From positions 10,533-74,532 of the forward strand of contig JBEKQQ010000027.1 in NCBI GenBank assembly GCA_049519555.1: 64,000 nt of DNA. The letters run 5' to 3'. Made by a program: the position numbers and the translations under genes. The stretch is from Acetobacteraceae bacterium (GTDB lineage Bacteria > Pseudomonadota > Alphaproteobacteria > Acetobacterales > Acetobacteraceae). Positions 1 through 64,000 of this stretch are shown here, one piece after another (position 1 is the first letter of the stretch; every line of letters begins with the position of its first letter). The notes below the pieces were generated by a model. That model did no database searches. It was not told where the DNA came from and was given only the letters and a program-made list of their open reading frames with translations.

Positions 1-563
1 ATGGGCCCGGCCACATCGACGTTGATTTAGGCAGCCTTGGCGCCGACTGGTATACTGGAAACTGCCACAAATGGCTGTGTGCGCCGAAGGGTTGTGCGTT
101 TCTGTGGACATCTCCTGCACACCAGCCAGAGACCCGCCCGACGGTGATATCGCATGGCTTTGGCAAGGGCTACCTGCAGGAGTTCGACTGGACCGGCACA
201 CGTGATCCGTCCGCATTCCTATCGATCGGCGCCGCACTTGATTTCCACTTCCATTTGGGCGGTCCGGCGTTACGTCAACGCAATATCGATCTTGCCGCTG
301 AGGCCGCGTTACTTGTAGCACGCCGTCTGAACACCGAAACGCTCGCCACCAAGTGCACCGGAGCCATGCGGTTGGTCCGGTTACCCGTTGCATCGGGCAT
401 GGACTGGGCATCGCTGCGCGGCAAACTGCTGCAGGCCGGCACCGATGCGCCGGTGCATGCGATCGGTGGTGCCCTCTGGCTTAGATTGTCTGCCTTCGCT
501 TACAATGAACTGGAAGATTACGTGCGCCTCGCCGACATCGTCGCGCGCGTATTGCGGGAGTAA
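1..563 (+). CDS. Class V aminotransferase / isopenicillin-N-epimerase-like PLP enzyme, C-terminal part (5' end outside window)
   Basis: Frame 3 is open from the window edge. Translation from nt 9 reads GHIDVDLGSLGADWYTGNCHKWLCAPKGCAFLW (class V N-x-HKW PLP-lysine motif) and continues into track ORF 144..563. Confidence 0.8.
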   Translation, partial: GPGHIDVDLGSLGADWYTGNCHKWLCAPKGCAFLWTSPAHQPETRPTVISHGFGKGYLQEFDWTGTRDPSAFLSIGAALDFHFHLGGPALRQRNIDLAAEAALLVARRLNTETLATKCTGAMRLVRLPVASGMDWASLRGKLLQAGTDAPVHAIGGALWLRLSAFAYNELEDYVRLADIVARVLRE

Positions 564-568
564 GCGGC

Positions 569-1657
569 ATGAGCGTTGAATTCATCGGCATGATCCACCA
601 TCGCCAGGCGTCGGAAATCCATCCGCCATCCCCGATCGTGCTCGACCGCGGCTACATCCGAGAGTTCGCCCAGGCGGCGGAGGCCGGGGGATTCGATCGG
701 GTTTTGGTGGGATATTTTGCCGATGGGCCGGACGGCTTTCTGCTCGCCGCTGCCGCCGCGGCGCACACCGAGCGGCTGGGCTTTCTGGTCGCACATCGGC
801 CCGGCTACGTTGCCCCTACTCTGGCAGCGCGCAAGTTCGCAACATTGGACCAGATCACCGACGGGCGAGCGGCGATCCACGTGATCACCGGCGGCGACGA
901 CGCCGAACAGTTCCGTGACGGTGACACATTGACCAAAGAAGAACGCTACGAACGCACCGACGAATATGTCGGCATTTTAAAACGGATTTGGACCGAACCG
1001 GGCCCGTCCGTCGATCACGAGGGCAAGTTTTATCGTTTTAAAAACGCCTCGACCGCCATGCGCTGCGTGCAACAACCGCGCATCCCGATTTATTTCGGTG
1101 GCGCGTCGGATGCTGCGCTGCGCGTTTCCGCCAAACACGCCGACGTTTATGCGCTGTGGGGGGAAACTCACGCGCAGGTCAGGGAAATCACCGCCAGGCT
1201 GCGCGCCGAGGCCGCCCGAATCGGCCGTACCCTGCGGTTCAGCCTTTCATTCCGTCCCATCCTCGCCCCTACCGAAGACGAGGCCTGGGCTCGGGCGGAG
1301 CGTATCAAGCAAAAAATTCTCGAATTGCGTGCCAAAGCCGGGCTGGCAACCAGAGAACCGCCGAACGAAGGTTCCCGTCGCCTGCTGGCCGCCGCTGCCC
1401 AAGGTGAACGCCTCGACAAACGGCTGTGGACCGGTGCGGCATTGGCGACCGGCGCGCGCGGCAACACCACCAGTCTGGTTGGCACTCCGGAACAGGTCGC
1501 CGAGGCATTGTGCGATTATTACGACCTCGGCGTCACCACGTTCCTGATCCGCGGCTTTGATCCGTTGGAGGATAACATCGAATACGGCCGGCATTTATTG
1601 CCGTTGACCAAGAAGCTGATTGCCGAGCGCGACGCCTCACGCGCTGCTGCAGAGTAG
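569..1657 (+). CDS. LLM-class (luciferase-like) flavin-dependent monooxygenase
   Basis: 362 aa. Segments HRPGYVAPTLAARKFATLDQITDGRAAIHVITGG, IPIYFGGASDAA and SLVGTPEQVAEALCDYYDLGVTTFLIRGFDP are typical of SsuD-like LLM enzymes. Starts 6 nt after the previous stop. Confidence 0.8.
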   Translation: MSVEFIGMIHHRQASEIHPPSPIVLDRGYIREFAQAAEAGGFDRVLVGYFADGPDGFLLAAAAAAHTERLGFLVAHRPGYVAPTLAARKFATLDQITDGRAAIHVITGGDDAEQFRDGDTLTKEERYERTDEYVGILKRIWTEPGPSVDHEGKFYRFKNASTAMRCVQQPRIPIYFGGASDAALRVSAKHADVYALWGETHAQVREITARLRAEAARIGRTLRFSLSFRPILAPTEDEAWARAERIKQKILELRAKAGLATREPPNEGSRRLLAAAAQGERLDKRLWTGAALATGARGNTTSLVGTPEQVAEALCDYYDLGVTTFLIRGFDPLEDNIEYGRHLLPLTKKLIAERDASRAAAE

Positions 1658-3268
1658 ATACACGTCCCGCGCGGTTTGTTCGTCGATCCGGCCCTCAGCG
1701 ATATCACGCCTGACCAACGCGCGGTCGCGCGCCGCTGGCGAACCATGACCGCCCGCACCCGCAATGGTAATATCGATGATCTCGCCAGCCCGCAGCGCGC
1801 CATGGCCTTGCGCAAACGGCGCTGCGCCATTGCGTAACGTTACCTTTGCCTTGCCGCCGGGTTCGCCGCCATCAAGACCCCAGGGCGCCGACAGAAACCG
1901 AGCGCCATCGACACGCACCCGGCACGGTGCCTCGGCACGATAGACCCGGCGCAATCCCATCCCGCCACGCCACCGTCCCGCACCGCCGGACCCATCCACC
2001 AGCTCATACCGTAACAATGTCAGCGGATATTCTGTTTCCAGGGCCTCAACCGGCAGATTGGAGGTATTGGTCATATGGACATGCACGCCGTCCAACCCAT
2101 CCTTGGTCGGCCGCGCACCCGAACCGCCGCCAATCGTTTCCAGATACACCCACAGCGTATTGTCCTGTGGCTGATGACCCGCGAACGTAATCGAAAAGCA
2201 GGCACCATTGCTCGCCGCGGTCACCCGGTCGGGCACCGCCTGAGCCAGCGCGCCAAAAATCAAATCCACCACGCGTTGACACAAGCTGAGACGGCCGTTT
2301 ACCGCCGCGGGGTGCACGCAATTTACCACCGTGCCCTCCGGTGCCGTGACACGCAGCGGCCGCGCGAGGCCGGCATTCGGCGGGATTGTTGGATCAACCA
2401 CCGCCTTGACCGCGTAATAAACCGTCGAAAGTAGCGCCGTGTAGGTCATGTTGAGACCGGCTCGAATTTGCGGCGGTCCCTCGAAGTGCAGGTGCATCGT
2501 ATCGCCGGCAACGGTGATCGCGCATGTCACGTCGAATTCACCGTCGATTTCCGGGCAATCGTAGGTGTCGGCGAAGCGATAGGTGCCATCGGGGATCGCG
2601 GCGATCCCGGCGCGCATCTTCCGTTCCGCGTAATCTTGCAGCGCGGCTCCCGCAGCAAGCACAACGTCGCGTCCGTATTTCGCGCATAACGCACGCATGC
2701 GTTCCACACCCAAACGATTGGCAGCCATCTGCGCTCGAAAATCCGACAGCCGTTCGCGCGGGACCTGACAATTCAGCAAAATCAGTTCCTGTATGTCGGT
2801 CTGCAATTCGCCCGCCCGATACAACCGGACCGGCGGGATCCGCAGGCCCTCCTGATAGATATGCGCGTGTCCGCGATCTGCGAAATCCGCATGATGCGCC
2901 AGGTTCACGGCCCAGAATGTCATTTCGCCATCGACGAACACCGGCTCGGCGAGGACGATGTCGGGCAAATGCGTGCCGCCGCCCTCATAGGCGTCATTGC
3001 CACAGAACACATCGCCGGGTTGCATCTGCTCGCTCGGATGCCGTTTCATGATATGCGGGATCAGACCGAGAAAGCTGCCGAGATGCATCGGAATGTGCTC
3101 AGCCTGGCACAACGTGTTGCCCGCAAGATCGAACAACGCTGTTGAGCAATCGCGACGTTCCTTGATGTTGGTGGAATAGGAGGCACGCACCAGTGCCTCA
3201 CCCATTTCTTCGACGATCGAGGACAGCGCACTGCCAATGACCTCAACAGTGATCGGATCGATGTTCAT
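1637..3268 (-). CDS. hyuB: Hydantoinase B / oxoprolinase family protein
   Basis: 543 aa. N-terminus MNIDPITVEVIGSALSSIVEEMGEALVRASYSTNIKERRDCSTALFD is the canonical HyuB start. ATGA overlap with upstream hyuA (3265..3268). Confidence 0.9.
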   Translation of the reverse strand: MNIDPITVEVIGSALSSIVEEMGEALVRASYSTNIKERRDCSTALFDLAGNTLCQAEHIPMHLGSFLGLIPHIMKRHPSEQMQPGDVFCGNDAYEGGGTHLPDIVLAEPVFVDGEMTFWAVNLAHHADFADRGHAHIYQEGLRIPPVRLYRAGELQTDIQELILLNCQVPRERLSDFRAQMAANRLGVERMRALCAKYGRDVVLAAGAALQDYAERKMRAGIAAIPDGTYRFADTYDCPEIDGEFDVTCAITVAGDTMHLHFEGPPQIRAGLNMTYTALLSTVYYAVKAVVDPTIPPNAGLARPLRVTAPEGTVVNCVHPAAVNGRLSLCQRVVDLIFGALAQAVPDRVTAASNGACFSITFAGHQPQDNTLWVYLETIGGGSGARPTKDGLDGVHVHMTNTSNLPVEALETEYPLTLLRYELVDGSGGAGRWRGGMGLRRVYRAEAPCRVRVDGARFLSAPWGLDGGEPGGKAKVTLRNGAAPFAQGHGALRAGEIIDITIAGAGGHGSPAARDRALVRRDIAEGRIDEQTARDVYLLCSSA

Positions 3269-5304
3269 GCGGATTCCAAAATCAGATTGAGCCAGGGATC
3301 GACCCGAGCGGTCATGTCGGAGGGAACGTAGGTCGTTGCATCCATTTGTTCGACAATCGCCGGACCGCCGAAGCTATCGCCGGCTGCCAAACGATCACGG
3401 TCATACACTGCACAGGGCACGAAGCCGCCGGCCTCCTGCAGCCATACCGGCCGCAAGTCAGGGACAGCAGAGAAACCGCCGCCGGCGCTTTGCGTCAATG
3501 TTGCCTTTGGCACGATACCTATCGCTTCAACACGAAACGTAACCAATTGCACGGGCTCATCCTCCGCAGCGAACCCATAAAGCCGCCGGTGCATGGCGGC
3601 GAAACCCTCTGCCAGGGCGTCGATACTGTGCGGTCCGATTGGCCCATCGGGAAGTTGAACCGAAAGTTCATAGTTCTGGCCGCCGTAGCGCATGTCGACG
3701 GTGCGGTGGATGCGCTGGTTTGCCGCCGCAATGCCTTCACTTTCGAACCACGACCGGGCGCGGAGCGAAAGCGACCGGAACGCGTCCGCCATCTCAGGCA
3801 CTGCTGCCTGCTCCAGGGTCCGCAATCTGGTCACCGAGAAGTCAGCACGCAAGTCGGTCAACAACAGGCCCATTGCGCACAGCACCCCTGGATTGCGAGG
3901 CACCAAAACTCTTCCGATCTCCAACTCCTGAGCAAGACGCGCAGCATGCAAAGGCCCAGCGCCACCAAATGCAATCAAGGTGTAGTCGCGTGGATCATAG
4001 CCTCGTTGGACCGAAATCACCCGGATCGCCCGCACCATGTTAGCAGTCACCACCGACAGAATTCCCAGTGCAGTGGCCATCGGATCCAAACCCAATCTCG
4101 CCGCCAGTCCACCGATTGCCTCACGCGCCAGGTCGTGACGGATCGTCATGCGGCCGCCGAGTAGATAGCGAGGATTAAGCAAGCCGAGCAAAACATTGGC
4201 GTCGGTGACGGTCGGTTCCGTACCGCCAAGCCCGTAACAAACCGGGCCTGGATCGGCACCGGCACTACGGGGACCAACTTTAAGCAGGCCGCCGTCAATG
4301 TAGGCGATCGAGCCGCCCCCGGCACCAACGGTGTGAATATCCAGCATCGGCGCTTTAATCGGATAACCATGGACAACCGCCTCAGCGGCCAGACGACATT
4401 CGCCACCATTCAGCAACGCGACATCGGTGGAAGTCCCACCCATGTCGAAAGTGATCAGATCAGGGTAACCGGCAAGCCGCCCAACCTCTCGCGCGCCGAC
4501 AACACCTGTCGACGGACCGGACAGCACGGTACGAACCGGCAATCGTTCAGCTTGCTCGAAACTGATTACGCCGCCGTTGGATTGCGTCAGATGCGGCGTC
4601 GCGGGAACACCCAAACTCCGCAACCGCTTGCCAAGCCGTTGGATATACCCACGCATCACCGGGCCCAGGTAAGCGTTCACAACGGTTGTTGACAGACGTT
4701 CGAACTCGCGGAACTCCGGGGCGACATCGTGGGAAATGCTGATGAAAGCTTCGGGGAACTCCTCGTGCAGAATACGGGACGCGATCACTTCGTGCGCGGC
4801 ATTGATGAAGCCATACAGAAAACACACCGCGACCGCTGCAACATCTGCTGCGCGCAATCGGCGTACCGCAGCTCGGAATGCGACCTCGTCCAACGCCAGT
4901 TCGACCGAGCCATCGTGACGCAACCGCTCCGGCACTTCCAAACGCAAATCGCGGGACACCAGTGTCACCGGCTTGTCGACCATCAAATCGTACAAGTCTG
5001 GACGTTTTTGACGGCCGATCTCCAGCAAATCGCGGAAGCCGTCCGTCGTGATCAGCCCGATTCGGGCGCCTCGGTGCTGGATCAGTGCGTTGGTCGCGAC
5101 CGTCGTGCCGTGACCGAACCAGGCGACTGCGTCCGGCGTGCCGCCAACACGCGCAATCGCCTCAGCGACTCCGGTGGCAATGCCGAGTGACGGATCGTCT
5201 GGTGTGGAGCTGACCTTCCAAACCTCAATGCGGCCCGTCGCATCGTCGAACAGGCAAACATCGGTAAAGGTTCCGCCTGAATCGACGCCAACTCGCCACG
5301 CCAT
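3265..5304 (-). CDS. hyuA: Hydantoinase A / oxoprolinase family protein
   Basis: 679 aa. VGVDSGGTFTDVCLFD and FDMGGTSTDVALL are ASKHA-fold ATP-binding motifs. Translationally coupled to hyuB. Confidence 0.9.
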   Translation of the reverse strand: MAWRVGVDSGGTFTDVCLFDDATGRIEVWKVSSTPDDPSLGIATGVAEAIARVGGTPDAVAWFGHGTTVATNALIQHRGARIGLITTDGFRDLLEIGRQKRPDLYDLMVDKPVTLVSRDLRLEVPERLRHDGSVELALDEVAFRAAVRRLRAADVAAVAVCFLYGFINAAHEVIASRILHEEFPEAFISISHDVAPEFREFERLSTTVVNAYLGPVMRGYIQRLGKRLRSLGVPATPHLTQSNGGVISFEQAERLPVRTVLSGPSTGVVGAREVGRLAGYPDLITFDMGGTSTDVALLNGGECRLAAEAVVHGYPIKAPMLDIHTVGAGGGSIAYIDGGLLKVGPRSAGADPGPVCYGLGGTEPTVTDANVLLGLLNPRYLLGGRMTIRHDLAREAIGGLAARLGLDPMATALGILSVVTANMVRAIRVISVQRGYDPRDYTLIAFGGAGPLHAARLAQELEIGRVLVPRNPGVLCAMGLLLTDLRADFSVTRLRTLEQAAVPEMADAFRSLSLRARSWFESEGIAAANQRIHRTVDMRYGGQNYELSVQLPDGPIGPHSIDALAEGFAAMHRRLYGFAAEDEPVQLVTFRVEAIGIVPKATLTQSAGGGFSAVPDLRPVWLQEAGGFVPCAVYDRDRLAAGDSFGGPAIVEQMDATTYVPSDMTARVDPWLNLILESA

Positions 5305-5353
5305 GCCGCATCCTCGGTGGTCAACACACCCGAATCAGGATATCGTAAAGGCC

Positions 5354-6658
5354 ATGTCACCACCTGTCGACCTCGTTCAATCCGACCCGGATTTGCCGGA
5401 GCGCGTACGCGTCGTGGTGATCGGCGGCGGCATCATCGGAGTGTCGACAGCCTTATTCCTGGCGGAAAAAGGTCATTCCGTCGCGCTATGCGAAAAGGGC
5501 CGCATCGGCGGTGAGCAATCCAGTCGCAACTGGGGCTGGTGCCGCACCATGGGCCGAGACGTCGGCGAGATTCCACTGGCGATGGAAAGCCTGCGACTCT
5601 GGCGCGGCATGAATGAACGCACCGGCCGTGAGACCGGATTTCGTCAACCTGGCATCATGTATCTGTGTGACAACGAGCAGGAGGTCGCGATCCAGGAGGC
5701 GTGGCTGCATCAGGCGAGATTGTATCAGGTCGACAGCCGTTTGTTGCGTGGGCAGGAACTGGAAGCGGTGCTGCCAGGCGCCGGGGCCCGCTTCGTCGCC
5801 GGTCTGCACACCCCGACCGACGGCCGCGCCGAGCCCGCCCATGCCGCACCCGCCATCGCCGAGGCAGCGCGCGATCACGGTGCGAAGATTTTCACCAATT
5901 GCGCCGTCCGGGGCATCGATTTGCATAACGGACGACTTGTGGGTGTGATTACCGAACGCGGCAGGATCCGCTGCGATGCCGCGGTGCTTGCTGGTGGTGC
6001 CTGGTCACGGTTGTTTGCCGGCAATGCCGGTCTCGATCTGCCACAACTGAAAGTTCTTGGCTCGGTTTTCCGCACCGAACCGTTATCAGGAGGCCCCGAT
6101 ATCACCGCTTCCGGCTCGGTCTTCGCTTTTCGCAAGCGGCTCGATGGCGGCTATTCGATTGCAAGGCGCAATGCCAATACCGCCGAACTGACACCAGACC
6201 ATTTCCGTCTGCTGTCCGACTTCTTCCCCCGCCTACTGGCCAGCCGCCACGAAATCCGTTTGCGGTTAGGCAGTCGAACGTGGCAGGAACTACGCACCGC
6301 ACGTCGTTGGTCGCTCGATCAAACAACGCCGTTCGAGGCGGTCCGCGTCCTCGATCCAAAGCCGAAACAACGCGTCCTCGCGGAGGCACGGGAAACCTTA
6401 TCCCGCATTTTCCCCGTCTTCGCCTCCCTGCGAGTCGCCGAATCCTGGGCCGGCCTGATGGACGTTACCCCGGACGCGGTCCCGGTGATCGACGAGGTCA
6501 AACGCATCCCCGGCTTTTTCATCGCCACCGGCTTTTCCGGCCATGGCTTCGGCATCGGCCCAGGAGCGGGACGGCTGATGGCGGATTTGGTGGCGGGGGA
6601 TGCACCGGTGGTTGATCCAAAACCGTTCCGTTTGGACCGCTTCGCGCGCGCACGCTGA
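5354..6658 (+). CDS. FAD-dependent oxidoreductase (DAO / D-amino-acid dehydrogenase-like)
   Basis: The track ORF begins at 5138 but overlaps hyuA. The in-frame ATG at 5354 gives MSPPVDLV...RVVVIGGGIIGVSTALFLAEKGHSVALCEKG (Rossmann GxGxxG). Divergent from hyuA. Confidence 0.8.
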   Translation: MSPPVDLVQSDPDLPERVRVVVIGGGIIGVSTALFLAEKGHSVALCEKGRIGGEQSSRNWGWCRTMGRDVGEIPLAMESLRLWRGMNERTGRETGFRQPGIMYLCDNEQEVAIQEAWLHQARLYQVDSRLLRGQELEAVLPGAGARFVAGLHTPTDGRAEPAHAAPAIAEAARDHGAKIFTNCAVRGIDLHNGRLVGVITERGRIRCDAAVLAGGAWSRLFAGNAGLDLPQLKVLGSVFRTEPLSGGPDITASGSVFAFRKRLDGGYSIARRNANTAELTPDHFRLLSDFFPRLLASRHEIRLRLGSRTWQELRTARRWSLDQTTPFEAVRVLDPKPKQRVLAEARETLSRIFPVFASLRVAESWAGLMDVTPDAVPVIDEVKRIPGFFIATGFSGHGFGIGPGAGRLMADLVAGDAPVVDPKPFRLDRFARAR

Positions 6659-6660
6659 TA

Positions 6661-7572
6661 ATGTTCTGGTCCGGCAGCCATGCCCAACGCGGCATGTTCG
6701 CGTTCATTTGCTTTGTCTGGGGCACCACCTGGCTCGCCATGAAAGTGGGCATCGCATCGGTGACCCCTGGCATATTCGCCGGCCTGCGCTGGACCATCGC
6801 CGGCGCGGTCCTGTTGCTGATATTACGATTACGCGGCGAACGAGTCAGACCGCCGTTACGGTTCGTGCCGCGTTTGACGTTTGTCTCGGTGCTGCTGATC
6901 ACGTTGAACCAGGTGATCCAACTCTATGGCCTGAAATACATCACCGCCGGTCTTGCAGCTGTGATCAGTTCTGCATTGACGCCAATCTCGCTGCTCGGCT
7001 TCGCGGTGGCCTTTGGCCAGGAAGGCTTCACAAAGCGTCAGGTCGCCGCTCTGGCGATGGGGGCCATCGGTGTTTGCACCCTGTTTGGACCATCCGCTTT
7101 CGCCGGCACATTGCATCTGTCCGAGATCGGCGGAGCGCTCGGCGTCACCATTGGCTGTCTTTGTTACACCGCCGGATCCGTCATGACGCAGCCGATGATG
7201 CGGCACTTTGGCGCAGTGCAACTCGCCGGTCTGACCGACATGGTCGGCGGCATCGTCCTGTTATTTGCCTCACTCCTGTTGGAGCCGGGTGCCTGGGCAT
7301 CGATCGCTTTCCACTGGGGGTGGCCGGCGTTCCTGGCATGGCTATATTTGCTGATCCCGGGGGCATTGCTGGCGACAACGATGTATTTCCTGCTGGTCCG
7401 CGACTGGGGCGCCAGCAAGCCTGGTCTTTATGCGTTCATTTCCCCGGTCATTGCCGTGGTGCTCGGCGCCTGGCTGTTCGGCGAGCACCTGAACTGGGGC
7501 GATGCGGCCGGCATGACTCTGATGCTCGGCGCTGCCGGCCTTGCGTTGCGGCGTCCCGAAGTGGCACGGTGA
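6661..7572 (+). CDS. EamA/DMT family transporter
   Basis: 303 aa, about 10 hydrophobic spans. FICFVWGTTWLAMK start and two EamA-like halves. Confidence 0.75.
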   Translation: MFWSGSHAQRGMFAFICFVWGTTWLAMKVGIASVTPGIFAGLRWTIAGAVLLLILRLRGERVRPPLRFVPRLTFVSVLLITLNQVIQLYGLKYITAGLAAVISSALTPISLLGFAVAFGQEGFTKRQVAALAMGAIGVCTLFGPSAFAGTLHLSEIGGALGVTIGCLCYTAGSVMTQPMMRHFGAVQLAGLTDMVGGIVLLFASLLLEPGAWASIAFHWGWPAFLAWLYLLIPGALLATTMYFLLVRDWGASKPGLYAFISPVIAVVLGAWLFGEHLNWGDAAGMTLMLGAAGLALRRPEVAR

Positions 7573-7576
7573 TCTT

Positions 7577-8845
7577 ATGGCGACATTCCGATTCCTGCAT
7601 TGTGCGGACCTGCATTTGGACAGTCCGTTACGCGGGCTGGAAGCTGATCCTGACGCGCCTGTGGATAAAATCCGCGGCGCGACCCGTGACGCGCTGCAAA
7701 ACCTGGTCAACTTTGCGATCGAGCAGCATGTGGATTTCGTCGTCGCCGCCGGAGATCTTTACGACGGCGACTGGCAGGACTGGCGTACAGGTCGGTTTTT
7801 GCTCGACCAGATCAGGCGACTGACAGACGAAAACATTCCGTTCATTGCCATCCGCGGCAATCATGACGCTGCCAGCGTGATCACGAATAACCTACGGATG
7901 CCTGGTGAAGCGGCACGATTGCTCGATCACAGGCGACCGGAGACGTTCCGCCTGCCCGATTTGCAGGTCGCAATTCATGGGCAAAGTTTCGCCACCAGAG
8001 CCGTGACTGATAACATCGCGCGGACTTATCCGCCGCCGGTTCCTGGTTGGTTCAATGTCGGCGTGCTGCATAGCTCGGTGGGTGCGCGGCCGTTGCATGA
8101 CAATTATGCGCCCTGCTCGGTCGATGAACTCCGCTCGCACGACTACGACTATTGGGCGCTCGGCCATGTGCATGAGCGTGAGGTCCTGTCGGTCAATCCG
8201 TGGATCGTATTTCCCGGCAATCTGCAAGGCCGTCACATCAACGAAGCGGGACCCAAAGGTGCGACCGTCGTGACCGTGGCAGACCGCAAGGTCGTTGACG
8301 TTGTGCACCAATCGTTTGACACGGTTCGCTGGGCTCGCATCCCCGTCGTGCTGACGCAGGAAGTGGATGAGGATAGCGCGCTGACCCAGGTTCGTGGCGC
8401 CCTCGCCGCCTCGCTCGAGCAAGCGGAGGGGCGCCTGCTCGCTGCGCGCATCACATTGTCCGGCGCCTGTATTGCGCATGATTCGTTCGTCCGCGATCTT
8501 GGTGCAGCGCGCGAGAAGATTCGTGCCGAAGCTCTGGCACTGGCCGGTTCGGGCATGATTTGGACCGAAGCGGTCGACATCGCGACAACGCCTTTGATCG
8601 AGGTTGCGGCTGGAAAAATTCGCACCGATGCCATCGGTCAACTGCTGCGCGCGCTGGATAATATCGGCGACAGCGACATCATGGACGATGTTCGCAGTTA
8701 TGCGAGCGCGATGCTGGACAAAGCGAATCCGCTACGGGCTGCGATGGGCGAGCATCATGCCGCAACCAAGGCAGCAAATGGCGAAATTGCCGCAATCTTG
8801 CGACAGCGCGCGCAGGATTTGTTGCTTGGATCGCTGGACGAGTAA
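7577..8845 (+). CDS. Metallophosphoesterase, SbcD/Mre11-like DNA repair exonuclease (YhaO-like)
   Basis: ATG at 7577 gives MATFRFLHCADLHLDSPL, then AAGDLYDG, IRGNHD and ALGHVHE, the calcineurin-like phosphoesterase motifs I-IV. The track start at 7541 overlaps the EamA gene. Confidence 0.85.
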   Translation: MATFRFLHCADLHLDSPLRGLEADPDAPVDKIRGATRDALQNLVNFAIEQHVDFVVAAGDLYDGDWQDWRTGRFLLDQIRRLTDENIPFIAIRGNHDAASVITNNLRMPGEAARLLDHRRPETFRLPDLQVAIHGQSFATRAVTDNIARTYPPPVPGWFNVGVLHSSVGARPLHDNYAPCSVDELRSHDYDYWALGHVHEREVLSVNPWIVFPGNLQGRHINEAGPKGATVVTVADRKVVDVVHQSFDTVRWARIPVVLTQEVDEDSALTQVRGALAASLEQAEGRLLAARITLSGACIAHDSFVRDLGAAREKIRAEALALAGSGMIWTEAVDIATTPLIEVAAGKIRTDAIGQLLRALDNIGDSDIMDDVRSYASAMLDKANPLRAAMGEHHAATKAANGEIAAILRQRAQDLLLGSLDE

Positions 8846-8851
8846 GTCGCA

Positions 8852-11800
8852 ATGCGGCTGGCATCATTTACCTTGCACCGCTACGGCAATTATGAGGCGG
8901 AACGGATTTGCTTCGATGCCAGACCAGGGACCGTGAACATTTTACTGGCTCCCAACAGTGCCGGAAAATCGGTGTTGCGCGCTGCGTTTGCTGATCTGCT
9001 GTTTGGGATCCACAATCAAACGCCGATGGGATTTCGTTTCGGTTATCCTGGAATGCGCGTGTCGGCGGAAATTGCACGCAAAGACGGTGGGAGTTTCGCC
9101 TTCAGCCGGCGCAAGGTCCGCGGCAACGTTATTTCCGACGATAGCGGTCAGGCGCTGGACCCGGCTTTGCTGCATGGTATTCTGGGCGGACGAGACCGGT
9201 CGTTACTGGAACGGTTGTTCGCCCTCGATACGGAGGCGCTGCGCGAGGGCGGCAAAGCCTTACTGGAATCGGGCGGCGATGTTGCCAGTGCATTACTGTC
9301 GGCGGCGGGCGGAATTCGTCAGGCTCGGGCATTAAGGCAGCGGCTGGAAAAGCAGCGGGACGATCTTGCGCCGGTGCGGCGGACTGCGTCGCGGCCATTT
9401 TATCTGGCACTCGATAAGTTCCAGGAAGCCCGCCGAGGTGGCAGAGCGGAAACTCTGTTACCCGACGAGTGGTTTCGTCAGGAACGGGAATTGCAGACGC
9501 TGATCGCCCGACAACACAGCTGCAACGCAGCTGCCGAAGCGGCATCGGCAGAAATCGCGCGTTTGGAACGCATCCGACGGGTACGCCCAGTGTTGGCGCG
9601 GTACGCTGAGGCGGAAGTCTGGCTCGCATCGCATCAAGATGTGCCGAGCCTGGCTCCGGAGTTGCGACAAACCCTGGCAGCGGTTCGGCTCGACGTCGTG
9701 ACACAACAGGACGCAACCGAACGGACGCGCGCTGCGTTGCTCGCCGCCACAGAGGCGGTTGAAGGCGTCATCGTCGACGCCGATCTGTTGGCCTTTGCCG
9801 AACTGATCGAGCGTCTGACCGGCGAAGCAGGCGCCGCTCGTAAAGCCTGCAGCGACCTGCCCGGCGTCCGCGGTCAGTACGAGCATGGCTTAAGTAAAAT
9901 CGGCGATTTGCTGCGGCAACTCGGATCGACGCTGCCGCCGGAACGGGCCAGTGAAACGTTGCCTAAAACGGCGCTGCTGGCTCGGACACGGAACCTGATC
10001 GAAGCCTTTGGCGAGATCGCTGCGGCAGTGCTCGGTGCGGACGGACAAATTGAAACATTGGTGTGCGATCAGGCGAATATAGAACGGCGGCTTGACGAAA
10101 CGCCACCTGTGCCGGATGCGCGGCCATTGGCGAGCCTCGTGGAAGCGATCCGGGCCGATGGCGATCCGGCGGCGCGCTTTGCTGATGTGGAGCGGACGCT
10201 GCTGGACATGCAAACGGCGTTGAATACTGCTTGTGCACAGGTTCCCGGGTGGTTCGGTGAGGCTCCGGCTCTGGCGGCGATCGCACCGTTGACCATGGAG
10301 ATTTATGCCAGACACGAAAAGGAAGTGAATGCGGCTCGCAGCAAGGCCGAAGCAGCCGGTCAGCGCCATCAAGACGAAATCGGTCGGTTGGAACAGGCTC
10401 GTAGTGCCCTGGCGGGGATCGAGCATGGCGGTCCGATCCCCGACGAAGCGGCTTTGCAGCGTGCGCGTGCGCATCGCGACAATTTGTGGCAGCTGATTTA
10501 CCGGAGTGCGTTCATGGGCGAGCCGGTGCCGGCCACCGACGCACAATCGGATTTGCCATTGCCGCTGGCGTTCGAGCGCGCCACAGCCGAAGCCGATACG
10601 GTTGCGGATCGGCGATATGGGGAATCGGAACTCCTCGCGCGGGTGGCGGCGGCCAGACAAGCTGTCACCGAAGCCGAACGGCGTGCTGAGATCGCGGCGG
10701 AACGACAACGCATTGCGGACGAAACGCTGGTCCAGACGAAACGCATCTGGACGCAGATTTGTGCTGCTTTGCCGCTTGGGGACGAACCGGCTCTGGCCGA
10801 TATTCAGGGCTTTCTCAGTGCCCGCGAACGGGTGATAGACGCATTGCGGCGGCGGGATCTTGCCGCCGAGCGGGTGGCGGCGCTTGGCAGGCGTCACGCA
10901 GAATGGGCTGCCTCGCTCGCGGCTGCGCTTGTGCACGAGTCAACCGATTTGCCGGCGCTGCTGACTTTGGCGGATCGGACGCTGACCCAGACACGGGAAC
11001 TGCGCGAAGAACGGCTTAAACTGGAAACCCAGAAAACGCAGTTTGGCGAACAGTTGCGGACAGCGAAGGCAACGAGATCAGCCCAGGATGGGAAGCTTGA
11101 AGCGTGGCGGGGACGGTGGCGAACGGCGATGGCGGAGCTGTCGAGGCCGGAGGATGAAGAGCCTGGCGTGACCGGAGCGGTGCTTGAAACGTTGCGGGAA
11201 ATCGCCGGCGAATACCGCGATGCCACATCGCTCGCCGAACGGATCAGTGGAATGAACGCTGAAATTGGGAGTTTTACCCGGTCGGTGGGCGAGCTTGTGC
11301 AGACGTTGCCATCTCACGCCACTGCAGACGATCCGTTCGCGGCGGTGCGTGATCTGAGCCGAGCCCTGACCCAACAGCGAGAACTGGAAGAACGGCGGCG
11401 GGTGCTGCGTCGCGCGCTGGACACTGCCCGAACCAACGCTGGGACCGCGGAACAGGCATTGCTCACCGCGCAGACCAAACAGCGGGCGATTTTGGACTCG
11501 ATCGGTGCCGAGACGATCGAAGCGGCTGAACAACTGCTGGCGCTATCCGCCGAGCGCGCGCGCCTTGAAGCGATACGGCAGGCTGCGGCGGCGGAGTTGC
11601 ATGAGGTTGGCGATGGGTTTCCCATTGCTGCATTGCGTGCGGAAGCCGGACAAATTGCCCCGGACGAAGCCCCGGCCCGCATAGAAGCTGCCGCCGCCGC
11701 ACGCAAGGAAGCGAGCGATGCCGCGCAACGCATTGCTGAAGAGGTGAGTGCGCTGCGCCAACGAATGGATCGCGAAGTTGCTGACACCAACGTCAACACC

Positions 11801-12355
11801 GCAGCTGCAGAACAGCAGGCGGCGATTGCCTCGCTGTCCCGAACGCTGGACGACGCACTGGTTTACCACACTGCCGCGTTGCTATTGGGCCGTGCGCTGG
11901 AAGTCATCGAGAAATCCACAGACTCCACATTACTCCAACGACTGGGCTTTATTTTCCAAACTTTGACCAATGGCGCTTATTCCCGCGTCGTGACAGAGCT
12001 GGATGATGACGGAACGGCTCGACTTGGCCTGATCCAACGCGATTACCCTGAAGAACGCCAGAGCATCGAGCAACTTTCCGAAGGCACCCGCGACCAGTTG
12101 TTCCTCGCGCTGCGGGTCGCGGCGATTGAGGATCACCTCAGGACCGCCGAACCGTTGCCGTTCATCGGGGACGATATCTTGCAAACGTTCGACGATGACC
12201 GTGCGCTGGCGGCATTGCGTGTGCTGGCGGAGCTAAGTCAGCACACCCAGGTCATTGTATTAACGCATCATCGGCATATTCTGGGGCTCGCCGCGCGCCT
12301 GCCACCAGCAACAGTGTTCGAATGCCGGCGGGAACAGCTCGCTGCTACAGTTTGA
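8852..12355 (+). CDS. SbcC/Rad50-like AAA ATPase with long coiled-coil (YhaN-like)
   Basis: 1167 aa. N-terminal Walker A LAPNSAGKS, about 900 aa of Ala/Glu/Arg/Leu-rich coiled-coil, C-terminal signature LSEGTRDQLFLALRVAA and Walker B PFIGDDILQTFDDDR. Starts 7 nt after the nuclease gene. Confidence 0.85.
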   Translation: MRLASFTLHRYGNYEAERICFDARPGTVNILLAPNSAGKSVLRAAFADLLFGIHNQTPMGFRFGYPGMRVSAEIARKDGGSFAFSRRKVRGNVISDDSGQALDPALLHGILGGRDRSLLERLFALDTEALREGGKALLESGGDVASALLSAAGGIRQARALRQRLEKQRDDLAPVRRTASRPFYLALDKFQEARRGGRAETLLPDEWFRQERELQTLIARQHSCNAAAEAASAEIARLERIRRVRPVLARYAEAEVWLASHQDVPSLAPELRQTLAAVRLDVVTQQDATERTRAALLAATEAVEGVIVDADLLAFAELIERLTGEAGAARKACSDLPGVRGQYEHGLSKIGDLLRQLGSTLPPERASETLPKTALLARTRNLIEAFGEIAAAVLGADGQIETLVCDQANIERRLDETPPVPDARPLASLVEAIRADGDPAARFADVERTLLDMQTALNTACAQVPGWFGEAPALAAIAPLTMEIYARHEKEVNAARSKAEAAGQRHQDEIGRLEQARSALAGIEHGGPIPDEAALQRARAHRDNLWQLIYRSAFMGEPVPATDAQSDLPLPLAFERATAEADTVADRRYGESELLARVAAARQAVTEAERRAEIAAERQRIADETLVQTKRIWTQICAALPLGDEPALADIQGFLSARERVIDALRRRDLAAERVAALGRRHAEWAASLAAALVHESTDLPALLTLADRTLTQTRELREERLKLETQKTQFGEQLRTAKATRSAQDGKLEAWRGRWRTAMAELSRPEDEEPGVTGAVLETLREIAGEYRDATSLAERISGMNAEIGSFTRSVGELVQTLPSHATADDPFAAVRDLSRALTQQRELEERRRVLRRALDTARTNAGTAEQALLTAQTKQRAILDSIGAETIEAAEQLLALSAERARLEAIRQAAAAELHEVGDGFPIAALRAEAGQIAPDEAPARIEAAAAARKEASDAAQRIAEEVSALRQRMDREVADTNVNTAAAEQQAAIASLSRTLDDALVYHTAALLLGRALEVIEKSTDSTLLQRLGFIFQTLTNGAYSRVVTELDDDGTARLGLIQRDYPEERQSIEQLSEGTRDQLFLALRVAAIEDHLRTAEPLPFIGDDILQTFDDDRALAALRVLAELSQHTQVIVLTHHRHILGLAARLPPATVFECRREQLAATV

Positions 12356-12656
12356 GTTCGCGCAGTCGTTTCATACCCGCCCGACCGGCGCTGAGAATAT
12401 AGCCGGTATCGGAGCCGCCGGTCAGATAATGCACGCCGATGCTCGGCAGCCAGGTCTGGAACTCCAGACCTTCGCGCACGCCGCCAACGCCCATGGATTT
12501 ACCATGCTGCTTCGCGGCAACGGCGACGGTTTCGAACGCCGTGCGCATCCGCGGATGTTTGTAGTTGCCGGCAATGCCCATTTCGGTCGACAGATCGGCG
12601 GAGCCGATGTGCGTGGTATCGATCCCCTCGATCGCCGCCATGGGCATGACTCGCAC
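12345..12656 (-). pseudogene. HpcH/HpaI-family aldolase, C-terminal fragment only (N-terminal about 150 aa missing)
   Basis: IEGIDTTHIGSADLSTEMGIAGNYKHPRMRTAFETVAVAAKQHGKSMGVG...LTGGSDTGYILSAGRAGMKRL matches the last about 100 aa of HpcH/HpaI aldolases (normally about 250 aa). Upstream the frame closes at a TGA at 12717..12719. The 3' end overlaps the sbcC-like stop. Confidence 0.65.
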
Positions 12657-12706
12657 GATTGGCGTCGGGGTGGCAAATTCGCCTGAGCAGACGAGAGGGC
12701 ACCAGC

Positions 12707-13735
12707 ATGACCGGCATCACACACGCGAATTTTGTCTTTCACGACTTCCGCACCACCGGCGGCGAGGTTTTGCCCGAAGTGACGCTGGCCTATGTCGCGC
12801 GCGGGACGCTGGCGCCAGACGGGCGTAATGCGATCCTGATCACCCACGGCTACACCAGTGGGCCGCGGATGATCGAACCGGGCGAGGGATCGTCAGAAGG
12901 CTCCTGGACCACTTTGGTCGGCCCCGGCGCACCGATCGACACTGACCGCTATTTCGTCATTTGTTCCAACATGCTGGGTTCCAGCTACGGCTCGACCAAC
13001 GGCGCCTCGATCGATCCTCGGACGGGGAAGCAATATGGGTCAAAATTTCCGCGCATCACGGTGGAGGACATCGTCACTGCGCAGAAGCGAATGCTGGATG
13101 GGCTTGGCGTAAAACATCTGCGCGCGGTGGTCGGGCCGTCTTATGGCGGGTTCCAGGCGTTTCAATGGGGCGTGACGTTCCCGAATTTCATGGACGGCAT
13201 CGTCGCCGTGGTCACCTCGCCGAAGACGGCAGGCACCGACCGGACCGGCGGCTTGCTGAAATGGTTCGAGTCCGATCCGAACTGGAATGGCGGCGATTAT
13301 TACCAAACCGGTGGCGTGCAAAAGACCTTGGCCGCCTTGCGGGTTGATACGCTAACGCGTTACGGCATGGCTGCGTCGCTCGCTGCCCGAATGCCGAATA
13401 AGGCGGCGGCTGATGCGGAGTTGCACCGAATTGCGACCACATGGGCGGCAGGCTTCGATGCCAACTCGCTGTTCATTCTTGGTCGGGCGATTGAGACGTT
13501 CGACGTGACCGGGCGGTTCGACCGGATCAAAGTTCCGGTACTGTATGTGTTGTCGCGCACCGACGCGCTGTTTCCGCCGTCGACCGCGCCTGGCGTCATG
13601 GCTGGGTTGAAGGCTGCCGGGGTCGACGCGACATATTTCGAGATTGACAGCGATGAGGGCCATCTTGCATCGGGTGCCGATGCGGCAAAATGGGCGCCGG
13701 TGTTGCGGGCGTTCATGACGAAACTGGAAAATTAA
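12707..13735 (+). CDS. Homoserine O-acetyltransferase-family alpha/beta hydrolase (MetX-like)
   Basis: ATG at 12707 preceded by GAGAGGG. FHDFRTTGGEVLPEVTLAYVARGTL...NAILITHGYTSG...VVGPSYGGFQAFQW (GxSxG nucleophile elbow). Confidence 0.75.
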   Translation: MTGITHANFVFHDFRTTGGEVLPEVTLAYVARGTLAPDGRNAILITHGYTSGPRMIEPGEGSSEGSWTTLVGPGAPIDTDRYFVICSNMLGSSYGSTNGASIDPRTGKQYGSKFPRITVEDIVTAQKRMLDGLGVKHLRAVVGPSYGGFQAFQWGVTFPNFMDGIVAVVTSPKTAGTDRTGGLLKWFESDPNWNGGDYYQTGGVQKTLAALRVDTLTRYGMAASLAARMPNKAAADAELHRIATTWAAGFDANSLFILGRAIETFDVTGRFDRIKVPVLYVLSRTDALFPPSTAPGVMAGLKAAGVDATYFEIDSDEGHLASGADAAKWAPVLRAFMTKLEN

Positions 13736-13748
13736 AGGAGAGACGCGC

Positions 13749-14687
13749 GTGGATCAGGACCTCGACTCGTTGTTCGGTTTTGCACCCGACCATGACTCTC
13801 CCATTCCCTATATGCAACGGACTCGCGAGTATTACAAAGCGATCGGCTACACCACGCCGTATCGTTGGGCGCATTATCTACAAGCGCCGTTTACCGCATT
13901 GCGGAAACCATTGAGCGAATGCACCGTCGCCATCGTCACCACCGCCGCCCCGTATCAGCCAGGCAAGGGCGATCAAGGGCCGGGTGCTGCGTATAACGGC
14001 AGCGCCAAATTTTACCAGGTGTTTTCCGGCGATACCAGTCAGAATCACGATTTACGCATTTCCCACATCGGCTATGACCGGGTCCATACGACGGCGACCG
14101 ATTCCAACAGCTGGTTCCCCTTGCCGGCCTTGCGCCGAGCTGCCGCGGTGGGCCGGATCAGCCATGTCGCGGCGCGGTTCCATGGCGCGCCGACCAACCG
14201 CAGTCATCGCGTCACCATCGAAACGGACGCGCCGGAAATTCTGGCGCGCCTGCAACAGGACGCGGTGGATGCCGTTATCGTGGTGCCGAATTGTCCGGTT
14301 TGCCACCAGACCTCCAGCCTCGTCGCGCGTCACATCGAGGCCAACGGCATTCCCACGGTGCTGATGGGCTGCGCCAAGGATATCGTCGAACATGCCGCGG
14401 TGGCGCGGTTTCTGTTCAGCGACTTTCCGCTCGGCAACAGCGCCGGCAAGCCGCACGACGTTGCCTCGCAGGAGCAGACGCTGGAACTCGCGTTGCGCTT
14501 ATTGGAGTCAGCGGTTGGACCGCAAACCACGATGCAAAATCCGCAGCGGTGGAATGCGGATGGGCGGTGGAAGCTGGACTATTCCAACATTGACCAGCTC
14601 AGCGCCGAGGAACTGAAACAACGCCGGGCCGAGTTCGATCGGCAAAAGGAACTGGCGCGGCCCAACCGGGCCGAGCGCGCGGCATGA
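13749..14687 (+). CDS. GrdB/PrdB-like (glycine/sarcosine/betaine/proline reductase B family-like) protein, Cys form
   Basis: GTG start preceded by AAAGGAGAG. 312 aa with VAIVTTAAPYQPG and a VVPNCPVCHQTS CxxC motif. The family assignment is from memory of PF07355-like proteins and is tentative. Confidence 0.45.
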   Translation: MDQDLDSLFGFAPDHDSPIPYMQRTREYYKAIGYTTPYRWAHYLQAPFTALRKPLSECTVAIVTTAAPYQPGKGDQGPGAAYNGSAKFYQVFSGDTSQNHDLRISHIGYDRVHTTATDSNSWFPLPALRRAAAVGRISHVAARFHGAPTNRSHRVTIETDAPEILARLQQDAVDAVIVVPNCPVCHQTSSLVARHIEANGIPTVLMGCAKDIVEHAAVARFLFSDFPLGNSAGKPHDVASQEQTLELALRLLESAVGPQTTMQNPQRWNADGRWKLDYSNIDQLSAEELKQRRAEFDRQKELARPNRAERAA

Positions 14688-15877
14688 GCAGGCCATTCAG
14701 CGGCGTTCGCATTCTCGATTTCACCCAGGTTCTGGCCGGTCCCTACGGATCGTATCAACTGGCGCTGCTTGGCGCGGATGTGGTCAAAGTGGAACGAACC
14801 GAGGGCGAGGATATGCGCCGCACGCCGCTGTCGCGCATTTGGGCAGAGCGCGGTATGGCGCCGTCCTGGCTGGCGATCAACGGCAATAAGAAGAGCCTGA
14901 CATTGGATTTCCGCAAACCGGCAGCCATCGAGATCATCCGCAAGCTGGCGGCGAAAGCCGATGTGGTGATGGAGAATTTCCGCGGCGGCGTGATGGATCG
15001 GCTTGGCGTTGGCTACAAGGCGTTGGCGGAAATCAATCCAAAACTGATCTATTGTGCGATTTCCGGCTTTGGCCAGACTGGCCCCTATAGTCACGAGGCC
15101 GGCTATGACGGAAAAATCCAGGCCCTGTCCGGCATCATGTCCATCACCGGGCATCCTGAGATGGGACCGACCCGCGCCGGCTTTGCGGTGTGCGATGTGC
15201 TGTCGGGGATGACGGCGGCGTTTGCGGTCGCCTCGGCGCTGTTTCAACGCACGCACACCGGCGAGGGCCAGTTCATCGACGTTTCGATGTTGGAGGCCAG
15301 CCTCGCGTTTCTGTCGACCCAGGTTGCCGACTTTACCGTCGCGGGCCACCGGCAAGAACAGTTCGGCAATCAGGCGATCAGCCGCAAGGTGACAGCGAAT
15401 TTGTTCCGAGCCAAGGACAGTTATTTATTATTGGCCGTTAACGATGAAAAACAATTCCGCGCACTGATGACAACACTGGGCCGCACCGATGTGTTCGACG
15501 ATCTGCGCTTTGGCGACTGGTTTCAACGCAAGGAAAACGAAGCGGCGTTACGGGGAATCATCGAGACCGCTTTGGCGAAACAGGATGCCAAGGCGTGGGA
15601 AAAACAACTGAATGCCGCCGGCGCGCCATCCGCCAGCATCTGGACGATCGAGGAAGTCATCGACCATCCGCAGATCGTCGCGCGCGAGGTGATGCAGTCG
15701 GTGCAAACGCAGTACGGTATGCTGCGTTTGATGGGCTCGGGGTTTCAGATGGCGCACGGGGGAGGGCGGTTGGATACCGCGCCGCCCGAGCTTGGCGCGG
15801 ATACTGATACGATACTGGCGGGGCTGGGTTACGACCCGGCAGCGATTGCGGCGCTCCGGGCGGAGGGGGTCGTGTAA
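14684..15877 (+). CDS. CaiB/BaiF family III CoA-transferase
   Basis: MSRPFSGVRILDFTQVLAGPYGSYQLALLGADVVKVE is the canonical family III N-terminus. ATGA overlap with the preceding gene. Confidence 0.9.
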   Translation: MSRPFSGVRILDFTQVLAGPYGSYQLALLGADVVKVERTEGEDMRRTPLSRIWAERGMAPSWLAINGNKKSLTLDFRKPAAIEIIRKLAAKADVVMENFRGGVMDRLGVGYKALAEINPKLIYCAISGFGQTGPYSHEAGYDGKIQALSGIMSITGHPEMGPTRAGFAVCDVLSGMTAAFAVASALFQRTHTGEGQFIDVSMLEASLAFLSTQVADFTVAGHRQEQFGNQAISRKVTANLFRAKDSYLLLAVNDEKQFRALMTTLGRTDVFDDLRFGDWFQRKENEAALRGIIETALAKQDAKAWEKQLNAAGAPSASIWTIEEVIDHPQIVAREVMQSVQTQYGMLRLMGSGFQMAHGGGRLDTAPPELGADTDTILAGLGYDPAAIAALRAEGVV

Positions 15878-15913
15878 TATCAGCGCGCTTAACGGTGGAC
15901 TCTCGCCCCGCAC

Positions 15914-16116
15914 CGTCATGGTCCGGCTCGTCCGGGCCGTCTGAACCAGCACCGTGCCACATCAGTTGGCCCGGACGAGCCGGGCCATGACGAAATGGAG
16001 ACGGCCTCGAGTGTCACTCGCTGGGCGCGTTGGCATAAAATCAACCACCATTACAATTGACTCTTGCCCAGGTCGTCATGGCCCTCCCCTGGACAAGCCA
16101 GGGGACGGTTATGACG
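15914..16116. repeat. REP-like palindromic element cluster between convergent genes (probable bidirectional terminator region)
   Basis: 25-nt arms 15914..15938 (cgtcatggtccggctcgtccgggcc) and 15968..15992 (ggcccggacgagccgggccatgacg) are inverted repeats with 1 mismatch. A second imperfect hairpin with cgtcatggcc.../...atgacg arms lies at 16074..16116. The core gagccgggccatgacg recurs at 63804..63820. Confidence 0.7.
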
Positions 16117-16128
16117 TTGCAACAACGC

Positions 16129-17271
16129 TTACCGCAACGCCCGTTTCGCAACGCTGGCAAGGTACCCTGACGCCGCAGGCAAAATGGCATCGTTGAAATC
16201 GTAATTGGAATTGTGCAGCTCCCGCCCGCCATCCGACGGCCCATTACCAACCCAGGCAAACGCGCCAGGCCGGCGTTGCAGATACCAGGCGAAGTCTTCA
16301 CCGGTCATTGCCGGCGCCAGGTCGCGCCGCAGCGGGATGTTCGCCGCCTGCACCGCCTCGGCCGCGAGGTCGCGTTCGGCGGGGGAATTCATGGTCACCG
16401 GCATACCGCGGATTTGCTCGACGTTTATGCTGACGCCAAAGGTCTGCGCGACCCCGGCCGCGATACGGTCGACCGCAATCTCCATCTCATCGCGCACGCT
16501 TTCTTTCAGCGTGCGCATGGTGCCGCGCATCACGGCCTCGCCGGATATCTGGTTGGCGGCACTACCACATTGCATCATACCAATGGTCAGCAAGCCGGAT
16601 TCCAACGGATCGACATTGCGTGACACGATGGTTTGCAGCGCAATCAACAGATGCGCCGCCGCAACCATCGGATCGCGTGTCAGATGCGGCAACGCTGCGT
16701 GCCCGGAATGACCTTTGACGGTGAAGTAAACCCGTCCACCCGCGGCCATCACGGGCCCGTCATGCAGCGCGACAGTACCGGCTTCCAGGCCGGGCCAGTT
16801 GTGGTAGCCAAAAATCCGCTCCATCGGAAACCGCTCGAACAACCCGTCGGCAATCATCGATTTCGCGCCGCCGCCGCCCTCTTCCGCTGGCTGGAACACC
16901 AATTGCACCGTTCCGGTCCAGGACGGATCGTTGACCAGCATCGCCGCAGCACCCAACAGCGAAACCGTGTGGCCGTCGTGACCGCAGGCGTGCATCACGC
17001 CATGTTTGTGGGATGCATGCGTAACCCCGGAAGTCTCGATAATCGGCAGCGCATCCATATCGGCACGCAAGCCGACGGAGCGGTTGGAACTCCCCCGTTG
17101 CAATGTTGCAACCACGCCATGCCCGCCGACTCCGGCAACGAACGGCACGCCCAGTTCGGCAAGCCGGGCCTGGACGAAGGCGGAGGTCTCCTTTTCGTGC
17201 AACGTCAGTTCCGGATTGGCGTGCAAATGCCGTCGCCATCCGGTCAACGTTTCGTGCAAAGAGTGATCCAT
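16129..17271 (-). CDS. M20 family amidohydrolase (hippurate hydrolase / N-acyl-amino-acid amidohydrolase-like)
   Basis: MDHSLHETLTGWRRHLHANPELTLHEKETSAFV...MHACGHDGH. Start chosen at 17271, where TGATG overlaps the upstream LLM gene stop. Confidence 0.85.
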   Translation of the reverse strand: MDHSLHETLTGWRRHLHANPELTLHEKETSAFVQARLAELGVPFVAGVGGHGVVATLQRGSSNRSVGLRADMDALPIIETSGVTHASHKHGVMHACGHDGHTVSLLGAAAMLVNDPSWTGTVQLVFQPAEEGGGGAKSMIADGLFERFPMERIFGYHNWPGLEAGTVALHDGPVMAAGGRVYFTVKGHSGHAALPHLTRDPMVAAAHLLIALQTIVSRNVDPLESGLLTIGMMQCGSAANQISGEAVMRGTMRTLKESVRDEMEIAVDRIAAGVAQTFGVSINVEQIRGMPVTMNSPAERDLAAEAVQAANIPLRRDLAPAMTGEDFAWYLQRRPGAFAWVGNGPSDGGRELHNSNYDFNDAILPAASGYLASVAKRALR

Positions 17272-18125
17272 CAGCCATTCACCTTCCGAATGATCTCGGC
17301 CCATTGGTCGAGGATCGGCAAAATTGCCGGCGCCTTGTCGGACTCCAAACTGCAGGACACGCGGTTCACGCCGGCATCCTGATACTGCTTGATCACGTCG
17401 ACATCCGGCCGCTGCCCGCCAATGGAAATTTCCAGCGCTGCCGGATCGCGGCCGTTCTCAGCGGCCATCTGCCGGAAGCGAGGAATCAGCTCGAGCAGCG
17501 GGGTTTTGGCATATTCGGTAACCTGCGGCATCCAGCCGTCTCCGTAACGGACGGCGCGGCGCGCGGAATACGGAAACGCCCCGCCGACGAGAATTGGCGG
17601 ATGCGGCTTCTGCACCGGCTTCGGCCACGCCATTATTGGATCGAAATTGACGAATTCGCCGTGATATTCGGCCTTGTCCCGGGTCCAGATGGCTTTCATC
17701 GCCTCGATGCGTTCGCGCGCCAGTTTGTGGCGGCTGGTGAAGACGGTGCCGTGGTTCTCCATCTCGTCCTGGTTCCAGCCGTTGCCGACGCCGAACACGA
17801 ACCGCCCGCGGGAGATCTGGTCGATCGAGGCCACCAGTTTGGCGGTTTGAATGGCATCCCGCTGCGCGATAAGACACACGCCGGTGCCGATTTTCAGCGT
17901 CTTCGTCGCCAGCGCCGCCGCGGTCAGCGTGACGAACGGATCCATCACGTCATAGTAACGTTTTGGCAAATCGCCACCCATGATGAACGGCGTCTTGCGC
18001 GAGACCGGAATGTGCGAGTGCTCCGGCGCCCAGACGATGTCAAAGCCACGTTGCTCCAGAGCAACGGCCAGCTCCGCCGGTGCCATGGAATAGTCGGTGA
18101 AGAACATCGATGCGCCGAATTTCAT
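17271..18125 (-). CDS. LLM-class F420-dependent-type oxidoreductase
   Basis: 284 aa. MKFGASMFFTDYSMAPAELAVALEQRGFDIVWAPEHSHIP is typical of the TIGR03619-like LLM subgroup. Confidence 0.8.
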   Translation of the reverse strand: MKFGASMFFTDYSMAPAELAVALEQRGFDIVWAPEHSHIPVSRKTPFIMGGDLPKRYYDVMDPFVTLTAAALATKTLKIGTGVCLIAQRDAIQTAKLVASIDQISRGRFVFGVGNGWNQDEMENHGTVFTSRHKLARERIEAMKAIWTRDKAEYHGEFVNFDPIMAWPKPVQKPHPPILVGGAFPYSARRAVRYGDGWMPQVTEYAKTPLLELIPRFRQMAAENGRDPAALEISIGGQRPDVDVIKQYQDAGVNRVSCSLESDKAPAILPILDQWAEIIRKVNG

Positions 18126-18134
18126 GACAGAACC

Positions 18135-18500
18135 CTATTTGCAAGGATAGCGTTCGCCGAGGAACTTAAACAGCCCGTCCAGCGCCGGCAGATCGCGATT
18201 GGCGGGCGTCGCCCGCACCCAGGTCACAAAGTCGTGCATTGTGGCGGTTCGGGTCGGTGCCGGAACCGGGAAACAAAACGGCTTCCGGTCGCCGGCGCCG
18301 TGCAATCTGGTATCAACCGCGCCCTGGGCAAACCCGTGGCAATAATTGATTTTGGCATCGGCACCTGGAGAACCCGGTTCAGCGGCACAAAGCGCAGCCA
18401 GTTCGCCGGCCGTATGCGCCTGCAGCAAGATCGGTTCCGCCGCTCCAGCCGAGCCGGACAGTAACCCCAGACCACAAGCCAACACCACTAACCACTTCAT
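18135..18500 (-). CDS. Secreted Rap1a/Tai4-like small protein
   Basis: Internal ATG at 18500 gives the signal peptide [23 protein letters not shown], then [11 protein letters not shown] and FCFPV...YPCK, the Cys pattern I associate with Rap1a/Tai4 immunity-like proteins. ATGA overlap with the queC stop. Confidence 0.5.
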
Positions 18501-19213
18501 CCATCGCTCCCTTGCAACGCATCGCCCCGCCAGCGCCGCCACCCTTCGGCGCGCAATGTACACGCCGGACACGTACCGCAGCCATAGCCCCACTCGTGCA
18601 ACTGCGACCGATCGCCAAGATAACAACTATGCGTTGCCACGCGGATCATTTCCACTACAGCGTCGCCCCCCAACGTTTGGGCCAATTCCCACGTGGCTGC
18701 CTTGTCGCGCCACATCAATGGGGTTTCCAGGATGAAGCGCCGGTTCATCCCCAGATTGAGCGCCAGTTGCATCGCTTTGACGGTATCGTCGCGGCAGTCG
18801 GGGTAGCCGGAATAGTCGGTCTCGCACATCCCCGCGACGATGCGGCGCAATCCGCGGCGGAAGCCGATTGCAGCGGCGCAGGTCAGGAACAACAGGTTGC
18901 GGCCCGGGACGAAGGTGTTGGGCAAACCTTCCTCGGTCATGGCGATCGTCGCCTCCGAGGTCAGCGCGGTGTCGCCCAGACCGGCGATGACAACACTCAG
19001 GTCGACGATGTGATCCGGGCCAAGGCGCGGCGAGGCCAGCGCGGCTCGGATGGGATCGCGGCACGCCAACTCGATCGCGTGGCGCTGGCCGTACCGAAAA
19101 CCGACAGTTTCGACATGGGCGTAGCGTTGCAAAGCCCAGATGAGGCAGGTTGCAGAGTCCTGGCCGCCGGAAAATAGCACCAGGGCGTGATCGGGAGGCA
19201 GGGGCGCAGCCAT
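18497..19213 (-). CDS. queC: 7-cyano-7-deazaguanine synthase
   Basis: [20 protein letters not shown]-loop and C-terminal CGTCPAC zinc motif. Confidence 0.9.
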
Positions 19214-19258
19214 CCACCGATCATGGCAGCGTTCGCGCGGCCCGTCACTCGGCGAGGA

Positions 19259-20296
19259 TCAAATCGGATCCGCGCCGACCCTCACCAGCAATTTGCCAAA
19301 ATTCTGACCCGTCAGAATGGCGGCCAGCGCGTTCGGGGCATTGTCCAGCCCGTCATGCACATCCTCGCGGTAGATCAGGCCGCCATCGGCAACCAAAGGC
19401 GTGGCAAGCATGCGCCACTCGGTCAACCGTTCCGGCCGGTCGGATACGATAAAGCCCTGGATCAGCACGCGCTTGCCGACCACGAACCCGAGGTTGGGGC
19501 CCGGCGGGAACACATGCTCGTTGTATTGCGAGACCATCCCGCACATCGCTACACGCGCGAACGGATTGAGCTGCTCGAACACCCCCGCCTGCACCTCGCC
19601 GCCGACATTTTCGAAATATCCGTCGATGCCGTCCGGGCACTCCGCCCGCAGCTCGGCGCGCAGATCGTGCGAGCGGTGGTCGACACAAGCGTCGAAGCCG
19701 AGGCTGTCCTGCACCCATAGGCATTTGTCCGGCCCGCCGGCGATCCCCACCACCCGCGCGCCAGCCCGTTTGGCAAGCTGTCCGGCCACTGAGCCGACCG
19801 CACCGGATGCGGCCGAGACAACGATGGTCTCTCCGGCTTTCGGCTTCAGGATCTCGGTGACGCCGGCGTAAGCCGTGGCACCTGGCATGCCCAGTATGCC
19901 GAGATAGGCGGAAAGGGGCGCACCCTGGCGTTCGATTTTCACCAGGTGATCGCCCTTTGAGATGTTGTGCGTCTGCCAACCTCTCGCACCGACCGCGATA
20001 TCGCCTACGGCAAAGCCTGGATGTTGCGAGGCGATGACCTCGCCCACGGTTTCGCCGGTCATCACCTCGCCGATCTGGATGGCGACAGCGTAGGTCTGCT
20101 CCTCACGCAGCCGGCCACGCATATACGGGTCGATCGAGAGCCAGATCGTTCGTGTCACCACCTCTCCAGGGCCGGGCGTTGGGATTTCGTCTTCCTGGAC
20201 TTCGAAGTCGGACGCTTCCGGCTCGCCGCGTGGACGGCGCTTCAGGACAACGGAACGCCGGGTGGCGGTGTTACCAAGGGGGGTGGCCGACATCAC
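19259..20296 (-). CDS. NADP-dependent oxidoreductase, MDR family (YncB/CurA alkenal reductase-like)
   Basis: 345 aa. WLSIDPYMRGRL and VVSAASGAVGSVAGQLAK motifs. Confidence 0.8.
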   Translation of the reverse strand: MMSATPLGNTATRRSVVLKRRPRGEPEASDFEVQEDEIPTPGPGEVVTRTIWLSIDPYMRGRLREEQTYAVAIQIGEVMTGETVGEVIASQHPGFAVGDIAVGARGWQTHNISKGDHLVKIERQGAPLSAYLGILGMPGATAYAGVTEILKPKAGETIVVSAASGAVGSVAGQLAKRAGARVVGIAGGPDKCLWVQDSLGFDACVDHRSHDLRAELRAECPDGIDGYFENVGGEVQAGVFEQLNPFARVAMCGMVSQYNEHVFPPGPNLGFVVGKRVLIQGFIVSDRPERLTEWRMLATPLVADGGLIYREDVHDGLDNAPNALAAILTGQNFGKLLVRVGADPI

Positions 20297-21357
20297 GCTG
20301 CCTCCGCTTTCAGGACCAGGCGGCCGGTAACTTTGCCGTCGCGCAACCGCATGAGCGCGTCGTCGGCCTGGTTTTGCGGTACCGTGGCCACCGGAAGCGC
20401 TTCCAGCGACCCCTCCTGGGCCAGCTTGATCAGCTCCCGTAGCTCCTTCGGGTTGCCGACATAGGAGCCCTGCACGGTCAATGCGCGGATCGCCATGATA
20501 GGCAGCGGCAGCATCAGCTCGCCACCGAACAGGCCGACCTGGACCAGCTTGCCACCCTTGCGCAACGCGCCAAAGGCAAATCGTGCGGTCTGGGTGCCGT
20601 TCACGAGGTCGATCACCGCCAGCACGGGACCGCCTGCTGCGTCGATGATGCGTTTCGCCACGTCCGGGCCGTTGCCGTCGACCACCTTGTGAGCACCCGC
20701 CTTTAGCGCGGTCTCGCGCTTCTCCGGGCTGATATCGACCGAAATGATGTTCTGATGCTTCAGTGCCAACAGCACCTTGATGGCGTTCAGCCCGAGGCCT
20801 CCGGCGCCAACCAGCACGATCGCCTCATGCGGCGGGACCGGCATGGCCTTCCGGATGGCGGAATAGACCGTGATGCCGGAGCACGCATAGGTCGCCGCCA
20901 CCGCCGGATCGACCTCGCCTGGATCGATCAGATGCCGCGGGTGCGGGGCAATGACGTGCGTGCCGTAGCCGCCGTTGGCATAGACGCCCAGGCTGCGGGC
21001 AGCGCGGACGCACATGTTGTCTTCTTCGGCGAGGCAAGTCTCGCAGGTGCCGCAGCCCAGCCAGGGAAACACGATGCGGATGTCGCCGACGTTCACGCCC
21101 TTGGCGGCGGGGCCCAGTTTGGCGACACGGCCGACAATCTCGTGGCCCATGGCGAGCGGCAGGGTCACGCCGCGATCGGCCAACGACATCTTTTGTCCGC
21201 CACCGACGTCGTAATATCCCTCCCAGATGTGCAGATCGGAATGACAGACGCCGCAATGGGAGACTTCGACCAACACCTCGGTGCCTTTAGGCTCGGGCGT
21301 GGGGAGCTCGAGTTCCTGAAGCGGTTTTCCGTTCTCGACGACGGCCCAGGCGCGCAT
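20293..21357 (-). CDS. Zinc-dependent alcohol dehydrogenase
   Basis: VSHCGVCHSDLHIWEGYYD catalytic Zn motif, structural Zn cluster CGTCETCLAEEDNMC, GAGGLG Rossmann motif. ATGA overlap with the downstream gene. Confidence 0.9.
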   Translation of the reverse strand: MRAWAVVENGKPLQELELPTPEPKGTEVLVEVSHCGVCHSDLHIWEGYYDVGGGQKMSLADRGVTLPLAMGHEIVGRVAKLGPAAKGVNVGDIRIVFPWLGCGTCETCLAEEDNMCVRAARSLGVYANGGYGTHVIAPHPRHLIDPGEVDPAVAATYACSGITVYSAIRKAMPVPPHEAIVLVGAGGLGLNAIKVLLALKHQNIISVDISPEKRETALKAGAHKVVDGNGPDVAKRIIDAAGGPVLAVIDLVNGTQTARFAFGALRKGGKLVQVGLFGGELMLPLPIMAIRALTVQGSYVGNPKELRELIKLAQEGSLEALPVATVPQNQADDALMRLRDGKVTGRLVLKAEAA

Positions 21358-21453
21358 GGTGGAGGTCTCCTGTCGGTGTTTGGGGGATGGATAGCGCGCG
21401 GGTGAGAGCGGTCAAGCGGTGGGGCTGCAGTCGTGCAGACGGGTGTTTCCCCT

Positions 21454-21499
21454 GGTCTCGCACCCCGGTCTTGCCCCTGGTCTTGCCCCTGGTCTTGCC
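21454..21499. repeat. 12-nt tandem repeat (ggtcttgcccct), about 3.8 copies, intergenic
   Basis: 21467..21478 and 21479..21490 are identical, 21491..21499 is a partial copy, and 21454..21466 is a degenerate copy. Lies between the adh start (21357) and tRNA-Ala. Confidence 0.8.
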
Positions 21500-21552
21500 G
21501 TGCTACGGGGGCCTGGTTATAGGACCCGCTTCCACGCCCAACCGGTGTCCAT

Positions 21553-21628
21553 GGGGCCGTAGCTCAGTTGGGAGAGCGCCTGAATGGCATTCAGGAGGTC
21601 AGGGGTTCGATTCCCCTCGGCTCCACCA
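21553..21628 (+). tRNA. tRNA-Ala (anticodon GGC)
   Basis: ggggccgtagctcagttgggagagcgcctgaatggcattcaggaggtcaggggttcgattcccctcggctccacca. Cloverleaf with 7-bp acceptor stem including the G3:U70 Ala identity pair, anticodon loop atGGCat, GGTTCGATTCC T-arm, encoded CCA. Confidence 0.95.
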
Positions 21629-21849
21629 ATCCCCCGATCAGTCGCGGCGTCACTGTGACTTCATACCGTTGTCGTGCCGATGGGGTAAATTCAAACCGAT
21701 GCGATGGACTGCCGCTGCAACGGCATCTGTGCGCCACACTCGTAGCTATTGAGTGCACGGAGCGGGCCGGACCTCGCATTTGGCCGTCGGTGGAGGCATA
21801 CAGGCCAGCCAGCCCCACCCGGACCGGACAACATTCGGAGTCATTCGCC

Positions 21850-22998
21850 ATGCAAATCACCGAGGTCATTGCCCATCCGCTGGCAATCGCTTTTGCGCAG
21901 GGCAGCTGGACCGCGCACGAGTATATGGACCGCGCCCAACTGATCCTGGTCGAGCTGCGCACCGATGCGGGAGTGACCGGCTTCGGTGAGATCTCCGGTG
22001 GCCCGCAAAACATCATATGTGGGCTGATCAAGTCTTTTGCCGACGTCGTGCGGGGCATGGATCCTCTTGGGCACACCGAGATCTGGAGCCGGCTGTTTTC
22101 GCTGACGTCGCCGCGGCCAGGCGGTCTCGGCGGCTGGGATGGCCTGCCGCCTCCACTGCCGCGCAATCAGCGCCCGCAGATCATGGCCGCAATCGGCGGC
22201 ATCGATATCGCGCTGTGGGATATCAAGGGGAAGACGGTCGGCTTGCCGGTCTTTCGGTTGCTGGGCGGCACCCGGACCGAGGTGTTCACCTATTCCACCG
22301 GTGGATACTACGTCGAAGGCGAGTCTCTCGGTTCTGCTGCCAATGAACTCGCCGGGTTCGTTGCCGGTGGCTACCGGGCGGTAAAGTTGAAGACCGGCGC
22401 GCTGTCTTTGCAGGATGAAGTAACCCGCATCCGCCTGGTGCGCGAGGCGATCGGTCCCGAGGTGCTGTTCATGCTGGATATGAACGCACCGTATGACGTT
22501 GTGGACTGCATCGCGTTTGCCAAAGCCGTTGCGCCGTACGACATCTTTTGGTTGGAGGAACCGCTGCACTGGTATCTGCAACCGGCCGATTTCGTCCGGC
22601 TGGCCGCGGAGTCGCCCATTCCGCTGGCGCACGGCGAGCGGGAGTGGCACCGATTCACGGTCCGCGATTTCATTGATTCAGGTGCGATCCGTTTCGTCCA
22701 GTTCGACTCCACGCGGCACGCCGGGTTTACCGAATCGTTGCGTATCGCGCATTATGCGGAACTGAAACGAGTCACCATTGCGCCGCATTCAGTGGCACAT
22801 TTGCACGGCCATCTGGTATCAGCGTTCGGTGACGCGGCATTCGCTGCGGAATCACACGGCAACCCGGCCCGCCATCCGTTGCACCACGCAATATTTGAGG
22901 GTGGCGCCCATGCAAAAAATGGGATGGTTCAATTGTCCGAAGCGCCGGGCTTCGGATTGGAGATCAATTGGAAGGCCGTTGCCAGATTCCGCGCCTGA
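21850..22998 (+). CDS. Mandelate racemase / muconate lactonizing enzyme family (enolase superfamily)
   Basis: The track ORF starts at 21568 inside the tRNA. The ATG at 21850 gives MQITEVIAHPLAIAF...LILVELRTDAGVTGFGE, then AVKLKTG, FMLDMN, FWLEEP and HGE metal-ligand strand ends. Confidence 0.85.
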   Translation: MQITEVIAHPLAIAFAQGSWTAHEYMDRAQLILVELRTDAGVTGFGEISGGPQNIICGLIKSFADVVRGMDPLGHTEIWSRLFSLTSPRPGGLGGWDGLPPPLPRNQRPQIMAAIGGIDIALWDIKGKTVGLPVFRLLGGTRTEVFTYSTGGYYVEGESLGSAANELAGFVAGGYRAVKLKTGALSLQDEVTRIRLVREAIGPEVLFMLDMNAPYDVVDCIAFAKAVAPYDIFWLEEPLHWYLQPADFVRLAAESPIPLAHGEREWHRFTVRDFIDSGAIRFVQFDSTRHAGFTESLRIAHYAELKRVTIAPHSVAHLHGHLVSAFGDAAFAAESHGNPARHPLHHAIFEGGAHAKNGMVQLSEAPGFGLEINWKAVARFRA

Positions 22999-23215
22999 CA
23001 TTTTGTTATTGATTTGCGGCCGAGGGCAGTCCGTCGGTCACCACGCGGCCGGCGGTCCACTGCTTCCCGAAATAGCCAGGCATCACCGATCTCCTGCCGG
23101 CACGGCGAGCAACGAGTGGCCGCGACCCTGCATTCCAGGTGTGCGGTCCGAGATGGCGGGTTCTGAATGCAACGTCTGGATTGCGGCATCATGATCTGTA
23201 ATATCCAGTCGGCCA

Positions 23216-27166
<3,951 letters not shown>

Positions 27167-27353
27167 ACGTTGTCGTCGCGTGGCATGACAGTTCGACGAG
27201 ATAACGGCAGGCAACGAATGACCCGTCCGCCGACCTCGGAGTTTCATGGTCTGGCGCGCATCGGCCCGTCGCCTGGTTGGGTCGTTCTCCAGCGATCAGC
27301 TTCTCAGAACAACGTCGTAACTGAGATCAGCAAGTCCACGCAGCGAGATCGCG

Positions 27354-28508
27354 TCACTTTGACGTTGTCGCGATCGTGTGGGATGCAATGATAAATTCTT
27401 CGTCGGTCGAAATCTCCCGGACTTCGACACCGGCCGCGGCTTTTGAACGACCCTCGGCTTCATCGTTGGCAGCCTGGACCCCGAGCCATTGCAACCGGGC
27501 ACAGACATCGCTGCGGATCTGCGCACTATTTTCGCCGATGCCGCCGGTGAAGACCAGCAGGTCCATTCCGTTCATGGCCATTGCCATCACGGCAATCTGC
27601 TCCGCGATGCGGGCGCAAAACTGATCGACGGCCGCCTTTGCGTTCGGATCGGCGCTCGCGAGCAACGTCCGCATATCGGCGGAACAGCCGGACACGCCGA
27701 GCAGGCCGGATTTGCGGTAAAGCAGGTCTTCGATTTCGGCCACCGACATGCCTTGCGATTGCAGCAGATACAACACGAGGCCAGGATCGATCGCGCCGCT
27801 TCTGGTTGCCATCATGAGCCCGTCGAGCGGCGTGAAGCTCATCGTAGTGTTGACGCTTGTTCCGTTGTGAATCGCGCAGAGGCTGCAACCGCTGCCGAGA
27901 TGAGCGACGACCAAACGCAGATCCGGTCGATTGATTTGCTGAACGATGTATTCGAATGAAAGCCCATGAAAACCATAGCGGCGAATACCCTTCGCTTCGA
28001 ACTCGAGCGGCAGCGCGAACCGGCGATAGATCGGGGAAAGGGTGCGGTGGAAGGCAGTGTCGAAGCAGGCGACCTGGGGCAACTCCGGCCGCAACGACAG
28101 GATGCTGCGGGCGGGATCGAGACAGCCCGATTGGTGCAGTGGCGCCAAAGGCGTCAGGTGCTCGAGCCGTCGAATGATCTCGGCATCGATCAGGACCGGC
28201 GCGGAAAAATCGAGGCCGCCGTGAACGATCCGATGACCGACGGCACATAGTTTTCGGCCGCCGAGCAATGGCTCGATTCGTTCCAGCAAGATCGCCGCAA
28301 GGTCAGCTTGCGTATCGGACGCATTCAGCCTGACGTCCTGGATCGGTTTGCCGGCCGCATCCTTAATTATAAATTCGCTGTCACCCGCGTCCCGGTCCAG
28401 CATGCCTCGCAACAGCAGAACGGGTTCCGGCGCCTGCACCTCATAAACTTTAAACTTGACGCTGGATGAGCCGGCGTTAAGCGCCAGGATCGCTTGCACC
28501 GCCCACAC
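27354..28508 (-). CDS. ackA: Acetate kinase
   Basis: [17 protein letters not shown]-terminal motif and [11 protein letters not shown]. Overlaps the 3' end of the phosphoketolase gene. Confidence 0.9.
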
Positions 28509-30882
28509 TCCTCGTGCCTTGCCAATGCCAGTTTTGAATCTCCGGCATGTCCTCGCCGTGCTCGCGAATGTAGCGGTGGTGTTCGATCAGTTTGGCATGG
28601 AACATCTGCCGCGCCGGAGCCGCCTTCCCGGCGAGTGCCGGGATGCGTTCGATCGCTGCGATCGCGAGATGGTATCTGTCGAGTTCGTTGAGCACGACCA
28701 TATCAAACGGCGTCGTCGTCGTGCCCTTCTCGCGAAACCCGCGAACATGCATGTGGTCGTGGTTGGCGCGTTTATAAGTGAGGCGATGAACCATGTAAGG
28801 ATAACCGTGATAAGCGAACATCACCGGCTTGTCGGGTGGGAAAATCCGATCGAAGTCCTGATCGGAAAGTCCGTGCGGATGCTGTTCCTGCGGCTGCAGT
28901 GCCATCAGGTCGACAACGTTGACCACCCGGATGCCGAGCTCGGGAAAGGCCTCGCGAAGCAGGGTAACCGCTGCCAGCGTTTCCAACGTCGGGACATCGC
29001 CGGCGCAGGCCATCACAATGTCAGGCGAATTGGATGTTTCCGTACCGGCCCAATGCCAGATGCCGATGCCTGCGGCGCAATGCGCCTCGGCCTCCGCCAT
29101 CGGCATCCATTGCGGCTCCGGCTGCTTGCCGGCGACGATGACGTTGATGCGGTCATAGGTGCGAAGACAATGATCGGTCACCCACAGCAAGCTGTTGGCA
29201 TCGGGTGGAAAGTAGATGCGAACGATATCCGCATTCTTGTTGGCGACGAGATCGACGAAGCCAGGATCCTGGTGGCTGAAACCGTTGTGGTCCTGTCGCC
29301 AGACGTGCGAACTCAGCAGATAATTCAGCGAGGCGATCGGCTGTCGCCACGGCAGGCGTCGCGACACCTCGAGCCATTTTGCATGCTGGTTGAACATCGA
29401 ATCGACGATGTGGACGAAGGCCTCATAGCAGTTGAACAGGCCGTGCCGCCCAGTGAGGAGGTAGCCTTCGAGCCAACCCTGGCACAGGTGCTCGCTCAGG
29501 ACTTCCATTACACGGCCGTCTTGCGCGAGGTGAACGTCGTACGGCTCGATCGTTTCCATCCAGACCCGATCGGTCGCTTCGAACACGTCGTCCAGCCGGT
29601 TCGAGGCGGTCTCGTCCGGGCCCATCACACGGAAGATCCTTGCCTCGGCATTGAGCCGGATCACGTCTCGCAGATAACCACCCATGACGCGCGTGGCTTC
29701 CGCCGTGGGGCTGCCTGCCGAGGGTACCGCGACCGCATGCGTGCGATAGTCGGGTAATTCGAGCTTGCGTTTCAACATGCCGCCATTTGCATGCGGATTT
29801 GCCCCCATGCGACGGGCACCGACAGGCGCCAGTGCTTGCAAGTCCGGCATGAGGCGCCCGTCGGCATCGAACAATGTTTCAGACCGATAGCTGCGCATCC
29901 AGGTGTTCAGAATTTCCAGATGCGCGGGGTTGGTCTTCACCGCGTCGACCGGCACCTGGTGAGCGCGCCAGAAACCTTCGACTTTCTTGCCATCGACTTC
30001 CTTAGGCCCTGTCCAGCCCTTGGGACTACGCAGGACGATCATTGGCCATCGCGGCCGTTGCGTGTTGCCCACGGTCCTGGCGCCGCGTTGGATAGCAGCG
30101 ATGCGATCGAGCGCTTCGTCGATCGCATGCGCCATCTGCCGATGCATCTCCGCTGGTTCATCACCTTCTACGGCCAGCGGCTCGTGGCCATAGCCGCGCA
30201 GCAAACTGAACAACTCGTCATCGTCCAGACGCCCAAGAATGGTAGGATTGGCGATCTTGTACCCGTTGAGATGCAGGATCGGCAGGACTGCACCGTCGTG
30301 CACGGGATTGAGGAACTTGTTCGAATGCCATGAAGCCGCGAGAGGTCCTGTCTCTGCCTCACCGTCGCCGATCACGCAGGCGACGACCAGATCCGGATTG
30401 TCGAACGCTGCGCCATGCGCGTGCACCAGGGCATAACCGAGTTCGCCGCCTTCATGGATCGAGCCAGGCGTTTCCGGGGCAGCGTGGCTGGGAATGCCGC
30501 CTGGAAAGGAAAATTGCCGGAACAGCTTGCGCAGACCCTCGGTATCGCGGCTGATATCGGGATAAATCTCGGTATACGTGCCCTCGAGATAAGTGTTCGC
30601 CACCACCCCGGGGCCGCCGTGCCCTGGGCCGCAAACAAAAATCACGTTGAGGTCCCGCGCTTTGATGGCGCGATTGAGATGGGCATAGATGAAGTTAAGC
30701 CCGGGAGTGGTGCCCCAGTGGCCGAGCAGGCGTGGCTTGATGTGGTCCGGACGCAAAGGTTCCCGGAGCAACGGATTGTCCAAAAGATAGATCTGCCCGA
30801 CCGACAGGAAATTCGCGGCATGCCAATAGCGATCGAGCAGCTGAAGCTCTGTTTCGGTGGGAGAAGTGCGCACGTCATTCAT
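28477..30882 (-). CDS. xfp: Xylulose-5-phosphate/fructose-6-phosphate phosphoketolase
   Basis: [40 protein letters not shown] and EGGELGY motifs. Start placed at ATG 30882 (MNDVRTSP); the track start is 30909. Confidence 0.9.
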
Positions 30883-31182
30883 TCCCGGAACCTCGATATT
30901 CAATAGCATAGGTGGATTTAGGTTCCCACCCCGGTCCGGGGAGCTGCCGTTTGCCGAAACGCACGAAAGATTTGTGACATTAAATCAGTGCGCTACCATC
31001 GTTCCGACATCGAACTGGACAATAAGATACTGAACCATGAGATCATGACAAGTGAATGAACCCAGGCCGCCAAGCCCAAACATCACCAAAATCCAGAATA
31101 CGCCGGCGAGCGCGTCGTCATGATCCGCCGCGTCATGAAATCATGCTCTGGCCATGCCGCCCCCCCCGTACTGGGATCAGCG

Positions 31183-31503
31183 TCAGGCTGTGGATCGGCG
31201 TGCCGTCTTGCGTTTCCTCGTTGCCGCCGCTTTCTTCGCGGATGCGGAACGAGCGGCCGCCGGACGTGACGCCGCGTACGCGCCGCCAATTTGTCCTCCT
31301 TTATGCGCCGCCGGATGACCGGTTCGCTTGCCCTGGCCGCTGCCACCGCTTCGCTTACCGCCGCCGTCGTCCTTGTTCACCGTCGCCCAGGCGCGGCGTT
31401 CGGCCTCTTGCTCTGGAACACCGCGTTCCTCGTAGCTTTCGGCAATATGATCCGCCTTGCGTTCCTGCTTGTCGGTGTATTTCGATTTGTCTCCGCGTGG
31501 CAT
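31183..31503 (-). CDS. Small basic protein of the type often annotated plasmid stabilization protein
   Basis: ATG at 31503 preceded by AAAGGACGAG. MPRGDKSKYTDKQERKADHIAESYEERGVPEQEAERRAWATVNKDDGGGKRSG followed by a Gly/Lys/Ala-rich tail. Confidence 0.6.
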   Translation of the reverse strand: MPRGDKSKYTDKQERKADHIAESYEERGVPEQEAERRAWATVNKDDGGGKRSGGSGQGKRTGHPAAHKGGQIGGAYAASRPAAARSASAKKAAATRKRKTARRSTA

Positions 31504-31931
31504 TGGCTCGTCCTTTCGTCTCATGTCACCCGAACAGGTTGTTAACAACCCACGCGCTGGTTAGGTTGCATCCAAAGCCTGCTGCTACTTAGCCAGGCGT
31601 GCCGGTCGTCAGATATGTCGCAATGGCGTCAATCGATCAGGATCCCGGGCCCCCTCTGGCGTCACCGCTGATGTCGGACGCGAACCAGCCGTGCAACGCG
31701 AACCGCTGCAACCGCCCGTCGTTCCGGTCCGCGTCGGCAAGATTTTTCGGCGTGACCGCGACGGCAGCAACGCGCTGGAACCCACCGCGCAGACCTTCAC
31801 TTTAAAGAGTCACGTTGTAAAGACTCACTTTTTGTACTGGGCGAGGTCCCGACCATGGGCGAGCCTGATATCGCTTCCGCAAGCAATTTTGCACCGTTCT
31901 GCTTTGAACACCGCGTCCTGGGCCAACCGCA

Positions 31932-32549
31932 TTGAGCGATGTTCCGCTCGCCGCCTCCCTCGCCGCGCTGCGGCGCGAGGAGGCCGCGTGCCAGCGTTGC
32001 AGCCTATATCGCCACGCAACGCAGGTCGTCCCCGGCGAAGGCCCGCTCCGCGCCAGGCTCATGCTCATCGGCGAGCAACCGGGCGACCGTGAAGACCTCG
32101 CCGGCAAGCCGTTCGTTGGACCAGTTGGCCGGGTCCTTTCGCGCGCAATGCAGGAGGCGGCCGTTCCGCGCCACGAGGTCTTCGTCACCAATGCAGTAAA
32201 GCATTTCAGGTTCGAGCAGGGGGGCAAACGCCGCATACATCAACGGCCCGCCGTCAGCGAGATCGAGGCCTGCCGCTGGTGGCTGGATCGTGAACTGGCC
32301 CTCATCAAACCGGCCGTCATATTGGCGTTGGGTACCACCGCAGCACGCGCTGTGCTTGGCCGCACGATCGCAATCCACCAGGCGCGCGACCGTACCGAAA
32401 TGCTCGCTGACGGCACGCTCGTGCGGGTAACGATTCGTCCATCTGCATTGTTGCGGCGGCAAACGGAAGCGGAGATTGACGCCGAATATCAAAGATTCGT
32501 CGGCGACCTCCGCATGGCGGGCGCGCTCGTTGGCTACGGTGCTACGGCC
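31932..32549 (+). CDS. udgX: UdgX-type family-4-like uracil-DNA glycosylase domain (no in-frame stop until 33830)
   Basis: TTG start. CQRCSLY Fe-S Cys pair, motif A GEQPG (32070..32084), VTNAVKHF, KRRIH loop (32226..32240), motif B region reads TIRPSALLR with Arg (cgt 32436..32438) where family 4 and UdgX have His. The 3' end is undefined because the frame runs on into the HlyD-like gene. Confidence 0.7.
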
Positions 32550-32813
32550 AAGGTCTCAGCGCTTTCAGGCATGCGAGCCGGAACCATCGGCGGTGGCCCA
32601 GACTTTATAGCGAGGCGAGCGAGGATCCCGGCACGCGGCAATGCCGCGGCGCCTGATCCGGCTTGGCAATGGCGCGCAACGCGCCTGGTACCACGCCGAG
32701 ACCGCAATGGCTTCTGGTTGGAGGCAATCATTCCCGACGATCCGCGCCACGCCATCGGCACAGACACGCGGCCCGCCCCCCGGACGCCACGGGAGCGGCC
32801 GCACGATTTCCTG

Positions 32814-33830
32814 ATGCTCGCCGACGACGATGATGACCGTGGTCAGCGCGAGCGCGATGCGGGCTCGCGGCCCGATCCAGACGCCAAAAGACGAACCACG
32901 CGGCGATTGATCGGCTTCGCGATTCTCGGTGCGTTGTTATTGGTGGCGGGGATCGGCTTCGGTATCTACTGGTGGACCGTGCTGCGTTTCTACGCTTCCA
33001 CCGACGACGCTTACACCCAGGCCGACGCCGTCATCATTGCGCCGCAGGTCAGCGGATACGTCACGGGGTTGCTTGTCACCGACAACCAGCGAGTCCACGC
33101 CGGCGAAACATTGCTTCAAATCGACCCGCGGCCGTATCAGGCGACGCTCGATCAAAGCATCGCCAACCAGGAGAAAGATCAGGCCAACCTGGCGAACGCG
33201 CAGACCAATTTCAGCCGCGATGCGGCGGTCATCAAAGACAACCTCGCGATCAGCCGGCAGCAGTACGATACCGACAACGCCACCGTCGCCGCCGATAAAG
33301 CCCTGGTCGATGGCGACAAGGCGCAGGTCGAAACCGCCCGGCTGAACCTCGGCTACGCGACCATCGTCTCGCCGGTCGATGGCGCCGTGGGCGATCGCTC
33401 GGTGCAGTTCGGCGGGTTTGTTCAACCGGGCGAGGGATTGATGACGATCGTGCCGATGGGGCGCGCGATCTACGTTGTCGCCAATTTCAAAGAGACCCAG
33501 ATCGAACAGATGTTCCGCGGCGAGCAAGCCGATCTCAGCATCGACAGCTTTCCCGGTGTCCACTTCACCGGGACCGTGGCCAGCCTGGCGCCCGGTAGCG
33601 GCGCAGAGTTCGCCCTGCTGCCACCCGAGAACGCGACCGGGAACTTCACCAAGATCGTGCAGCGCGTTCCGGTCAAGATCCTGATCGACAATCCGCCGCC
33701 GGACCGGCTTGACCAGTTGCGGCCCGGTCTCTCCGTCGAGGTAAGCGTCGACAGCCGCACCGCGCCACCCAAAGATCAGCGGCAAACGCTCGTCCCGTTG
33801 GCGGTGGCAAAAACCCCGCCGCCACCCTGA
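32814..33830 (+). CDS. HlyD-family membrane fusion protein (EmrA-like)
   Basis: In-frame ATG at 32814 (MLADDDDDRGQRE...). TM segment LIGFAILGALLLVAGIGFGIYWW, then YASTDDAYTQADAVIIAPQVSGYVTGLLVTDNQRVHAGETLLQIDPRPYQ (the canonical EmrA lipoyl-like hairpin start). TGATG overlap with the MFS gene. Confidence 0.8.
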   Translation: MLADDDDDRGQRERDAGSRPDPDAKRRTTRRLIGFAILGALLLVAGIGFGIYWWTVLRFYASTDDAYTQADAVIIAPQVSGYVTGLLVTDNQRVHAGETLLQIDPRPYQATLDQSIANQEKDQANLANAQTNFSRDAAVIKDNLAISRQQYDTDNATVAADKALVDGDKAQVETARLNLGYATIVSPVDGAVGDRSVQFGGFVQPGEGLMTIVPMGRAIYVVANFKETQIEQMFRGEQADLSIDSFPGVHFTGTVASLAPGSGAEFALLPPENATGNFTKIVQRVPVKILIDNPPPDRLDQLRPGLSVEVSVDSRTAPPKDQRQTLVPLAVAKTPPPP

Positions 33831-35383
33831 TGGCAACCCGCGACGAGCGCGTCAGCGCGCGTAACTGGATCGCCGTGTTTGGCGCCATTCTGGGCGCCTT
33901 CATGGCGGTGCTGGACATCCAGATCACCAACGCCTCGCTGCCGAATATCCAGGGCGGAATCGGCGCCTCACTCGATGAAGGAACCTGGATTTCGACCGCC
34001 TACCTTGTGGCCGAGATTATCACCATTCCGCTGACCGGATGGCTGTCCGACGTTGTCTCGATGCGTCGGTATCTGGTCATCAATTGCGTGCTGTTCCTGG
34101 GTTTCTCGGTGCTGTGCGGGTTGTCCAACAGTCTCGGCATGATGATCGTCTGCCGGGCCGGTCAGGGCTTTACCGGCGGCGTGTTCATCCCGACGGCGAT
34201 GACGATCGTGCTGCGTTGTCTGCCACAATCGAAGCAGCCGATCGGGCTCGCCATGTTCGGCGTCACTGCGACGTTTGCGCCGGCGATCGGACCAACCATC
34301 GGCGGCTGGCTGACCGATACCTGGTCGTGGCATTGGATCTTCTACGTGAACCTGCTGCCGGGCGCGCTGCTGATCGCCGCTGTGAGCTACGGTCTCGATC
34401 CCGAGCCGCCGAAGCTCGATAAATTATGGGAGGGAGACTGGTTCGGGATCGTCTGCATGGCCATTGGCCTCGGCTCGCTGATCACCATGCTCGAAGAAGG
34501 CGAGCGCAAGGATTGGTTCGGCAACCCACTGATCCGCGATACCGCCATTCTGGCGGCGATCTTCATCCCGGCGTTTCTGGTCCGCGAATGGATGTGCCGC
34601 CGGCCTTTCATCAACCTTCGCCTGTTGAAGCAGCCAGGGTTCGCCAGCGCCTCGGCGATCGGGCTGTTCATGGGTCTCGCGTTGTACGGCACGGTTTATG
34701 TGATGCCGGTCTACCTCGATCAGATCCAGGGTTACGACGCTCTGCAAATCGGTGAGGTCGTGATGTGGATGGGCCTGCCGCAACTGCTGATCTTCCCGCT
34801 GGTGCCCTTGACCATGCGGCATATCGATACACGGCTGATCGTCGGCTTTGGCTTCGCGTTGTTTGCGGTCAGCTGCTTCATGAATTCGTTTCTGACGCAT
34901 GATTGGGCGATCCAGCAATTGCGCTGGTCGCAGTTGGTGCGCGCCGCCGGACAGCCGTTCATCATCGTGCCGCTGTCGAGCCTCGCCGCCGGGTCGCAGC
35001 CGCCGTCCGAACAGGCCGGCGCTTCGGCAATCTTCAACGTGATGCGCAATCTCGGTGGATCCGTCGGGATCGCGGCGCTGTCGACCTTTATCACGTTCCG
35101 CGAGCAATATCATTTCTCGATCATCGGTGACTGGCTGACGCAAAATAGCCAACGTACTGCTGCAATGATCAGGGACGTCAGCCGGGCACTGGGTTCTGTG
35201 ACGCCTGCTCAGAGCCTGCAGACGCATGCACGGGCAGTGGCAGAGGTCGCCGCGGTGGTACGCCGCGAGGCGTTCGTGATGGCCTATTCGGATTGCTTCT
35301 TCGTGATGGGCATCGCGCTGGTGCTGTGCATTTTCGCGCTGCCAATCATTCGCCGGCAGCAGACGCCGACGATGGCGCACTGA
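33830..35383 (+). CDS. DHA2-family MFS drug efflux transporter (EmrB/QacA-like, 14 TM)
   Basis: NWIAVFGAILGAFMAVLDIQITNASLPNIQGGIGASLDEGTWISTAYLVAEIITIPLTGWLS is the conserved EmrB N-terminus. Confidence 0.9.
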   Translation: MATRDERVSARNWIAVFGAILGAFMAVLDIQITNASLPNIQGGIGASLDEGTWISTAYLVAEIITIPLTGWLSDVVSMRRYLVINCVLFLGFSVLCGLSNSLGMMIVCRAGQGFTGGVFIPTAMTIVLRCLPQSKQPIGLAMFGVTATFAPAIGPTIGGWLTDTWSWHWIFYVNLLPGALLIAAVSYGLDPEPPKLDKLWEGDWFGIVCMAIGLGSLITMLEEGERKDWFGNPLIRDTAILAAIFIPAFLVREWMCRRPFINLRLLKQPGFASASAIGLFMGLALYGTVYVMPVYLDQIQGYDALQIGEVVMWMGLPQLLIFPLVPLTMRHIDTRLIVGFGFALFAVSCFMNSFLTHDWAIQQLRWSQLVRAAGQPFIIVPLSSLAAGSQPPSEQAGASAIFNVMRNLGGSVGIAALSTFITFREQYHFSIIGDWLTQNSQRTAAMIRDVSRALGSVTPAQSLQTHARAVAEVAAVVRREAFVMAYSDCFFVMGIALVLCIFALPIIRRQQTPTMAH

Positions 35384-35615
35384 GCCACGCCTCCCTGATG
35401 TTCATTGTGGACCTGCTGATGGGACCGCGCGTTTCCAATCGAGAGCCGGAACGCCGCAAACCTGGCGCGCTGCAGGTCGTCCCGTCGATGGGAATGGACC
35501 GCCTGAGTTCCTCCGTTCTCGCGGTACTCGCAGCAGCGGGTTCCGACGAACTCAGCTCCGTACCCTGGCGCCTCTTATCGCAGGATCCGAACGCGGACCG
35601 GCAAACCTCTGACGG

Positions 35616-37790
35616 GTGCCGAACGGGAGATTGACGTTGCTGGATCATTCCGCGGCAGTTCTCATTCTCCAGGTCACGTTGCTCGTGGTGGTCGGCCGCG
35701 CCCTGGGCGAGGTGCTGCGGCGTGCCGGTCAACCTGCCGTCATCGGTTCGCTGCTTTCTGGGCTGTTGCTTGGTCCGTCGTTGTTCGGCTGGCTGGCACC
35801 GCAATGGTTCCACATCGTGTTTCCCGACGACCCGGATATCAAAGGCCTGATCAAGGGAATCGCCGAGATCGGCGTGATGATGCTGCTGCTGCTGACCGGC
35901 ATGGAGGTCGATCTGAGACTCGTCCGCAAGGTGGGTGGACCGGCCGCCGCGGTCGCGGCCATGGGCGTGCTCGTGCCGTTCGTCTTTGGCTTCGGTCTGG
36001 GTGAACTGTTGCCTGACAGTCTGCTGCCCGACCCGGCGCGGCGGACGGTTGCGGCGCTGTTCCTCAGTACCGCCCTGGCGATTTCGTCGATCAAGATCGT
36101 TGCCGCCACAGTGACGGAAATGAACTTGCTACGGCGCGATATCGGCCAGATCGTCGTCGCATCGGCGATTTTGGAAGATACCGCCGGCTGGATCATCGTC
36201 TCGCTGGTATTGGGCTTTGCGGGTTCCGGAGGGATTTCGTTGCGAGCAGTCGCCTGGACCCTGGGCAGCACGCTTGGCTTCCTTGCGTTGAGTTATTCGA
36301 TCGGCCGCCCGCTGGTGGTTCGCCTGATTCGCCTGGTGAACGATCATGCCGAGAGCGACTTCATGGTCGCCACCGCCGTGCTGGCGATCATGCTGTTGCT
36401 GGCCTTGGTCACCTTGTCGCTCGGCATCAGCCCGGTACTGGGCGCGTTCACCGCGGGTGTCCTGGTCGGTGAATCGCCCATACTTGTCGGCAGGATCAGG
36501 GACCAGTTGCAAGGTTTCGTGACCGCATTCCTGGCGCCGATCTTCTTCGGCGTCTCCGGGCTGGGTGCCGACCTGACCATCCTGCGGAATCCGACCTTAT
36601 TGTTGCTGACCGGCGCTTTGGTGCTGGTTGGTAGCATCGGCAAGTTCACCGGCGCGGCGCTCGGCGCCGTGATGAGCCGGCGGCACTGGCGAGATGCCAT
36701 CGCCCTCGGCTGCGCAATGAACGCCCGCGGCAGCACGGAAGTCATCGTCGCCAGCATCGGATTATCGAGCGGCGTGCTGTCACAGGACATCTACACCATG
36801 ATCGTCGCGATGGCGGTACTGACCACGATGGCCATGCCTCCGACATTGAAACGGGCTTTGTCGCGATTGCCGCTCGGCCAGGAGGAAGCCGCGCGACTGC
36901 GCAAGGAGGCAATCGACGCCGGCGGCCTGGTCAGCCGTTTCGAGCGCGTGCTGGTCGCGGCGGATGACAGCCCGAACGGTTCGTACGCAACGGCACTCGC
37001 TGGCTTCCTTGCGGGCCAGCGCGAACTGCCGATCACCGTGCTGAGCCTGGGCGCGGACGATCCGACATCGCCGCAAGATGCCGCGCGGCTTGCGGATGCG
37101 GTCAGACAAAGCGCCCTCGTCTCCGCCAACGTCACCGAGGCCGGCAAGGAGCGCGGCGGCAAGGGCCGTGTCGAGGTCATCGCGCGAGCGAGTTCGGATT
37201 CCGGCGCCGAGATCGTCGCCGCCGAGTCGAAAAAAGGTTTCGATCTGCTGGTCATCGGTCTGGCCGGAATGCATGACGAGCGCACCGGCGAGTTCACCGA
37301 ACGTGTCAACGAACTGGCTGCCGGATTTGACGGTCCGATCGCGCTGACGATCGCCGCCGGGGATCATCATGCCAATCACGCGCGGCACGCCAGGATGTTG
37401 ATTCCGGTTAGCGGTACCGAGAGCTCGCGCCGAGGTGCGGAACTGGCGTTCGCGATCGTGCCGCCCGCGCGCACGCGCTGCGTCGCCGTTCACGTTGTGG
37501 AACAAACGCCGGCGATCGGCAGCGCCGCCAACACGGTAGAGGCGGTGCGCCACGATATCGCTACGTTGGGCGAACGGCACGGCTTCCATGTCACGACACA
37601 GGCCCGCCACGACACGAAGCCGGCGGATGCGATCCTGCGGGCCGCCGCCTCGATCCGGGCCGATCTGCTGGTGATCGGTGCCGAACGCCGCATTGGCGAC
37701 GTGTTGTCACCTGGCAAGACGGTCAGCGCGCTGGTGCAAGCCTGGCGTGGCGACATGGTCATCCTCGCCAGCCAGCGCATGACCGCCTGA
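35616..37790 (+). CDS. CPA2 cation:proton antiporter (Kef-type) fused to two universal-stress-protein domains
   Basis: About 400 aa of membrane domain (VVGRALGEVLRRAGQPAVIGSLLSGLLLGPSLFG), then two USP-like modules (RVLVAADDS..., MLIPVSGTESSRRG...LLVIGAERR). GTG at 35616; a TTG at 35637 behind GGGAGA is an alternative start. Confidence 0.8.
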   Translation: MPNGRLTLLDHSAAVLILQVTLLVVVGRALGEVLRRAGQPAVIGSLLSGLLLGPSLFGWLAPQWFHIVFPDDPDIKGLIKGIAEIGVMMLLLLTGMEVDLRLVRKVGGPAAAVAAMGVLVPFVFGFGLGELLPDSLLPDPARRTVAALFLSTALAISSIKIVAATVTEMNLLRRDIGQIVVASAILEDTAGWIIVSLVLGFAGSGGISLRAVAWTLGSTLGFLALSYSIGRPLVVRLIRLVNDHAESDFMVATAVLAIMLLLALVTLSLGISPVLGAFTAGVLVGESPILVGRIRDQLQGFVTAFLAPIFFGVSGLGADLTILRNPTLLLLTGALVLVGSIGKFTGAALGAVMSRRHWRDAIALGCAMNARGSTEVIVASIGLSSGVLSQDIYTMIVAMAVLTTMAMPPTLKRALSRLPLGQEEAARLRKEAIDAGGLVSRFERVLVAADDSPNGSYATALAGFLAGQRELPITVLSLGADDPTSPQDAARLADAVRQSALVSANVTEAGKERGGKGRVEVIARASSDSGAEIVAAESKKGFDLLVIGLAGMHDERTGEFTERVNELAAGFDGPIALTIAAGDHHANHARHARMLIPVSGTESSRRGAELAFAIVPPARTRCVAVHVVEQTPAIGSAANTVEAVRHDIATLGERHGFHVTTQARHDTKPADAILRAAASIRADLLVIGAERRIGDVLSPGKTVSALVQAWRGDMVILASQRMTA

Positions 37791-37797
37791 CACGGAT

Positions 37798-37827
37798 CGC
37801 GCTCCGGAGCGTAACATCCGGAGCGCG
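37798..37827 (+). terminator. Hairpin downstream of the Kef-USP gene
   Basis: cgcgctccgg (37798..37807) and ccggagcgcg (37818..37827) form a perfect 10-bp stem with a 10-nt loop, 8 nt after the stop. No clear U-tract. Confidence 0.45.
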
Positions 37828-37971
37828 ACAATCGGATCAAAATGATCCCGATGGGTCAGGTGACGTTTTGGTAGGTGGAAGCGTTGTTGGACACCGCGCA
37901 CGTCACCAACGAGAACCGCAGGCCAAGACGATGCACAAAAGGAATCGCATCAGGTCGGCGATCAAACCAAA

Positions 37972-38004
37972 CATCATCCCCGTGACGAGCACACGGGGAT
38001 GATG
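37972..38004 (-). terminator. Intrinsic terminator of the ferritin-like gene
   Basis: Perfect 13-bp stem catcatccccgtg/cacggggatgatg with a 7-nt loop. On the minus strand it is followed by TTTGGTTTGAT. Lies about 57 nt after the stop at 38061. Confidence 0.6.
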
Positions 38005-38060
38005 CGGAGTGCGAATCGGTTATCTGCGGATCGCCTGACCTGGCCTGATGGCCTGATCTA

Positions 38061-38627
38061 TCAGGTCGCGGCTTCTGGCGTCAGATTGCGTAGCAGCTCA
38101 GCAAGGTCGTCGGCGTGCTCTTCCTCCTCGGCCTGGATTTCCTCCAGAATGCGCCGGGTCGTCGAGTCGAACGGTGCGAACCACGTGGCCATTTCACGAT
38201 AGCTGTCGATGGCGATACGCTCCGCAACGAGATCCTCGGTCAGCATTTCGATAATGTCATCGTGCTCATCGTATTCGGTATGGCTTCGCGACATCAGACC
38301 GTCGGGTGAGAAATTCGGCGCGCCGCCCAACTGCACGATACGTTCGGCCAGCCGGTCGGCGTGCACGCGCTCCTCATCCCGGTGTTGCAGGAATTCCGCC
38401 TTCAGCGACGCGGAATGAATGCCCTGGACCGTGAAATAGTGCCGTTGATAACGCAGGACGCAGATCAGTTCCGTCGCCAGCGCCTCATTCAGGAGCGCGC
38501 AGGCCACCTCTACGTTGCCGTTGTAGCTGGCGGTGATCGCGCCTTGCATCATATGCTCGCGGGCGCGATTCCGACGCTCCGTCATGTCCGCCAGAAACGG
38601 CTTCTCTGCGTTGGTTCCGCTGCTCAT
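38061..38627 (-). CDS. Ferritin-like (bacterioferritin/Dps-like) protein
   Basis: 188 aa. LNEALATELICVLRYQRHY, EFLQHRDEERVHADRLAERIVQLGG and RILEEIQAEEEEHADDL are di-iron ExxH-type helix motifs. Confidence 0.8.
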   Translation of the reverse strand: MSSGTNAEKPFLADMTERRNRAREHMMQGAITASYNGNVEVACALLNEALATELICVLRYQRHYFTVQGIHSASLKAEFLQHRDEERVHADRLAERIVQLGGAPNFSPDGLMSRSHTEYDEHDDIIEMLTEDLVAERIAIDSYREMATWFAPFDSTTRRILEEIQAEEEEHADDLAELLRNLTPEAAT

Positions 38628-38766
38628 GAGGCTGTGCCCTCCTTGGGATTGTTTCGTTCAGTGAAGAACTACGAAGCCGGTCTCGGCCGGCATTACACGA
38701 ATTAAAAGTGGCTTACCGGGAGCGTTTTGGTCGCGGCATAATCAGGTTTCCCGACGACGGAAAGGC

Positions 38767-38791
38767 AACGGAGACGTCGGAGAAGAGTTCC
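38767..38791 (-). promoter_or_regulatory. EcfG-type (general stress response ECF sigma) promoter, perfect GGAAC-N16-CGTT
   Basis: Minus strand 5'-GGAAC(38791..38787)-tcttctccgacgtctc-CGTT(38770..38767). About 140 nt upstream of the ferritin-like ATG. Confidence 0.6.
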
Positions 38792-38913
38792 ATCATCTGA
38801 GCAGATACATGGACCCCCCCGACTGGTATTGGACTACGTCACGAACGCCACCGCTGAGGCCGTAACCGTTGGATTACGCAACCTGCCGCGACGCCCTGCT
38901 CCGGAACGTTGCG

Positions 38914-39768
38914 TTATGGATGTTCGTCCCGCAGACTACCACCATAGGCTGCCGCTGCACTTGCAATGAACGCGCCGATCAGCATCGACAAAGCAGTGAA
39001 GATCGAAACCGCTGACGCCGACTTCCGCGCTGCATCCGCAACTTCCCGTGCTTTGGTTTCAGCCGCTTTTTCCTGAGCGATCACGTCGTCGACGCGCTTC
39101 TGTGCGTCATCGTGGGACAGTCCGGTACGGGCTGCCACCTGATCGACCAGATAGGCTTTGTCGGCGTCGGACACGCCACCGTTCGCCATGCCGCGGGCCA
39201 GAATGCGGGTCGTTTCCATTTGCGTTTGTTGGTCTGACGCAGCGAGTTCCGGCTTTTCCCCGCGATACAACATATCCACATCATAGGCGCGCGCGGCCGC
39301 CTGAGCTGATCCGGACACTGCCGTGCCGGCAGCCCGTGTGGCGGTTCCAACGGCTGAGGACACCGCTGAAGCCATGACAAATGCACCGAACAGCGCCGCT
39401 ACCGCCCAGGTAAGAAAGCCGTGTGCGGTGTCGCGGAAGAACACCTCGTGGGTATGAACGTTCACCCATTTCGTGCGCAAGCGGCCGGTGACGAAGCCGC
39501 CAATACCCGATGAAAGCCACTGCACGACAATCAACCAGATGCCACCGACGAGCGAAAACGTGGCCGCCGTTGCGCCGGCGTTGGGCCATGGCGAAATTGC
39601 CGCGAAGCCAAGACCGAGGCCGAGCAAGACAAGCACGATGGTAATGGATGCATCCGCAGCAGCGCCACCCAGGATGGCTTGCCAGGAGACTGCCGACACG
39701 CTTGCTTCAGTGGCTATGCCTGGCGCCTCATAAGGATTACCAGGGACGACTGCTTGCGAGGTCAGCAT
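38914..39768 (-). CDS. Membrane protein of unknown function (4 predicted TM spans plus a charged helical central segment)
   Basis: 284 aa with Gly/Ala-rich TM segments at both ends and an acidic/basic helical middle. The start lies 1 nt after the stop of the 25-aa peptide ORF. Confidence 0.65.
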   Translation of the reverse strand: MLTSQAVVPGNPYEAPGIATEASVSAVSWQAILGGAAADASITIVLVLLGLGLGFAAISPWPNAGATAATFSLVGGIWLIVVQWLSSGIGGFVTGRLRTKWVNVHTHEVFFRDTAHGFLTWAVAALFGAFVMASAVSSAVGTATRAAGTAVSGSAQAAARAYDVDMLYRGEKPELAASDQQTQMETTRILARGMANGGVSDADKAYLVDQVAARTGLSHDDAQKRVDDVIAQEKAAETKAREVADAARKSASAVSIFTALSMLIGAFIASAAAAYGGSLRDEHP

Positions 39769-39769
39769 T

Positions 39770-39847
39770 TCAATGCCATACCAGCGCGAGCAAAATGATC
39801 ACCGGGATCGGCACGCCCAAAAGCCACAACAAAATTCCGCGACCCAT
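39770..39847 (-). CDS. 25-aa hydrophobic peptide (not in ORF track)
   Basis: Reverse complement reads GGAGGtagaaATG GGT CGC ... TGG CAT TGA = MGRGILLWLLGVPIPVIILLALVWH. Strong RBS, EcfG-type promoter just upstream, and its stop abuts the next gene's ATG. Confidence 0.55.
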   Translation of the reverse strand: MGRGILLWLLGVPIPVIILLALVWH

Positions 39848-39883
39848 TTCTACCTCCCGCAAAAAGTATCAACGCTGTCAAAC

Positions 39884-39908
39884 AACGGATAAGGGCTGTT
39901 CCGGTTCC
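39884..39908 (-). promoter_or_regulatory. EcfG-type promoter, perfect GGAAC-N16-CGTT
   Basis: Minus strand 5'-GGAAC(39908..39904)-cggaacagcccttatc-CGTT(39887..39884). About 37 nt upstream of the peptide ATG at 39847. Confidence 0.65.
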
Positions 39909-40032
39909 GCAGCTTAATACGTTTTGAATATTTTACAATCGGCAATCGGGGCGATGCCAGGATGACGCTGCGACGCAGCACACTTTAAACGATCGGACCG
40001 CCGGGTTTACCCGGCGGTCCGTGATTCAATGT

Positions 40033-40488
40033 CTAGCTCTTGCTGTAGTTGAAGGCCGGCTGCGTCTTCAACGATTCCTTGGTGGCACCTTTCAGTACCA
40101 CGCGATTGTCGCTGTCACGCTGCGTGTTGCCGAAGGTCAGATCGGAGTACGGAACCTCGACGTACTTCGTGCCCATGCCGAGGAACCCGCCGACCGAGAG
40201 CACGGCCTTCATCGAGCCGTCCTTGCCAATCAAAAGATCGTCGATCGACCCGACTTTCTCGTCGTGGTCGTTGTAGACCGAGGAGCCGATGATCTTGCTC
40301 GCACGGGCATCGCCCATCTGCGTCATCACCGGATTGCGGTCGTTCGGGTTGGTGCTGGTGACATCGCCGGTTCGGCCGGTTGCCGGGGCCGTCACGGTGC
40401 TGTGCGTGGCGGCGGATTGCGCCATCGCCGGAGCCGTCGCAAATGCGGCCGCCAACATCAGCGCGCCAGGTATAAGGCTGTGTTTCAT
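40033..40488 (-). CDS. PRC-barrel domain protein, secreted
   Basis: Signal peptide MKHSLIPGALMLAAAFATAPAMAQ. ASKIIGSSVYNDHDEKVGSIDDLLIGKDGSMKAVLSVGGFLGMGTKYVEVPYSDL is the classic PRC-barrel core. Confidence 0.85.
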   Translation of the reverse strand: MKHSLIPGALMLAAAFATAPAMAQSAATHSTVTAPATGRTGDVTSTNPNDRNPVMTQMGDARASKIIGSSVYNDHDEKVGSIDDLLIGKDGSMKAVLSVGGFLGMGTKYVEVPYSDLTFGNTQRDSDNRVVLKGATKESLKTQPAFNYSKS

Positions 40489-40539
40489 TCAGTCCTCCAT
40501 GTTTAAGACCATCGCTTTCAACGACGGGACACAGAAACC

Positions 40540-40564
40540 AACTCGGTTATCGAGTGGCGGTTCC
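40540..40564 (-). promoter_or_regulatory. Partial EcfG-type promoter (GGAAC-N16-AGTT)
   Basis: Minus strand GGAAC(40564..40560)-cgccactcgataaccg-AGTT(40543..40540). The -10 element deviates at its first base. About 50 nt upstream of the PRC-barrel ATG. Confidence 0.35.
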
Positions 40565-40597
40565 AGACCGACCGAACTCAATTGGTCGCCCCCGGTT

Positions 40598-40652
40598 AAC
40601 GCCAGTGGGAAACGCCAGTGGGAAACGCCAGTGGGAAATGCCAATTGGAAAC
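40598..40652. repeat. 13-nt tandem repeat (aacgccagtggga), 3 perfect + 1 degenerate + partial copy
   Basis: 40598..40610, 40611..40623 and 40624..40636 are identical; 40637..40649 reads aatgccaattgga. Intergenic, immediately upstream of the putative PRC-barrel promoter. Confidence 0.85.
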
Positions 40653-40663
40653 TCGTGTCCGGC

Positions 40664-40906
40664 TCAACGGCGGCAGCCGCATTCATGGCCGCAAACCCGA
40701 CTTCGCGCCTGCGGAAGTTGCCATGCCTCACCCTCCCGTTGTTCGTCGTGATGTTGAAAATTATCCACGTGACCACTCTGTTCAGGGGCCGACACTGGGT
40801 CGCGATGGCCCTCGGGATGCAACCGCCGCAACGCGCTGTATGCCGGAGAGACCATTCCCACACTGGCGACGCCCATAGCGACGCCGGCGACAAACCGGGA
40901 CCGCAT
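40664..40906 (-). CDS. Possible small secreted His-rich protein
   Basis: ATG at 40906 preceded by GGAGGG. MRSRFVAGVAMGVASVGMVSPAYSA looks like a signal peptide. The remainder is His/Glu-rich with a C-terminal CGHECGC. No family recognised. Confidence 0.3.
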   Translation of the reverse strand: MRSRFVAGVAMGVASVGMVSPAYSALRRLHPEGHRDPVSAPEQSGHVDNFQHHDEQREGEAWQLPQARSRVCGHECGCRR

Positions 40907-41042
40907 GGAAATACCCTCCATTTAGGAGAACCGCCTTACTGGCTCCCGCACTTCGGTAAATGCTCAAACACGGTGATTCGGCCCGGCCAATTCGGCCGCT
41001 TCCGTCTGGTATGATTTCTTTTTCTCCGCAGCGCGGGAAGTT

Positions 41043-41068
41043 GGAACCTTCGCTTCGGTGTGGACGTT
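41043..41068 (+). promoter_or_regulatory. EcfG-type promoter, GGAAC-N17-CGTT
   Basis: GGAAC 41043..41047, CGTT 41065..41068. About 37 nt upstream of the lipoprotein ATG at 41105. Confidence 0.6.
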
Positions 41069-41104
41069 CTCTTACCGGACTGTCATTACATGAGGAATGG
41101 TTCC

Positions 41105-41275
41105 ATGCGATTTTCCCTGTTGCTACCGGCGGCTTTGCTGGCTCTCTCGGGTTGTGTTGCGGTTACACGTTCACCCGAACCGGCGTCCACAACGATCGTT
41201 GCTCCTGCACCCACTTATGCCGCCCCGGTCACCTCGGATACCACCACGACAACGACAAAACGCTGGGGCGATTAA
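41105..41275 (+). CDS. Small lipoprotein
   Basis: MRFSLLLPAALLALSGCVAV contains an L-S-G-C lipobox. AGGAA RBS. 56 aa with a Thr-rich tail. Confidence 0.6.
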   Translation: MRFSLLLPAALLALSGCVAVTRSPEPASTTIVAPAPTYAAPVTSDTTTTTTKRWGD

Positions 41276-41295
41276 TCGCCTGATGCCAGGACGAG

Positions 41296-41630
41296 CTATC
41301 GCAACTCGCAGCGTTCTTGTGACCGGTGCTCCTCGATGACTTCCGGTTCCTGGTGATCGAGTAGCGATAGCTCGGGACGCGCCTTTGCATCAGACCGTAG
41401 CAACTTGTCCAACTTCGCATGGACGGCCTGGGTATCGCGATGTTCGGCACGCTGGATGATGAGTGTCATTCCTGTAACCAGGTTGCAAAGGTCGCTATCG
41501 CCTGCCAGTTCAGGCTGGACGGGCTCAGCACAAACCACGCGACAAAATAACAGAATATGATGACGAAGGCCGCAGGATTCGAGGCAAAGACGCCGAGCCT
41601 CGTTAACGCCCTTCTGACATAGTCGATCAC
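41296..41630 (-). pseudogene. Low-affinity iron permease family (PF04120-like) gene with a -1 frameshift
   Basis: Frame A (41630..41466) gives VIDYVRRALTRLGVFASNPAAFVIIFCYFVAWFVLSPSSLNWQAIATFATWLQE*. Frame B continues LVTGMTLIIQRAEHRDTQAVHAKLDKLLR. Adding one C at gcaacc|tgg (about 41480) would join them into the family's W-Q...T...IIQ..RD...H.KLD core. Confidence 0.55.
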
Positions 41631-41880
41631 GTCGATCGCTTCCCCATCAATTTACTCTCGAGATGCAACACCAGGCAAGCGATGCAGTTGCCCGCCTGCG
41701 CAATGGGATTTCGAATGGGTCGCGCCCCCGGATGAAAAATCGGCAATCAACGGCAAGCAAATTGTGGCTTGCGTGCAACACGGTAGGCGAAACATAAATT
41801 CGTGGGGATCGAAGTCGAGGCCGGGCAGTTCTGCGTTCTGAACGGCGGCGCTCCGCTGCATTTCAACATGGAGATCACAA

Positions 41881-42936
41881 ATGAAGCTGCGAAGTGCTCT
41901 GATGGCCGCGACCATCCTTGGCTTACCCATGGCGGCGGCTCACGCCCAGGCGATTGACGGCCCCTATATCGCCGGCGGCGCGGGCATCAATTTTCTGCAA
42001 AACCAGAATCCACACCTTAGCGTTCCCGGGCGCTCGATCTCCGGGAGTTCGCAAAGCGGCATCGGTCCTACGGTTGATCTGAGTGGCGGCTGGGGCTTTG
42101 GCAACGGGCTGCGTGCCGAGGTCGAGGGCGATTTTATTCGAAACTCGACAACGACCCCGAACGGCGGCGACCTTAAATCCGGCGTGATGGCAAACGTCCT
42201 TTATGATTTCGTGGGTCTCGTGCCTTATGTGCAGCCGTATGTCGGTATTGGCGCAGGCTATCAGTGGGCGACCGAGCAGAACCCGCACGGCGTGGGTCCA
42301 GGTTTCACTTACGGCGGGCGAAGCGGTACACGTGGCGCTTTCGCCTATCAGGCCATCCTGGGCATGGCCTACCCGATCGACTCGGTTCCGGGGCTGGCAT
42401 TAACCGCCGAATACCGCTTTATGGGTCTGGAGGGTAGTCGTTCTTATGGTGCCCTGGTTACCCCGACAGTTGGGCCTGCGGTTTATGGCGAAATAACCCC
42501 GAGGACAGACTACAATCACAGCATTCTGATCGGCCTGCGTTACACGTTTGGCGTCGCTCCGCCGCCGGCGCCGGAGGCGGCTCCGACACCTGTCGCGGAA
42601 GTGGGTGCGAAGACGTTCCTGGTGTTTTTCGACTGGGACAGAGCTGACCTGACAGCCCGCGGCGCCGGTATCGTGCACGACGCCGCCGCTTATTCTCAGG
42701 CCAACCGCTACACCCGGATCGACGTCAACGGGAATACCGACACATCAGGCACACCAGCGTACAATCAGGGCCTGTCGGAACGTCGTGCCCGCACGGTTGC
42801 CGGCGAACTTGTCCGGGATGGTGTGCCGCAGAGCGCAATCGATATGCATGCCTACGGCGACACCCATCTGCTGGTGCCGACCGGCCCGGGGGTGCGGGAG
42901 CCGCAAAATCGCCGGGTGGAAATCGTATATCATTGA
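41881..42936 (+). CDS. OmpA-family outer membrane protein (beta-barrel plus OmpA_C domain)
   Basis: Signal peptide MKLRSALMAATILGLPMAAAHA. C-terminal FLVFFDWDRADLT...NGNTDTSGTPAYNQGLSERRARTVAGELV...NRRVEIV peptidoglycan-binding motif. Confidence 0.9.
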   Translation: MKLRSALMAATILGLPMAAAHAQAIDGPYIAGGAGINFLQNQNPHLSVPGRSISGSSQSGIGPTVDLSGGWGFGNGLRAEVEGDFIRNSTTTPNGGDLKSGVMANVLYDFVGLVPYVQPYVGIGAGYQWATEQNPHGVGPGFTYGGRSGTRGAFAYQAILGMAYPIDSVPGLALTAEYRFMGLEGSRSYGALVTPTVGPAVYGEITPRTDYNHSILIGLRYTFGVAPPPAPEAAPTPVAEVGAKTFLVFFDWDRADLTARGAGIVHDAAAYSQANRYTRIDVNGNTDTSGTPAYNQGLSERRARTVAGELVRDGVPQSAIDMHAYGDTHLLVPTGPGVREPQNRRVEIVYH

Positions 42937-43037
42937 TGCTGCATGGGAAACAGTCGTTTAGCTGCTGTTGCGTTAGCTCCGCTTCATGGTCAAGGTCTGA
43001 TTACCATAGTCCGATGACCTGATTTGCCGAGGAACCA

Positions 43038-43812
43038 ATGGCCCTGGTCAAAACGTCGACGTTCGCCGCCGGAGCAACAAGGTCTTCGGCGGCGAAACGG
43101 GCCGTCCCGCCGGTCGCCGCTGACACTTCTCCGGCCCGTACCCGGCCTCGTCAGTCCGTCGCGACACGCCACGCCCAGGCCTCGCGGAGCGAGTTGGTGC
43201 GGCCACCGAGCAACTGGCGAGCGGTCTGACTGAGGCTTCTGCCGCGGCAGAAGAACTGCGCCGCGCGATGGAACAGATCGCCACCGGCGGCGATGAGGCA
43301 GCCGGTGCCTCGCAGGAACAACTGGCGGCGATCAAGAACATCACGGTTAACCTGGCGACCGCCCGCGATCATGCGGAAGTATGCCGTCGGCGTACCGAGG
43401 TGGTTCAGTCCTTGCTGATCGACACCTCGACGCAAATTACTGCGTCAGTGCGCGTCATCGAGCGCAACGCGGCGCGGCAGGAGGCGGACTGTCGCTGGAG
43501 GACATCCTCGAACTTGAACACGAGGCGTTGGCCGAAATCGGCAATATCATCCTGAACGCCTGTATTGCGACGGTGGCCAATTTATTGCAGCGCAGCCTGA
43601 CGATGTCGCTGCCGGAGATTGTCCGTGGCACCAGCGATGGCCGGTTCGACCTGAGTGTGTCGCTGGCCGAGGATGTCGTGCTGTTCGTGCACACCAATTT
43701 CAGCCTCAAAGGCCGTCAGGTCGTGGGCTATGTCGCCATGATCATGGATTTCGCGTCGTTGGGGTCGCTTAAGCAATTGGTCGCCGATGTCATTCGTCGT
43801 ATGGCGGGATAA
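43038..43812 (+). pseudogene. Chemotaxis-locus remnant: N-terminal fragment of a soluble MCP-like protein joined to the C-terminal half of a CheC/CheX-like protein, spread over three frames
   Basis: Frame 0 from ATG 43038 (MALVKTSTFAAG...RHAQAS). Frame 2 from about 43184 (ERVGAATEQLASGLTEASAAAEELRRAMEQIATGGDEAAGASQEQLAAIKNI..., MCP signalling-type heptads). Frame 1 from about 43485 (LSLEDILELEHEALAEIGNIILNACIATVANLLQRSL...YVAMIMDFASLGSLKQL, CheC/CheX-like) with no usable start codon. Confidence 0.5.
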
Positions 43813-43899
43813 TCGCCGCCGGCTGATCGGTCATGACCCGGTTGCCCGCCCGCCTCGTTCGAGTCAACGACCCGAACGAGGCAAGCGTGAGCGAGTGGC

Positions 43900-44772
43900 C
43901 TAACTCTTGGCCGCCACTTTGTCCTGCGTCTTGGTGTCGAAGTCGCTGGCATCATGCCGTTCGTGGAGCTGGCTCGCGGGATCGCCTTGCAGGCGGTTGA
44001 CCATGCGTCCACGTATCACGGCCGGCCGGGCCGCGATCTGGTCAGTCCAGCGCTGCACGTTCTTGTAGTCCTGCACCGACAGGAATTCGCCACCGCCATA
44101 AAGCAAGCCTTTTGCGAGCTGGCCATACCACGAAAAGATCGCGATATCGGCGATCGTGTAATCGGCACCGGCGATGTATTCGGACTCGGCAAGCCGACGG
44201 TCGAGCACGTCCATCTGGCGTTTGGTTTCCATGGCGAACCGGTCGATGGCGTATTCGATCTTGATCGGTGCGTAAGCGTAGAAGTGGCCGAAGCCGCCGC
44301 CCAGATATGGCGCGCTGCCCATTTGCCAGAACAGCCAGGACATGCACTCGGCGCGGTTCGCGGCGTCGGTCGGCAGAAGTTCACCGAACTTCTCGGCGAG
44401 GTAAAACAGGATCGCGGCGGTTTCGAACACCCGGATCGGCTTCGGTCCACTGCGGTCCAGCAATGCGGGGATCTTGGAGTTCGGGTTCACCGCAACGAAG
44501 CCGCTGCTGAATTGCTCGCCCTCGCCGATGCGGATCAGCCAGGCGTCGTATTCGGCGCCGGTGTGGCCGCGGGCCAGCAACTCCTCCAGCATGATGGTGA
44601 CCTTGATGCCGTTCGGCGTGCCCAGTGAATAGAGCTGCAAGGGATGGCGGCCGACGGGGAGTTCCTTCTCGTACTGAGCGCCTGCGGTCGGGCGGTTGAT
44701 GTTGGCGAACCGGCCGAGCGCGGGCTTGTTCACCCAGACTTTGGGGGGGACGTATTCGGTTGTGCTGCTCAT
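43900..44772 (-). CDS. yghU: Nu-class glutathione S-transferase / GSH-dependent disulfide-bond oxidoreductase (YghU-like)
   Basis: MSSTTEYVPPKVWVNKP...HPLQLYSLGTPNGIKVTIMLEELL...FVAVNPNSKIPAL. Only the 3' 873 nt of the 616-aa track ORF is credible. Confidence 0.85.
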   Translation of the reverse strand: MSSTTEYVPPKVWVNKPALGRFANINRPTAGAQYEKELPVGRHPLQLYSLGTPNGIKVTIMLEELLARGHTGAEYDAWLIRIGEGEQFSSGFVAVNPNSKIPALLDRSGPKPIRVFETAAILFYLAEKFGELLPTDAANRAECMSWLFWQMGSAPYLGGGFGHFYAYAPIKIEYAIDRFAMETKRQMDVLDRRLAESEYIAGADYTIADIAIFSWYGQLAKGLLYGGGEFLSVQDYKNVQRWTDQIAARPAVIRGRMVNRLQGDPASQLHERHDASDFDTKTQDKVAAKS

Positions 44773-44910
44773 GGTGGGGGCTCCCTTGGTTTGCGGCGCA
44801 ACCTGGCGGGCCGGCTCGGATCGCGCAAGCGGGCATGCTGGCTGGTAGGCGCGGCGCGATCGGGATAGGTGTTCCCGGGTTTGAATGTTGCGGCGGCAAC
44901 GGAGGCAACG

Positions 44911-45738
44911 ATGCGAGTGATCGACGTCCAGGTTCATGCCTATGAACGCAATCATCCCGCCCGCCCATGGGCTGGCGTGTTGCATGGGCCGCAGTCGGCC
45001 AACGGCGAAGAGATGACTGCCGCGATGGACGCGGTCGGCGTCGATGCGGCGATCATTGTGTCCACCTTCAATCTTTATCGTTACGACCCAAGCTACGCGA
45101 TGGGGGTCTACGCGCGCTGGCCGGACCGGTTTCGCGTGGTGAAGCCGATCGATGTGACGGACCCGGCAATCGACGAGGTTGTCGCCGAGTGGGCGGCGAC
45201 CAAGGGCGCAGTGGGGGTGCGGATCATGCTGCGCGATGAGCTGCCGAGCGATCCGGCGGATCCTCGGGTGAACCGGGCGTTTGCGGCGGCGGGCCGGCAT
45301 GGGCTGCCGGTGAATTTTCTGTGCTGGGGCAGGTTGGAGCACGGCACGGAACTGGTGAAGCGCAATCCGGATACGGTGATCGTCATCGATCATCTCGGGC
45401 TGTTGCAGCCTGCAGAACCGCCGCCGCCGGCGGAGCCCTGGGCTGATCTGCCGAAGCTGCTGGCGCTGGCGGTTTTTCCCAATGTGCGGGTGAAGATCAG
45501 CGGGGCCTGCACGTTGTCGCAGGCGGGTTACCCGTATAGGGACATCTGGGAACCGGTGCTGCGGATCATCGACGCGTTCGGGTTGGATCGGTGCATGTGG
45601 GGAACGGACTGGACGCGGACCAGTGGGATGTTGACATACGAACAGGGGGTGCGGCCGTTCTTGGAGACGACGCGGTTGTCGGAGGGGGATAAGGCGAAGT
45701 TGATGGGTGGGACGTTGGAGAAGGTTTATGGGTGGTAA
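44911..45738 (+). CDS. Amidohydrolase-2 family (PF04909, ACMSD/LigI-like) metal-dependent hydrolase
   Basis: ATG at 44911 behind GGAGG. MRVIDVQVHAYE (HxH), VIVIDHLG, WGTDWT. Confidence 0.8.
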   Translation: MRVIDVQVHAYERNHPARPWAGVLHGPQSANGEEMTAAMDAVGVDAAIIVSTFNLYRYDPSYAMGVYARWPDRFRVVKPIDVTDPAIDEVVAEWAATKGAVGVRIMLRDELPSDPADPRVNRAFAAAGRHGLPVNFLCWGRLEHGTELVKRNPDTVIVIDHLGLLQPAEPPPPAEPWADLPKLLALAVFPNVRVKISGACTLSQAGYPYRDIWEPVLRIIDAFGLDRCMWGTDWTRTSGMLTYEQGVRPFLETTRLSEGDKAKLMGGTLEKVYGW

Positions 45739-45891
45739 GGGGAAGGGCACGCCGCTCTACAAGTCTTATACTTGCTCGCAGGAATGGCTGGACTTCCTGA
45801 TCGATACAATCGCAGACGAGCCAACGTGGGAGAAACTGATTTCTATTGGGAAATGACCTGAGAATGAGGAGCGGTAGGCAAATCGCACACC

Positions 45892-46113
45892 TCACGCGGC
45901 AGCCAGCAAATCCTCAATCCTGGTCCTGAGCACCTTCGCCAGCTTGGCATAAGTCTCGACCTTCAATCCACGGCGGCCGGTTTCCGCCTGAGCCAACGAG
46001 GACTGCGCGATCCCCACCCGCGCCGCGAGGATCACCCGGAAGTCACCGATCTGCAAACGGTAGGCCGTCGATCCGAGCACGTCACCGTCCCCGAAACACC
46101 CGCCAGATCCCAT
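45892..46113 (-). CDS. Small XRE-family helix-turn-helix protein (start uncertain, possibly GTG near 46080)
   Basis: ILAARVGIAQSSLAQAETGRRGLKVETYAKLAKVLRTRIEDLL fits the XRE HTH pattern. The track start overlaps the thioesterase 3' end. Confidence 0.5.
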   Translation of the reverse strand: MGSGGCFGDGDVLGSTAYRLQIGDFRVILAARVGIAQSSLAQAETGRRGLKVETYAKLAKVLRTRIEDLLAAA

Positions 46114-46504
46114 CCACCGCCAAAACGTCCCGCTTCCCCACCGCGATCATGCCGCGGACGAACACCATCGTGCCGGTGACGCGGGTCACCTCACCGCGCA
46201 GTTCCAGGAAGGATCCGGGATCGACCGCGGCCAGGAAGTGGGTGTTCAACTGGATCGTGACGTTGGGCGCGCCATCTGCCGCTGCCTCGACATAACAGCC
46301 GAGTGTGTGATCGGCGAAGACGGCCAGGATGCCGCCGTGGACCACTCCTGCGGGATTGGCGTGCTCCGCCCGGGTCGGCAGGCCGTAATGCCACCCGTCT
46401 CCCGCGCGCCGCCGCCAGGGGACGCCAATGCCGGCCGGCAACGGGTTGGCGTCCATTGGTGTCCACCCGGCGGCGGTGGGGTCATACTCGGTCATGCGGC
46501 CCAC
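46082..46504 (-). CDS. PaaI-family hotdog thioesterase
   Basis: NPAGVVHGGILAVFADHTLG...TIQLNTHFLAAV...GEVTRVTGTMVFVRG. Confidence 0.8.
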   Translation of the reverse strand: MGRMTEYDPTAAGWTPMDANPLPAGIGVPWRRRAGDGWHYGLPTRAEHANPAGVVHGGILAVFADHTLGCYVEAAADGAPNVTIQLNTHFLAAVDPGSFLELRGEVTRVTGTMVFVRGMIAVGKRDVLAVDGIWRVFRGR

Positions 46505-46604
46505 GGCTGATCGCCGGCACGCTGCGTCGGAAGGGCTCGATGCGTCATGGCCGCAAAATGCGGCATGCAGCGCGGTGTCGCAACCGCGTGTGACGAAGCG
46601 CCGG

Positions 46605-46793
46605 TACTACCAGCCGGTGTGGCGGAGCATCGGCGTGTTTGGGCTGGACCGGCGCATGTGGCAGCCCGATTGGACGACGGCAATCGGGCTGCCACAGATT
46701 GAGCAGGGAGTGACGCCGGTTCGAGAGGCCACGCGGCTGTCACCGGGCGATAAGGCCGCATCGCTGGCGATATCGCGCATCGCCAGCGCATGA
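46605..46793 (+). pseudogene. C-terminal fragment of a second amidohydrolase-2 paralog
   Basis: YYQPVWRSIGVFGLDRRMWQPDWTTAIGLPQIEQGVTPVREATRLSPGDKAA aligns by eye to the end of 44911..45738 (YRDIWEPVLRIIDAFGLDRCMWGTDWTRTSGMLTYEQGVRPFLETTRLSEGDKAK). Nothing upstream in that frame matches the family. Confidence 0.55.
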
Positions 46794-47172
46794 TCGCGTG
46801 CGTCGATCGGGTCCCTGCACCCGGTACGGATCAGCGTCAACCGCGCCCGGCTTTGATCCAAATCAAAGACATGCGCCCACGAATGAGCGAAACCTCACCA
46901 CTTCAATCACGGCTGCCGAGATCCAGGATGCGGTAGTGCGCGAGCGGGGAGCCAATGATCGTGCGACCTCTGACCACAGCAGCGGCCGGGTGGGCCAACC
47001 ACGGCCTTGGCGATAGCACCCTGATGCCCGGGCCGCCCAGGTTTTATGCTCGCTGCCGGTCCGACAAACCAGGCCACGCTGCATCATTCGACGAGCCGCC
47101 GTGTCCCACCGCGGTCCCGGCCAGGCGACCGCCGAACAGTCCCACCTAACCTCGCGGAAGGACCCTCCAAAC

Positions 47173-48123
47173 ATGCCGCAAGCCTCGCAAGGAACCCGCT
47201 TTTCCGCAGATCCCCTGACCTTCATCGTCAGACATGAACTGTGGGACGGCAACGTTCAGGATCACGCCGACCAGGGCGTATCCATCGCCGTGGCATCCGA
47301 CGTCGACGGCCGCGAAACCGCGCTGCTCCGCTTCAACTGCTTCGACATCGAGAAAAGCTACATCTACGGCCCGGAAAATCCCGATCTGCGCATTGCGGCA
47401 CCGATGATGTTGGGTGGTGCGGAGCGCTTAAGCAGTGGCATGGGCCAGCTCTACCGCATGGACCCGGTCACCGACGGCAATCCCATCGGCTGGACCGTCC
47501 GGACGCTGGCAACACAGCTTCCGGCCATGCTCGACCGCGCCGGCTACCAGACGATCGCCGCGCGCACCAACCTCGCGGCAGTGCGCCGGGTCCTGCCTGA
47601 CGTCGAAGCCTGCGCCCGAGACCTGTTCGGCGCGCGGCGCAACACGGTCAAACACAACCGAGGCACCGACATCTTCGACGCCGGCAACATCCGGTTCGGG
47701 CTCGAGATGCGGAGGTTGCCGATGGGCGATGGCGGCCTCGCGATCCACGTACTGGGCGATGTCGGCGGCTCGACGCGCAAGTCCTACGTGGAGGAGACCG
47801 AGCTGTTGGCGTTCGATTGTTTTTGGGACGGTGCGCATTATCACTACGGACCGCGCAACAAAAACCACCGCATTTACTGGGACCGGACCCTGGTTCGCGA
47901 TCCGTTGGAATGGGTGTTCGCCCAGTTGGAAAACCGCAAACTGGGCGCGATGATCGAGCGCGCCGGGTATCCCGGGATCGCCGCCGACCTGGACGCGGAC
48001 AAGGTCGCGTCAGTGCTTCCGGCGATGAAACAACGGGCCTTCGAGATGTATGCAGAAGGCGAGCGCCTGACCGGCCACAAGGGCCTGCCGCTGGAGCCGA
48101 CGCCGAACCTCGCTGCCGATTAG
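47173..48123 (+). CDS. Hypothetical protein built from two homologous halves
   Basis: ATG at 47173 behind GGAAGGA. Half 1 GVSIAVASDVDGRETALLRFNCFDIEKSYIYGPENPDLRI...WTVRTLATQLPAMLDRAGYQTIAA aligns with half 2 GLAIHVLGDVGGS..ETELLAFDCFWDGAHYHYGPRNKNHRI...WVFAQLENRKLGAMIERAGYPGIAA. No family recognised. Confidence 0.6.
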   Translation: MPQASQGTRFSADPLTFIVRHELWDGNVQDHADQGVSIAVASDVDGRETALLRFNCFDIEKSYIYGPENPDLRIAAPMMLGGAERLSSGMGQLYRMDPVTDGNPIGWTVRTLATQLPAMLDRAGYQTIAARTNLAAVRRVLPDVEACARDLFGARRNTVKHNRGTDIFDAGNIRFGLEMRRLPMGDGGLAIHVLGDVGGSTRKSYVEETELLAFDCFWDGAHYHYGPRNKNHRIYWDRTLVRDPLEWVFAQLENRKLGAMIERAGYPGIAADLDADKVASVLPAMKQRAFEMYAEGERLTGHKGLPLEPTPNLAAD

Positions 48124-48351
48124 GCACCGCAAGGATCTTCGACGCGGCGGGCGGCCTCGGGTTTGCCGCCCCCCGCCAGTGGGCTGCGAGCATCCGGCAT
48201 TCAACGGTCGGGTCGGCGAGTGTGCGGCCATTCGCCCAACGGTGACCGAACCGCCGGGTTTGTTTGCCGCCGTCACGGAATCATCGCAGGATGTGCGGTA
48301 TTCGTCGCGTTCGCCGACGCTTACGGCCCGGCCGGTCTGGAGCCACACCCG

Positions 48352-49428
48352 ATGCCCTTCGACTCCCGCCGCATCCACGACGTCCCGGACGACCTGCTCG
48401 CCGCCATCGACTATTGCTACGAGCAAGGCTGGACCGACGGGCTTCCGGTCATCCCTCCGGTGGTCGACCGGGTCGACGCCACGCTCGCCTTCGAGGGCCG
48501 GCCGCCTGAGGCGGTGATCGCCACCCACCCCGCCACCGGCCTGCAACTGACCGTGCACGCCGCCGCGGTCAACGCCGTGATGGCGGGTTGCATGCCGGAG
48601 TATTTCCCGGTTCTGGTCGCCGCGTTCGAGGCCATGGACAAGCCGGACTTCAATTTCCACGGCTCGACCGCCAGCACCGGTGGATCGGCGCCGCTGCTGA
48701 TCGTCAGCGGCCCGGTTGCCGACGACATCGGCATGAACGCGGATGTGAACCTGTTCGGCCCGGGAAACCGGGCGAATGCAACGATTGGCCGCGCGGTGCG
48801 GTTGATCCTGCGGAACGTGTTCCAGATGATCCCGGGCATTTCCGACAAGTCGACGCAGGGCAATCCGGGGAAATACAGCTTCTGTATCGCCGAGCGCTCG
48901 CGTAGCAATCCGTGGCCGTTGTTGTGCGAAACGCAAGACTATCCGCCTGGCGTGTCCAGCGTCACGGTGTTCGCTGCCGGCGGATTCTGCAACGTCGAGA
49001 ACCATGGCGGCAATACGCCCGAACAAATTCTGCTTTCCGTTGCCGACGCCATGGCCAATTACGGCTGCATCACACTGGGCCAGAGCGTCGTCATCCTGTC
49101 GCCCGAGCATATGCGTATCGTTGCCGGCGCCGGATGGAGTCGCTCGGATGCACAGCGTTTTCTGTTTACGCACGCCAAACGGTCCATTGAAGGAATGCAA
49201 TCGGTCGGCAAGTACCGCGACAGCGAATACGACCACCAGCACGGTAGCAACGCGCACGCATTGGCCGAAGCTGGTTTTGTCCATCGCGGCATGACGCCGG
49301 ACGATATCCTGATCACCATGGGCGGCGGGGATGCCGGCGGCCACTCGTGCTTCATTCCGTCGTGGAGCCGGGGCCGCGGTTCAATTTTCCAGCACAAACC
49401 GATCGGGGTGTGCATCGACTGCGTATAG
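48352..49428 (+). CDS. Conserved-looking hypothetical protein (358 aa)
   Basis: ATG at 48352 (MPFDSRRIHDVPDDLLAAIDYCYEQGWTDGLPVIPP...). Well-ordered globular composition. Ends 9 nt before the selenoprotein candidate. No family recognised. Confidence 0.6.
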   Translation: MPFDSRRIHDVPDDLLAAIDYCYEQGWTDGLPVIPPVVDRVDATLAFEGRPPEAVIATHPATGLQLTVHAAAVNAVMAGCMPEYFPVLVAAFEAMDKPDFNFHGSTASTGGSAPLLIVSGPVADDIGMNADVNLFGPGNRANATIGRAVRLILRNVFQMIPGISDKSTQGNPGKYSFCIAERSRSNPWPLLCETQDYPPGVSSVTVFAAGGFCNVENHGGNTPEQILLSVADAMANYGCITLGQSVVILSPEHMRIVAGAGWSRSDAQRFLFTHAKRSIEGMQSVGKYRDSEYDHQHGSNAHALAEAGFVHRGMTPDDILITMGGGDAGGHSCFIPSWSRGRGSIFQHKPIGVCIDCV

Positions 49429-49437
49429 GAGGAACTC

Positions 49438-49959
49438 ATGCGATTATACGACCCGACGTCGTCGGGACCGGAACGGACCTTGTTCCGCGCGCCGCCGTTA
49501 CCTGCGCTGGAGGGCAGGACCATCGGCATCCTGGAAAACAACAAGCTGAACGCTGTGGAAATGCTGCATGAGGTCGCCGCTTTGTTCGAGGCGCGGCATG
49601 GTTGCGTTGTCCGGCCCGTGTATTCGAAGTCGAACGCGAGTGCTCCGGCGCCGGCTGAGGTGCTCGCGAAAGCGGCGGGCGACGTGGATTTTCTGATTAC
49701 CGGGCTTGGCGATTGAGGCTCTTGCTCGACGTGCAGTTTGCATGACGGCATCAGTTTCGAACAGCTTGGCAAAAGGGCGGTGGTGCTGTGCACCGAACCG
49801 TTCGAGGTAACGGCGCGGAATATTGCCCGGATCATGGGGTTGCCGACGTATCCATTCCTGATGGTGCGGCATCCGATCGGCAGTTGCACGTTGCCGGAAC
49901 TGCAGGAACGGGCAGAGGCGGCGTATCGGCAGGCGTTGCCGATTTTACTGGAAGGATGA
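49438..49959 (+). CDS. UGSC-motif selenoprotein candidate (in-frame TGA at 49714..49716 read as Sec)
   Basis: Track ORFs 49438..49716 and 49738..49959 share a frame and are separated only by the TGA. Read-through gives ...DFLITGLGD-U-GSCSTCSLHDGISFEQLGKRAVVLCTEPF... AGGAGGAAC RBS before 49438. A hairpin follows the TGA. Confidence 0.65.
49726..49748 (+). promoter_or_regulatory. SECIS-like hairpin downstream of the in-frame UGA
   Basis: tcgacgtgca-gtt-tgcatgacgg: 9 pairs (including G-U) around one A/A mismatch. The apical GUU lies about 20 nt after the UGA. Confidence 0.45.
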
Positions 49960-50026
49960 GCAGCGGGAGCGGATTGCCATTGAACCGGTGGGGCGACTAC
50001 TTCTAATGTGCCGATGGAGGCCAGCG

Positions 50027-50551
50027 ATGGACCACGACACCCTGTATGAGACCGACATCTGCTCCTGGGCTGAACAGCAGGCGGCGGCGCTACGAGGACT
50101 CACGTCCAGGGTGGACCTCCCAAACGAACTCGATCTGCTGAATGTCATTGAGGAGATCGAAGACGTGGGGATCAGCCAGCTTCGTTCCGTCAGCAGCTTC
50201 ATGCGGCTCATTCTGTCGCACATCATTCTGCTCGCGGTCGACGCCGATGCTGATTCGGTGAACCATTGGACCCGCGAAGTGGCCACGTTTCGTGGCGAGT
50301 TGATGCAGTCCTGGCAACCGAGCATGCGGCGGCGGATCGACATGGACCAGATCTGGCGCCGTGCGGTGGAAGAAGCGACTCTGAAGCTGTCCACTTATCG
50401 CAGGAACGGAATCGCTTTCGATGCGGATGCCATCAGCGGCCGGCTCGGGCCGGTCAGCCTGTTTGGCATCGACGATCTGTGCGGAGAAAGTTTCAGATTT
50501 CATGACCTGCTGGAACGACTCCGGGTGCGGCTTGTCCAGGAGTCGCCCTGA
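50027..50551 (+). CDS. DUF29 family protein
   Basis: ATG at 50027. MDHDTLYETDICSWAEQQAAALRG...LDLLNVIEEIEDVGISQLRSV matches the DUF29 N-terminal pattern (LYE.D...W...Q...L..........N..EEIE..G). Confidence 0.7.
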   Translation: MDHDTLYETDICSWAEQQAAALRGLTSRVDLPNELDLLNVIEEIEDVGISQLRSVSSFMRLILSHIILLAVDADADSVNHWTREVATFRGELMQSWQPSMRRRIDMDQIWRRAVEEATLKLSTYRRNGIAFDADAISGRLGPVSLFGIDDLCGESFRFHDLLERLRVRLVQESP

Positions 50552-50750
50552 TCACCAAGAACTTAGGTCTCGCATCTCATTTTCTTCAGGTCGGTTGCTT
50601 GGCTACCCAAATACCTGTCGCTTGAGCCAATGCATGTGTTGCCAGAATTCTTGCGTCAACTTTCGAGCTGAACGACAGCAGTCAAAAGTTCTTGTTTCCC
50701 GGTAATTCTTCTTACCTTTGGAAACTTACCGTTTGCAGGATGCGTTGTTG

Positions 50751-51876
50751 TCAAGAATGGCGCCGAACACAGCGAAAACCGAGACCGTCACCCCTTAGGC
50801 TTGGGGCGTTCCGATGTCTACATGCTGCACGGACATTCCACGCATCATCAAGCCACGATGCGCCGCGACCAACGCGATCTGCGGCATCGTCACCGGTTCC
50901 TCGGGCAGGCCCGTCGGAATGCGCGCCAGCGTGTCCTCCGTAGTCTCCGTCCGCGCACCACTCCCAGACATTTCCCAGCATATCATAGAGCCCCCACCCA
51001 TTCGGCGCCTTCTGTGCAACTGGATGCGTCTGCTCATCGCTGTTGCCGGACCACCAGGCAATTCGATTTAAGGCAGCCGTTTCGCCACGTTCGTTAACAA
51101 CGGCGGGGCCAGCATATGTCGATGATGTCGTTCCTGCACGACAGGCGTATTCCCACTGCGCCTCTGACGGAAGAGTAAGCGCGAGTCCAGGTTTGAGCGC
51201 GTTCAACGATTCTATAAACCATCGTGTATCATGAAAGGATACGCTCTCCACAGGATGGTTTGGGCCTTGGAAGCGGCTGGGGTTAGTGACCATTACACTG
51301 GTCCACAGGTCCTGGGTTGCTAGGGTTTCAAACATCCAAAATCCTGCACGAAAACTGATTGGCTCGCTGAGGCCTTCATTTTCGAAGCGACCGTTCCCGT
51401 CCGGGGGGGGAACCCATGCGAAAGTCTTGCCCCGGTGGAATCCATCGTAGGCGCTGGGTGACTGTTGTGGAGCCCGTAATAGTCAAGCTAAATGATGCCC
51501 ACGGGCCGACTTCATCTGTTCCAGAATCGTCAGCCCACGAAGATGGGGGGTATTTTTCAGTCGGGAAAATCGCCTCTTCAATCGCCCAGGCTTTATCGAA
51601 TATTGCCTCCTCCAGCCCAATAGATTTTGAAAAATCTGCACCTTTTAATATGGCGCCGGTAAAAATAGTCCCTGCGACATTAGCTCCTGCGAAATCCGCG
51701 CATGTAAAATCAAAACCTCCTAGATTCTCGCCACGAAAATCACCCCCACGGAGATCCCCGTAGCGGAAAGACATACCCGGAGAAAGGCCCGCAATATAGA
51801 CGAGTTCAACAAACGTCTCAACTTTCGAATCAAAAACCTCCCGTACCTTCATTCTGAGTTTATCCGATATATTCAT
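50751..51876 (-). pseudogene. Pentapeptide-repeat / FGE-sulfatase (SUMF1) domain protein, reading frame broken at a G8 (coding-strand C8) homopolymer
   Basis: ORF 51376..51876 gives pentapeptide repeats (DLRGGDFRGENLGGFDFTCADFAGANVAGTIFTGAILKGADFS), then LRWIPPGQDFRMGSPPGRERSLRK*. The other frame, past the run 51403..51410, reads PPPDGNGRFENEGLSEPISFRAGFWMFETLATQDLWTSVMVTNPSRFQG...WEYACRAG...GLYDMLGNVWEW...RGASW...GFRCVR (FGE domain). G7 or G10 would restore a single ORF of about 375 aa. Confidence 0.75.
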
Positions 51877-51942
51877 TTCTCGACATTTGCCTTCATCATA
51901 GACCGCTCAGCCAGAATCACGTGCCTACCTTCCATAGGGCAC

Positions 51943-52986
51943 TCATCCAATATTACTTGTTTGATTAATTATTTCCTTCAAAGTTCTAACCTTTCGCGAT
52001 GTTGCGATATCATTATCTAATGCAGAAACTTCGATCTCATTCTTAGTGGCGGTGACCCTGGCGGTAAATCTTGGCGGTCCCCAAGACAACGGCTCAAGCA
52101 TTGCGACATAATCTTGGTGTGGCAATGCGTCAAAGCTGAGGCCTAGCCGATTATCCAACGGAACGATCTTTCGACCACCTGGGACGAATTCGCCGAAATG
52201 ATCAAATAACTGATAGACCCCCGATCCAATAACACCGCCAAGACCAATCTGGTAGCCCGAAGCGGAAACGGTTAAGTTCGCGCTGGAGAGCGATAATGTT
52301 ATGTCAAGCCGTTCGTCTGGCATTTCAAGTACTGTGTCATGTACGAAAAATCGAAGTGTGGCCTTGATCCCATAGCTACCGGAAGGAGTGTTCCATCTGT
52401 CCGGTTGATGTAGCCTGAACTCAACCATTCGGTCGAAGTCATGCCCTGTGGCCACTAGAAGCCAGTCTTCTGCGGGTTTCCCACGTGTGGTTTCCATACT
52501 CCGCGGAGACAGTATGGTGTCGGCCGACTCTGCTTTAGCCGGTAGGTTTGGCCAACGCACAAGTTCGCGCTGGAGTTCCATCCCAGCCGACAAGGCATTG
52601 TGCACTGATCTACCATTGGCTTCCCTTGATCGACCACGCTTTTCACTCCGGGCGAGGTCACAGGCGGCCTGGAAATCGGCCTTTTGTCGCTGCTCAACTT
52701 CGTCGCCTCTGGCCGCGTTCGGGTAAAACACCTTCAGGAAGGCCTCGACCTTGTCGGGGTCTGGTATCGTTTCGCGACGGAGCCAGTGCCGAAGTGAGTC
52801 CTTGCCAAAATCCTTCTGCCCTGCCGAAGACATTGCCCTAACGAACGCCACAGCATCCCATCCATCTAATGACTGTCCTCGTCCAGGTGGCATGCCCTGG
52901 CCAGTATCATAGCAGACTCTGAACAGGTTCCAGACTTGCGCCTCGGCGGGCGTTTCGGGTTTCCCAGGTTTCCTTGGATTCCGCAC
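51943..52986 (-). CDS. Orphan hypothetical protein (347 aa) in the low-GC island
   Basis: Long ORF in AT-rich DNA, where chance ORFs are unlikely. Lies 66 nt upstream of, and co-directional with, the pentapeptide-FGE gene. No motif recognised. Confidence 0.6.
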   Translation of the reverse strand: MRNPRKPGKPETPAEAQVWNLFRVCYDTGQGMPPGRGQSLDGWDAVAFVRAMSSAGQKDFGKDSLRHWLRRETIPDPDKVEAFLKVFYPNAARGDEVEQRQKADFQAACDLARSEKRGRSREANGRSVHNALSAGMELQRELVRWPNLPAKAESADTILSPRSMETTRGKPAEDWLLVATGHDFDRMVEFRLHQPDRWNTPSGSYGIKATLRFFVHDTVLEMPDERLDITLSLSSANLTVSASGYQIGLGGVIGSGVYQLFDHFGEFVPGGRKIVPLDNRLGLSFDALPHQDYVAMLEPLSWGPPRFTARVTATKNEIEVSALDNDIATSRKVRTLKEIINQTSNIG

Positions 52987-53601
52987 TTACAGGCTAGCCT
53001 TTCCTAGGGTGCTACGCATCGTGGCGATGGCCAATGCCACCGAGAATATCTATCATGCCAAATCCCCACAAGCACCAGTATCTCTTGTGTGCCGTCGCTC
53101 ATTTTGCGCTGGCGATCGCGACATTTGAGCACGGGCTTCCAATCGCACTTGCGGAGCTATTGGTCGCATCGATCTATATCGATCTCGCGATCCGATGAGC
53201 TCAAACCTGCACGCCGGGGCTGCTACCTTCCATTTTGTAGCCTTTTATGGTTCTTGCCTCATCCGACCTCGAATCTGTTTGGGGCACAAGATCTCGCCCT
53301 AATTCACACCTCAACTTGCTGCTTGCAGTTGATTTACCTGAAGTATTTCGGTCTATATGGGTGGTATTATGTCAGCTGATCGCCTCGGCGGATTTTGTTG
53401 TTCCGGATGTTGTCCGCCGCTGGACGGTGGCGAACCGTTTATCTGGGCCTTTCACACGACTTTCTGTGATGCGGCAACTCTCCGCGTCAGCCTGAGTCCG
53501 GCTGACCACCGTGCCCCACTTCCAGCGCACTGCCAAACCACGATACCCTCTGTCAACAACCGGCCCAATCGGCCAACCCACACACCCCGGGGAGAACGGA
53601 C

Positions 53602-55218
53602 ATGCAAGCAGACTACGTCATCGTCGGTGCCGGCTCCGCCGGCTGCGTCCTCGCCAACCGCCTCACCGAGGACCCCACGATCAATGTCATCCTAATCGAG
53701 GCCGGCGGACGCGACCGCAACCCGCTCATCCACATCCCCGCCGGCTTCTTCAAAATGCTCGACCACGACACGCTGACCTGGAAATACCGCTCCGAGCCCG
53801 ACCCCGGCACCAACGGCCGCGCCATCAACTACACCCGCGGCAAAGTGATCGGCGGCTCCTCCTCGATCAACGGCCTCATCTACATCCGCGGCCAACCCGA
53901 GGACTACGATCACTGGGCTCAGCTCGGCAACCGCGGCTGGTCGTGGGACGATTGCCTGCCGTTCTTCCGCAAAGCCGAACGCTGGGAAGGCGAAGGCAGC
54001 GACGTGCGCGGCAAGGACGGCCCATTGTTCACCTCTAAAATCGACCGCTCGCCGATTTGCGCGCAAGTGGTCGAGGCCGGCAAGCAGCTTGGTCTGGAAT
54101 ACCGCGAGGACCTCAACGACCTGCCGCCAGGCCACACCGACTGCATCGGCTGGTGCCAGCAGACCCGTGGTGGCCGCCGCCGAGCCAGTGCCGCCCGCAC
54201 CTACCTGCACCCCGCCCTGAAACGACCCAACCTGCAACTCATCACCAACGCACTGGTGCATCGCATCCTGTTCGACGGCAAACGCGCCACCGGCATCGAA
54301 CTTTCCCGCGGCGGCGGCACCACCGAAACGATAACGGCAACAAGGGAAACCATCCTCTCAGCCGGCGCAGTCGGCTCGCCCCTCATCCTGCAACTATCGG
54401 GTGTCGGCGACCCCGACCACCTCGGCACCATCGGCGTCCCCGTGCTGCATGAAATGCGCGGCGTCGGCCGCAACATGCAGGACCACTACACCGCCCGCGT
54501 GTCGTATCCCGTCGTCGGCATGGCCACCGCCAACGAAAAGTCCCGCGGCATTCCGCTCGCCGTCGAGGTCGTCCGTTGGGCGCTCACCGGCAAGGGCATG
54601 TTGAGTTACAGCCCGTCGCTGGTCGCCGCATCGGTGAAAGTGCTGGAAACGTCTGCCACCCCCGACATGCAGGTCACCTTCGCCCCCGGCAGCTTCAAGG
54701 GCGGCCAGATCGGCGAGCTGGAGGAAACCCCCGGCCTCAGCGCCGGTGCCTGGCAGATGCGTCCACTTTCGCGCGGCTACGTCGAGGCGCGGTCGAGCCG
54801 GCCGGGCGACATGCCGGCGATCAACCCGCGTTACCTCTCCGACGAATCCGATCGCCGCGCCATCATCGGCGGGTTGCGTTTCGCACGGAAGCTGTTCGAG
54901 GCACCGGCGCTGAAACAATACGTCCGCGAGGAAACCCTGCCCGGCCGCGACATCCAGACCGACGATGAACTGCTCGATTATGCGCGGCGTAACGGCGGCA
55001 CCTGCTACCACGCAAGCTGCACTTGCATGATGGGCACGCACCCGATGAGCGTGGTCGACAGTCAGTTGCGCGTGCACGGTCTCGACGGGTTGCGGGTGAT
55101 CGATGCCTCGGTCATGCCGGCGGTCACCTCGACCAACACCAATGCGCCGACCATCATGATCGCCGAGCAAGGTGCGGCGATGCTCAAGCAGGCGACACGA
55201 CAAAAACTGGCGGCGTAA
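53602..55218 (+). CDS. GMC-family FAD oxidoreductase (choline dehydrogenase-like)
   Basis: MQADYVIVGAGSAGCVLANRLTEDP...GGSSSINGLIYIRG...C-terminal HASCTCMMG...VIDASVMP. Confidence 0.9.
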   Translation: MQADYVIVGAGSAGCVLANRLTEDPTINVILIEAGGRDRNPLIHIPAGFFKMLDHDTLTWKYRSEPDPGTNGRAINYTRGKVIGGSSSINGLIYIRGQPEDYDHWAQLGNRGWSWDDCLPFFRKAERWEGEGSDVRGKDGPLFTSKIDRSPICAQVVEAGKQLGLEYREDLNDLPPGHTDCIGWCQQTRGGRRRASAARTYLHPALKRPNLQLITNALVHRILFDGKRATGIELSRGGGTTETITATRETILSAGAVGSPLILQLSGVGDPDHLGTIGVPVLHEMRGVGRNMQDHYTARVSYPVVGMATANEKSRGIPLAVEVVRWALTGKGMLSYSPSLVAASVKVLETSATPDMQVTFAPGSFKGGQIGELEETPGLSAGAWQMRPLSRGYVEARSSRPGDMPAINPRYLSDESDRRAIIGGLRFARKLFEAPALKQYVREETLPGRDIQTDDELLDYARRNGGTCYHASCTCMMGTHPMSVVDSQLRVHGLDGLRVIDASVMPAVTSTNTNAPTIMIAEQGAAMLKQATRQKLAA

Positions 55219-55233
55219 CAAAGCGAGCAACCG

Positions 55234-55653
55234 ATGAGCAGTCCCGCATTCAAATTCGACCACGTGCACATCATCAGCGAAACGCCACATGCCTCGGCCA
55301 ATTGGTATGTGGAGATGTTCGGCGCGACAATCAAAGCCGACACCGTGGCGCGCGGTGCGCCACAAATCTTTGTCTCGCTTGGCGGCACGACCATTCTCAT
55401 TCGTGGCCGAAGGCCGGGCGAGGACCCGCTCCCCACCAGGCCCATCCAGCCCTACGCCGATTTCTCCAGCCATAATGTCTGGGGCACCGATCATTTCGGC
55501 TTCATGTATAACGGCGACCTCACCACGTTCTGCGACGAGTTGCGCGGCAAGGGCGTCAGCTTTCCGGTGCCGTTGAAGCAGGGCGTCGGCGGTAGTTTGC
55601 TGTGCTACGTCGCCGCGCCCGATGGCGTGAGTATCGAACTGATGCAGTGCTGA
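55234..55653 (+). CDS. VOC (glyoxalase/bleomycin-resistance/dioxygenase) family protein
   Basis: 139 aa. FDHVHIISE...GTDHFGFMY...VSIELM pattern. Confidence 0.7.
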   Translation: MSSPAFKFDHVHIISETPHASANWYVEMFGATIKADTVARGAPQIFVSLGGTTILIRGRRPGEDPLPTRPIQPYADFSSHNVWGTDHFGFMYNGDLTTFCDELRGKGVSFPVPLKQGVGGSLLCYVAAPDGVSIELMQC

Positions 55654-55669
55654 CCTCCTGGAGCTTGCA

Positions 55670-56278
55670 ATGCCCGAACCCGACCGCATCGACCCGCGCC
55701 GCACGGCCTTGATCGCTTACGACGTTTGCCGGCGTGCACTGACGCCCGCGGATCCTGCTCGGCGTGCCGCCATGCGTCCGGTGCTCGAAGCCTGGGTGTC
55801 CATGATTGCGGCTGCGCGCGCAGCGGGCGTGCCGGTGATCTACACCACGCCGGTCAGTCGTGCCGACGGTGCCGATGTCGTTTTGCTGCCGACCGATCTT
55901 GCGGCAGAGACCGGCGTGCCGCCGCTCACCAACGGCATCGAGGGCACCATTGAGGCCGGCTTCCCCGACGAGATCGCACCGCTTGCCGCCGACTACGTGT
56001 TCCTCAAACGCCGGCCAAGCGCGTTTTACGGCACCGGCATTGCCGAACTGCTGCACATGCTACGCCGCGACACCATTATCATCGGCGGCGGCGCCACCAA
56101 TCGCGGGGTAGAAACCAGCGTGCGCGAGGCATTCAACATGGACCTTGCAACGATCGTGGCGCGCGAATGTTGCTGGAGCGGCGATGCGGCCGCACACGCT
56201 TATAGCCTCGACAAGGCTATGAAGATGTACGCGCGCGTCCGCCAGCTCGATCAGGTCGTAACGATGTTGCGGGCATGA
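55670..56278 (+). CDS. Isochorismatase-family cysteine hydrolase
   Basis: TALIAYDVCR, FLKRRPSAFYGT, IIIGGGATNRGVETSVREA. Confidence 0.8.
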   Translation: MPEPDRIDPRRTALIAYDVCRRALTPADPARRAAMRPVLEAWVSMIAAARAAGVPVIYTTPVSRADGADVVLLPTDLAAETGVPPLTNGIEGTIEAGFPDEIAPLAADYVFLKRRPSAFYGTGIAELLHMLRRDTIIIGGGATNRGVETSVREAFNMDLATIVARECCWSGDAAAHAYSLDKAMKMYARVRQLDQVVTMLRA

Positions 56279-56388
56279 ACCAGGAGCCAGAACCGCTGAG
56301 GCGCAGCACATCCGCTTCTCCCGTCATTGCCACGCCGCACAATTTGGGGAATGTCGTCAACGAACGCTTTCCCCAAAGGACATCCCGC

Positions 56389-57246
56389 ATGACGAATTGG
56401 ACCGAGACGTATCGCGGTATCGTGCCACCCTGGCAGTGCGATGTGACCGAGCATTTCACCGTTGGCTATTACTTCGACCGGCTGGAAGAGGCAGGAGCCA
56501 ATCTCGCCGACGCATTCGACCTTGGCATGCTGTGGCGCCGTGGCGACCTGTCGCGCCGGCTCAATGTCCGTTTCGCACGCGAACTGCGCGCCGGCGCCGC
56601 CTTCCACGTCGAGAGCGCGCCGCTTGCCCTCGATCCCCCTGACGACCTTCAGCTGGGTCATCGTTTCGTCGATTCGGCCAACGGCGAGGTCGTCACCTGG
56701 TTCGACGAACATTGGGACCTGTCGGCCGCCCCTCTGACGCCGCAACAGGGCAGTGAAATCGAAGCCCGGTTCGCGACCTGGAACGGCCCAGAGGCCGAGG
56801 CCCGGCCCGAACCCGTCACGACCGCCGGTTTTATCCCCACCGCACGCGGGCGGGTAAAACCTGGTGACCTGGATGCCGCTGGCCATTTCGCGCTGTCAGC
56901 GATCGTGCTGCGGTTTTCCAACGCCTCCGGTCAGCTCGGTACCGCGATCGGCATGGATACCGAGTTCATGCAACAACACCGGCGCGGCTTTTCGACCTTC
57001 GAGCTGACCTTGCGCATGTCTGGCGCCTTGCCGCTGGACGCGCCCTATCTGATCGAAACCGGCATCGGCCATCTCGGCAATTCGTCGTTGCGCATGATCC
57101 ACCGCATGACCGATCCCCGCAGCGGCTTCGAAATTGCGCGGCTTGGTCAATATGGCGTCAACCTCGATCTCGACGCGCGCCGGCCTGCCCGCTGGCCTGA
57201 CGATATCCGCAGCCGCGCCGCCGCCCTGGTCATTCCGGTCGGCTGA
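56389..57246 (+). CDS. Tandem hotdog-fold acyl-CoA thioesterase
   Basis: ATG at 56389 behind AAAGGA. MTNWTETYRGIVPPWQCDVTEHFTVGYYFDRLE, and a second repeat GRVKPGDLDAAGHFALSAIVLRFSNA. Confidence 0.65.
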   Translation: MTNWTETYRGIVPPWQCDVTEHFTVGYYFDRLEEAGANLADAFDLGMLWRRGDLSRRLNVRFARELRAGAAFHVESAPLALDPPDDLQLGHRFVDSANGEVVTWFDEHWDLSAAPLTPQQGSEIEARFATWNGPEAEARPEPVTTAGFIPTARGRVKPGDLDAAGHFALSAIVLRFSNASGQLGTAIGMDTEFMQQHRRGFSTFELTLRMSGALPLDAPYLIETGIGHLGNSSLRMIHRMTDPRSGFEIARLGQYGVNLDLDARRPARWPDDIRSRAAALVIPVG

Positions 57247-57580
57247 ACGCCTGGAGCGCGGCATCTCCCATCGACGCCGCGCTTCATCGCCGCGCCACTC
57301 GACGCCGGCGCCTTTGGCCCGCGGCGTTTTGCGCCGAAACGTTCAAGTCGCAGCGAGGTTCGACAATTATCTCGAACCAAAAATCCCTAGGTAAGCGTTC
57401 ATCGCATCAGACCATCGGCACATCGCCCGTTGTACCGATTTCGGAATGGTCGCGAACGAGCAACACGAACGCAACGGTCTGAGGCCATCACGAACCAGCA
57501 GAACCCTACTGTTTGCCAGTGCACAAACCAGAGACCTCAGGTCGTCAGCAGCACTCTGTAACCTTCAACCGGAGAGTCCT

Positions 57581-57823
57581 ATGCAAATTCAGAACCTGTT
57601 CGCCGCCATGATCGCCAGCAGCATGTTGCTGGCGGCCCCGGCATTCGCCCAATCGGCTGCTGCGACAAAGCAACCGACGCAAGAAGGTGGCGGAAGCACT
57701 TTCCTTGCTTGCGGCCCCCACTACAACGCCAATCCCGCCGGCGACCCGAACTGCAAGCAGCAGACGCAAGCAGTGGCGCCGTCGCCCACCCAGGGCTCAC
57801 CGCAGGCAGCGGCTTCGAAATAA
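57581..57823 (+). CDS. Small secreted protein
   Basis: ATG at 57581 behind GGAGAG. Signal peptide MQIQNLFAAMIASSMLLAAPAFAQ. 80 aa, 2 Cys. Confidence 0.5.
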   Translation: MQIQNLFAAMIASSMLLAAPAFAQSAAATKQPTQEGGGSTFLACGPHYNANPAGDPNCKQQTQAVAPSPTQGSPQAAASK

Positions 57824-58147
57824 GCGTAGCGGCGCGGCTGGTTCCATCCCGGATACCGAGAGGCACCCGGGATGGCACCGTTCCATGCCGAATATCGCAA
57901 GACGATTTATATCTGCGATGGGAAATGGAACCTGTCCCGGATCGCAGTGGCTGTTTGACAGCCAGTGTGCCGGGATCGGACTGGCGTCACGCCTGGTTCC
58001 GGTATCATCAACGATCCGTCAGGCTACATCGCCACCAACAAGCATGGGCGCGGTGCTGACCTGTTTTGCATTTCACCCATCATTCCTTCTTGAAATGTCG
58101 ATCGGGACGGCGGAAACACATGCCCGCAGATCAGGAGCCCGGCGGCA

Positions 58148-58939
58148 ATGAGAGCGATGCTTTTCACGTTGGCAATCCTGGCGGGCCTGGCTGGCCGGGC
58201 TTATGCCGAGGTCCCTGAATACGGCGCCACCGTCGTTCACCGTTATCCCCACGATCCGCAGGCCTTCACCGAAGGTCTGCTGTACCATGATGGATTTTTG
58301 TATGAGAGCACGGGTCGGAACGGACAGTCCTCGATTCGCAAAGTCGTGCTCCGAACCGGCGCGATCGTGCAGCAGAAGGACCTCGATCCAGGCTACTTTG
58401 GCGAAGGGATCGTCACCTGGAAGGACCGACTGATCCAACTGACGTGGAAGAACCAGATTGGCTTCATCTACGATCTCGCAACCTTCCAGCAACGCGCAAC
58501 ATTTCATTACGCCGGTGAAGGCTGGGCTTTGACCCAGGATAGCCGCCATATAATCATGAGCGATGGGACCAGCGATCTGCGCTTGCTGGATCCAGACAGT
58601 ATGACTGAAGTTGGCCGCATCCACGTCACCTGCGACGGAAGACCGGTGCATCGCATCAATGAACTTGAATGGGTGAAAGGTGAGATCTTTGCCAATATCT
58701 GGGTGACGAACTTCATCGTCCGGATCGACCCGGCGAGCGGCCACATTGTGGGATTGATCGACCTGACCGACCTTGTCAACTCCACGGTTGTTGTGTCTGG
58801 CGACAACGTGTTGAACGGCATCGCCTATGACGCAAAAGCCGATCGGTTGTTTGTCACCGGCAAGCTTTGGCCGGCGCTGTATCAGATAAAGCTGTCGCCG
58901 CAGCCGGTCGGACAACAATCCTGCCAGGCCCTGCCGTAA
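58148..58939 (+). CDS. Glutaminyl-peptide cyclotransferase (beta-propeller, plant/bacterial type)
   Basis: Signal peptide, then YPHDPQAFTEGLLYHDGFLYESTGRNGQSSIRKV...GEGIVTWKDRLIQLTWKNQIGFIYD...NELEWVKGEIFANIW. Confidence 0.85.
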   Translation: MRAMLFTLAILAGLAGRAYAEVPEYGATVVHRYPHDPQAFTEGLLYHDGFLYESTGRNGQSSIRKVVLRTGAIVQQKDLDPGYFGEGIVTWKDRLIQLTWKNQIGFIYDLATFQQRATFHYAGEGWALTQDSRHIIMSDGTSDLRLLDPDSMTEVGRIHVTCDGRPVHRINELEWVKGEIFANIWVTNFIVRIDPASGHIVGLIDLTDLVNSTVVVSGDNVLNGIAYDAKADRLFVTGKLWPALYQIKLSPQPVGQQSCQALP

Positions 58940-58952
58940 TCGCCCGCTGAGT

Positions 58953-59426
58953 TCAGCCCGGAAACCACCCGTGCACGACGCCGAAGCCTCCGGCGACGTT
59001 GGCCAGAGCACGCAACTGGATCAACGACAACACGAGATCCGCGGATCTTCCGCAATTCTGCGCTCCATCATCCGTGCGCCGCCCCGACCAGTGCACCAGG
59101 AACACCGGCGGATGGGCCAACTGTTTCGCCTCGATCACGAAACTGCCGCCACCGGCAGCGATCACCGACGGCGTCAGCACACAACTTTGGCGCGACGCGG
59201 CGAACGATGCCAGGCGGGCCGGAATTCCCGGCATCTCCCACCGCTTGGGTCCATCATGCGGATCGAATGTCACGATCTCCCCGACATCGGGACCGACCTC
59301 CTGCATTTCCGACAAGCTCAACAGGCAGGTCATCAGGCACAGCGCGAACGCAAGCAGATAGGTCAGCAGGGAAAAAACGCCGAGGTCTTCGTCGGTGCGA
59401 TCAGACGAATGATCGAATTCGTCCAT
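58953..59426 (-). CDS. Hypothetical membrane-anchored protein
   Basis: 157 aa with one TM segment (VFSLLTYLLAFALCLMTCLLSL). Sits 5 nt downstream of the Rieske gene stop on the same strand. Confidence 0.45.
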   Translation of the reverse strand: MDEFDHSSDRTDEDLGVFSLLTYLLAFALCLMTCLLSLSEMQEVGPDVGEIVTFDPHDGPKRWEMPGIPARLASFAASRQSCVLTPSVIAAGGGSFVIEAKQLAHPPVFLVHWSGRRTDDGAQNCGRSADLVLSLIQLRALANVAGGFGVVHGWFPG

Positions 59427-59431
59427 CTGCG

Positions 59432-60745
59432 TTATTCCGCGGCTTCGGCGAACCCGGGATGCAACGCCTCCGCCAGGGTTTGCTCATAAGCGTCGAGCCA
59501 GCGGTGCTCCGCCGGTGCGATCAGGTCACCCGAGCGAGCGATCGTGCTGGCCTGCGGATTGTCGACCAGTGGCGGCACCGTGCCATGATCGCGCAGCGCA
59601 CGCACCGCATCCAGCAACCGTCGTCTCGTCAACGTAATCATCCGATCGCTCGGCGCCAGATGCTCGAGCGTGCGGTCGCTGATCGCGCCCATGCTCTCCG
59701 TCACCGCAGAGTCCTGAGTGAACACCTCGGCGATCCCGCTGTAGCTGAAAGTCCTCTGGGCGTCGCGATCAATGAGATAGTCATTGCTTTGATTGGCCGC
59801 CGGCCGCCAGCGGCCGAACCAGTCAGACGTGTTGGGCAATGTCGCCGTGGCGCGGTCCAGATACGGGATCGGCTCGCCGGTCTTCAGCAAGCCCAGAGCC
59901 GGAGTCCGGGGTTTCCAACTGAAATAATACGACATCGTATGGGTGTCATCCATCGGCACCCACGCCTGAGCGATGACGTTGTCCTGCAACGGTCCGTTCG
60001 GAAACAGCGTCCAGAACGGCATCGCGAAATGGGCGAACCGGTAATAGGTGTAGCCAGGTTCCGCCGGTCGGTGCGCCGTATACATGGTGCCCCAGTCAGT
60101 CGCCCTGACATGATATTCCGGCGCGCGATCGATCAGCTGAAAGCGTTCCAGGTGGTTCGGGTCGATGTCGCCGATCTCAACCTTTCCGGTGTGCAGAAAG
60201 CTGAAATGCGAGGTGTCGATATCGCCCTCCAGCGCCTGCAACCAATTGCATTCCCGTTGCTTGCAGTTGAGTTCGGTTTCCTCCGGCGGGCAGAGCATCA
60301 CCTCCAGCGCCGGCAAGGGTGGAGCGACCGCACGCTCCCCCATATACACGTAGACCAGCCCGCCGCGTTCGGCGACTTTGTAGGCCTTGGCTTTGACTTT
60401 ACTGCGAAAATCCTGATCGGCAGGGAGATTTGGCATTTCCAGGCAATTGCCGGCGGTGTCGAATTTCCAGCCGTGGTAGACGCAGCGGATGCCGCCCTCC
60501 TCGTTGCGCCCGAAGTACATCGACGCACACCGGTGCGGACAGCGATGATCCATAACGCCGATGCACCCGCTGCTGTCGCGGAAGGCAATCAGCCGCTCGC
60601 CCAACAACATCAGGCGCAGCGGATCGCCGTCGGGCTCGAGTTCCGATGATAGACACGCCGGCAGCCAATACTGGCGCATCAGTGCGCCCATCGGAGTGCC
60701 GGGTCCAACGTTGGTCAGCAACTCGTTTTCGCTCTGAGAGGTCAT
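59432..60745 (-). CDS. Rieske [2Fe-2S] ring-hydroxylating oxygenase alpha subunit (phthalate-family type)
   Basis: CPHRCASMYFGRNEEGGIRCVYHGWKF Rieske motif. Later the mononuclear iron region DTSHFSFLH. Confidence 0.9.
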   Translation of the reverse strand: MTSQSENELLTNVGPGTPMGALMRQYWLPACLSSELEPDGDPLRLMLLGERLIAFRDSSGCIGVMDHRCPHRCASMYFGRNEEGGIRCVYHGWKFDTAGNCLEMPNLPADQDFRSKVKAKAYKVAERGGLVYVYMGERAVAPPLPALEVMLCPPEETELNCKQRECNWLQALEGDIDTSHFSFLHTGKVEIGDIDPNHLERFQLIDRAPEYHVRATDWGTMYTAHRPAEPGYTYYRFAHFAMPFWTLFPNGPLQDNVIAQAWVPMDDTHTMSYYFSWKPRTPALGLLKTGEPIPYLDRATATLPNTSDWFGRWRPAANQSNDYLIDRDAQRTFSYSGIAEVFTQDSAVTESMGAISDRTLEHLAPSDRMITLTRRRLLDAVRALRDHGTVPPLVDNPQASTIARSGDLIAPAEHRWLDAYEQTLAEALHPGFAEAAE

Positions 60746-60966
60746 GTTTGGTTGCCTCCTGTTCAGTGTGCGACTGCATGCTTCAACGCCGGAACCGTAT
60801 GCAAAGTTCGCGCCAGGCTCGATTGGGAACGCCTGTTCAAATCGTCATGGCCCTCCCCCGACTTGTTCTGGGGATCTCCGGACCATCTGGCGCCGCACAG
60901 TGCTGGTTCAGATGGCCATTACGTTGAAAGGCCGGTACCATCAGTCGATCGTCAAGACGGTTGGTA

Positions 60967-62055
60967 TTATTCCGCCGCCATCTTGTAGGCCTCCCGGCAG
61001 TGCATCAGCGGCAGAATGCGCGTGCCGAATTGCTCCATGCCGATAACGAAATCATCAAACGTCAGCATCACGCCCTCGACGCCCGGCACGGTGGCCAACT
61101 CGTCCAGCATCCGCGCGACGCTGGCATAGGAACCGACCAGCACGCCGCCCTGTGTTGGCAGTTTCTCGGTGCCCAGTGTGCGGCGCTTGTTCGGGCCCGC
61201 CAACGGATCGCGCGACGGGTCATCAGACGCCTGGGCGTCGCGCCAGGCAATGGCTACGGTGTCGGTGCCGGCTTTGTAATGCTCCCATTTCGCCATCGCC
61301 GCCGCGTCGGTCTCATCGGCGATGACCATGGTCAGCACCAGCGCGCCGCACTTGCCGCCGAATTCCTGGTTGGCCGCGACCAGCCGGGCGACACTGGCGG
61401 TCACCATGGTCGGCGTATTGATCCCGCCGCTGGAGCAGAAATTGTAATCGGCATGCTGTGCGGCGTAGCGCGTGCCGGCATCGCTCTGACCGGCCGATAT
61501 GATAGGGATTTTCGCCGTCGGCATCGGCAGGCAGCGGCAATCGTCCATCTGGAAGAAGTCGCCTTTGAAGTCGGAGCGACCGGTCGCCCACAACTCCTGC
61601 ATGATCGTCACGTACTCGCTGCAATAATCATAACGCCGATTGTAGTGGTCCGATCCGGGCCAGATCCCCATCTGCGCATATTCGCGCCGCTGCCAACCGG
61701 AGATGATGTTCACGCCGAACCGCCCGTGGCTGATGCTGTCGATCGTGGTTGCCATCCGCGCGGTGAACGGCGGCGGCACGGTCAGGACCGCGCAGGTCGC
61801 GAACAGCTGGATCCGGCTGGTTACCGAGGCGAGGCCCGCCATCAGCGTAAACGATTCCAGGTTGTAGTCCCAGAATCCCGATGGGCCGCCGAAGCCATGC
61901 AGCTTGATCATCGACAAGGCGAAGTCGAAACCGAACGCCTCAGCCTTTTGCACAACGGTTTTGTTGAGGTCGAAGCTTGGCTTGTATTGCGGCGACGTGG
62001 TCGAGATCAGCCAGCCATTGTTACCGATCGGAATAAAAACACCAAGCTGCATCAC
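60967..62055 (-). CDS. rutA: RutA-like pyrimidine monooxygenase (LLM family)
   Basis: [54 protein letters not shown]...[12 protein letters not shown]...[24 protein letters not shown]...[13 protein letters not shown] closely tracks the E. coli RutA sequence as I remember it. Confidence 0.75.
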
Positions 62056-62067
62056 GGGTTTCCTATG

Positions 62068-63369
62068 TCATGAGGTGACGAATTCGTTCCATCTTCGGGT
62101 CAGATAGCGGTCTTCATCCATCACCGCGTTCCACGCGGCGATATGGCCCAGTCGATCCCAAAAGGCGCCGCCGTCGCGGACGGCACCGGGATGCTCCATC
62201 ACTTTGCCAAACTGATTGACGATGTCGGTGGTGGCGGGTTTACCGCCGTACCAGTAATCCCATTCCGCTGCCGTCAGGAATTTCCGGGCGTTCTCCGGCT
62301 GCGCCGCGTAGTAGCCTTCGCGGGCGATGAACGCGCCCTGGAACCCGCTGGTGTACCAGTTCAGATATTCGTAGAAGCAATCCAGTTCCAGGCCTTGCAC
62401 GTGTTTCATCACACCGAACGCCGTGCACCAACCTCGGTAACCTTCCTTCAACGGCTGGAACGTGCAGGGAATGCCGCGTGAGCGGACGGCAGCAACGGCC
62501 GGGGCAATCATCGACTGGATGACGACCTCCCCGGATGCCATCAGGTTGACCGACTGATCGAAAGTCGACCAAAACGAACGAAACTGGCCGTTCTTCTTGA
62601 AATCGGTCATGACCTTGACGGTCTTGTCGATCTCGTCCTTCGTCATGTTGCCTTTGTCGCCGTATTTGATCTCGCCAAGCGCTTCCAGCGCCAGAGCGGT
62701 GTCCATCACGCCGATCGTCGGCTGCTCTTGCAACGCGGCGCGGCCTTTGAAATCCGGTGACAGCAGATCGGCCCAACTGGTCACCGGCCGGCCGGTCAGG
62801 TCGGGCCTGATGCCAAGTGTGTCGCCATTGGTGATCATCGGCAGGACGGTCAGCCATTCACTGGGCCCGTCGTGAAAACTCTGACCGCCGGCGTCGTTGG
62901 CATAAATCACAGTCCAGGGTGCGGTGCCCTGGCGCGGCGCTTTGCGCCCATCGGGCAACTCACCTTTGGTCAGCACCGGGATCGTTTTGTCCCAATCCTT
63001 GACCTTGGCCAGCGGGATGGCCTGCAGAACGTCTCGGCCGACCAGATATTTCATGAACGTGATGCTGATATCGGCGCAATCCAGCGAGGTCGGCGCGGTC
63101 AGCAGACGGTTGAGCAGATCATTGCCCTCGGATGCCTGCATCTTGACGGTGAAGCCGAGGTCTTTGTTGGCCTGCTCGCCGATGGCCGGGATCGCGGTGA
63201 CCGGCGTGCCGTTGTGCCGCAGCACCACATCCTTGATGTTCTGCGCCCAGATGAGCGGGAAACCGGTGATGGCACCGGCTCCGGCGGCGGTTCCTGCGAT
63301 GGTAGCGGCGGTTTTCAGCAGCGCCCTGCGGGACGGGGAGGCAACATTTCGAAAAGTGCGACGCGGCAT
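62068..63369 (-). CDS. ABC transporter periplasmic substrate-binding protein (family 1, PotD/PotF-like) with Tat signal
   Basis: SRRALLKTAATIAGTAAGAGA twin-arginine leader. 433 aa. No permease or ATPase genes within the window. Confidence 0.75.
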   Translation of the reverse strand: MPRRTFRNVASPSRRALLKTAATIAGTAAGAGAITGFPLIWAQNIKDVVLRHNGTPVTAIPAIGEQANKDLGFTVKMQASEGNDLLNRLLTAPTSLDCADISITFMKYLVGRDVLQAIPLAKVKDWDKTIPVLTKGELPDGRKAPRQGTAPWTVIYANDAGGQSFHDGPSEWLTVLPMITNGDTLGIRPDLTGRPVTSWADLLSPDFKGRAALQEQPTIGVMDTALALEALGEIKYGDKGNMTKDEIDKTVKVMTDFKKNGQFRSFWSTFDQSVNLMASGEVVIQSMIAPAVAAVRSRGIPCTFQPLKEGYRGWCTAFGVMKHVQGLELDCFYEYLNWYTSGFQGAFIAREGYYAAQPENARKFLTAAEWDYWYGGKPATTDIVNQFGKVMEHPGAVRDGGAFWDRLGHIAAWNAVMDEDRYLTRRWNEFVTS

Positions 63370-63724
63370 CGGACGCCTTTCTGCTCACAGAATAATCAAA
63401 CTCCTCCCGCTCGGCTGATTTCTTGGACGCCTGAACAGGCTAGCCCTCATTGCTGCGTTGCACAACGCCTAATTTCGCACCAAATTATGAGCGGCGCTAT
63501 ATGAATGGCTAACGAATACTCACCTAATTAGCTTTCATGAGCTTTTGCCTTATTTTTAGTCTGGGTGGACAAGTCGTCCCGACGGTGCGGTTACCTGCCG
63601 GCGCCGTAAAAGTCTCGCCCTGTGGCGCAATTTGTTGAGGCTCCCGCCTTCGCAGGGGCATTGTCGGGCCCGACCCGACTAGCTTTGTCCGCGTGAAGAT
63701 CGGCTCGAATTGCGGCAGTGCGCG

Positions 63725-63820
63725 CATCCTCGGGCCAGGCCCGAGGATGACGAGCGAGCATGGTTCATGCCTTGCTCCGGGCTCAACCAAATGCCTATAC
63801 GGTCGAGCCGGGCCATGACG
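63725..63820. repeat. REP-like palindromes at the window end
   Basis: catcctcgggcc-a-ggcccgaggatg forms a 25-nt palindrome at 63725..63749. cgagccgggccatgacg at 63804..63820 repeats the core of the 15968..15992 element. Confidence 0.65.
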
Positions 63821-64000
63821 AGGCCCGAGAGTCGGTCTGTCAGCGCGGTGGTCTTATCCTGGTGCCGCGCCTTTTGACGATGTGACCCACCTCTGGACCC
63901 GCTCTGCGTTGTGGTTCAACATCCGTGCAAGTGAGTTCCAGGTTGCTTCAGTGATGCGATGGTCCCGCGCCTTTGGCTACATGATCGCCGCGCTGCCGTA

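Follow-up and report, generated by a model that had tools for sequence, protein, structure and literature searches.

Two forward-strand genes lie in tandem at 48352..49428 and 49438..49959 of the window, by which we mean the whole 64,000-nucleotide stretch of DNA that was analysed. The upstream gene, referred to below as the partner gene, encodes a 358-aa protein and ends with a TAG stop that overlaps the ribosome-binding site of the downstream gene, leaving an intergenic gap of 9 nt. A GGAG is found about 10 nt before its ATG at 48352, and this ATG was taken as the start because conservation begins only at residue ~56-64 of the open reading frame. The downstream gene carries a Shine-Dalgarno sequence, AGGAGG (49427..49432, forward strand, as read from the sequence), 5 nt before its ATG at 49438, and its frame is open until a TGA at 49714-49716, which occupies codon 93. 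Behind this triplet the same frame resumes and runs to a second TGA at 49957-49959, the true stop. Read through, the forward-strand coding sequence 49438..49959 comprises 173 codons including Sec93, an assignment based on its match to Pfam PF24696, on orthology across the TGA and on a fold model, all described below. The product reads ...FLITGLGD-U-GSCSTCSLHDGISFEQLGKRAVVLCTEPF..., with the residues ...FLITGLGD-U-GSCSTCSLHDG... surrounding Sec93.

The original prediction had treated the two listed open reading frames as one gene interrupted only by the TGA at 49714-49716, with the UGA in a U-x-x-C motif of a 173-aa read-through product. Inspection of the sequence confirmed both statements exactly as made, the two parts being 49438..49716 and 49717..49959. 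It had further held that the second reading frame, listed with a TTG start at 49738, has no ribosome-binding site of its own; in agreement with this, no purine-rich Shine-Dalgarno sequence occurs at a usable distance, 5-12 nt, upstream of this TTG.

Family assignment

For profile searches of the read-through product, Sec was written as Cys. The product matched Pfam PF24696 ('UGSC family') with 154.9 bits and an E-value of 2.9e-45 (gathering threshold 25), with residues 3-170 aligned to profile positions 2-170 of 172. The sole NCBIfam match was NF041046 ('UGSC family (seleno)protein') at 113.8 bits, for which the curated equivalog cutoff of 125 was not reached. Membership in this family, which had initially been suggested, was therefore substantiated by PF24696, with NF041046 as the only NCBIfam match and below its cutoff. 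In the window protein the motif follows G-x-G-D in the form GLGD-U-GSC, at the conserved position of the family. Against NF041046, the ortholog P0001 scored 113.2 bits, a paralog in locus L050 131.1 bits, and Cys-containing homologs 111-156 bits. The window gene is a member of the UGSC family, but of a clade that the NCBI naming rule would miss: this partner-linked alphaproteobacterial clade scores at 113-114 bits, under the 125 of NF041046, whereas the cutoff is exceeded by the second paralog and by several Cys forms.

Knowledge of the UGSC family dates back to about 2006-2008. Under the name 'UGSC-containing protein', a selenoprotein with no assigned function was first noted in Hyphomonas neptunium and was also described from metagenomes (PMC1976440), the family was present in 26 of ~5,200 bacterial genomes (PMC5029168), and the GOS aquatic metagenomes held 255 Sec forms versus 21 Cys forms. 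It is a recognised selenoprotein family with unknown function (PMC1976440, PMC2398784, PMC9312934, PMC13188914), still listed as uncharacterised in reviews of 2022 and 2026. The selenoprotein call made for this locus is accordingly correct but not new, being a rediscovery of an already-described family. By its PF24696 score the window gene belongs to the family of Zhang & Gladyshev, whose U-G-S-C motif it shares; Sec is strongly favoured over Cys in its clade, as reported for aquatic metagenomes, and the alphaproteobacterial, freshwater and soil sources of the clade match the reported non-marine enrichment.

Conservation of the TGA codon

Orthologs were collected in a scan of representative bacterial genomes, which yielded 80 loci whose proteins are 69-92% identical to the window product. 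Almost all come from Alphaproteobacteria MAGs (Acetobacteraceae, Reyranella, Hyphomicrobiaceae, Rhodospirillales), and Reyranella soli NBRC 108950 is also among them. The aligned codon is TGA in 80 of 80 loci and TGC or TGT in none, and the protein alignment of the 80 loci passes across it without gaps. The TGA is also kept in a U-G-R-C variant (L022), which was examined separately. The seven codons that lead from the TGA to the first possible start (GSCSTCS) are kept in nearly all 80 genomes, with GRC for GSC in one. Across the orthologs, the downstream side is the more conserved, with an identity of at least 74% in the C-terminal half versus at least 61% in the N-terminal half. Four loci contain a second, diverged UGSC gene, and here, too, the Sec codon is TGA.

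More distant relatives were obtained in an exhaustive HMMER search, using the ortholog P0001 as query against 1.84 billion representative proteins, which returned 657 relatives. In the 119 distant full-length homologs (28-39% identity), the Sec column is occupied by Cys in 115 cases; the motif reads CGSC in 82 of them, and CGSC, CGAC or CGGC in 106. As judged from these alignments, TGA in close orthologs combined with Cys in distant homologs is the textbook Sec/Cys signature, and the UGA at 49714-49716 (forward strand) almost certainly encodes selenocysteine, the U of U-G-S-C, in a member of the UGSC family. Inspection of this column in full-length homologs had been named in the original prediction as a check on Sec, and its outcome was in favour of the prediction.

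The hairpin downstream of the UGA

A SECIS-like hairpin had been predicted at 49726..49748, and it is present there, with an A16/A32 mismatch within its nine pairs and GUU as the loop (positions are counted from the U of the UGA). When 49714-49775, the 62 nt from the UGA, were folded, this hairpin made up the core of the structure with minimum free energy (-19.2 kcal/mol). By itself, the hairpin is not beyond chance, and its folding energy is not unusual in G+C-rich sequence: compared to shuffled sequences, z was -1.14, and 24 of 200 shuffles folded as well. When SECIS-like hairpins were loosely defined by a stem of at least 6 bp and a G-U-containing loop 17-30 nt past a TGA, they followed 40 of the 1,744 TGA triplets in the window (2.3%).

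In the comparison of orthologs, the apical stem-loop stood out. This element, CGUGCA-GUU-UGCAUG, lies at 49730..49744 on the forward strand (positions 17-31, loop G23 U24 U25), and its stem, C17-A22 with U26-G31, pairs in 58 of 58 distinct aligned sequences, paralogs included; variation is confined to G18:Y30, which is GU, GC or, in one sequence, AU. The lowest synonymous entropy of any six codons in the whole coding sequence falls on codons 96-101, 95-100 and 97-102, with normalised values of 0.25-0.32 versus 0.67 elsewhere. Thr98 is encoded by ACG in 79 of 80 orthologs, Cys99 by TGC and Ser100 by AGT in all 80, while each of the six Ser codons occurs in other Ser columns. The apical sequence is identical even in a paralog with only about 40% identity in aligned sequence. 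The observation of a hairpin at this site is far beyond chance because the TGA is kept in all 80 loci, with the protein conserved on both sides, and because the synonymous minimum coincides with the hairpin.

Minimum-free-energy folding also predicted an extended hairpin at 49714..49759 (forward strand), with a lower stem that includes the UGA itself; this part is weakly supported. Pair 15-33 showed eight compensatory A-U changes but was unpaired in 24 sequences, pair 7-40 was unpaired in 23, and RNAalifold did not retain the extended lower stem. When all 18 pairs of the hairpin were tested for covariation, the apical stem proved invariant, and hence uninformative for this purpose, and many lower-stem pairs were broken. 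The apical stem is thus, as far as the alignment can tell, backed by invariance and not by compensatory change, and the lower stem is not claimed. Of the hairpin predicted at 49726..49748, the apical 6-bp part stood, while the lower of the nine pairs proved weak in comparison. Searches against Rfam revealed no SECIS family over the window at the gathering threshold, nor over 49600-49900 at E<=10; this says little, because no Rfam model captures the UGSC element.

The apical element was compared with the SECIS of E. coli fdhF, the bacterial SECIS that has been defined by experiment; its sequence was confirmed within annotated fdhF in 5,419 E. coli genomes. In both genes the coding sequence contains a hairpin directly 3' of the UGA, the UGCA/UGCA upper stem is common to both, and G23-U24-Y25-U26-G27-C28-A29 of the UGSC element corresponds to G23-U24-C25-U26-G27-C28-A29 of fdhF at equal distances from the UGA. 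They differ in the loop, which has 3 nt (GUY) in UGSC and 4 nt (GGUC) in fdhF, and below the upper stem, where UGSC has the A/A mismatch and fdhF a bulged U17. We take G23 and U24 to be the SelB contacts in the fdhF SECIS. The candidate stem-loop of the UGSC gene, starting 13 nt past UGA93, would present its G23/U24 to SelB carrying Sec-tRNASec; Sec would be inserted at UGA93, and translation would run on to the TGA at 49957-49959.

For the Sec machinery, ARAGORN detected no tRNA-Sec in the 64-kb window (tRNA-Ala only) and none in 60 related loci. A Pfam scan revealed no SelA, SelB or SelD among the 20 size-matched open reading frames of the window, which are ordinary unrelated metabolic genes.

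The partner gene

The partner gene (48352..49428, forward strand), defined by its adjacency, its homologs and its fusions, is located directly upstream of the UGSC gene in 80 of 80 ortholog loci, with 68-92% identity, and a partner homolog with 34-49% identity adjoins the UGSC gene in 8 of 8 distant Cys-type loci. Every other neighbour is limited to 17 or fewer of 81 loci. Among the genes that recur near the cassette are those for short-chain dehydrogenases, amidohydrolase_2, solute-binding proteins and IclR/TetR regulators. Two flanking genes were considered as further parts of the module and rejected: the DUF7700 gene at 47101..48123 lies beside the cassette in 1 of 80 loci, and the downstream DUF29 gene likewise in 1 of 80. 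A small NifU-like CxxC protein is adjacent in 3 of the 8 distant Cys-type loci; no such third component was found in the window or in the 80 Sec loci.

In four loci (L050, L055, L065, L075) the cassette is present twice. A diverged copy of the partner gene directly precedes the second UGSC paralog in these loci, and the cassette was therefore duplicated as a unit. UGSC and partner domains are also fused into single proteins (P0195, P0258, P0260, P0269), and this pairing may be the 'UGSC/Unknown_1' fusion pictured in the 2008 GOS paper (PMC2398784). Other UGSC fusions are to a thioredoxin-reductase-like Pyr_redox_2 domain (P0204) and to NifU (P0208, P0298).

At least 7,959 homologs of the partner were found; among the 120 best listed, every name given by the source was 'hypothetical protein', and none had a Pfam domain. 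The partner itself has no relative in Pfam, NCBIfam or the PDB, and searches of Pfam and NCBIfam with eight diverse members returned nothing at E<=1. On the same result, homology of the partner to GrdE, PrdA or the N-terminal region of GrdB was rejected. The AF2 model of the partner was of moderate quality (pLDDT 69.7, pTM 0.74), and its comparison to the PDB with Foldseek gave no match at E<=0.001, the best hits (E 0.057, TM 0.24) being class I fumarate hydratase and Toblerone-fold hydrolases.

Predicted fold and similarity to GrdB and PrdB

The UGSC protein was modelled with AF2 on P0001, a 65%-identical ortholog with Trp in place of Sec, using 105 diverse family members. The model (pLDDT 94.8, pTM 0.89) consists of a single domain spanning the TGA position, formed by a doubly wound, five-fold beta-alpha repeat, with the Sec position between strand 3 and helix 3. 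Foldseek matches in the PDB comprised flavodoxin, WrbA, TIR and similar flavodoxin-like domains at TM 0.4-0.5, and no thioredoxin-fold protein was among the top 50. The fold of UGSC is accordingly predicted to be flavodoxin-like, not thioredoxin-like, and the earlier guess of a 'likely Trx-like fold' in the 2008 literature is not supported by the model. Thioredoxin-fold oxidoreductases have their redox motif at the N-terminus of helix 1, whereas in the model the motif follows strand 3. The U93-G-S-C96 pair would thus sit behind strand 3 where helix 3 begins with its N-terminus, a site that Sec/Cys pairs with redox or nucleophilic activity usually occupy. Sequence and profile searches of the PDB with both the UGSC protein and its partner gave nothing meaningful.

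Profile searches with the 105 family members yielded sub-threshold matches to TIGR01917 (GrdB) for 25 of them, and others matched TIGR01918, PrdB, GrdF, GrdH or the generic selenoprotein-PB model. The GrdB-like matches scored ~19 bits versus a cutoff of 602, with a best E-value of 4.6e-5, and covered profile positions ~330-411 of 431, which is the Sec-containing C-terminal region; the window protein itself had no GrdB match at E<=0.01. The motif of GrdB and PrdB is UxxC (PMC2398784, Table 2), and this Sec motif is common to UGSC and the GrdB/GrdF/GrdH/PrdB group, the selenoprotein B subunits of glycine, sarcosine, betaine and D-proline reductases (PF07355, TIGR01917/TIGR01918/TIGR04483). GrdB and PrdB act with a separately encoded partner subunit, and UGSC likewise has a separate partner gene. 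UGSC is, however, not a member of GrdB: its scores are far under the cutoff, and with ~173 aa it is without the rest of GrdB. Its partner resembles neither GrdE nor PrdA nor the N-terminal part of GrdB, and the hosts of UGSC are largely aerobic Alphaproteobacteria and not Stickland fermenters. Taken together, these weak but consistent matches suggest a remote similarity of UGSC to the Sec-bearing region of GrdB/PrdB.

Evaluation of alternative explanations

We consider it highly probable that one gene, 49438..49959, encodes a UGSC selenoprotein of 173 residues, its dedicated pairing with the 358-aa partner being part of the same explanation. Automatic gene callers treat the TGA as a genuine stop, with most database entries finishing at ...GLGD; the product would then be a 92-aa protein, and the open reading frame from TTG 49738 a separate gene or untranslated. 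That no Sec machinery was found in the window is compatible with such a stop, but the GSCSTCS codons between the TGA and the first start are kept in nearly all 80 genomes, conservation is higher behind the TGA than before it, TTG 49738 is not preceded by a ribosome-binding site, homologs with Cys at the Sec position are continuous, and the fold is predicted to be one domain with the TGA between strand 3 and helix 3. A genuine stop is therefore extremely improbable. A Cys-type (CGSC) gene turned into a pseudogene, or altered by a sequencing or assembly error, would also display a TGA, single-base changes from TGC/TGT to TGA being common, and two relatives (P0015, P0026) are visibly frameshifted. 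As the TGA is present in 80 of 80 independently assembled genomes and in four paralog copies, with TGC or TGT in no close ortholog and with purifying selection evident downstream of it, we assign this explanation a negligible probability. Read-through of the UGA without Sec could involve a reassigned code (Trp or Gly), a near-cognate suppressor or Cys-tRNASec, and Trp is indeed found at the Sec position in two database entries, but these are explained by a translation table that reads TGA as Trp. In the window, TGA is the stop codon of 14 of the 23 confidently identified genes, the terminator of the UGSC gene included, and the UGSC gene alone among the 23 has an internal TGA, by which a reassigned code is excluded. 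Cys in the homologs and the conserved SelB-type hairpin at the canonical distance further argue against read-through without Sec, and we regard it as very improbable.

A different kind of alternative concerns the role of the selenoprotein. Following the 2008 suggestion, UGSC could be a free-standing thioredoxin-like thiol-disulfide oxidoreductase, the neighbour being merely a client of a general reductant. The UxxC motif is in line with this, as is the fusion of P0204 to a thioredoxin-reductase-like flavoprotein. The model is nevertheless beta-alpha-beta, doubly wound and flavodoxin-like, with no thioredoxin in the top 50 matches, and the adjacency in 88 of 88 loci, the co-duplication and the fusion with one partner fit a dedicated subunit better, which makes a free-standing oxidoreductase unlikely.

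Proposed role of the two-gene cassette

For the UGSC selenoprotein with its dedicated partner, the genomic context points most likely to a two-subunit enzyme, in which the UGSC protein would act as the selenol/thiol-bearing subunit together with the co-translated upstream 358-aa protein. In other family members, reducing equivalents may be supplied or passed on by a thioredoxin-reductase-like flavoprotein or a NifU-like CxxC domain, as these domains are fused or adjacent there. As a tentative, broader proposal, the UGSC/CGSC protein and the 358-aa partner might constitute a (seleno)enzyme of two subunits that is very widespread among environmental bacteria and has so far escaped recognition. 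Its Sec subunit would stand alone and be distantly related to the catalytic Sec domain of GrdB/PrdB, the partner would be a new catalytic or substrate-binding fold, and the enzyme would perform a reductive transformation of small molecules in catabolic clusters. In environmental samples, UGSC ranks with the most abundant selenoprotein families; its strict pairing with an equally abundant 'dark' protein, its predicted flavodoxin-like fold and its putative remote similarity to GrdB/PrdB provide handles for finding its function.

Representation in databases

Public databases usually contain the gene and its orthologs in split or truncated form, and the clade falls under the NCBIfam cutoff; its numbers in selenoproteome surveys of Alphaproteobacteria from soil and freshwater may therefore come out too low. 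It had been anticipated that gene callers would split or truncate the gene, and this is what is found: in a collection of 5.8 billion proteins, most relatives end at ...GLGD, other entries are frameshifted chimeras, and the two entries with W at the Sec position are near-full-length, their TGA having been translated under a Trp-reading code.

Second cassette in four genomes

Four genomes (loci L050, L055, L065 and L075) carry a second, diverged cassette of partner and UGSC genes, which lies some 1 kb upstream from the main cassette, at approximately L050:457-2060, L055:2337-3930, L065:2366-3940 and L075:2366-3925. The copy of the partner gene in it shows about 39% identity; its UGSC paralog likewise contains the TGA, together with an identical apical SECIS sequence. 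With a score of 131 bits, the paralog type lies above the NCBIfam cutoff, whereas the main clade lies below it.

Motif variant and database artefacts

In one ortholog (L022:4634-4645), U-G-S-C is replaced by U-G-R-C through an AGA codon, with the SECIS unaltered. Four public proteins (P0001, P0003, P0026 and P0015) were identified as database artefacts around the UGSC gene: two of them render the TGA as W, P0026 is an out-of-frame chimera in which the C-terminus of the partner is joined to that of UGSC, and P0015 is frameshifted past residue ~60.

Fusions and small neighbours of Cys-type proteins

In the public protein P0204 (502 aa), a UGSC domain of the CGSC type is naturally fused to a pyridine-nucleotide-disulphide oxidoreductase, which is thioredoxin-reductase-like and carries a CGTCDG motif; this fusion hints at the electron donor of the UGSC family. 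A NifU-like small protein (73-101 aa) with a C-E-x-C-L-V-P motif adjoins the Cys-type UGSC and partner genes at three loci (L081:592-897, L082:3538-3807 and L083:3242-3463), and this domain is also fused to UGSC in the public proteins P0172, P0179, P0208 and P0298, and is located at the N-terminus in P0260. No NifU-like protein was found in the Sec clade.

Genomic surroundings of the cassette

A gene of the Amidohydro_2 family lies near the cassette in the window (44869-45738), in its two closest relatives (L001 and L002) and in one distant Cys-type locus (L085), and recurrent neighbours of Cys-type cassettes include short-chain dehydrogenases, SBP_bac_5 binding proteins and IclR/TetR regulators. 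The recurrence of these neighbours suggests a catabolic setting for the cassette.

Directly downstream of the cassette, G+C content drops to 0.54-0.565 (window 50001-54000), compared with 0.60-0.66 elsewhere. This stretch, which may be a horizontally acquired island, contains minus-strand genes: 50751..51335 encodes a protein with an FGE-sulfatase domain, 51376..51876 a pentapeptide-repeat protein, and 51943..52986 a product of 347 aa without a Pfam match. Just upstream of the partner gene, 47101-48123 encodes a 340-aa protein of repeated DUF7700 domains (three matched stretches, 208 bits); as similar sequence is present in only one of 80 loci, it was ruled out as a member of the conserved module.

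Other open reading frames

The single ORF at 31932-33830 (632 aa) carries both a uracil-DNA-glycosylase-superfamily domain, at residues 34-192, and HlyD/membrane-fusion domains, at residues 342-607; it probably represents two genes merged by the mechanical ORF definition, or else an unusual fusion. Four long ORFs of 370-480 aa without Pfam matches (6600-7823, 17103-18464, 59207-60649 and 60961-62073) overlap long opposite-strand ORFs, and are likely shadow ORFs of the G+C-rich DNA here.

Follow-up and report, generated by a model that had tools for sequence, protein, structure and literature searches.

What is a stretch of about 3 kb with the composition of foreign DNA doing between a DUF29 gene and a GMC oxidoreductase gene, and are its genes still at work? 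This question is raised by a locus in a 64,000-nucleotide contig segment of an Acetobacteraceae bacterium (the whole segment is called the window below, and all positions refer to it). The initial annotation, made from the sequence by eye, described the stretch as an abrupt low-GC island, perhaps a horizontally acquired two-gene cassette of unknown function with a link to conflict systems. Here, we examine its borders, its genes and their relatives in other genomes and metagenomes.

An inserted island at a variable site

The region 50552-53560 contains 52.8% G+C, against 61.4% for the whole window, and the lowest 3-kb G+C stretch of all 64 kb falls within it. Three hand counts on which the initial annotation had relied (18, 30 and 41 G+C of 60) proved exact, and the sliding-window analysis agrees with them: the 1-kb minimum is 47.8% G+C, at 51501-52500, with a mean of 61.4% and a standard deviation of 2.9%. 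Codon usage points in the same direction, GC3 being 0.44-0.52 in the ORFs of the island and 0.72-0.83 in the flanking DUF29, GMC, DUF7700, glyoxalase and isochorismatase genes.

The exact borders were obtained by comparison with relatives. In one of them (L013), ~130 bp separate the same DUF29 and GMC genes, and homology to this empty site stops at 50549 and restarts at ~53497. In another (L012), a different 2.1-kb insert lies between the same DUF29/GMC orthologues. Because of these two arrangements, we regard ~50552-53496 as an insertion at a variable site. In other words, the segment is not common to all related genomes; it shows presence/absence polymorphism among them, though the hallmarks of mobile elements were not found. 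As initially stated, the island contains no integrase or transposase ORF, no flanking direct repeats were found, and no tRNA lies near it, the sole tRNA of the window being a tRNA-Ala at 21553-21628. The atypical composition, the empty site and the different insert all support the proposed horizontal acquisition of the island. It should be mentioned that an imperfect 10-nt similarity (CTGAYCACC) was spotted by eye at both junctions; it may be due to chance.

The features discussed below are as follows.
50552..53496, no strand: inserted low-GC island, from the DUF29 stop codon to the upstream region of the GMC oxidoreductase gene (homology to L013 and G+C content)
50751..51876, minus strand: pentapeptide-repeat and FGE-sulfatase/C-type-lectin gene, a pseudogene in this allele (Pfam matches, frame repair)
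50754..50887, minus strand: equivalent of the DGR variable region (VR), at the 3' end of the FGE domain (alignment with the VRs of L099 and L095)
51403..51410, minus strand: poly-C tract, C8 on the coding strand, source of a +1 frameshift (frame switch, allele comparison)
51873..51971, minus strand: frameshifted ancestral 3' end of the 347-aa gene (a one-nucleotide deletion restores the family motif)
51943..52986, minus strand: 347-aa ORF of an uncharacterised family (phmmer family, AF2 model)
53055..53198, plus strand: divergent 47-aa hydrophobic ORF, MPNPHKHQYLLCAVAHFALAIATFEHGLPIALAELLVASIYIDLAIR (gene calls in relatives, tblastn)
53199..53496, no strand: remaining non-coding DNA of the island (no Rfam match, no conserved ORF)

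The genes of the island

The 347-aa ORF had been taken for an orphan. An exhaustive phmmer search finds remote homologues of it, 29 proteins at E<=0.001 with the window's own protein counted in, and the family is visible only in this way: in a word-indexed search, the 347-aa query matched itself only and the family alignment matched three proteins. In support of the GTG start at 52986, the N-terminus conserved in the family aligns with residues 11-31. Among the profile and structure searches that had been proposed for this protein, phmmer delivered the family, and the others remained empty. Pfam gave no match, including scans of all family members, nor did the family profile against PDB sequences; PHROGs hold nothing for the family, and Foldseek returned nothing at E<0.001 for the full model against the PDB and viral libraries or for the N-domain against the PDB. 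The AF2 model (mean pLDDT 80) consists of a helical N-domain, a linker and an all-beta C-domain. For the N-domain (pLDDT 88.7), in which no Pfam HTH is matched, all Foldseek hits have E>0.3, with XRE-type structures recurring among them (2kpj at a probability of 0.96, ClgR, EspR, HigA and C.Esp1396I). These weak similarities suggest that the N-domain is possibly an HTH of the XRE type.

The ORF ends before the conserved C-terminal motif of its family, which is missing through a frameshift at the 3' end. The alternative frame of 51873..51971 encodes "...LDECPMEGRHVILAERSMMKANVEK", and its TGA overlaps the ATG of the next gene (ATGA). When one nucleotide is deleted at ~51965-51971, the protein grows to 370 aa, the motif D..GR.ILA...M.R is back, and the score against the family HMM rises from 265 to 279 bits. 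The population contigs show no indel difference at this frameshift, and the 347-aa gene, the partner of the gene downstream, is cut short in the window as well as in L002-L008.

The gene downstream, initially described as a single pentapeptide-repeat/FGE gene, is split by a frameshift into two ORFs, 51376-51876 and 50751-51335, and only 200 bp lie between its stop codon and the DUF29 gene. The 5' ORF matches PF00805 (E=4e-8, 33 bits with a cut-off of 20.2, residues 56-84) with tandem A(D/N)LXX repeats, and the 3' ORF matches positions 74-255 of the 255-position profile PF03781 (E=1e-34). One C taken out of the poly-C tract restores a 374-aa protein, which corresponds to P0002, an intact 366-aa gene called in eight population contigs (listed identity 100%, with one residue different, D-E-N vs D-G-N). 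The lectin protein consists of an N-terminal helix, a pentapeptide stretch of ~50-60 residues and an FGE-type C-type-lectin domain; neither a signal peptide nor a lipobox was visible on inspection. Among solved structures, the FGE domain is closest to the DGR variable protein TvpA (2y3c, E=1.4e-19), which, like the other close solved relative, PvdO, is non-enzymatic. In the alignment to human FGE (2aft), a 3-residue gap without cysteine replaces the loop that we take to carry the catalytic cysteine pair. The relationship to TvpA and the missing cysteine region support the earlier view of this domain as a ligand-binding or sensor module, presumably a non-catalytic one.

The ~600 nt on the right side of the island had been considered non-coding. 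They contain, on the plus strand, the 47-aa hydrophobic ORF, which is called as a gene in four population contigs (L003, L004, L007 and L008) and is matched in tblastn by a 64-aa ORF upstream of the P0123 cassette in L092 (43% identity over 46 aa, E=4e-7). L010, L095 and, with two instances, L096 likewise have a small hydrophobic ORF at this place, and the P0128 contig has an 86-aa gene there, matched by position alone. Beyond this ORF, Rfam gave no match at E<=1 in 50000-54000, and promoter and terminator scans remained at chance level. The island is best annotated with two pseudogenes and a single small ORF.

A cassette family with DGR variable regions

A metagenome locus scan based on the pentapeptide-FGE alignment revealed how these genes are organised elsewhere. 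In each of the 11 independent loci examined, an ORF that fits the HMM of the 347-aa family is followed immediately by one that aligns with the pentapeptide-FGE HMM from its first position (one locus, L105, is a fusion without the pentapeptide part), and in homologues the partner and lectin genes are joined by a 4-nt ATGA overlap. The constancy of this pairing supports the view that the two genes form a functional unit, as far as gene order can tell. The two-gene cassette first proposed stands in this respect; what it missed is the third, small gene. The GMC neighbour was also considered as a member of the cassette and was rejected, the GMC gene near L095 being a 68%-identical paralogue in the other orientation.

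In a DGR, reverse transcription of a template repeat introduces errors specifically at adenines, and the resulting copy takes the place of a variable region, so that a ligand-binding surface is rewritten. The relatives of the island carry the marks of this process: the last ~130 nt of their lectin domain are a DGR variable region, and nearly all the differences between it and a downstream template repeat are at adenines. In L099, a 127-nt VR/template pair is 89% identical, and 15 of the 17 mismatches fall at template adenines; among the template bases, 15 of 27 A, one C, one G and no T are changed. A 135-nt pair in L095 has 22 of 29 adenines changed, L108 contains two VRs and an A-rich template repeat, and the two cassettes of L096, which have no reverse transcriptase, possess VRs built on one and the same scaffold, with differences confined to discrete codons. 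The gene order on the P0128/P0045 contig is partner, pentapeptide-FGE, HRDC and RVT_1, and this is the one contig with an apparently intact reverse transcriptase; the enzyme of L103 has IGxxxSQ-type and YMDD motifs. HRDC and/or reverse transcriptase genes are found nearby in ~20 of the 80 loci with FGE homologues. Judged from these repeats and gene orders, the cassette family is a family of DGR targets, which gives the function once called unknown at least its kind.

The nearest described system is the TvpA-type DGR of Treponema denticola, with architecture C, an HRDC accessory gene and a target of category b, in which a CLec1 VR lies inside an FGE-sulfatase domain (Wu et al. 2018). Both have the VR at the extreme C-terminus of an FGE-type C-type-lectin domain for which TvpA itself is the best solved relative, and homologous cassettes also have HRDC, reverse transcriptase and a template repeat whose mismatches are adenine-specific. 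The copy in the window, however, is without all three. The target also differs, in that it has an N-terminal helix and a pentapeptide module and is without a visible signal peptide or lipobox, and in that it is always preceded by two further genes, an uncharacterised one of ~320 aa and a small, divergently oriented hydrophobic ORF. The DGR literature examined makes no mention of these two genes.

The copy in the window

In the window, the position of the VR is held by 50754-50887. The last ~40 residues of the protein show the scaffold RV.RGGSW..AR.VRAACR....P..R...LGFRC, common to the window and the homologues, with hypervariable positions interspersed, and the residues that vary between homologues are those for which the L095 and L099 template repeats have Asn codons. 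The DNA of this segment is too diverged from these foreign template repeats to reveal adenine-specific changes directly, and it is considered a probable VR because of its homology and the varying positions in the protein alignment. The rest of the machinery is absent from the 64 kb: no template repeat was found (against the rest of the window, the 3' end of the FGE gene gives at best a 22-nt match, E=0.013), no ORF has a YxDD or IGxxxSQ motif, and five HRDC/RT queries gave no match in tblastn. Seven other contigs, L002-L008, span the VR equivalent. They derive from no fewer than seven distinct samples or assemblies, and their sequence of this segment is the same as that of the window; at the level of assemblies, these seven show no SNP in 50687-51396 and zero differences in 50766-51396, and no ongoing diversification of this copy was seen.

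The poly-C tract varies in the same population, in which the sequences are ~99.7-99.9% identical. It is C7 in L002-L009, C8 in the window and L001, and C9 in L098, so that the gene is intact in eight of the 11 population sequences (ten contigs and the window). Part of this length difference could be technical, because homopolymers are error-prone in short-read assemblies. As most population contigs have C7, most cells may still produce the lectin protein.

We consider it likely that a three-gene DGR-target cassette reached this site by horizontal transfer and that the copy, orphaned from its reverse transcriptase, no longer diversifies, is decaying and is not a working system. It is called orphaned and decaying because reverse transcriptase, HRDC and template repeat are all missing, the C-terminus of the partner is lost in a fixed state, and the lectin gene is broken at the poly-C tract. 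In a complete cassette, the first gene would be transcribed divergently and encode a small hydrophobic protein; the second would encode ~320-370 aa with a helical N-domain, possibly an XRE-type HTH, and a beta-sandwich C-domain; and the third, immediately downstream, would encode a cytoplasmic protein with an N-terminal helix, a pentapeptide-repeat beta-helix and a non-catalytic FGE-type C-type-lectin domain. The lectin protein would then act inside the cell as a ligand sensor open to diversification. Its pentapeptide module may dock on the upstream partner, as the ATGA translational coupling in homologues suggests, and the regulatory output would pass through the HTH-like domain of the partner.

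It is conceivable, if unlikely, that the lectin gene of the C7 strains is an active remote target, served in trans by a DGR whose reverse transcriptase, HRDC and template repeat lie elsewhere in the chromosome. Remote targets more than 100 kb away and activity in trans are documented (PMC5758913, PMC10907252), and the lectin gene, intact in the C7 majority, resembles remote or orphan DGR targets in being a target-type gene with no reverse transcriptase in cis (Wu et al. 2018; Thiohalocapsa PB-PSB1 loci, PMC10907252). Within the same cassette family, the pair in L096 also resembles them, its common VR scaffold being what one distant template repeat would be expected to produce, and our DGR searches of the present host covered the 64 kb of the window, whereas the template would lie outside it. 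Against this reading, a matching template repeat and population diversification are not seen here, the VR equivalent is invariant in all eight sequences, both large genes of the window are frameshifted, with the partner truncated in every one of these contigs, and the reverse transcriptase has been lost or damaged repeatedly in the related cassettes L095, L099 and L108.

Less likely still is an anti-phage or conflict system, in which the lectin/pentapeptide protein would sense an invader and the partner would mediate the response. DGR-diversified FGE-type lectin domains are described at sensor or effector positions of conflict systems (PMC7159879, PMC10907252), and in DGR-linked FGS conflict sensors the FGE/FGS domain likewise always stands C-terminal to variable N-terminal modules, with pentapeptide repeats occurring in these systems (Kaur, Burroughs, Iyer and Aravind 2020). 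TIR-FGE fusions are present among the FGE homologues (P0067, P0090 and P0121), the site of the island is a variable one, and a BrnT toxin and an HTH gene adjoin the P0128 cassette. However, the conflict link suggested by the initial annotation found no match among known defence systems, since PADLOC (PADLOC-DB v2) returned nothing at E<=1 for the 347-aa protein, two of its homologues and the repaired pentapeptide-FGE protein. The cassette is also without MoxR, vWA, STAND NTPase and effector-associated domains and has no recognisable nuclease, TIR, protease, NTPase or pore former; PHROGs have nothing for the partner, the host is an alphaproteobacterium and not a cyanobacterium or actinobacterium, and the window's copy is frameshifted.

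A phase-variable contingency gene, toggled by slipped-strand mispairing at the poly-C tract, is very improbable, even though C7, C8 and C9 coexist in a single population. C8 and C9 are confined to a haplotype with a linked SNP at 51397 (for C8 also at 51439) and C7 to the other, and this linkage is consistent with a single old frameshift followed by drift rather than with frequent switching; the technical uncertainty of homopolymer length also weighs against it, as does the fact that homologues conserve no such tract, the consensus at this point being MGSPxDE. Finally, the strong PF03781 match and the name "formylglycine-generating enzyme" given to homologues in source databases might suggest a gene for a true enzyme of this kind, or for sulfatase maturation, that is unrelated to its neighbour; this reading can practically be dismissed in view of the cysteine-free gap, the non-enzymatic nearest relatives and the absence of a sulfatase gene nearby.

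If the island is, as we prefer, a decaying orphan, what was the cassette for? To our knowledge, DGRs are the only prokaryotic system of targeted protein hypermutation, and few cellular DGR targets have a known role. A wider idea, which we offer tentatively and hold to be rather doubtful, is that the trio of small membrane peptide, HTH-like/beta-sandwich partner and pentapeptide-lectin protein would be an undescribed DGR-diversified intracellular sensor-regulator, in which the pentapeptide beta-helix couples the receptor to a DNA-binding partner, possibly as a DNA mimic, and the reverse transcriptase is recurrently lost once a useful variant is fixed. Pentapeptide repeats form a right-handed beta-helix that is able to mimic DNA, and the cassette shares a PF00805 stretch with the DNA mimics of the MfpA/Qnr type. 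Unlike in MfpA/Qnr, the stretch is only ~50-60 residues long and is fused to a lectin domain, and a link to gyrase was not found; mimicry towards the HTH-like partner is speculation.

For the window itself the message is a smaller one, namely that the island is foreign DNA in decay. The locus series is more informative: with reverse transcriptases that range from apparently intact to damaged or absent (the latter two states in L095, L099, L108, L096 and the window), it documents the orphaning of DGR targets after horizontal transfer. The family is a compact case, in which a lectin receptor would have an obligatory, translationally coupled partner from a family of unknown fold. In some loci, a DNA-binding Ros/MucR domain stands where the lectin domain would be, and together with the coupled partner this replacement points to a regulatory output that can be tested.

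The low-GC island and its insertion site

The G+C content of positions 50552-53560 is 52.8%, as compared with 61.4% window-wide, and the lowest-G+C 3-kb stretch of the 64 kb falls within this segment. The 1-kb minimum is 47.8% (mean 61.4%, s.d. 2.9% for 1-kb windows). At third codon positions, the island ORFs have a G+C of 0.44-0.52 and the flanking genes one of 0.72-0.83. The abrupt compositional drop described in the initial annotation is therefore real, and its hand counts of 18, 30, and 41 G+C per 60 nucleotides were reproduced exactly. It was also right about mobility genes: the island contains no integrase or transposase ORF, and no tRNA lies near it, the single tRNA of the window being distant. 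The features are as follows.

Left of the island: DUF29 gene
50751-51335, minus strand: 3' ORF of the lectin gene (FGE-sulfatase profile positions 74-255)
51376-51876, minus strand: 5' ORF of the lectin gene (pentapeptide repeats plus the very start of the FGE domain)
51943-52986, minus strand: 347-aa ORF, designated the partner gene
53055-53198, plus strand: 47-aa hydrophobic ORF, called by gene callers in four contigs
Right of the island: GMC oxidoreductase gene

The island and the same flanks occur in ten metagenome contigs (L001-L009 and L098), which are 99.3-99.9% identical to the window and represent one population sampled several times. Comparison of the GMC protein with species-representative genomes identifies the host as an uncultured alphaproteobacterium; its relatives are MAGs that bear the label Acetobacteraceae or Stellaceae, and the best GMC match has 89% amino-acid identity. 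The DUF29-GMC synteny is kept in two relatives, L012 and L013. In L013, ~130 bp lie between the two genes and the island is absent; homology to the window stops at 50549 and restarts at ~53497, so the island is a ~2.9-kb insertion at a variable intergenic site. In L012 the site holds a different insert, of 2.1 kb, with three unrelated ORFs.

L012:7029-9070: insert at the same DUF29/GMC site as window 50552-53496
ORFs of this insert: 302-aa (minus strand), 168-aa SnoaL-like, and 127-aa DUF433-like (both likenesses by eye)

Because L012 holds a different insert and L013 none, the site behaves as an insertion hotspot. In other words, comparison with relatives revealed a presence/absence polymorphism and set the boundaries of the island, and thereby supports the horizontal acquisition, from a foreign source, that had been proposed from composition. 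Since homologous cassettes (small divergent ORF, partner, and lectin gene) in other hosts match the G+C of their own surroundings, the donor is a lower-GC organism absent from the databases; the lectin protein shares 52-54% identity with its nearest non-self homologue. It should be mentioned that the junctions, 50545-50556 and 53500-53510, show an imperfect 10-nt similarity (CTGATCACCA versus CTGACCACCG), which may represent microhomology or a duplicated target and is short enough to arise by chance.

A conserved three-gene cassette

The 347-aa ORF, previously taken for an orphan, belongs to a family of 29 proteins at E<=0.001, the window's own included (exhaustive phmmer), which are ~31% identical and ~310-350 aa long. 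In the family alignment, which bears out the GTG start at 52986, a variable linker separates two conserved regions, one N-terminal and one C-terminal, and the motif D..GR.ILA...M.R comes at the end. This motif is missing from the window protein and is encoded in another frame just beyond the stop codon. Removing one nucleotide near 51965-51971 yields a 370-aa protein ending in ...GRHVILAERSMMKANVEK, which the family HMM scores at 279 bits instead of 265; the repaired stop overlaps the ATG of the lectin gene (ATGA), as in the homologues. Because the population contigs show no differences at this 3' frameshift, the truncation is fixed in the population.

The profile and structure searches suggested in the initial annotation yielded this family with phmmer, but no match in Pfam, PDB sequences, or PHROGs and nothing significant with Foldseek; among defence-system finders, PADLOC gave no match either. 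In the AlphaFold2 model built on the family alignment, a helical N-domain predicted with confidence (pLDDT 88.7 as a separate model) is joined by a disordered linker to an all-beta C-domain, after which comes a helix. XRE-type HTH proteins recur in the Foldseek list for the N-domain (2kpj, prob 0.96; ClgR, EspR, HigA, and C.Esp1396I), every one at E>0.3. On the basis of this recurrence, and of a Ros/MucR neighbour variant that points the same way, the most likely, though unproven, reading is that the partner is a putative DNA-binding regulator.

The two-gene arrangement seen at the outset proved to be conserved. At all independent loci (window, L010/L011, L092, L093/L094, L095, L096 twice, L097, L099, L105, L108, and the P0128 contig), the downstream neighbour of every partner-HMM match is matched by the pentapeptide-FGE HMM from position 1, usually with a 4-nt overlap between the genes. 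A fusion is found at L105 and two lectin domains at L108, and in L093/L094 the pentapeptide module is followed by a terminal DNA-binding domain, with no lectin domain.

L093:1504-2226 and L094:1503-2066: Ros/MucR variant (P0129), in which a zinc-finger Ros/MucR domain replaces the lectin domain; one branch of the family

The right side of the island, described as non-coding, holds the 47-aa ORF, which is 43% identical over 46 aa (E=4e-7) to a 64-aa ORF that lies, likewise divergently, upstream of the P0123 cassette. L010, L095, and the two L096 cassettes each have a similar small hydrophobic ORF at this place, and the P0128 contig has an 86-aa gene there. We have demonstrated that the cassette of three genes is conserved.

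The lectin gene and diversity-generating retroelements

The lectin gene belongs to a family of targets of diversity-generating retroelements (DGRs). In the P0128 contig, the gene order is partner, pentapeptide-FGE (P0045), HRDC, and RVT_1 reverse transcriptase (RT). In L095, from the same MAG as L012, the order is partner, pentapeptide-FGE, HRDC, and split RT, and then a 135-nt repeat of the 3' end of the FGE gene, whose translation is Asn-rich (RGGSWNNEARNARAACRNQNDPANRNNDVGFRCAR). At L099, the locus of the nearest non-self homologue, a 127-nt repeat pair has 89% identity, and 15 of its 17 mismatches are at template adenines (15/27 A, 1/40 C, 1/50 G, 0/16 T). Adenine-specific mismatches are the signature of DGR mutagenic retrohoming (PMC5758913). 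HRDC and/or RT genes lie near ~20 of 80 FGE-homologue loci, and the L103 RT has IGxxxSQ-type and YMDD motifs. An alignment of 24 full-length homologues shows a C-terminus in which hypervariable positions are set in a constant scaffold, and at these positions the window protein is unlike the rest. At L095:10810-13509 (Baikal MAG), the DGR cassette adjoins a DDE transposase and a GMC oxidoreductase gene; the latter, a 68%-identical paralogue of the window GMC, is convergent and that of the window divergent, and the common neighbourhood looks coincidental.

Among DGRs, TvpA-like targets with an FGE/lectin domain, elements of the HRDC type, and remote targets are already known (PMC5758913, PMC7159879, PMC10907252); a limited check of the DGR literature found no mention of an obligatory partner family encoded upstream, of a pentapeptide module at the N-terminus of the target, or of a small divergent ORF. 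We infer that the family may act as a ligand sensor in the cytoplasm, open to diversification and coupled to an HTH-like partner.

Probable loss of the diversifier

The window copy is a degenerate example of this family and is probably an orphaned fossil. Both large island genes are frameshifted and the DGR machinery is absent from the window: the 64 kb contain no template-repeat-like sequence, RT motif, or HRDC/RT homology, and the distance between the FGE stop codon and DUF29 is just 200 bp. Related cassettes trend likewise towards loss of the diversifier. The RT is split by a frameshift at L095:8923-9950 and, at L099:1673-2767, lacks its N-terminal half and is fused to HRDC; L108 keeps a template repeat (L108:9047-9166) with no RT within 5.7 kb, and L096 has neither.

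L096:3566-8182: two RT-less tandem cassettes, with a Uma2 endonuclease-like gene and the ATP synthase operon as neighbours

The two L096 variable regions (VRs) differ only at discrete codons, and the identity of their scaffolds despite gene bodies only 79% identical implies that both are targets of one distant template repeat.

The supposedly single pentapeptide-FGE gene of the window is split by a frameshift in a C8 run (51403-51410); deleting one C gives a computed 374-aa protein. In eight population contigs the tract is C7 and the 366-aa gene (P0002) is intact; the tract is C8 in the window and L001 and C9 in L098. That the intact gene of the C7 strains is still an active remote DGR target is unlikely; the seven other contigs that cover the window VR equivalent all show the same sequence there, with differences confined to the extreme end of one contig, and the region is static. 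TIR domains (PF13676) are fused to the FGE domain in the close homologues P0067, P0090, and P0121, suggesting that some relatives are part of conflict systems; for the cassette itself, a role in conflict or defence is unlikely. The out-of-frame C8 and C9 alleles have a linked SNP haplotype in common, and we consider phase variation driven by the poly-C tract very improbable. The closest solved structure by sequence is TvpA (E=1.4e-19), the Treponema DGR variable protein, and alignment to human FGE reveals the deletion of the loop that holds the catalytic cysteines of FGE. Because of this deletion, the DGR-type C-terminus, and the proximity to TvpA, the FGE-type domain is a binding domain and not an enzyme; a true FGE enzyme is excluded by sequence.

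Outside the island, positions 48163-49889 contain long ORFs that overlap on the two strands and match nothing in Pfam. Gene calls on the population contigs instead put there a 358-aa gene, likewise unmatched in Pfam, and one or two small genes with a UGSC domain; the annotation is uncertain. L002, ~99.9% identical to the window elsewhere, has 17 clustered differences at 49602-49704, within the UGSC-domain (PF24696) gene region, which may reflect recombination between tandem UGSC paralogues or an assembly chimera.
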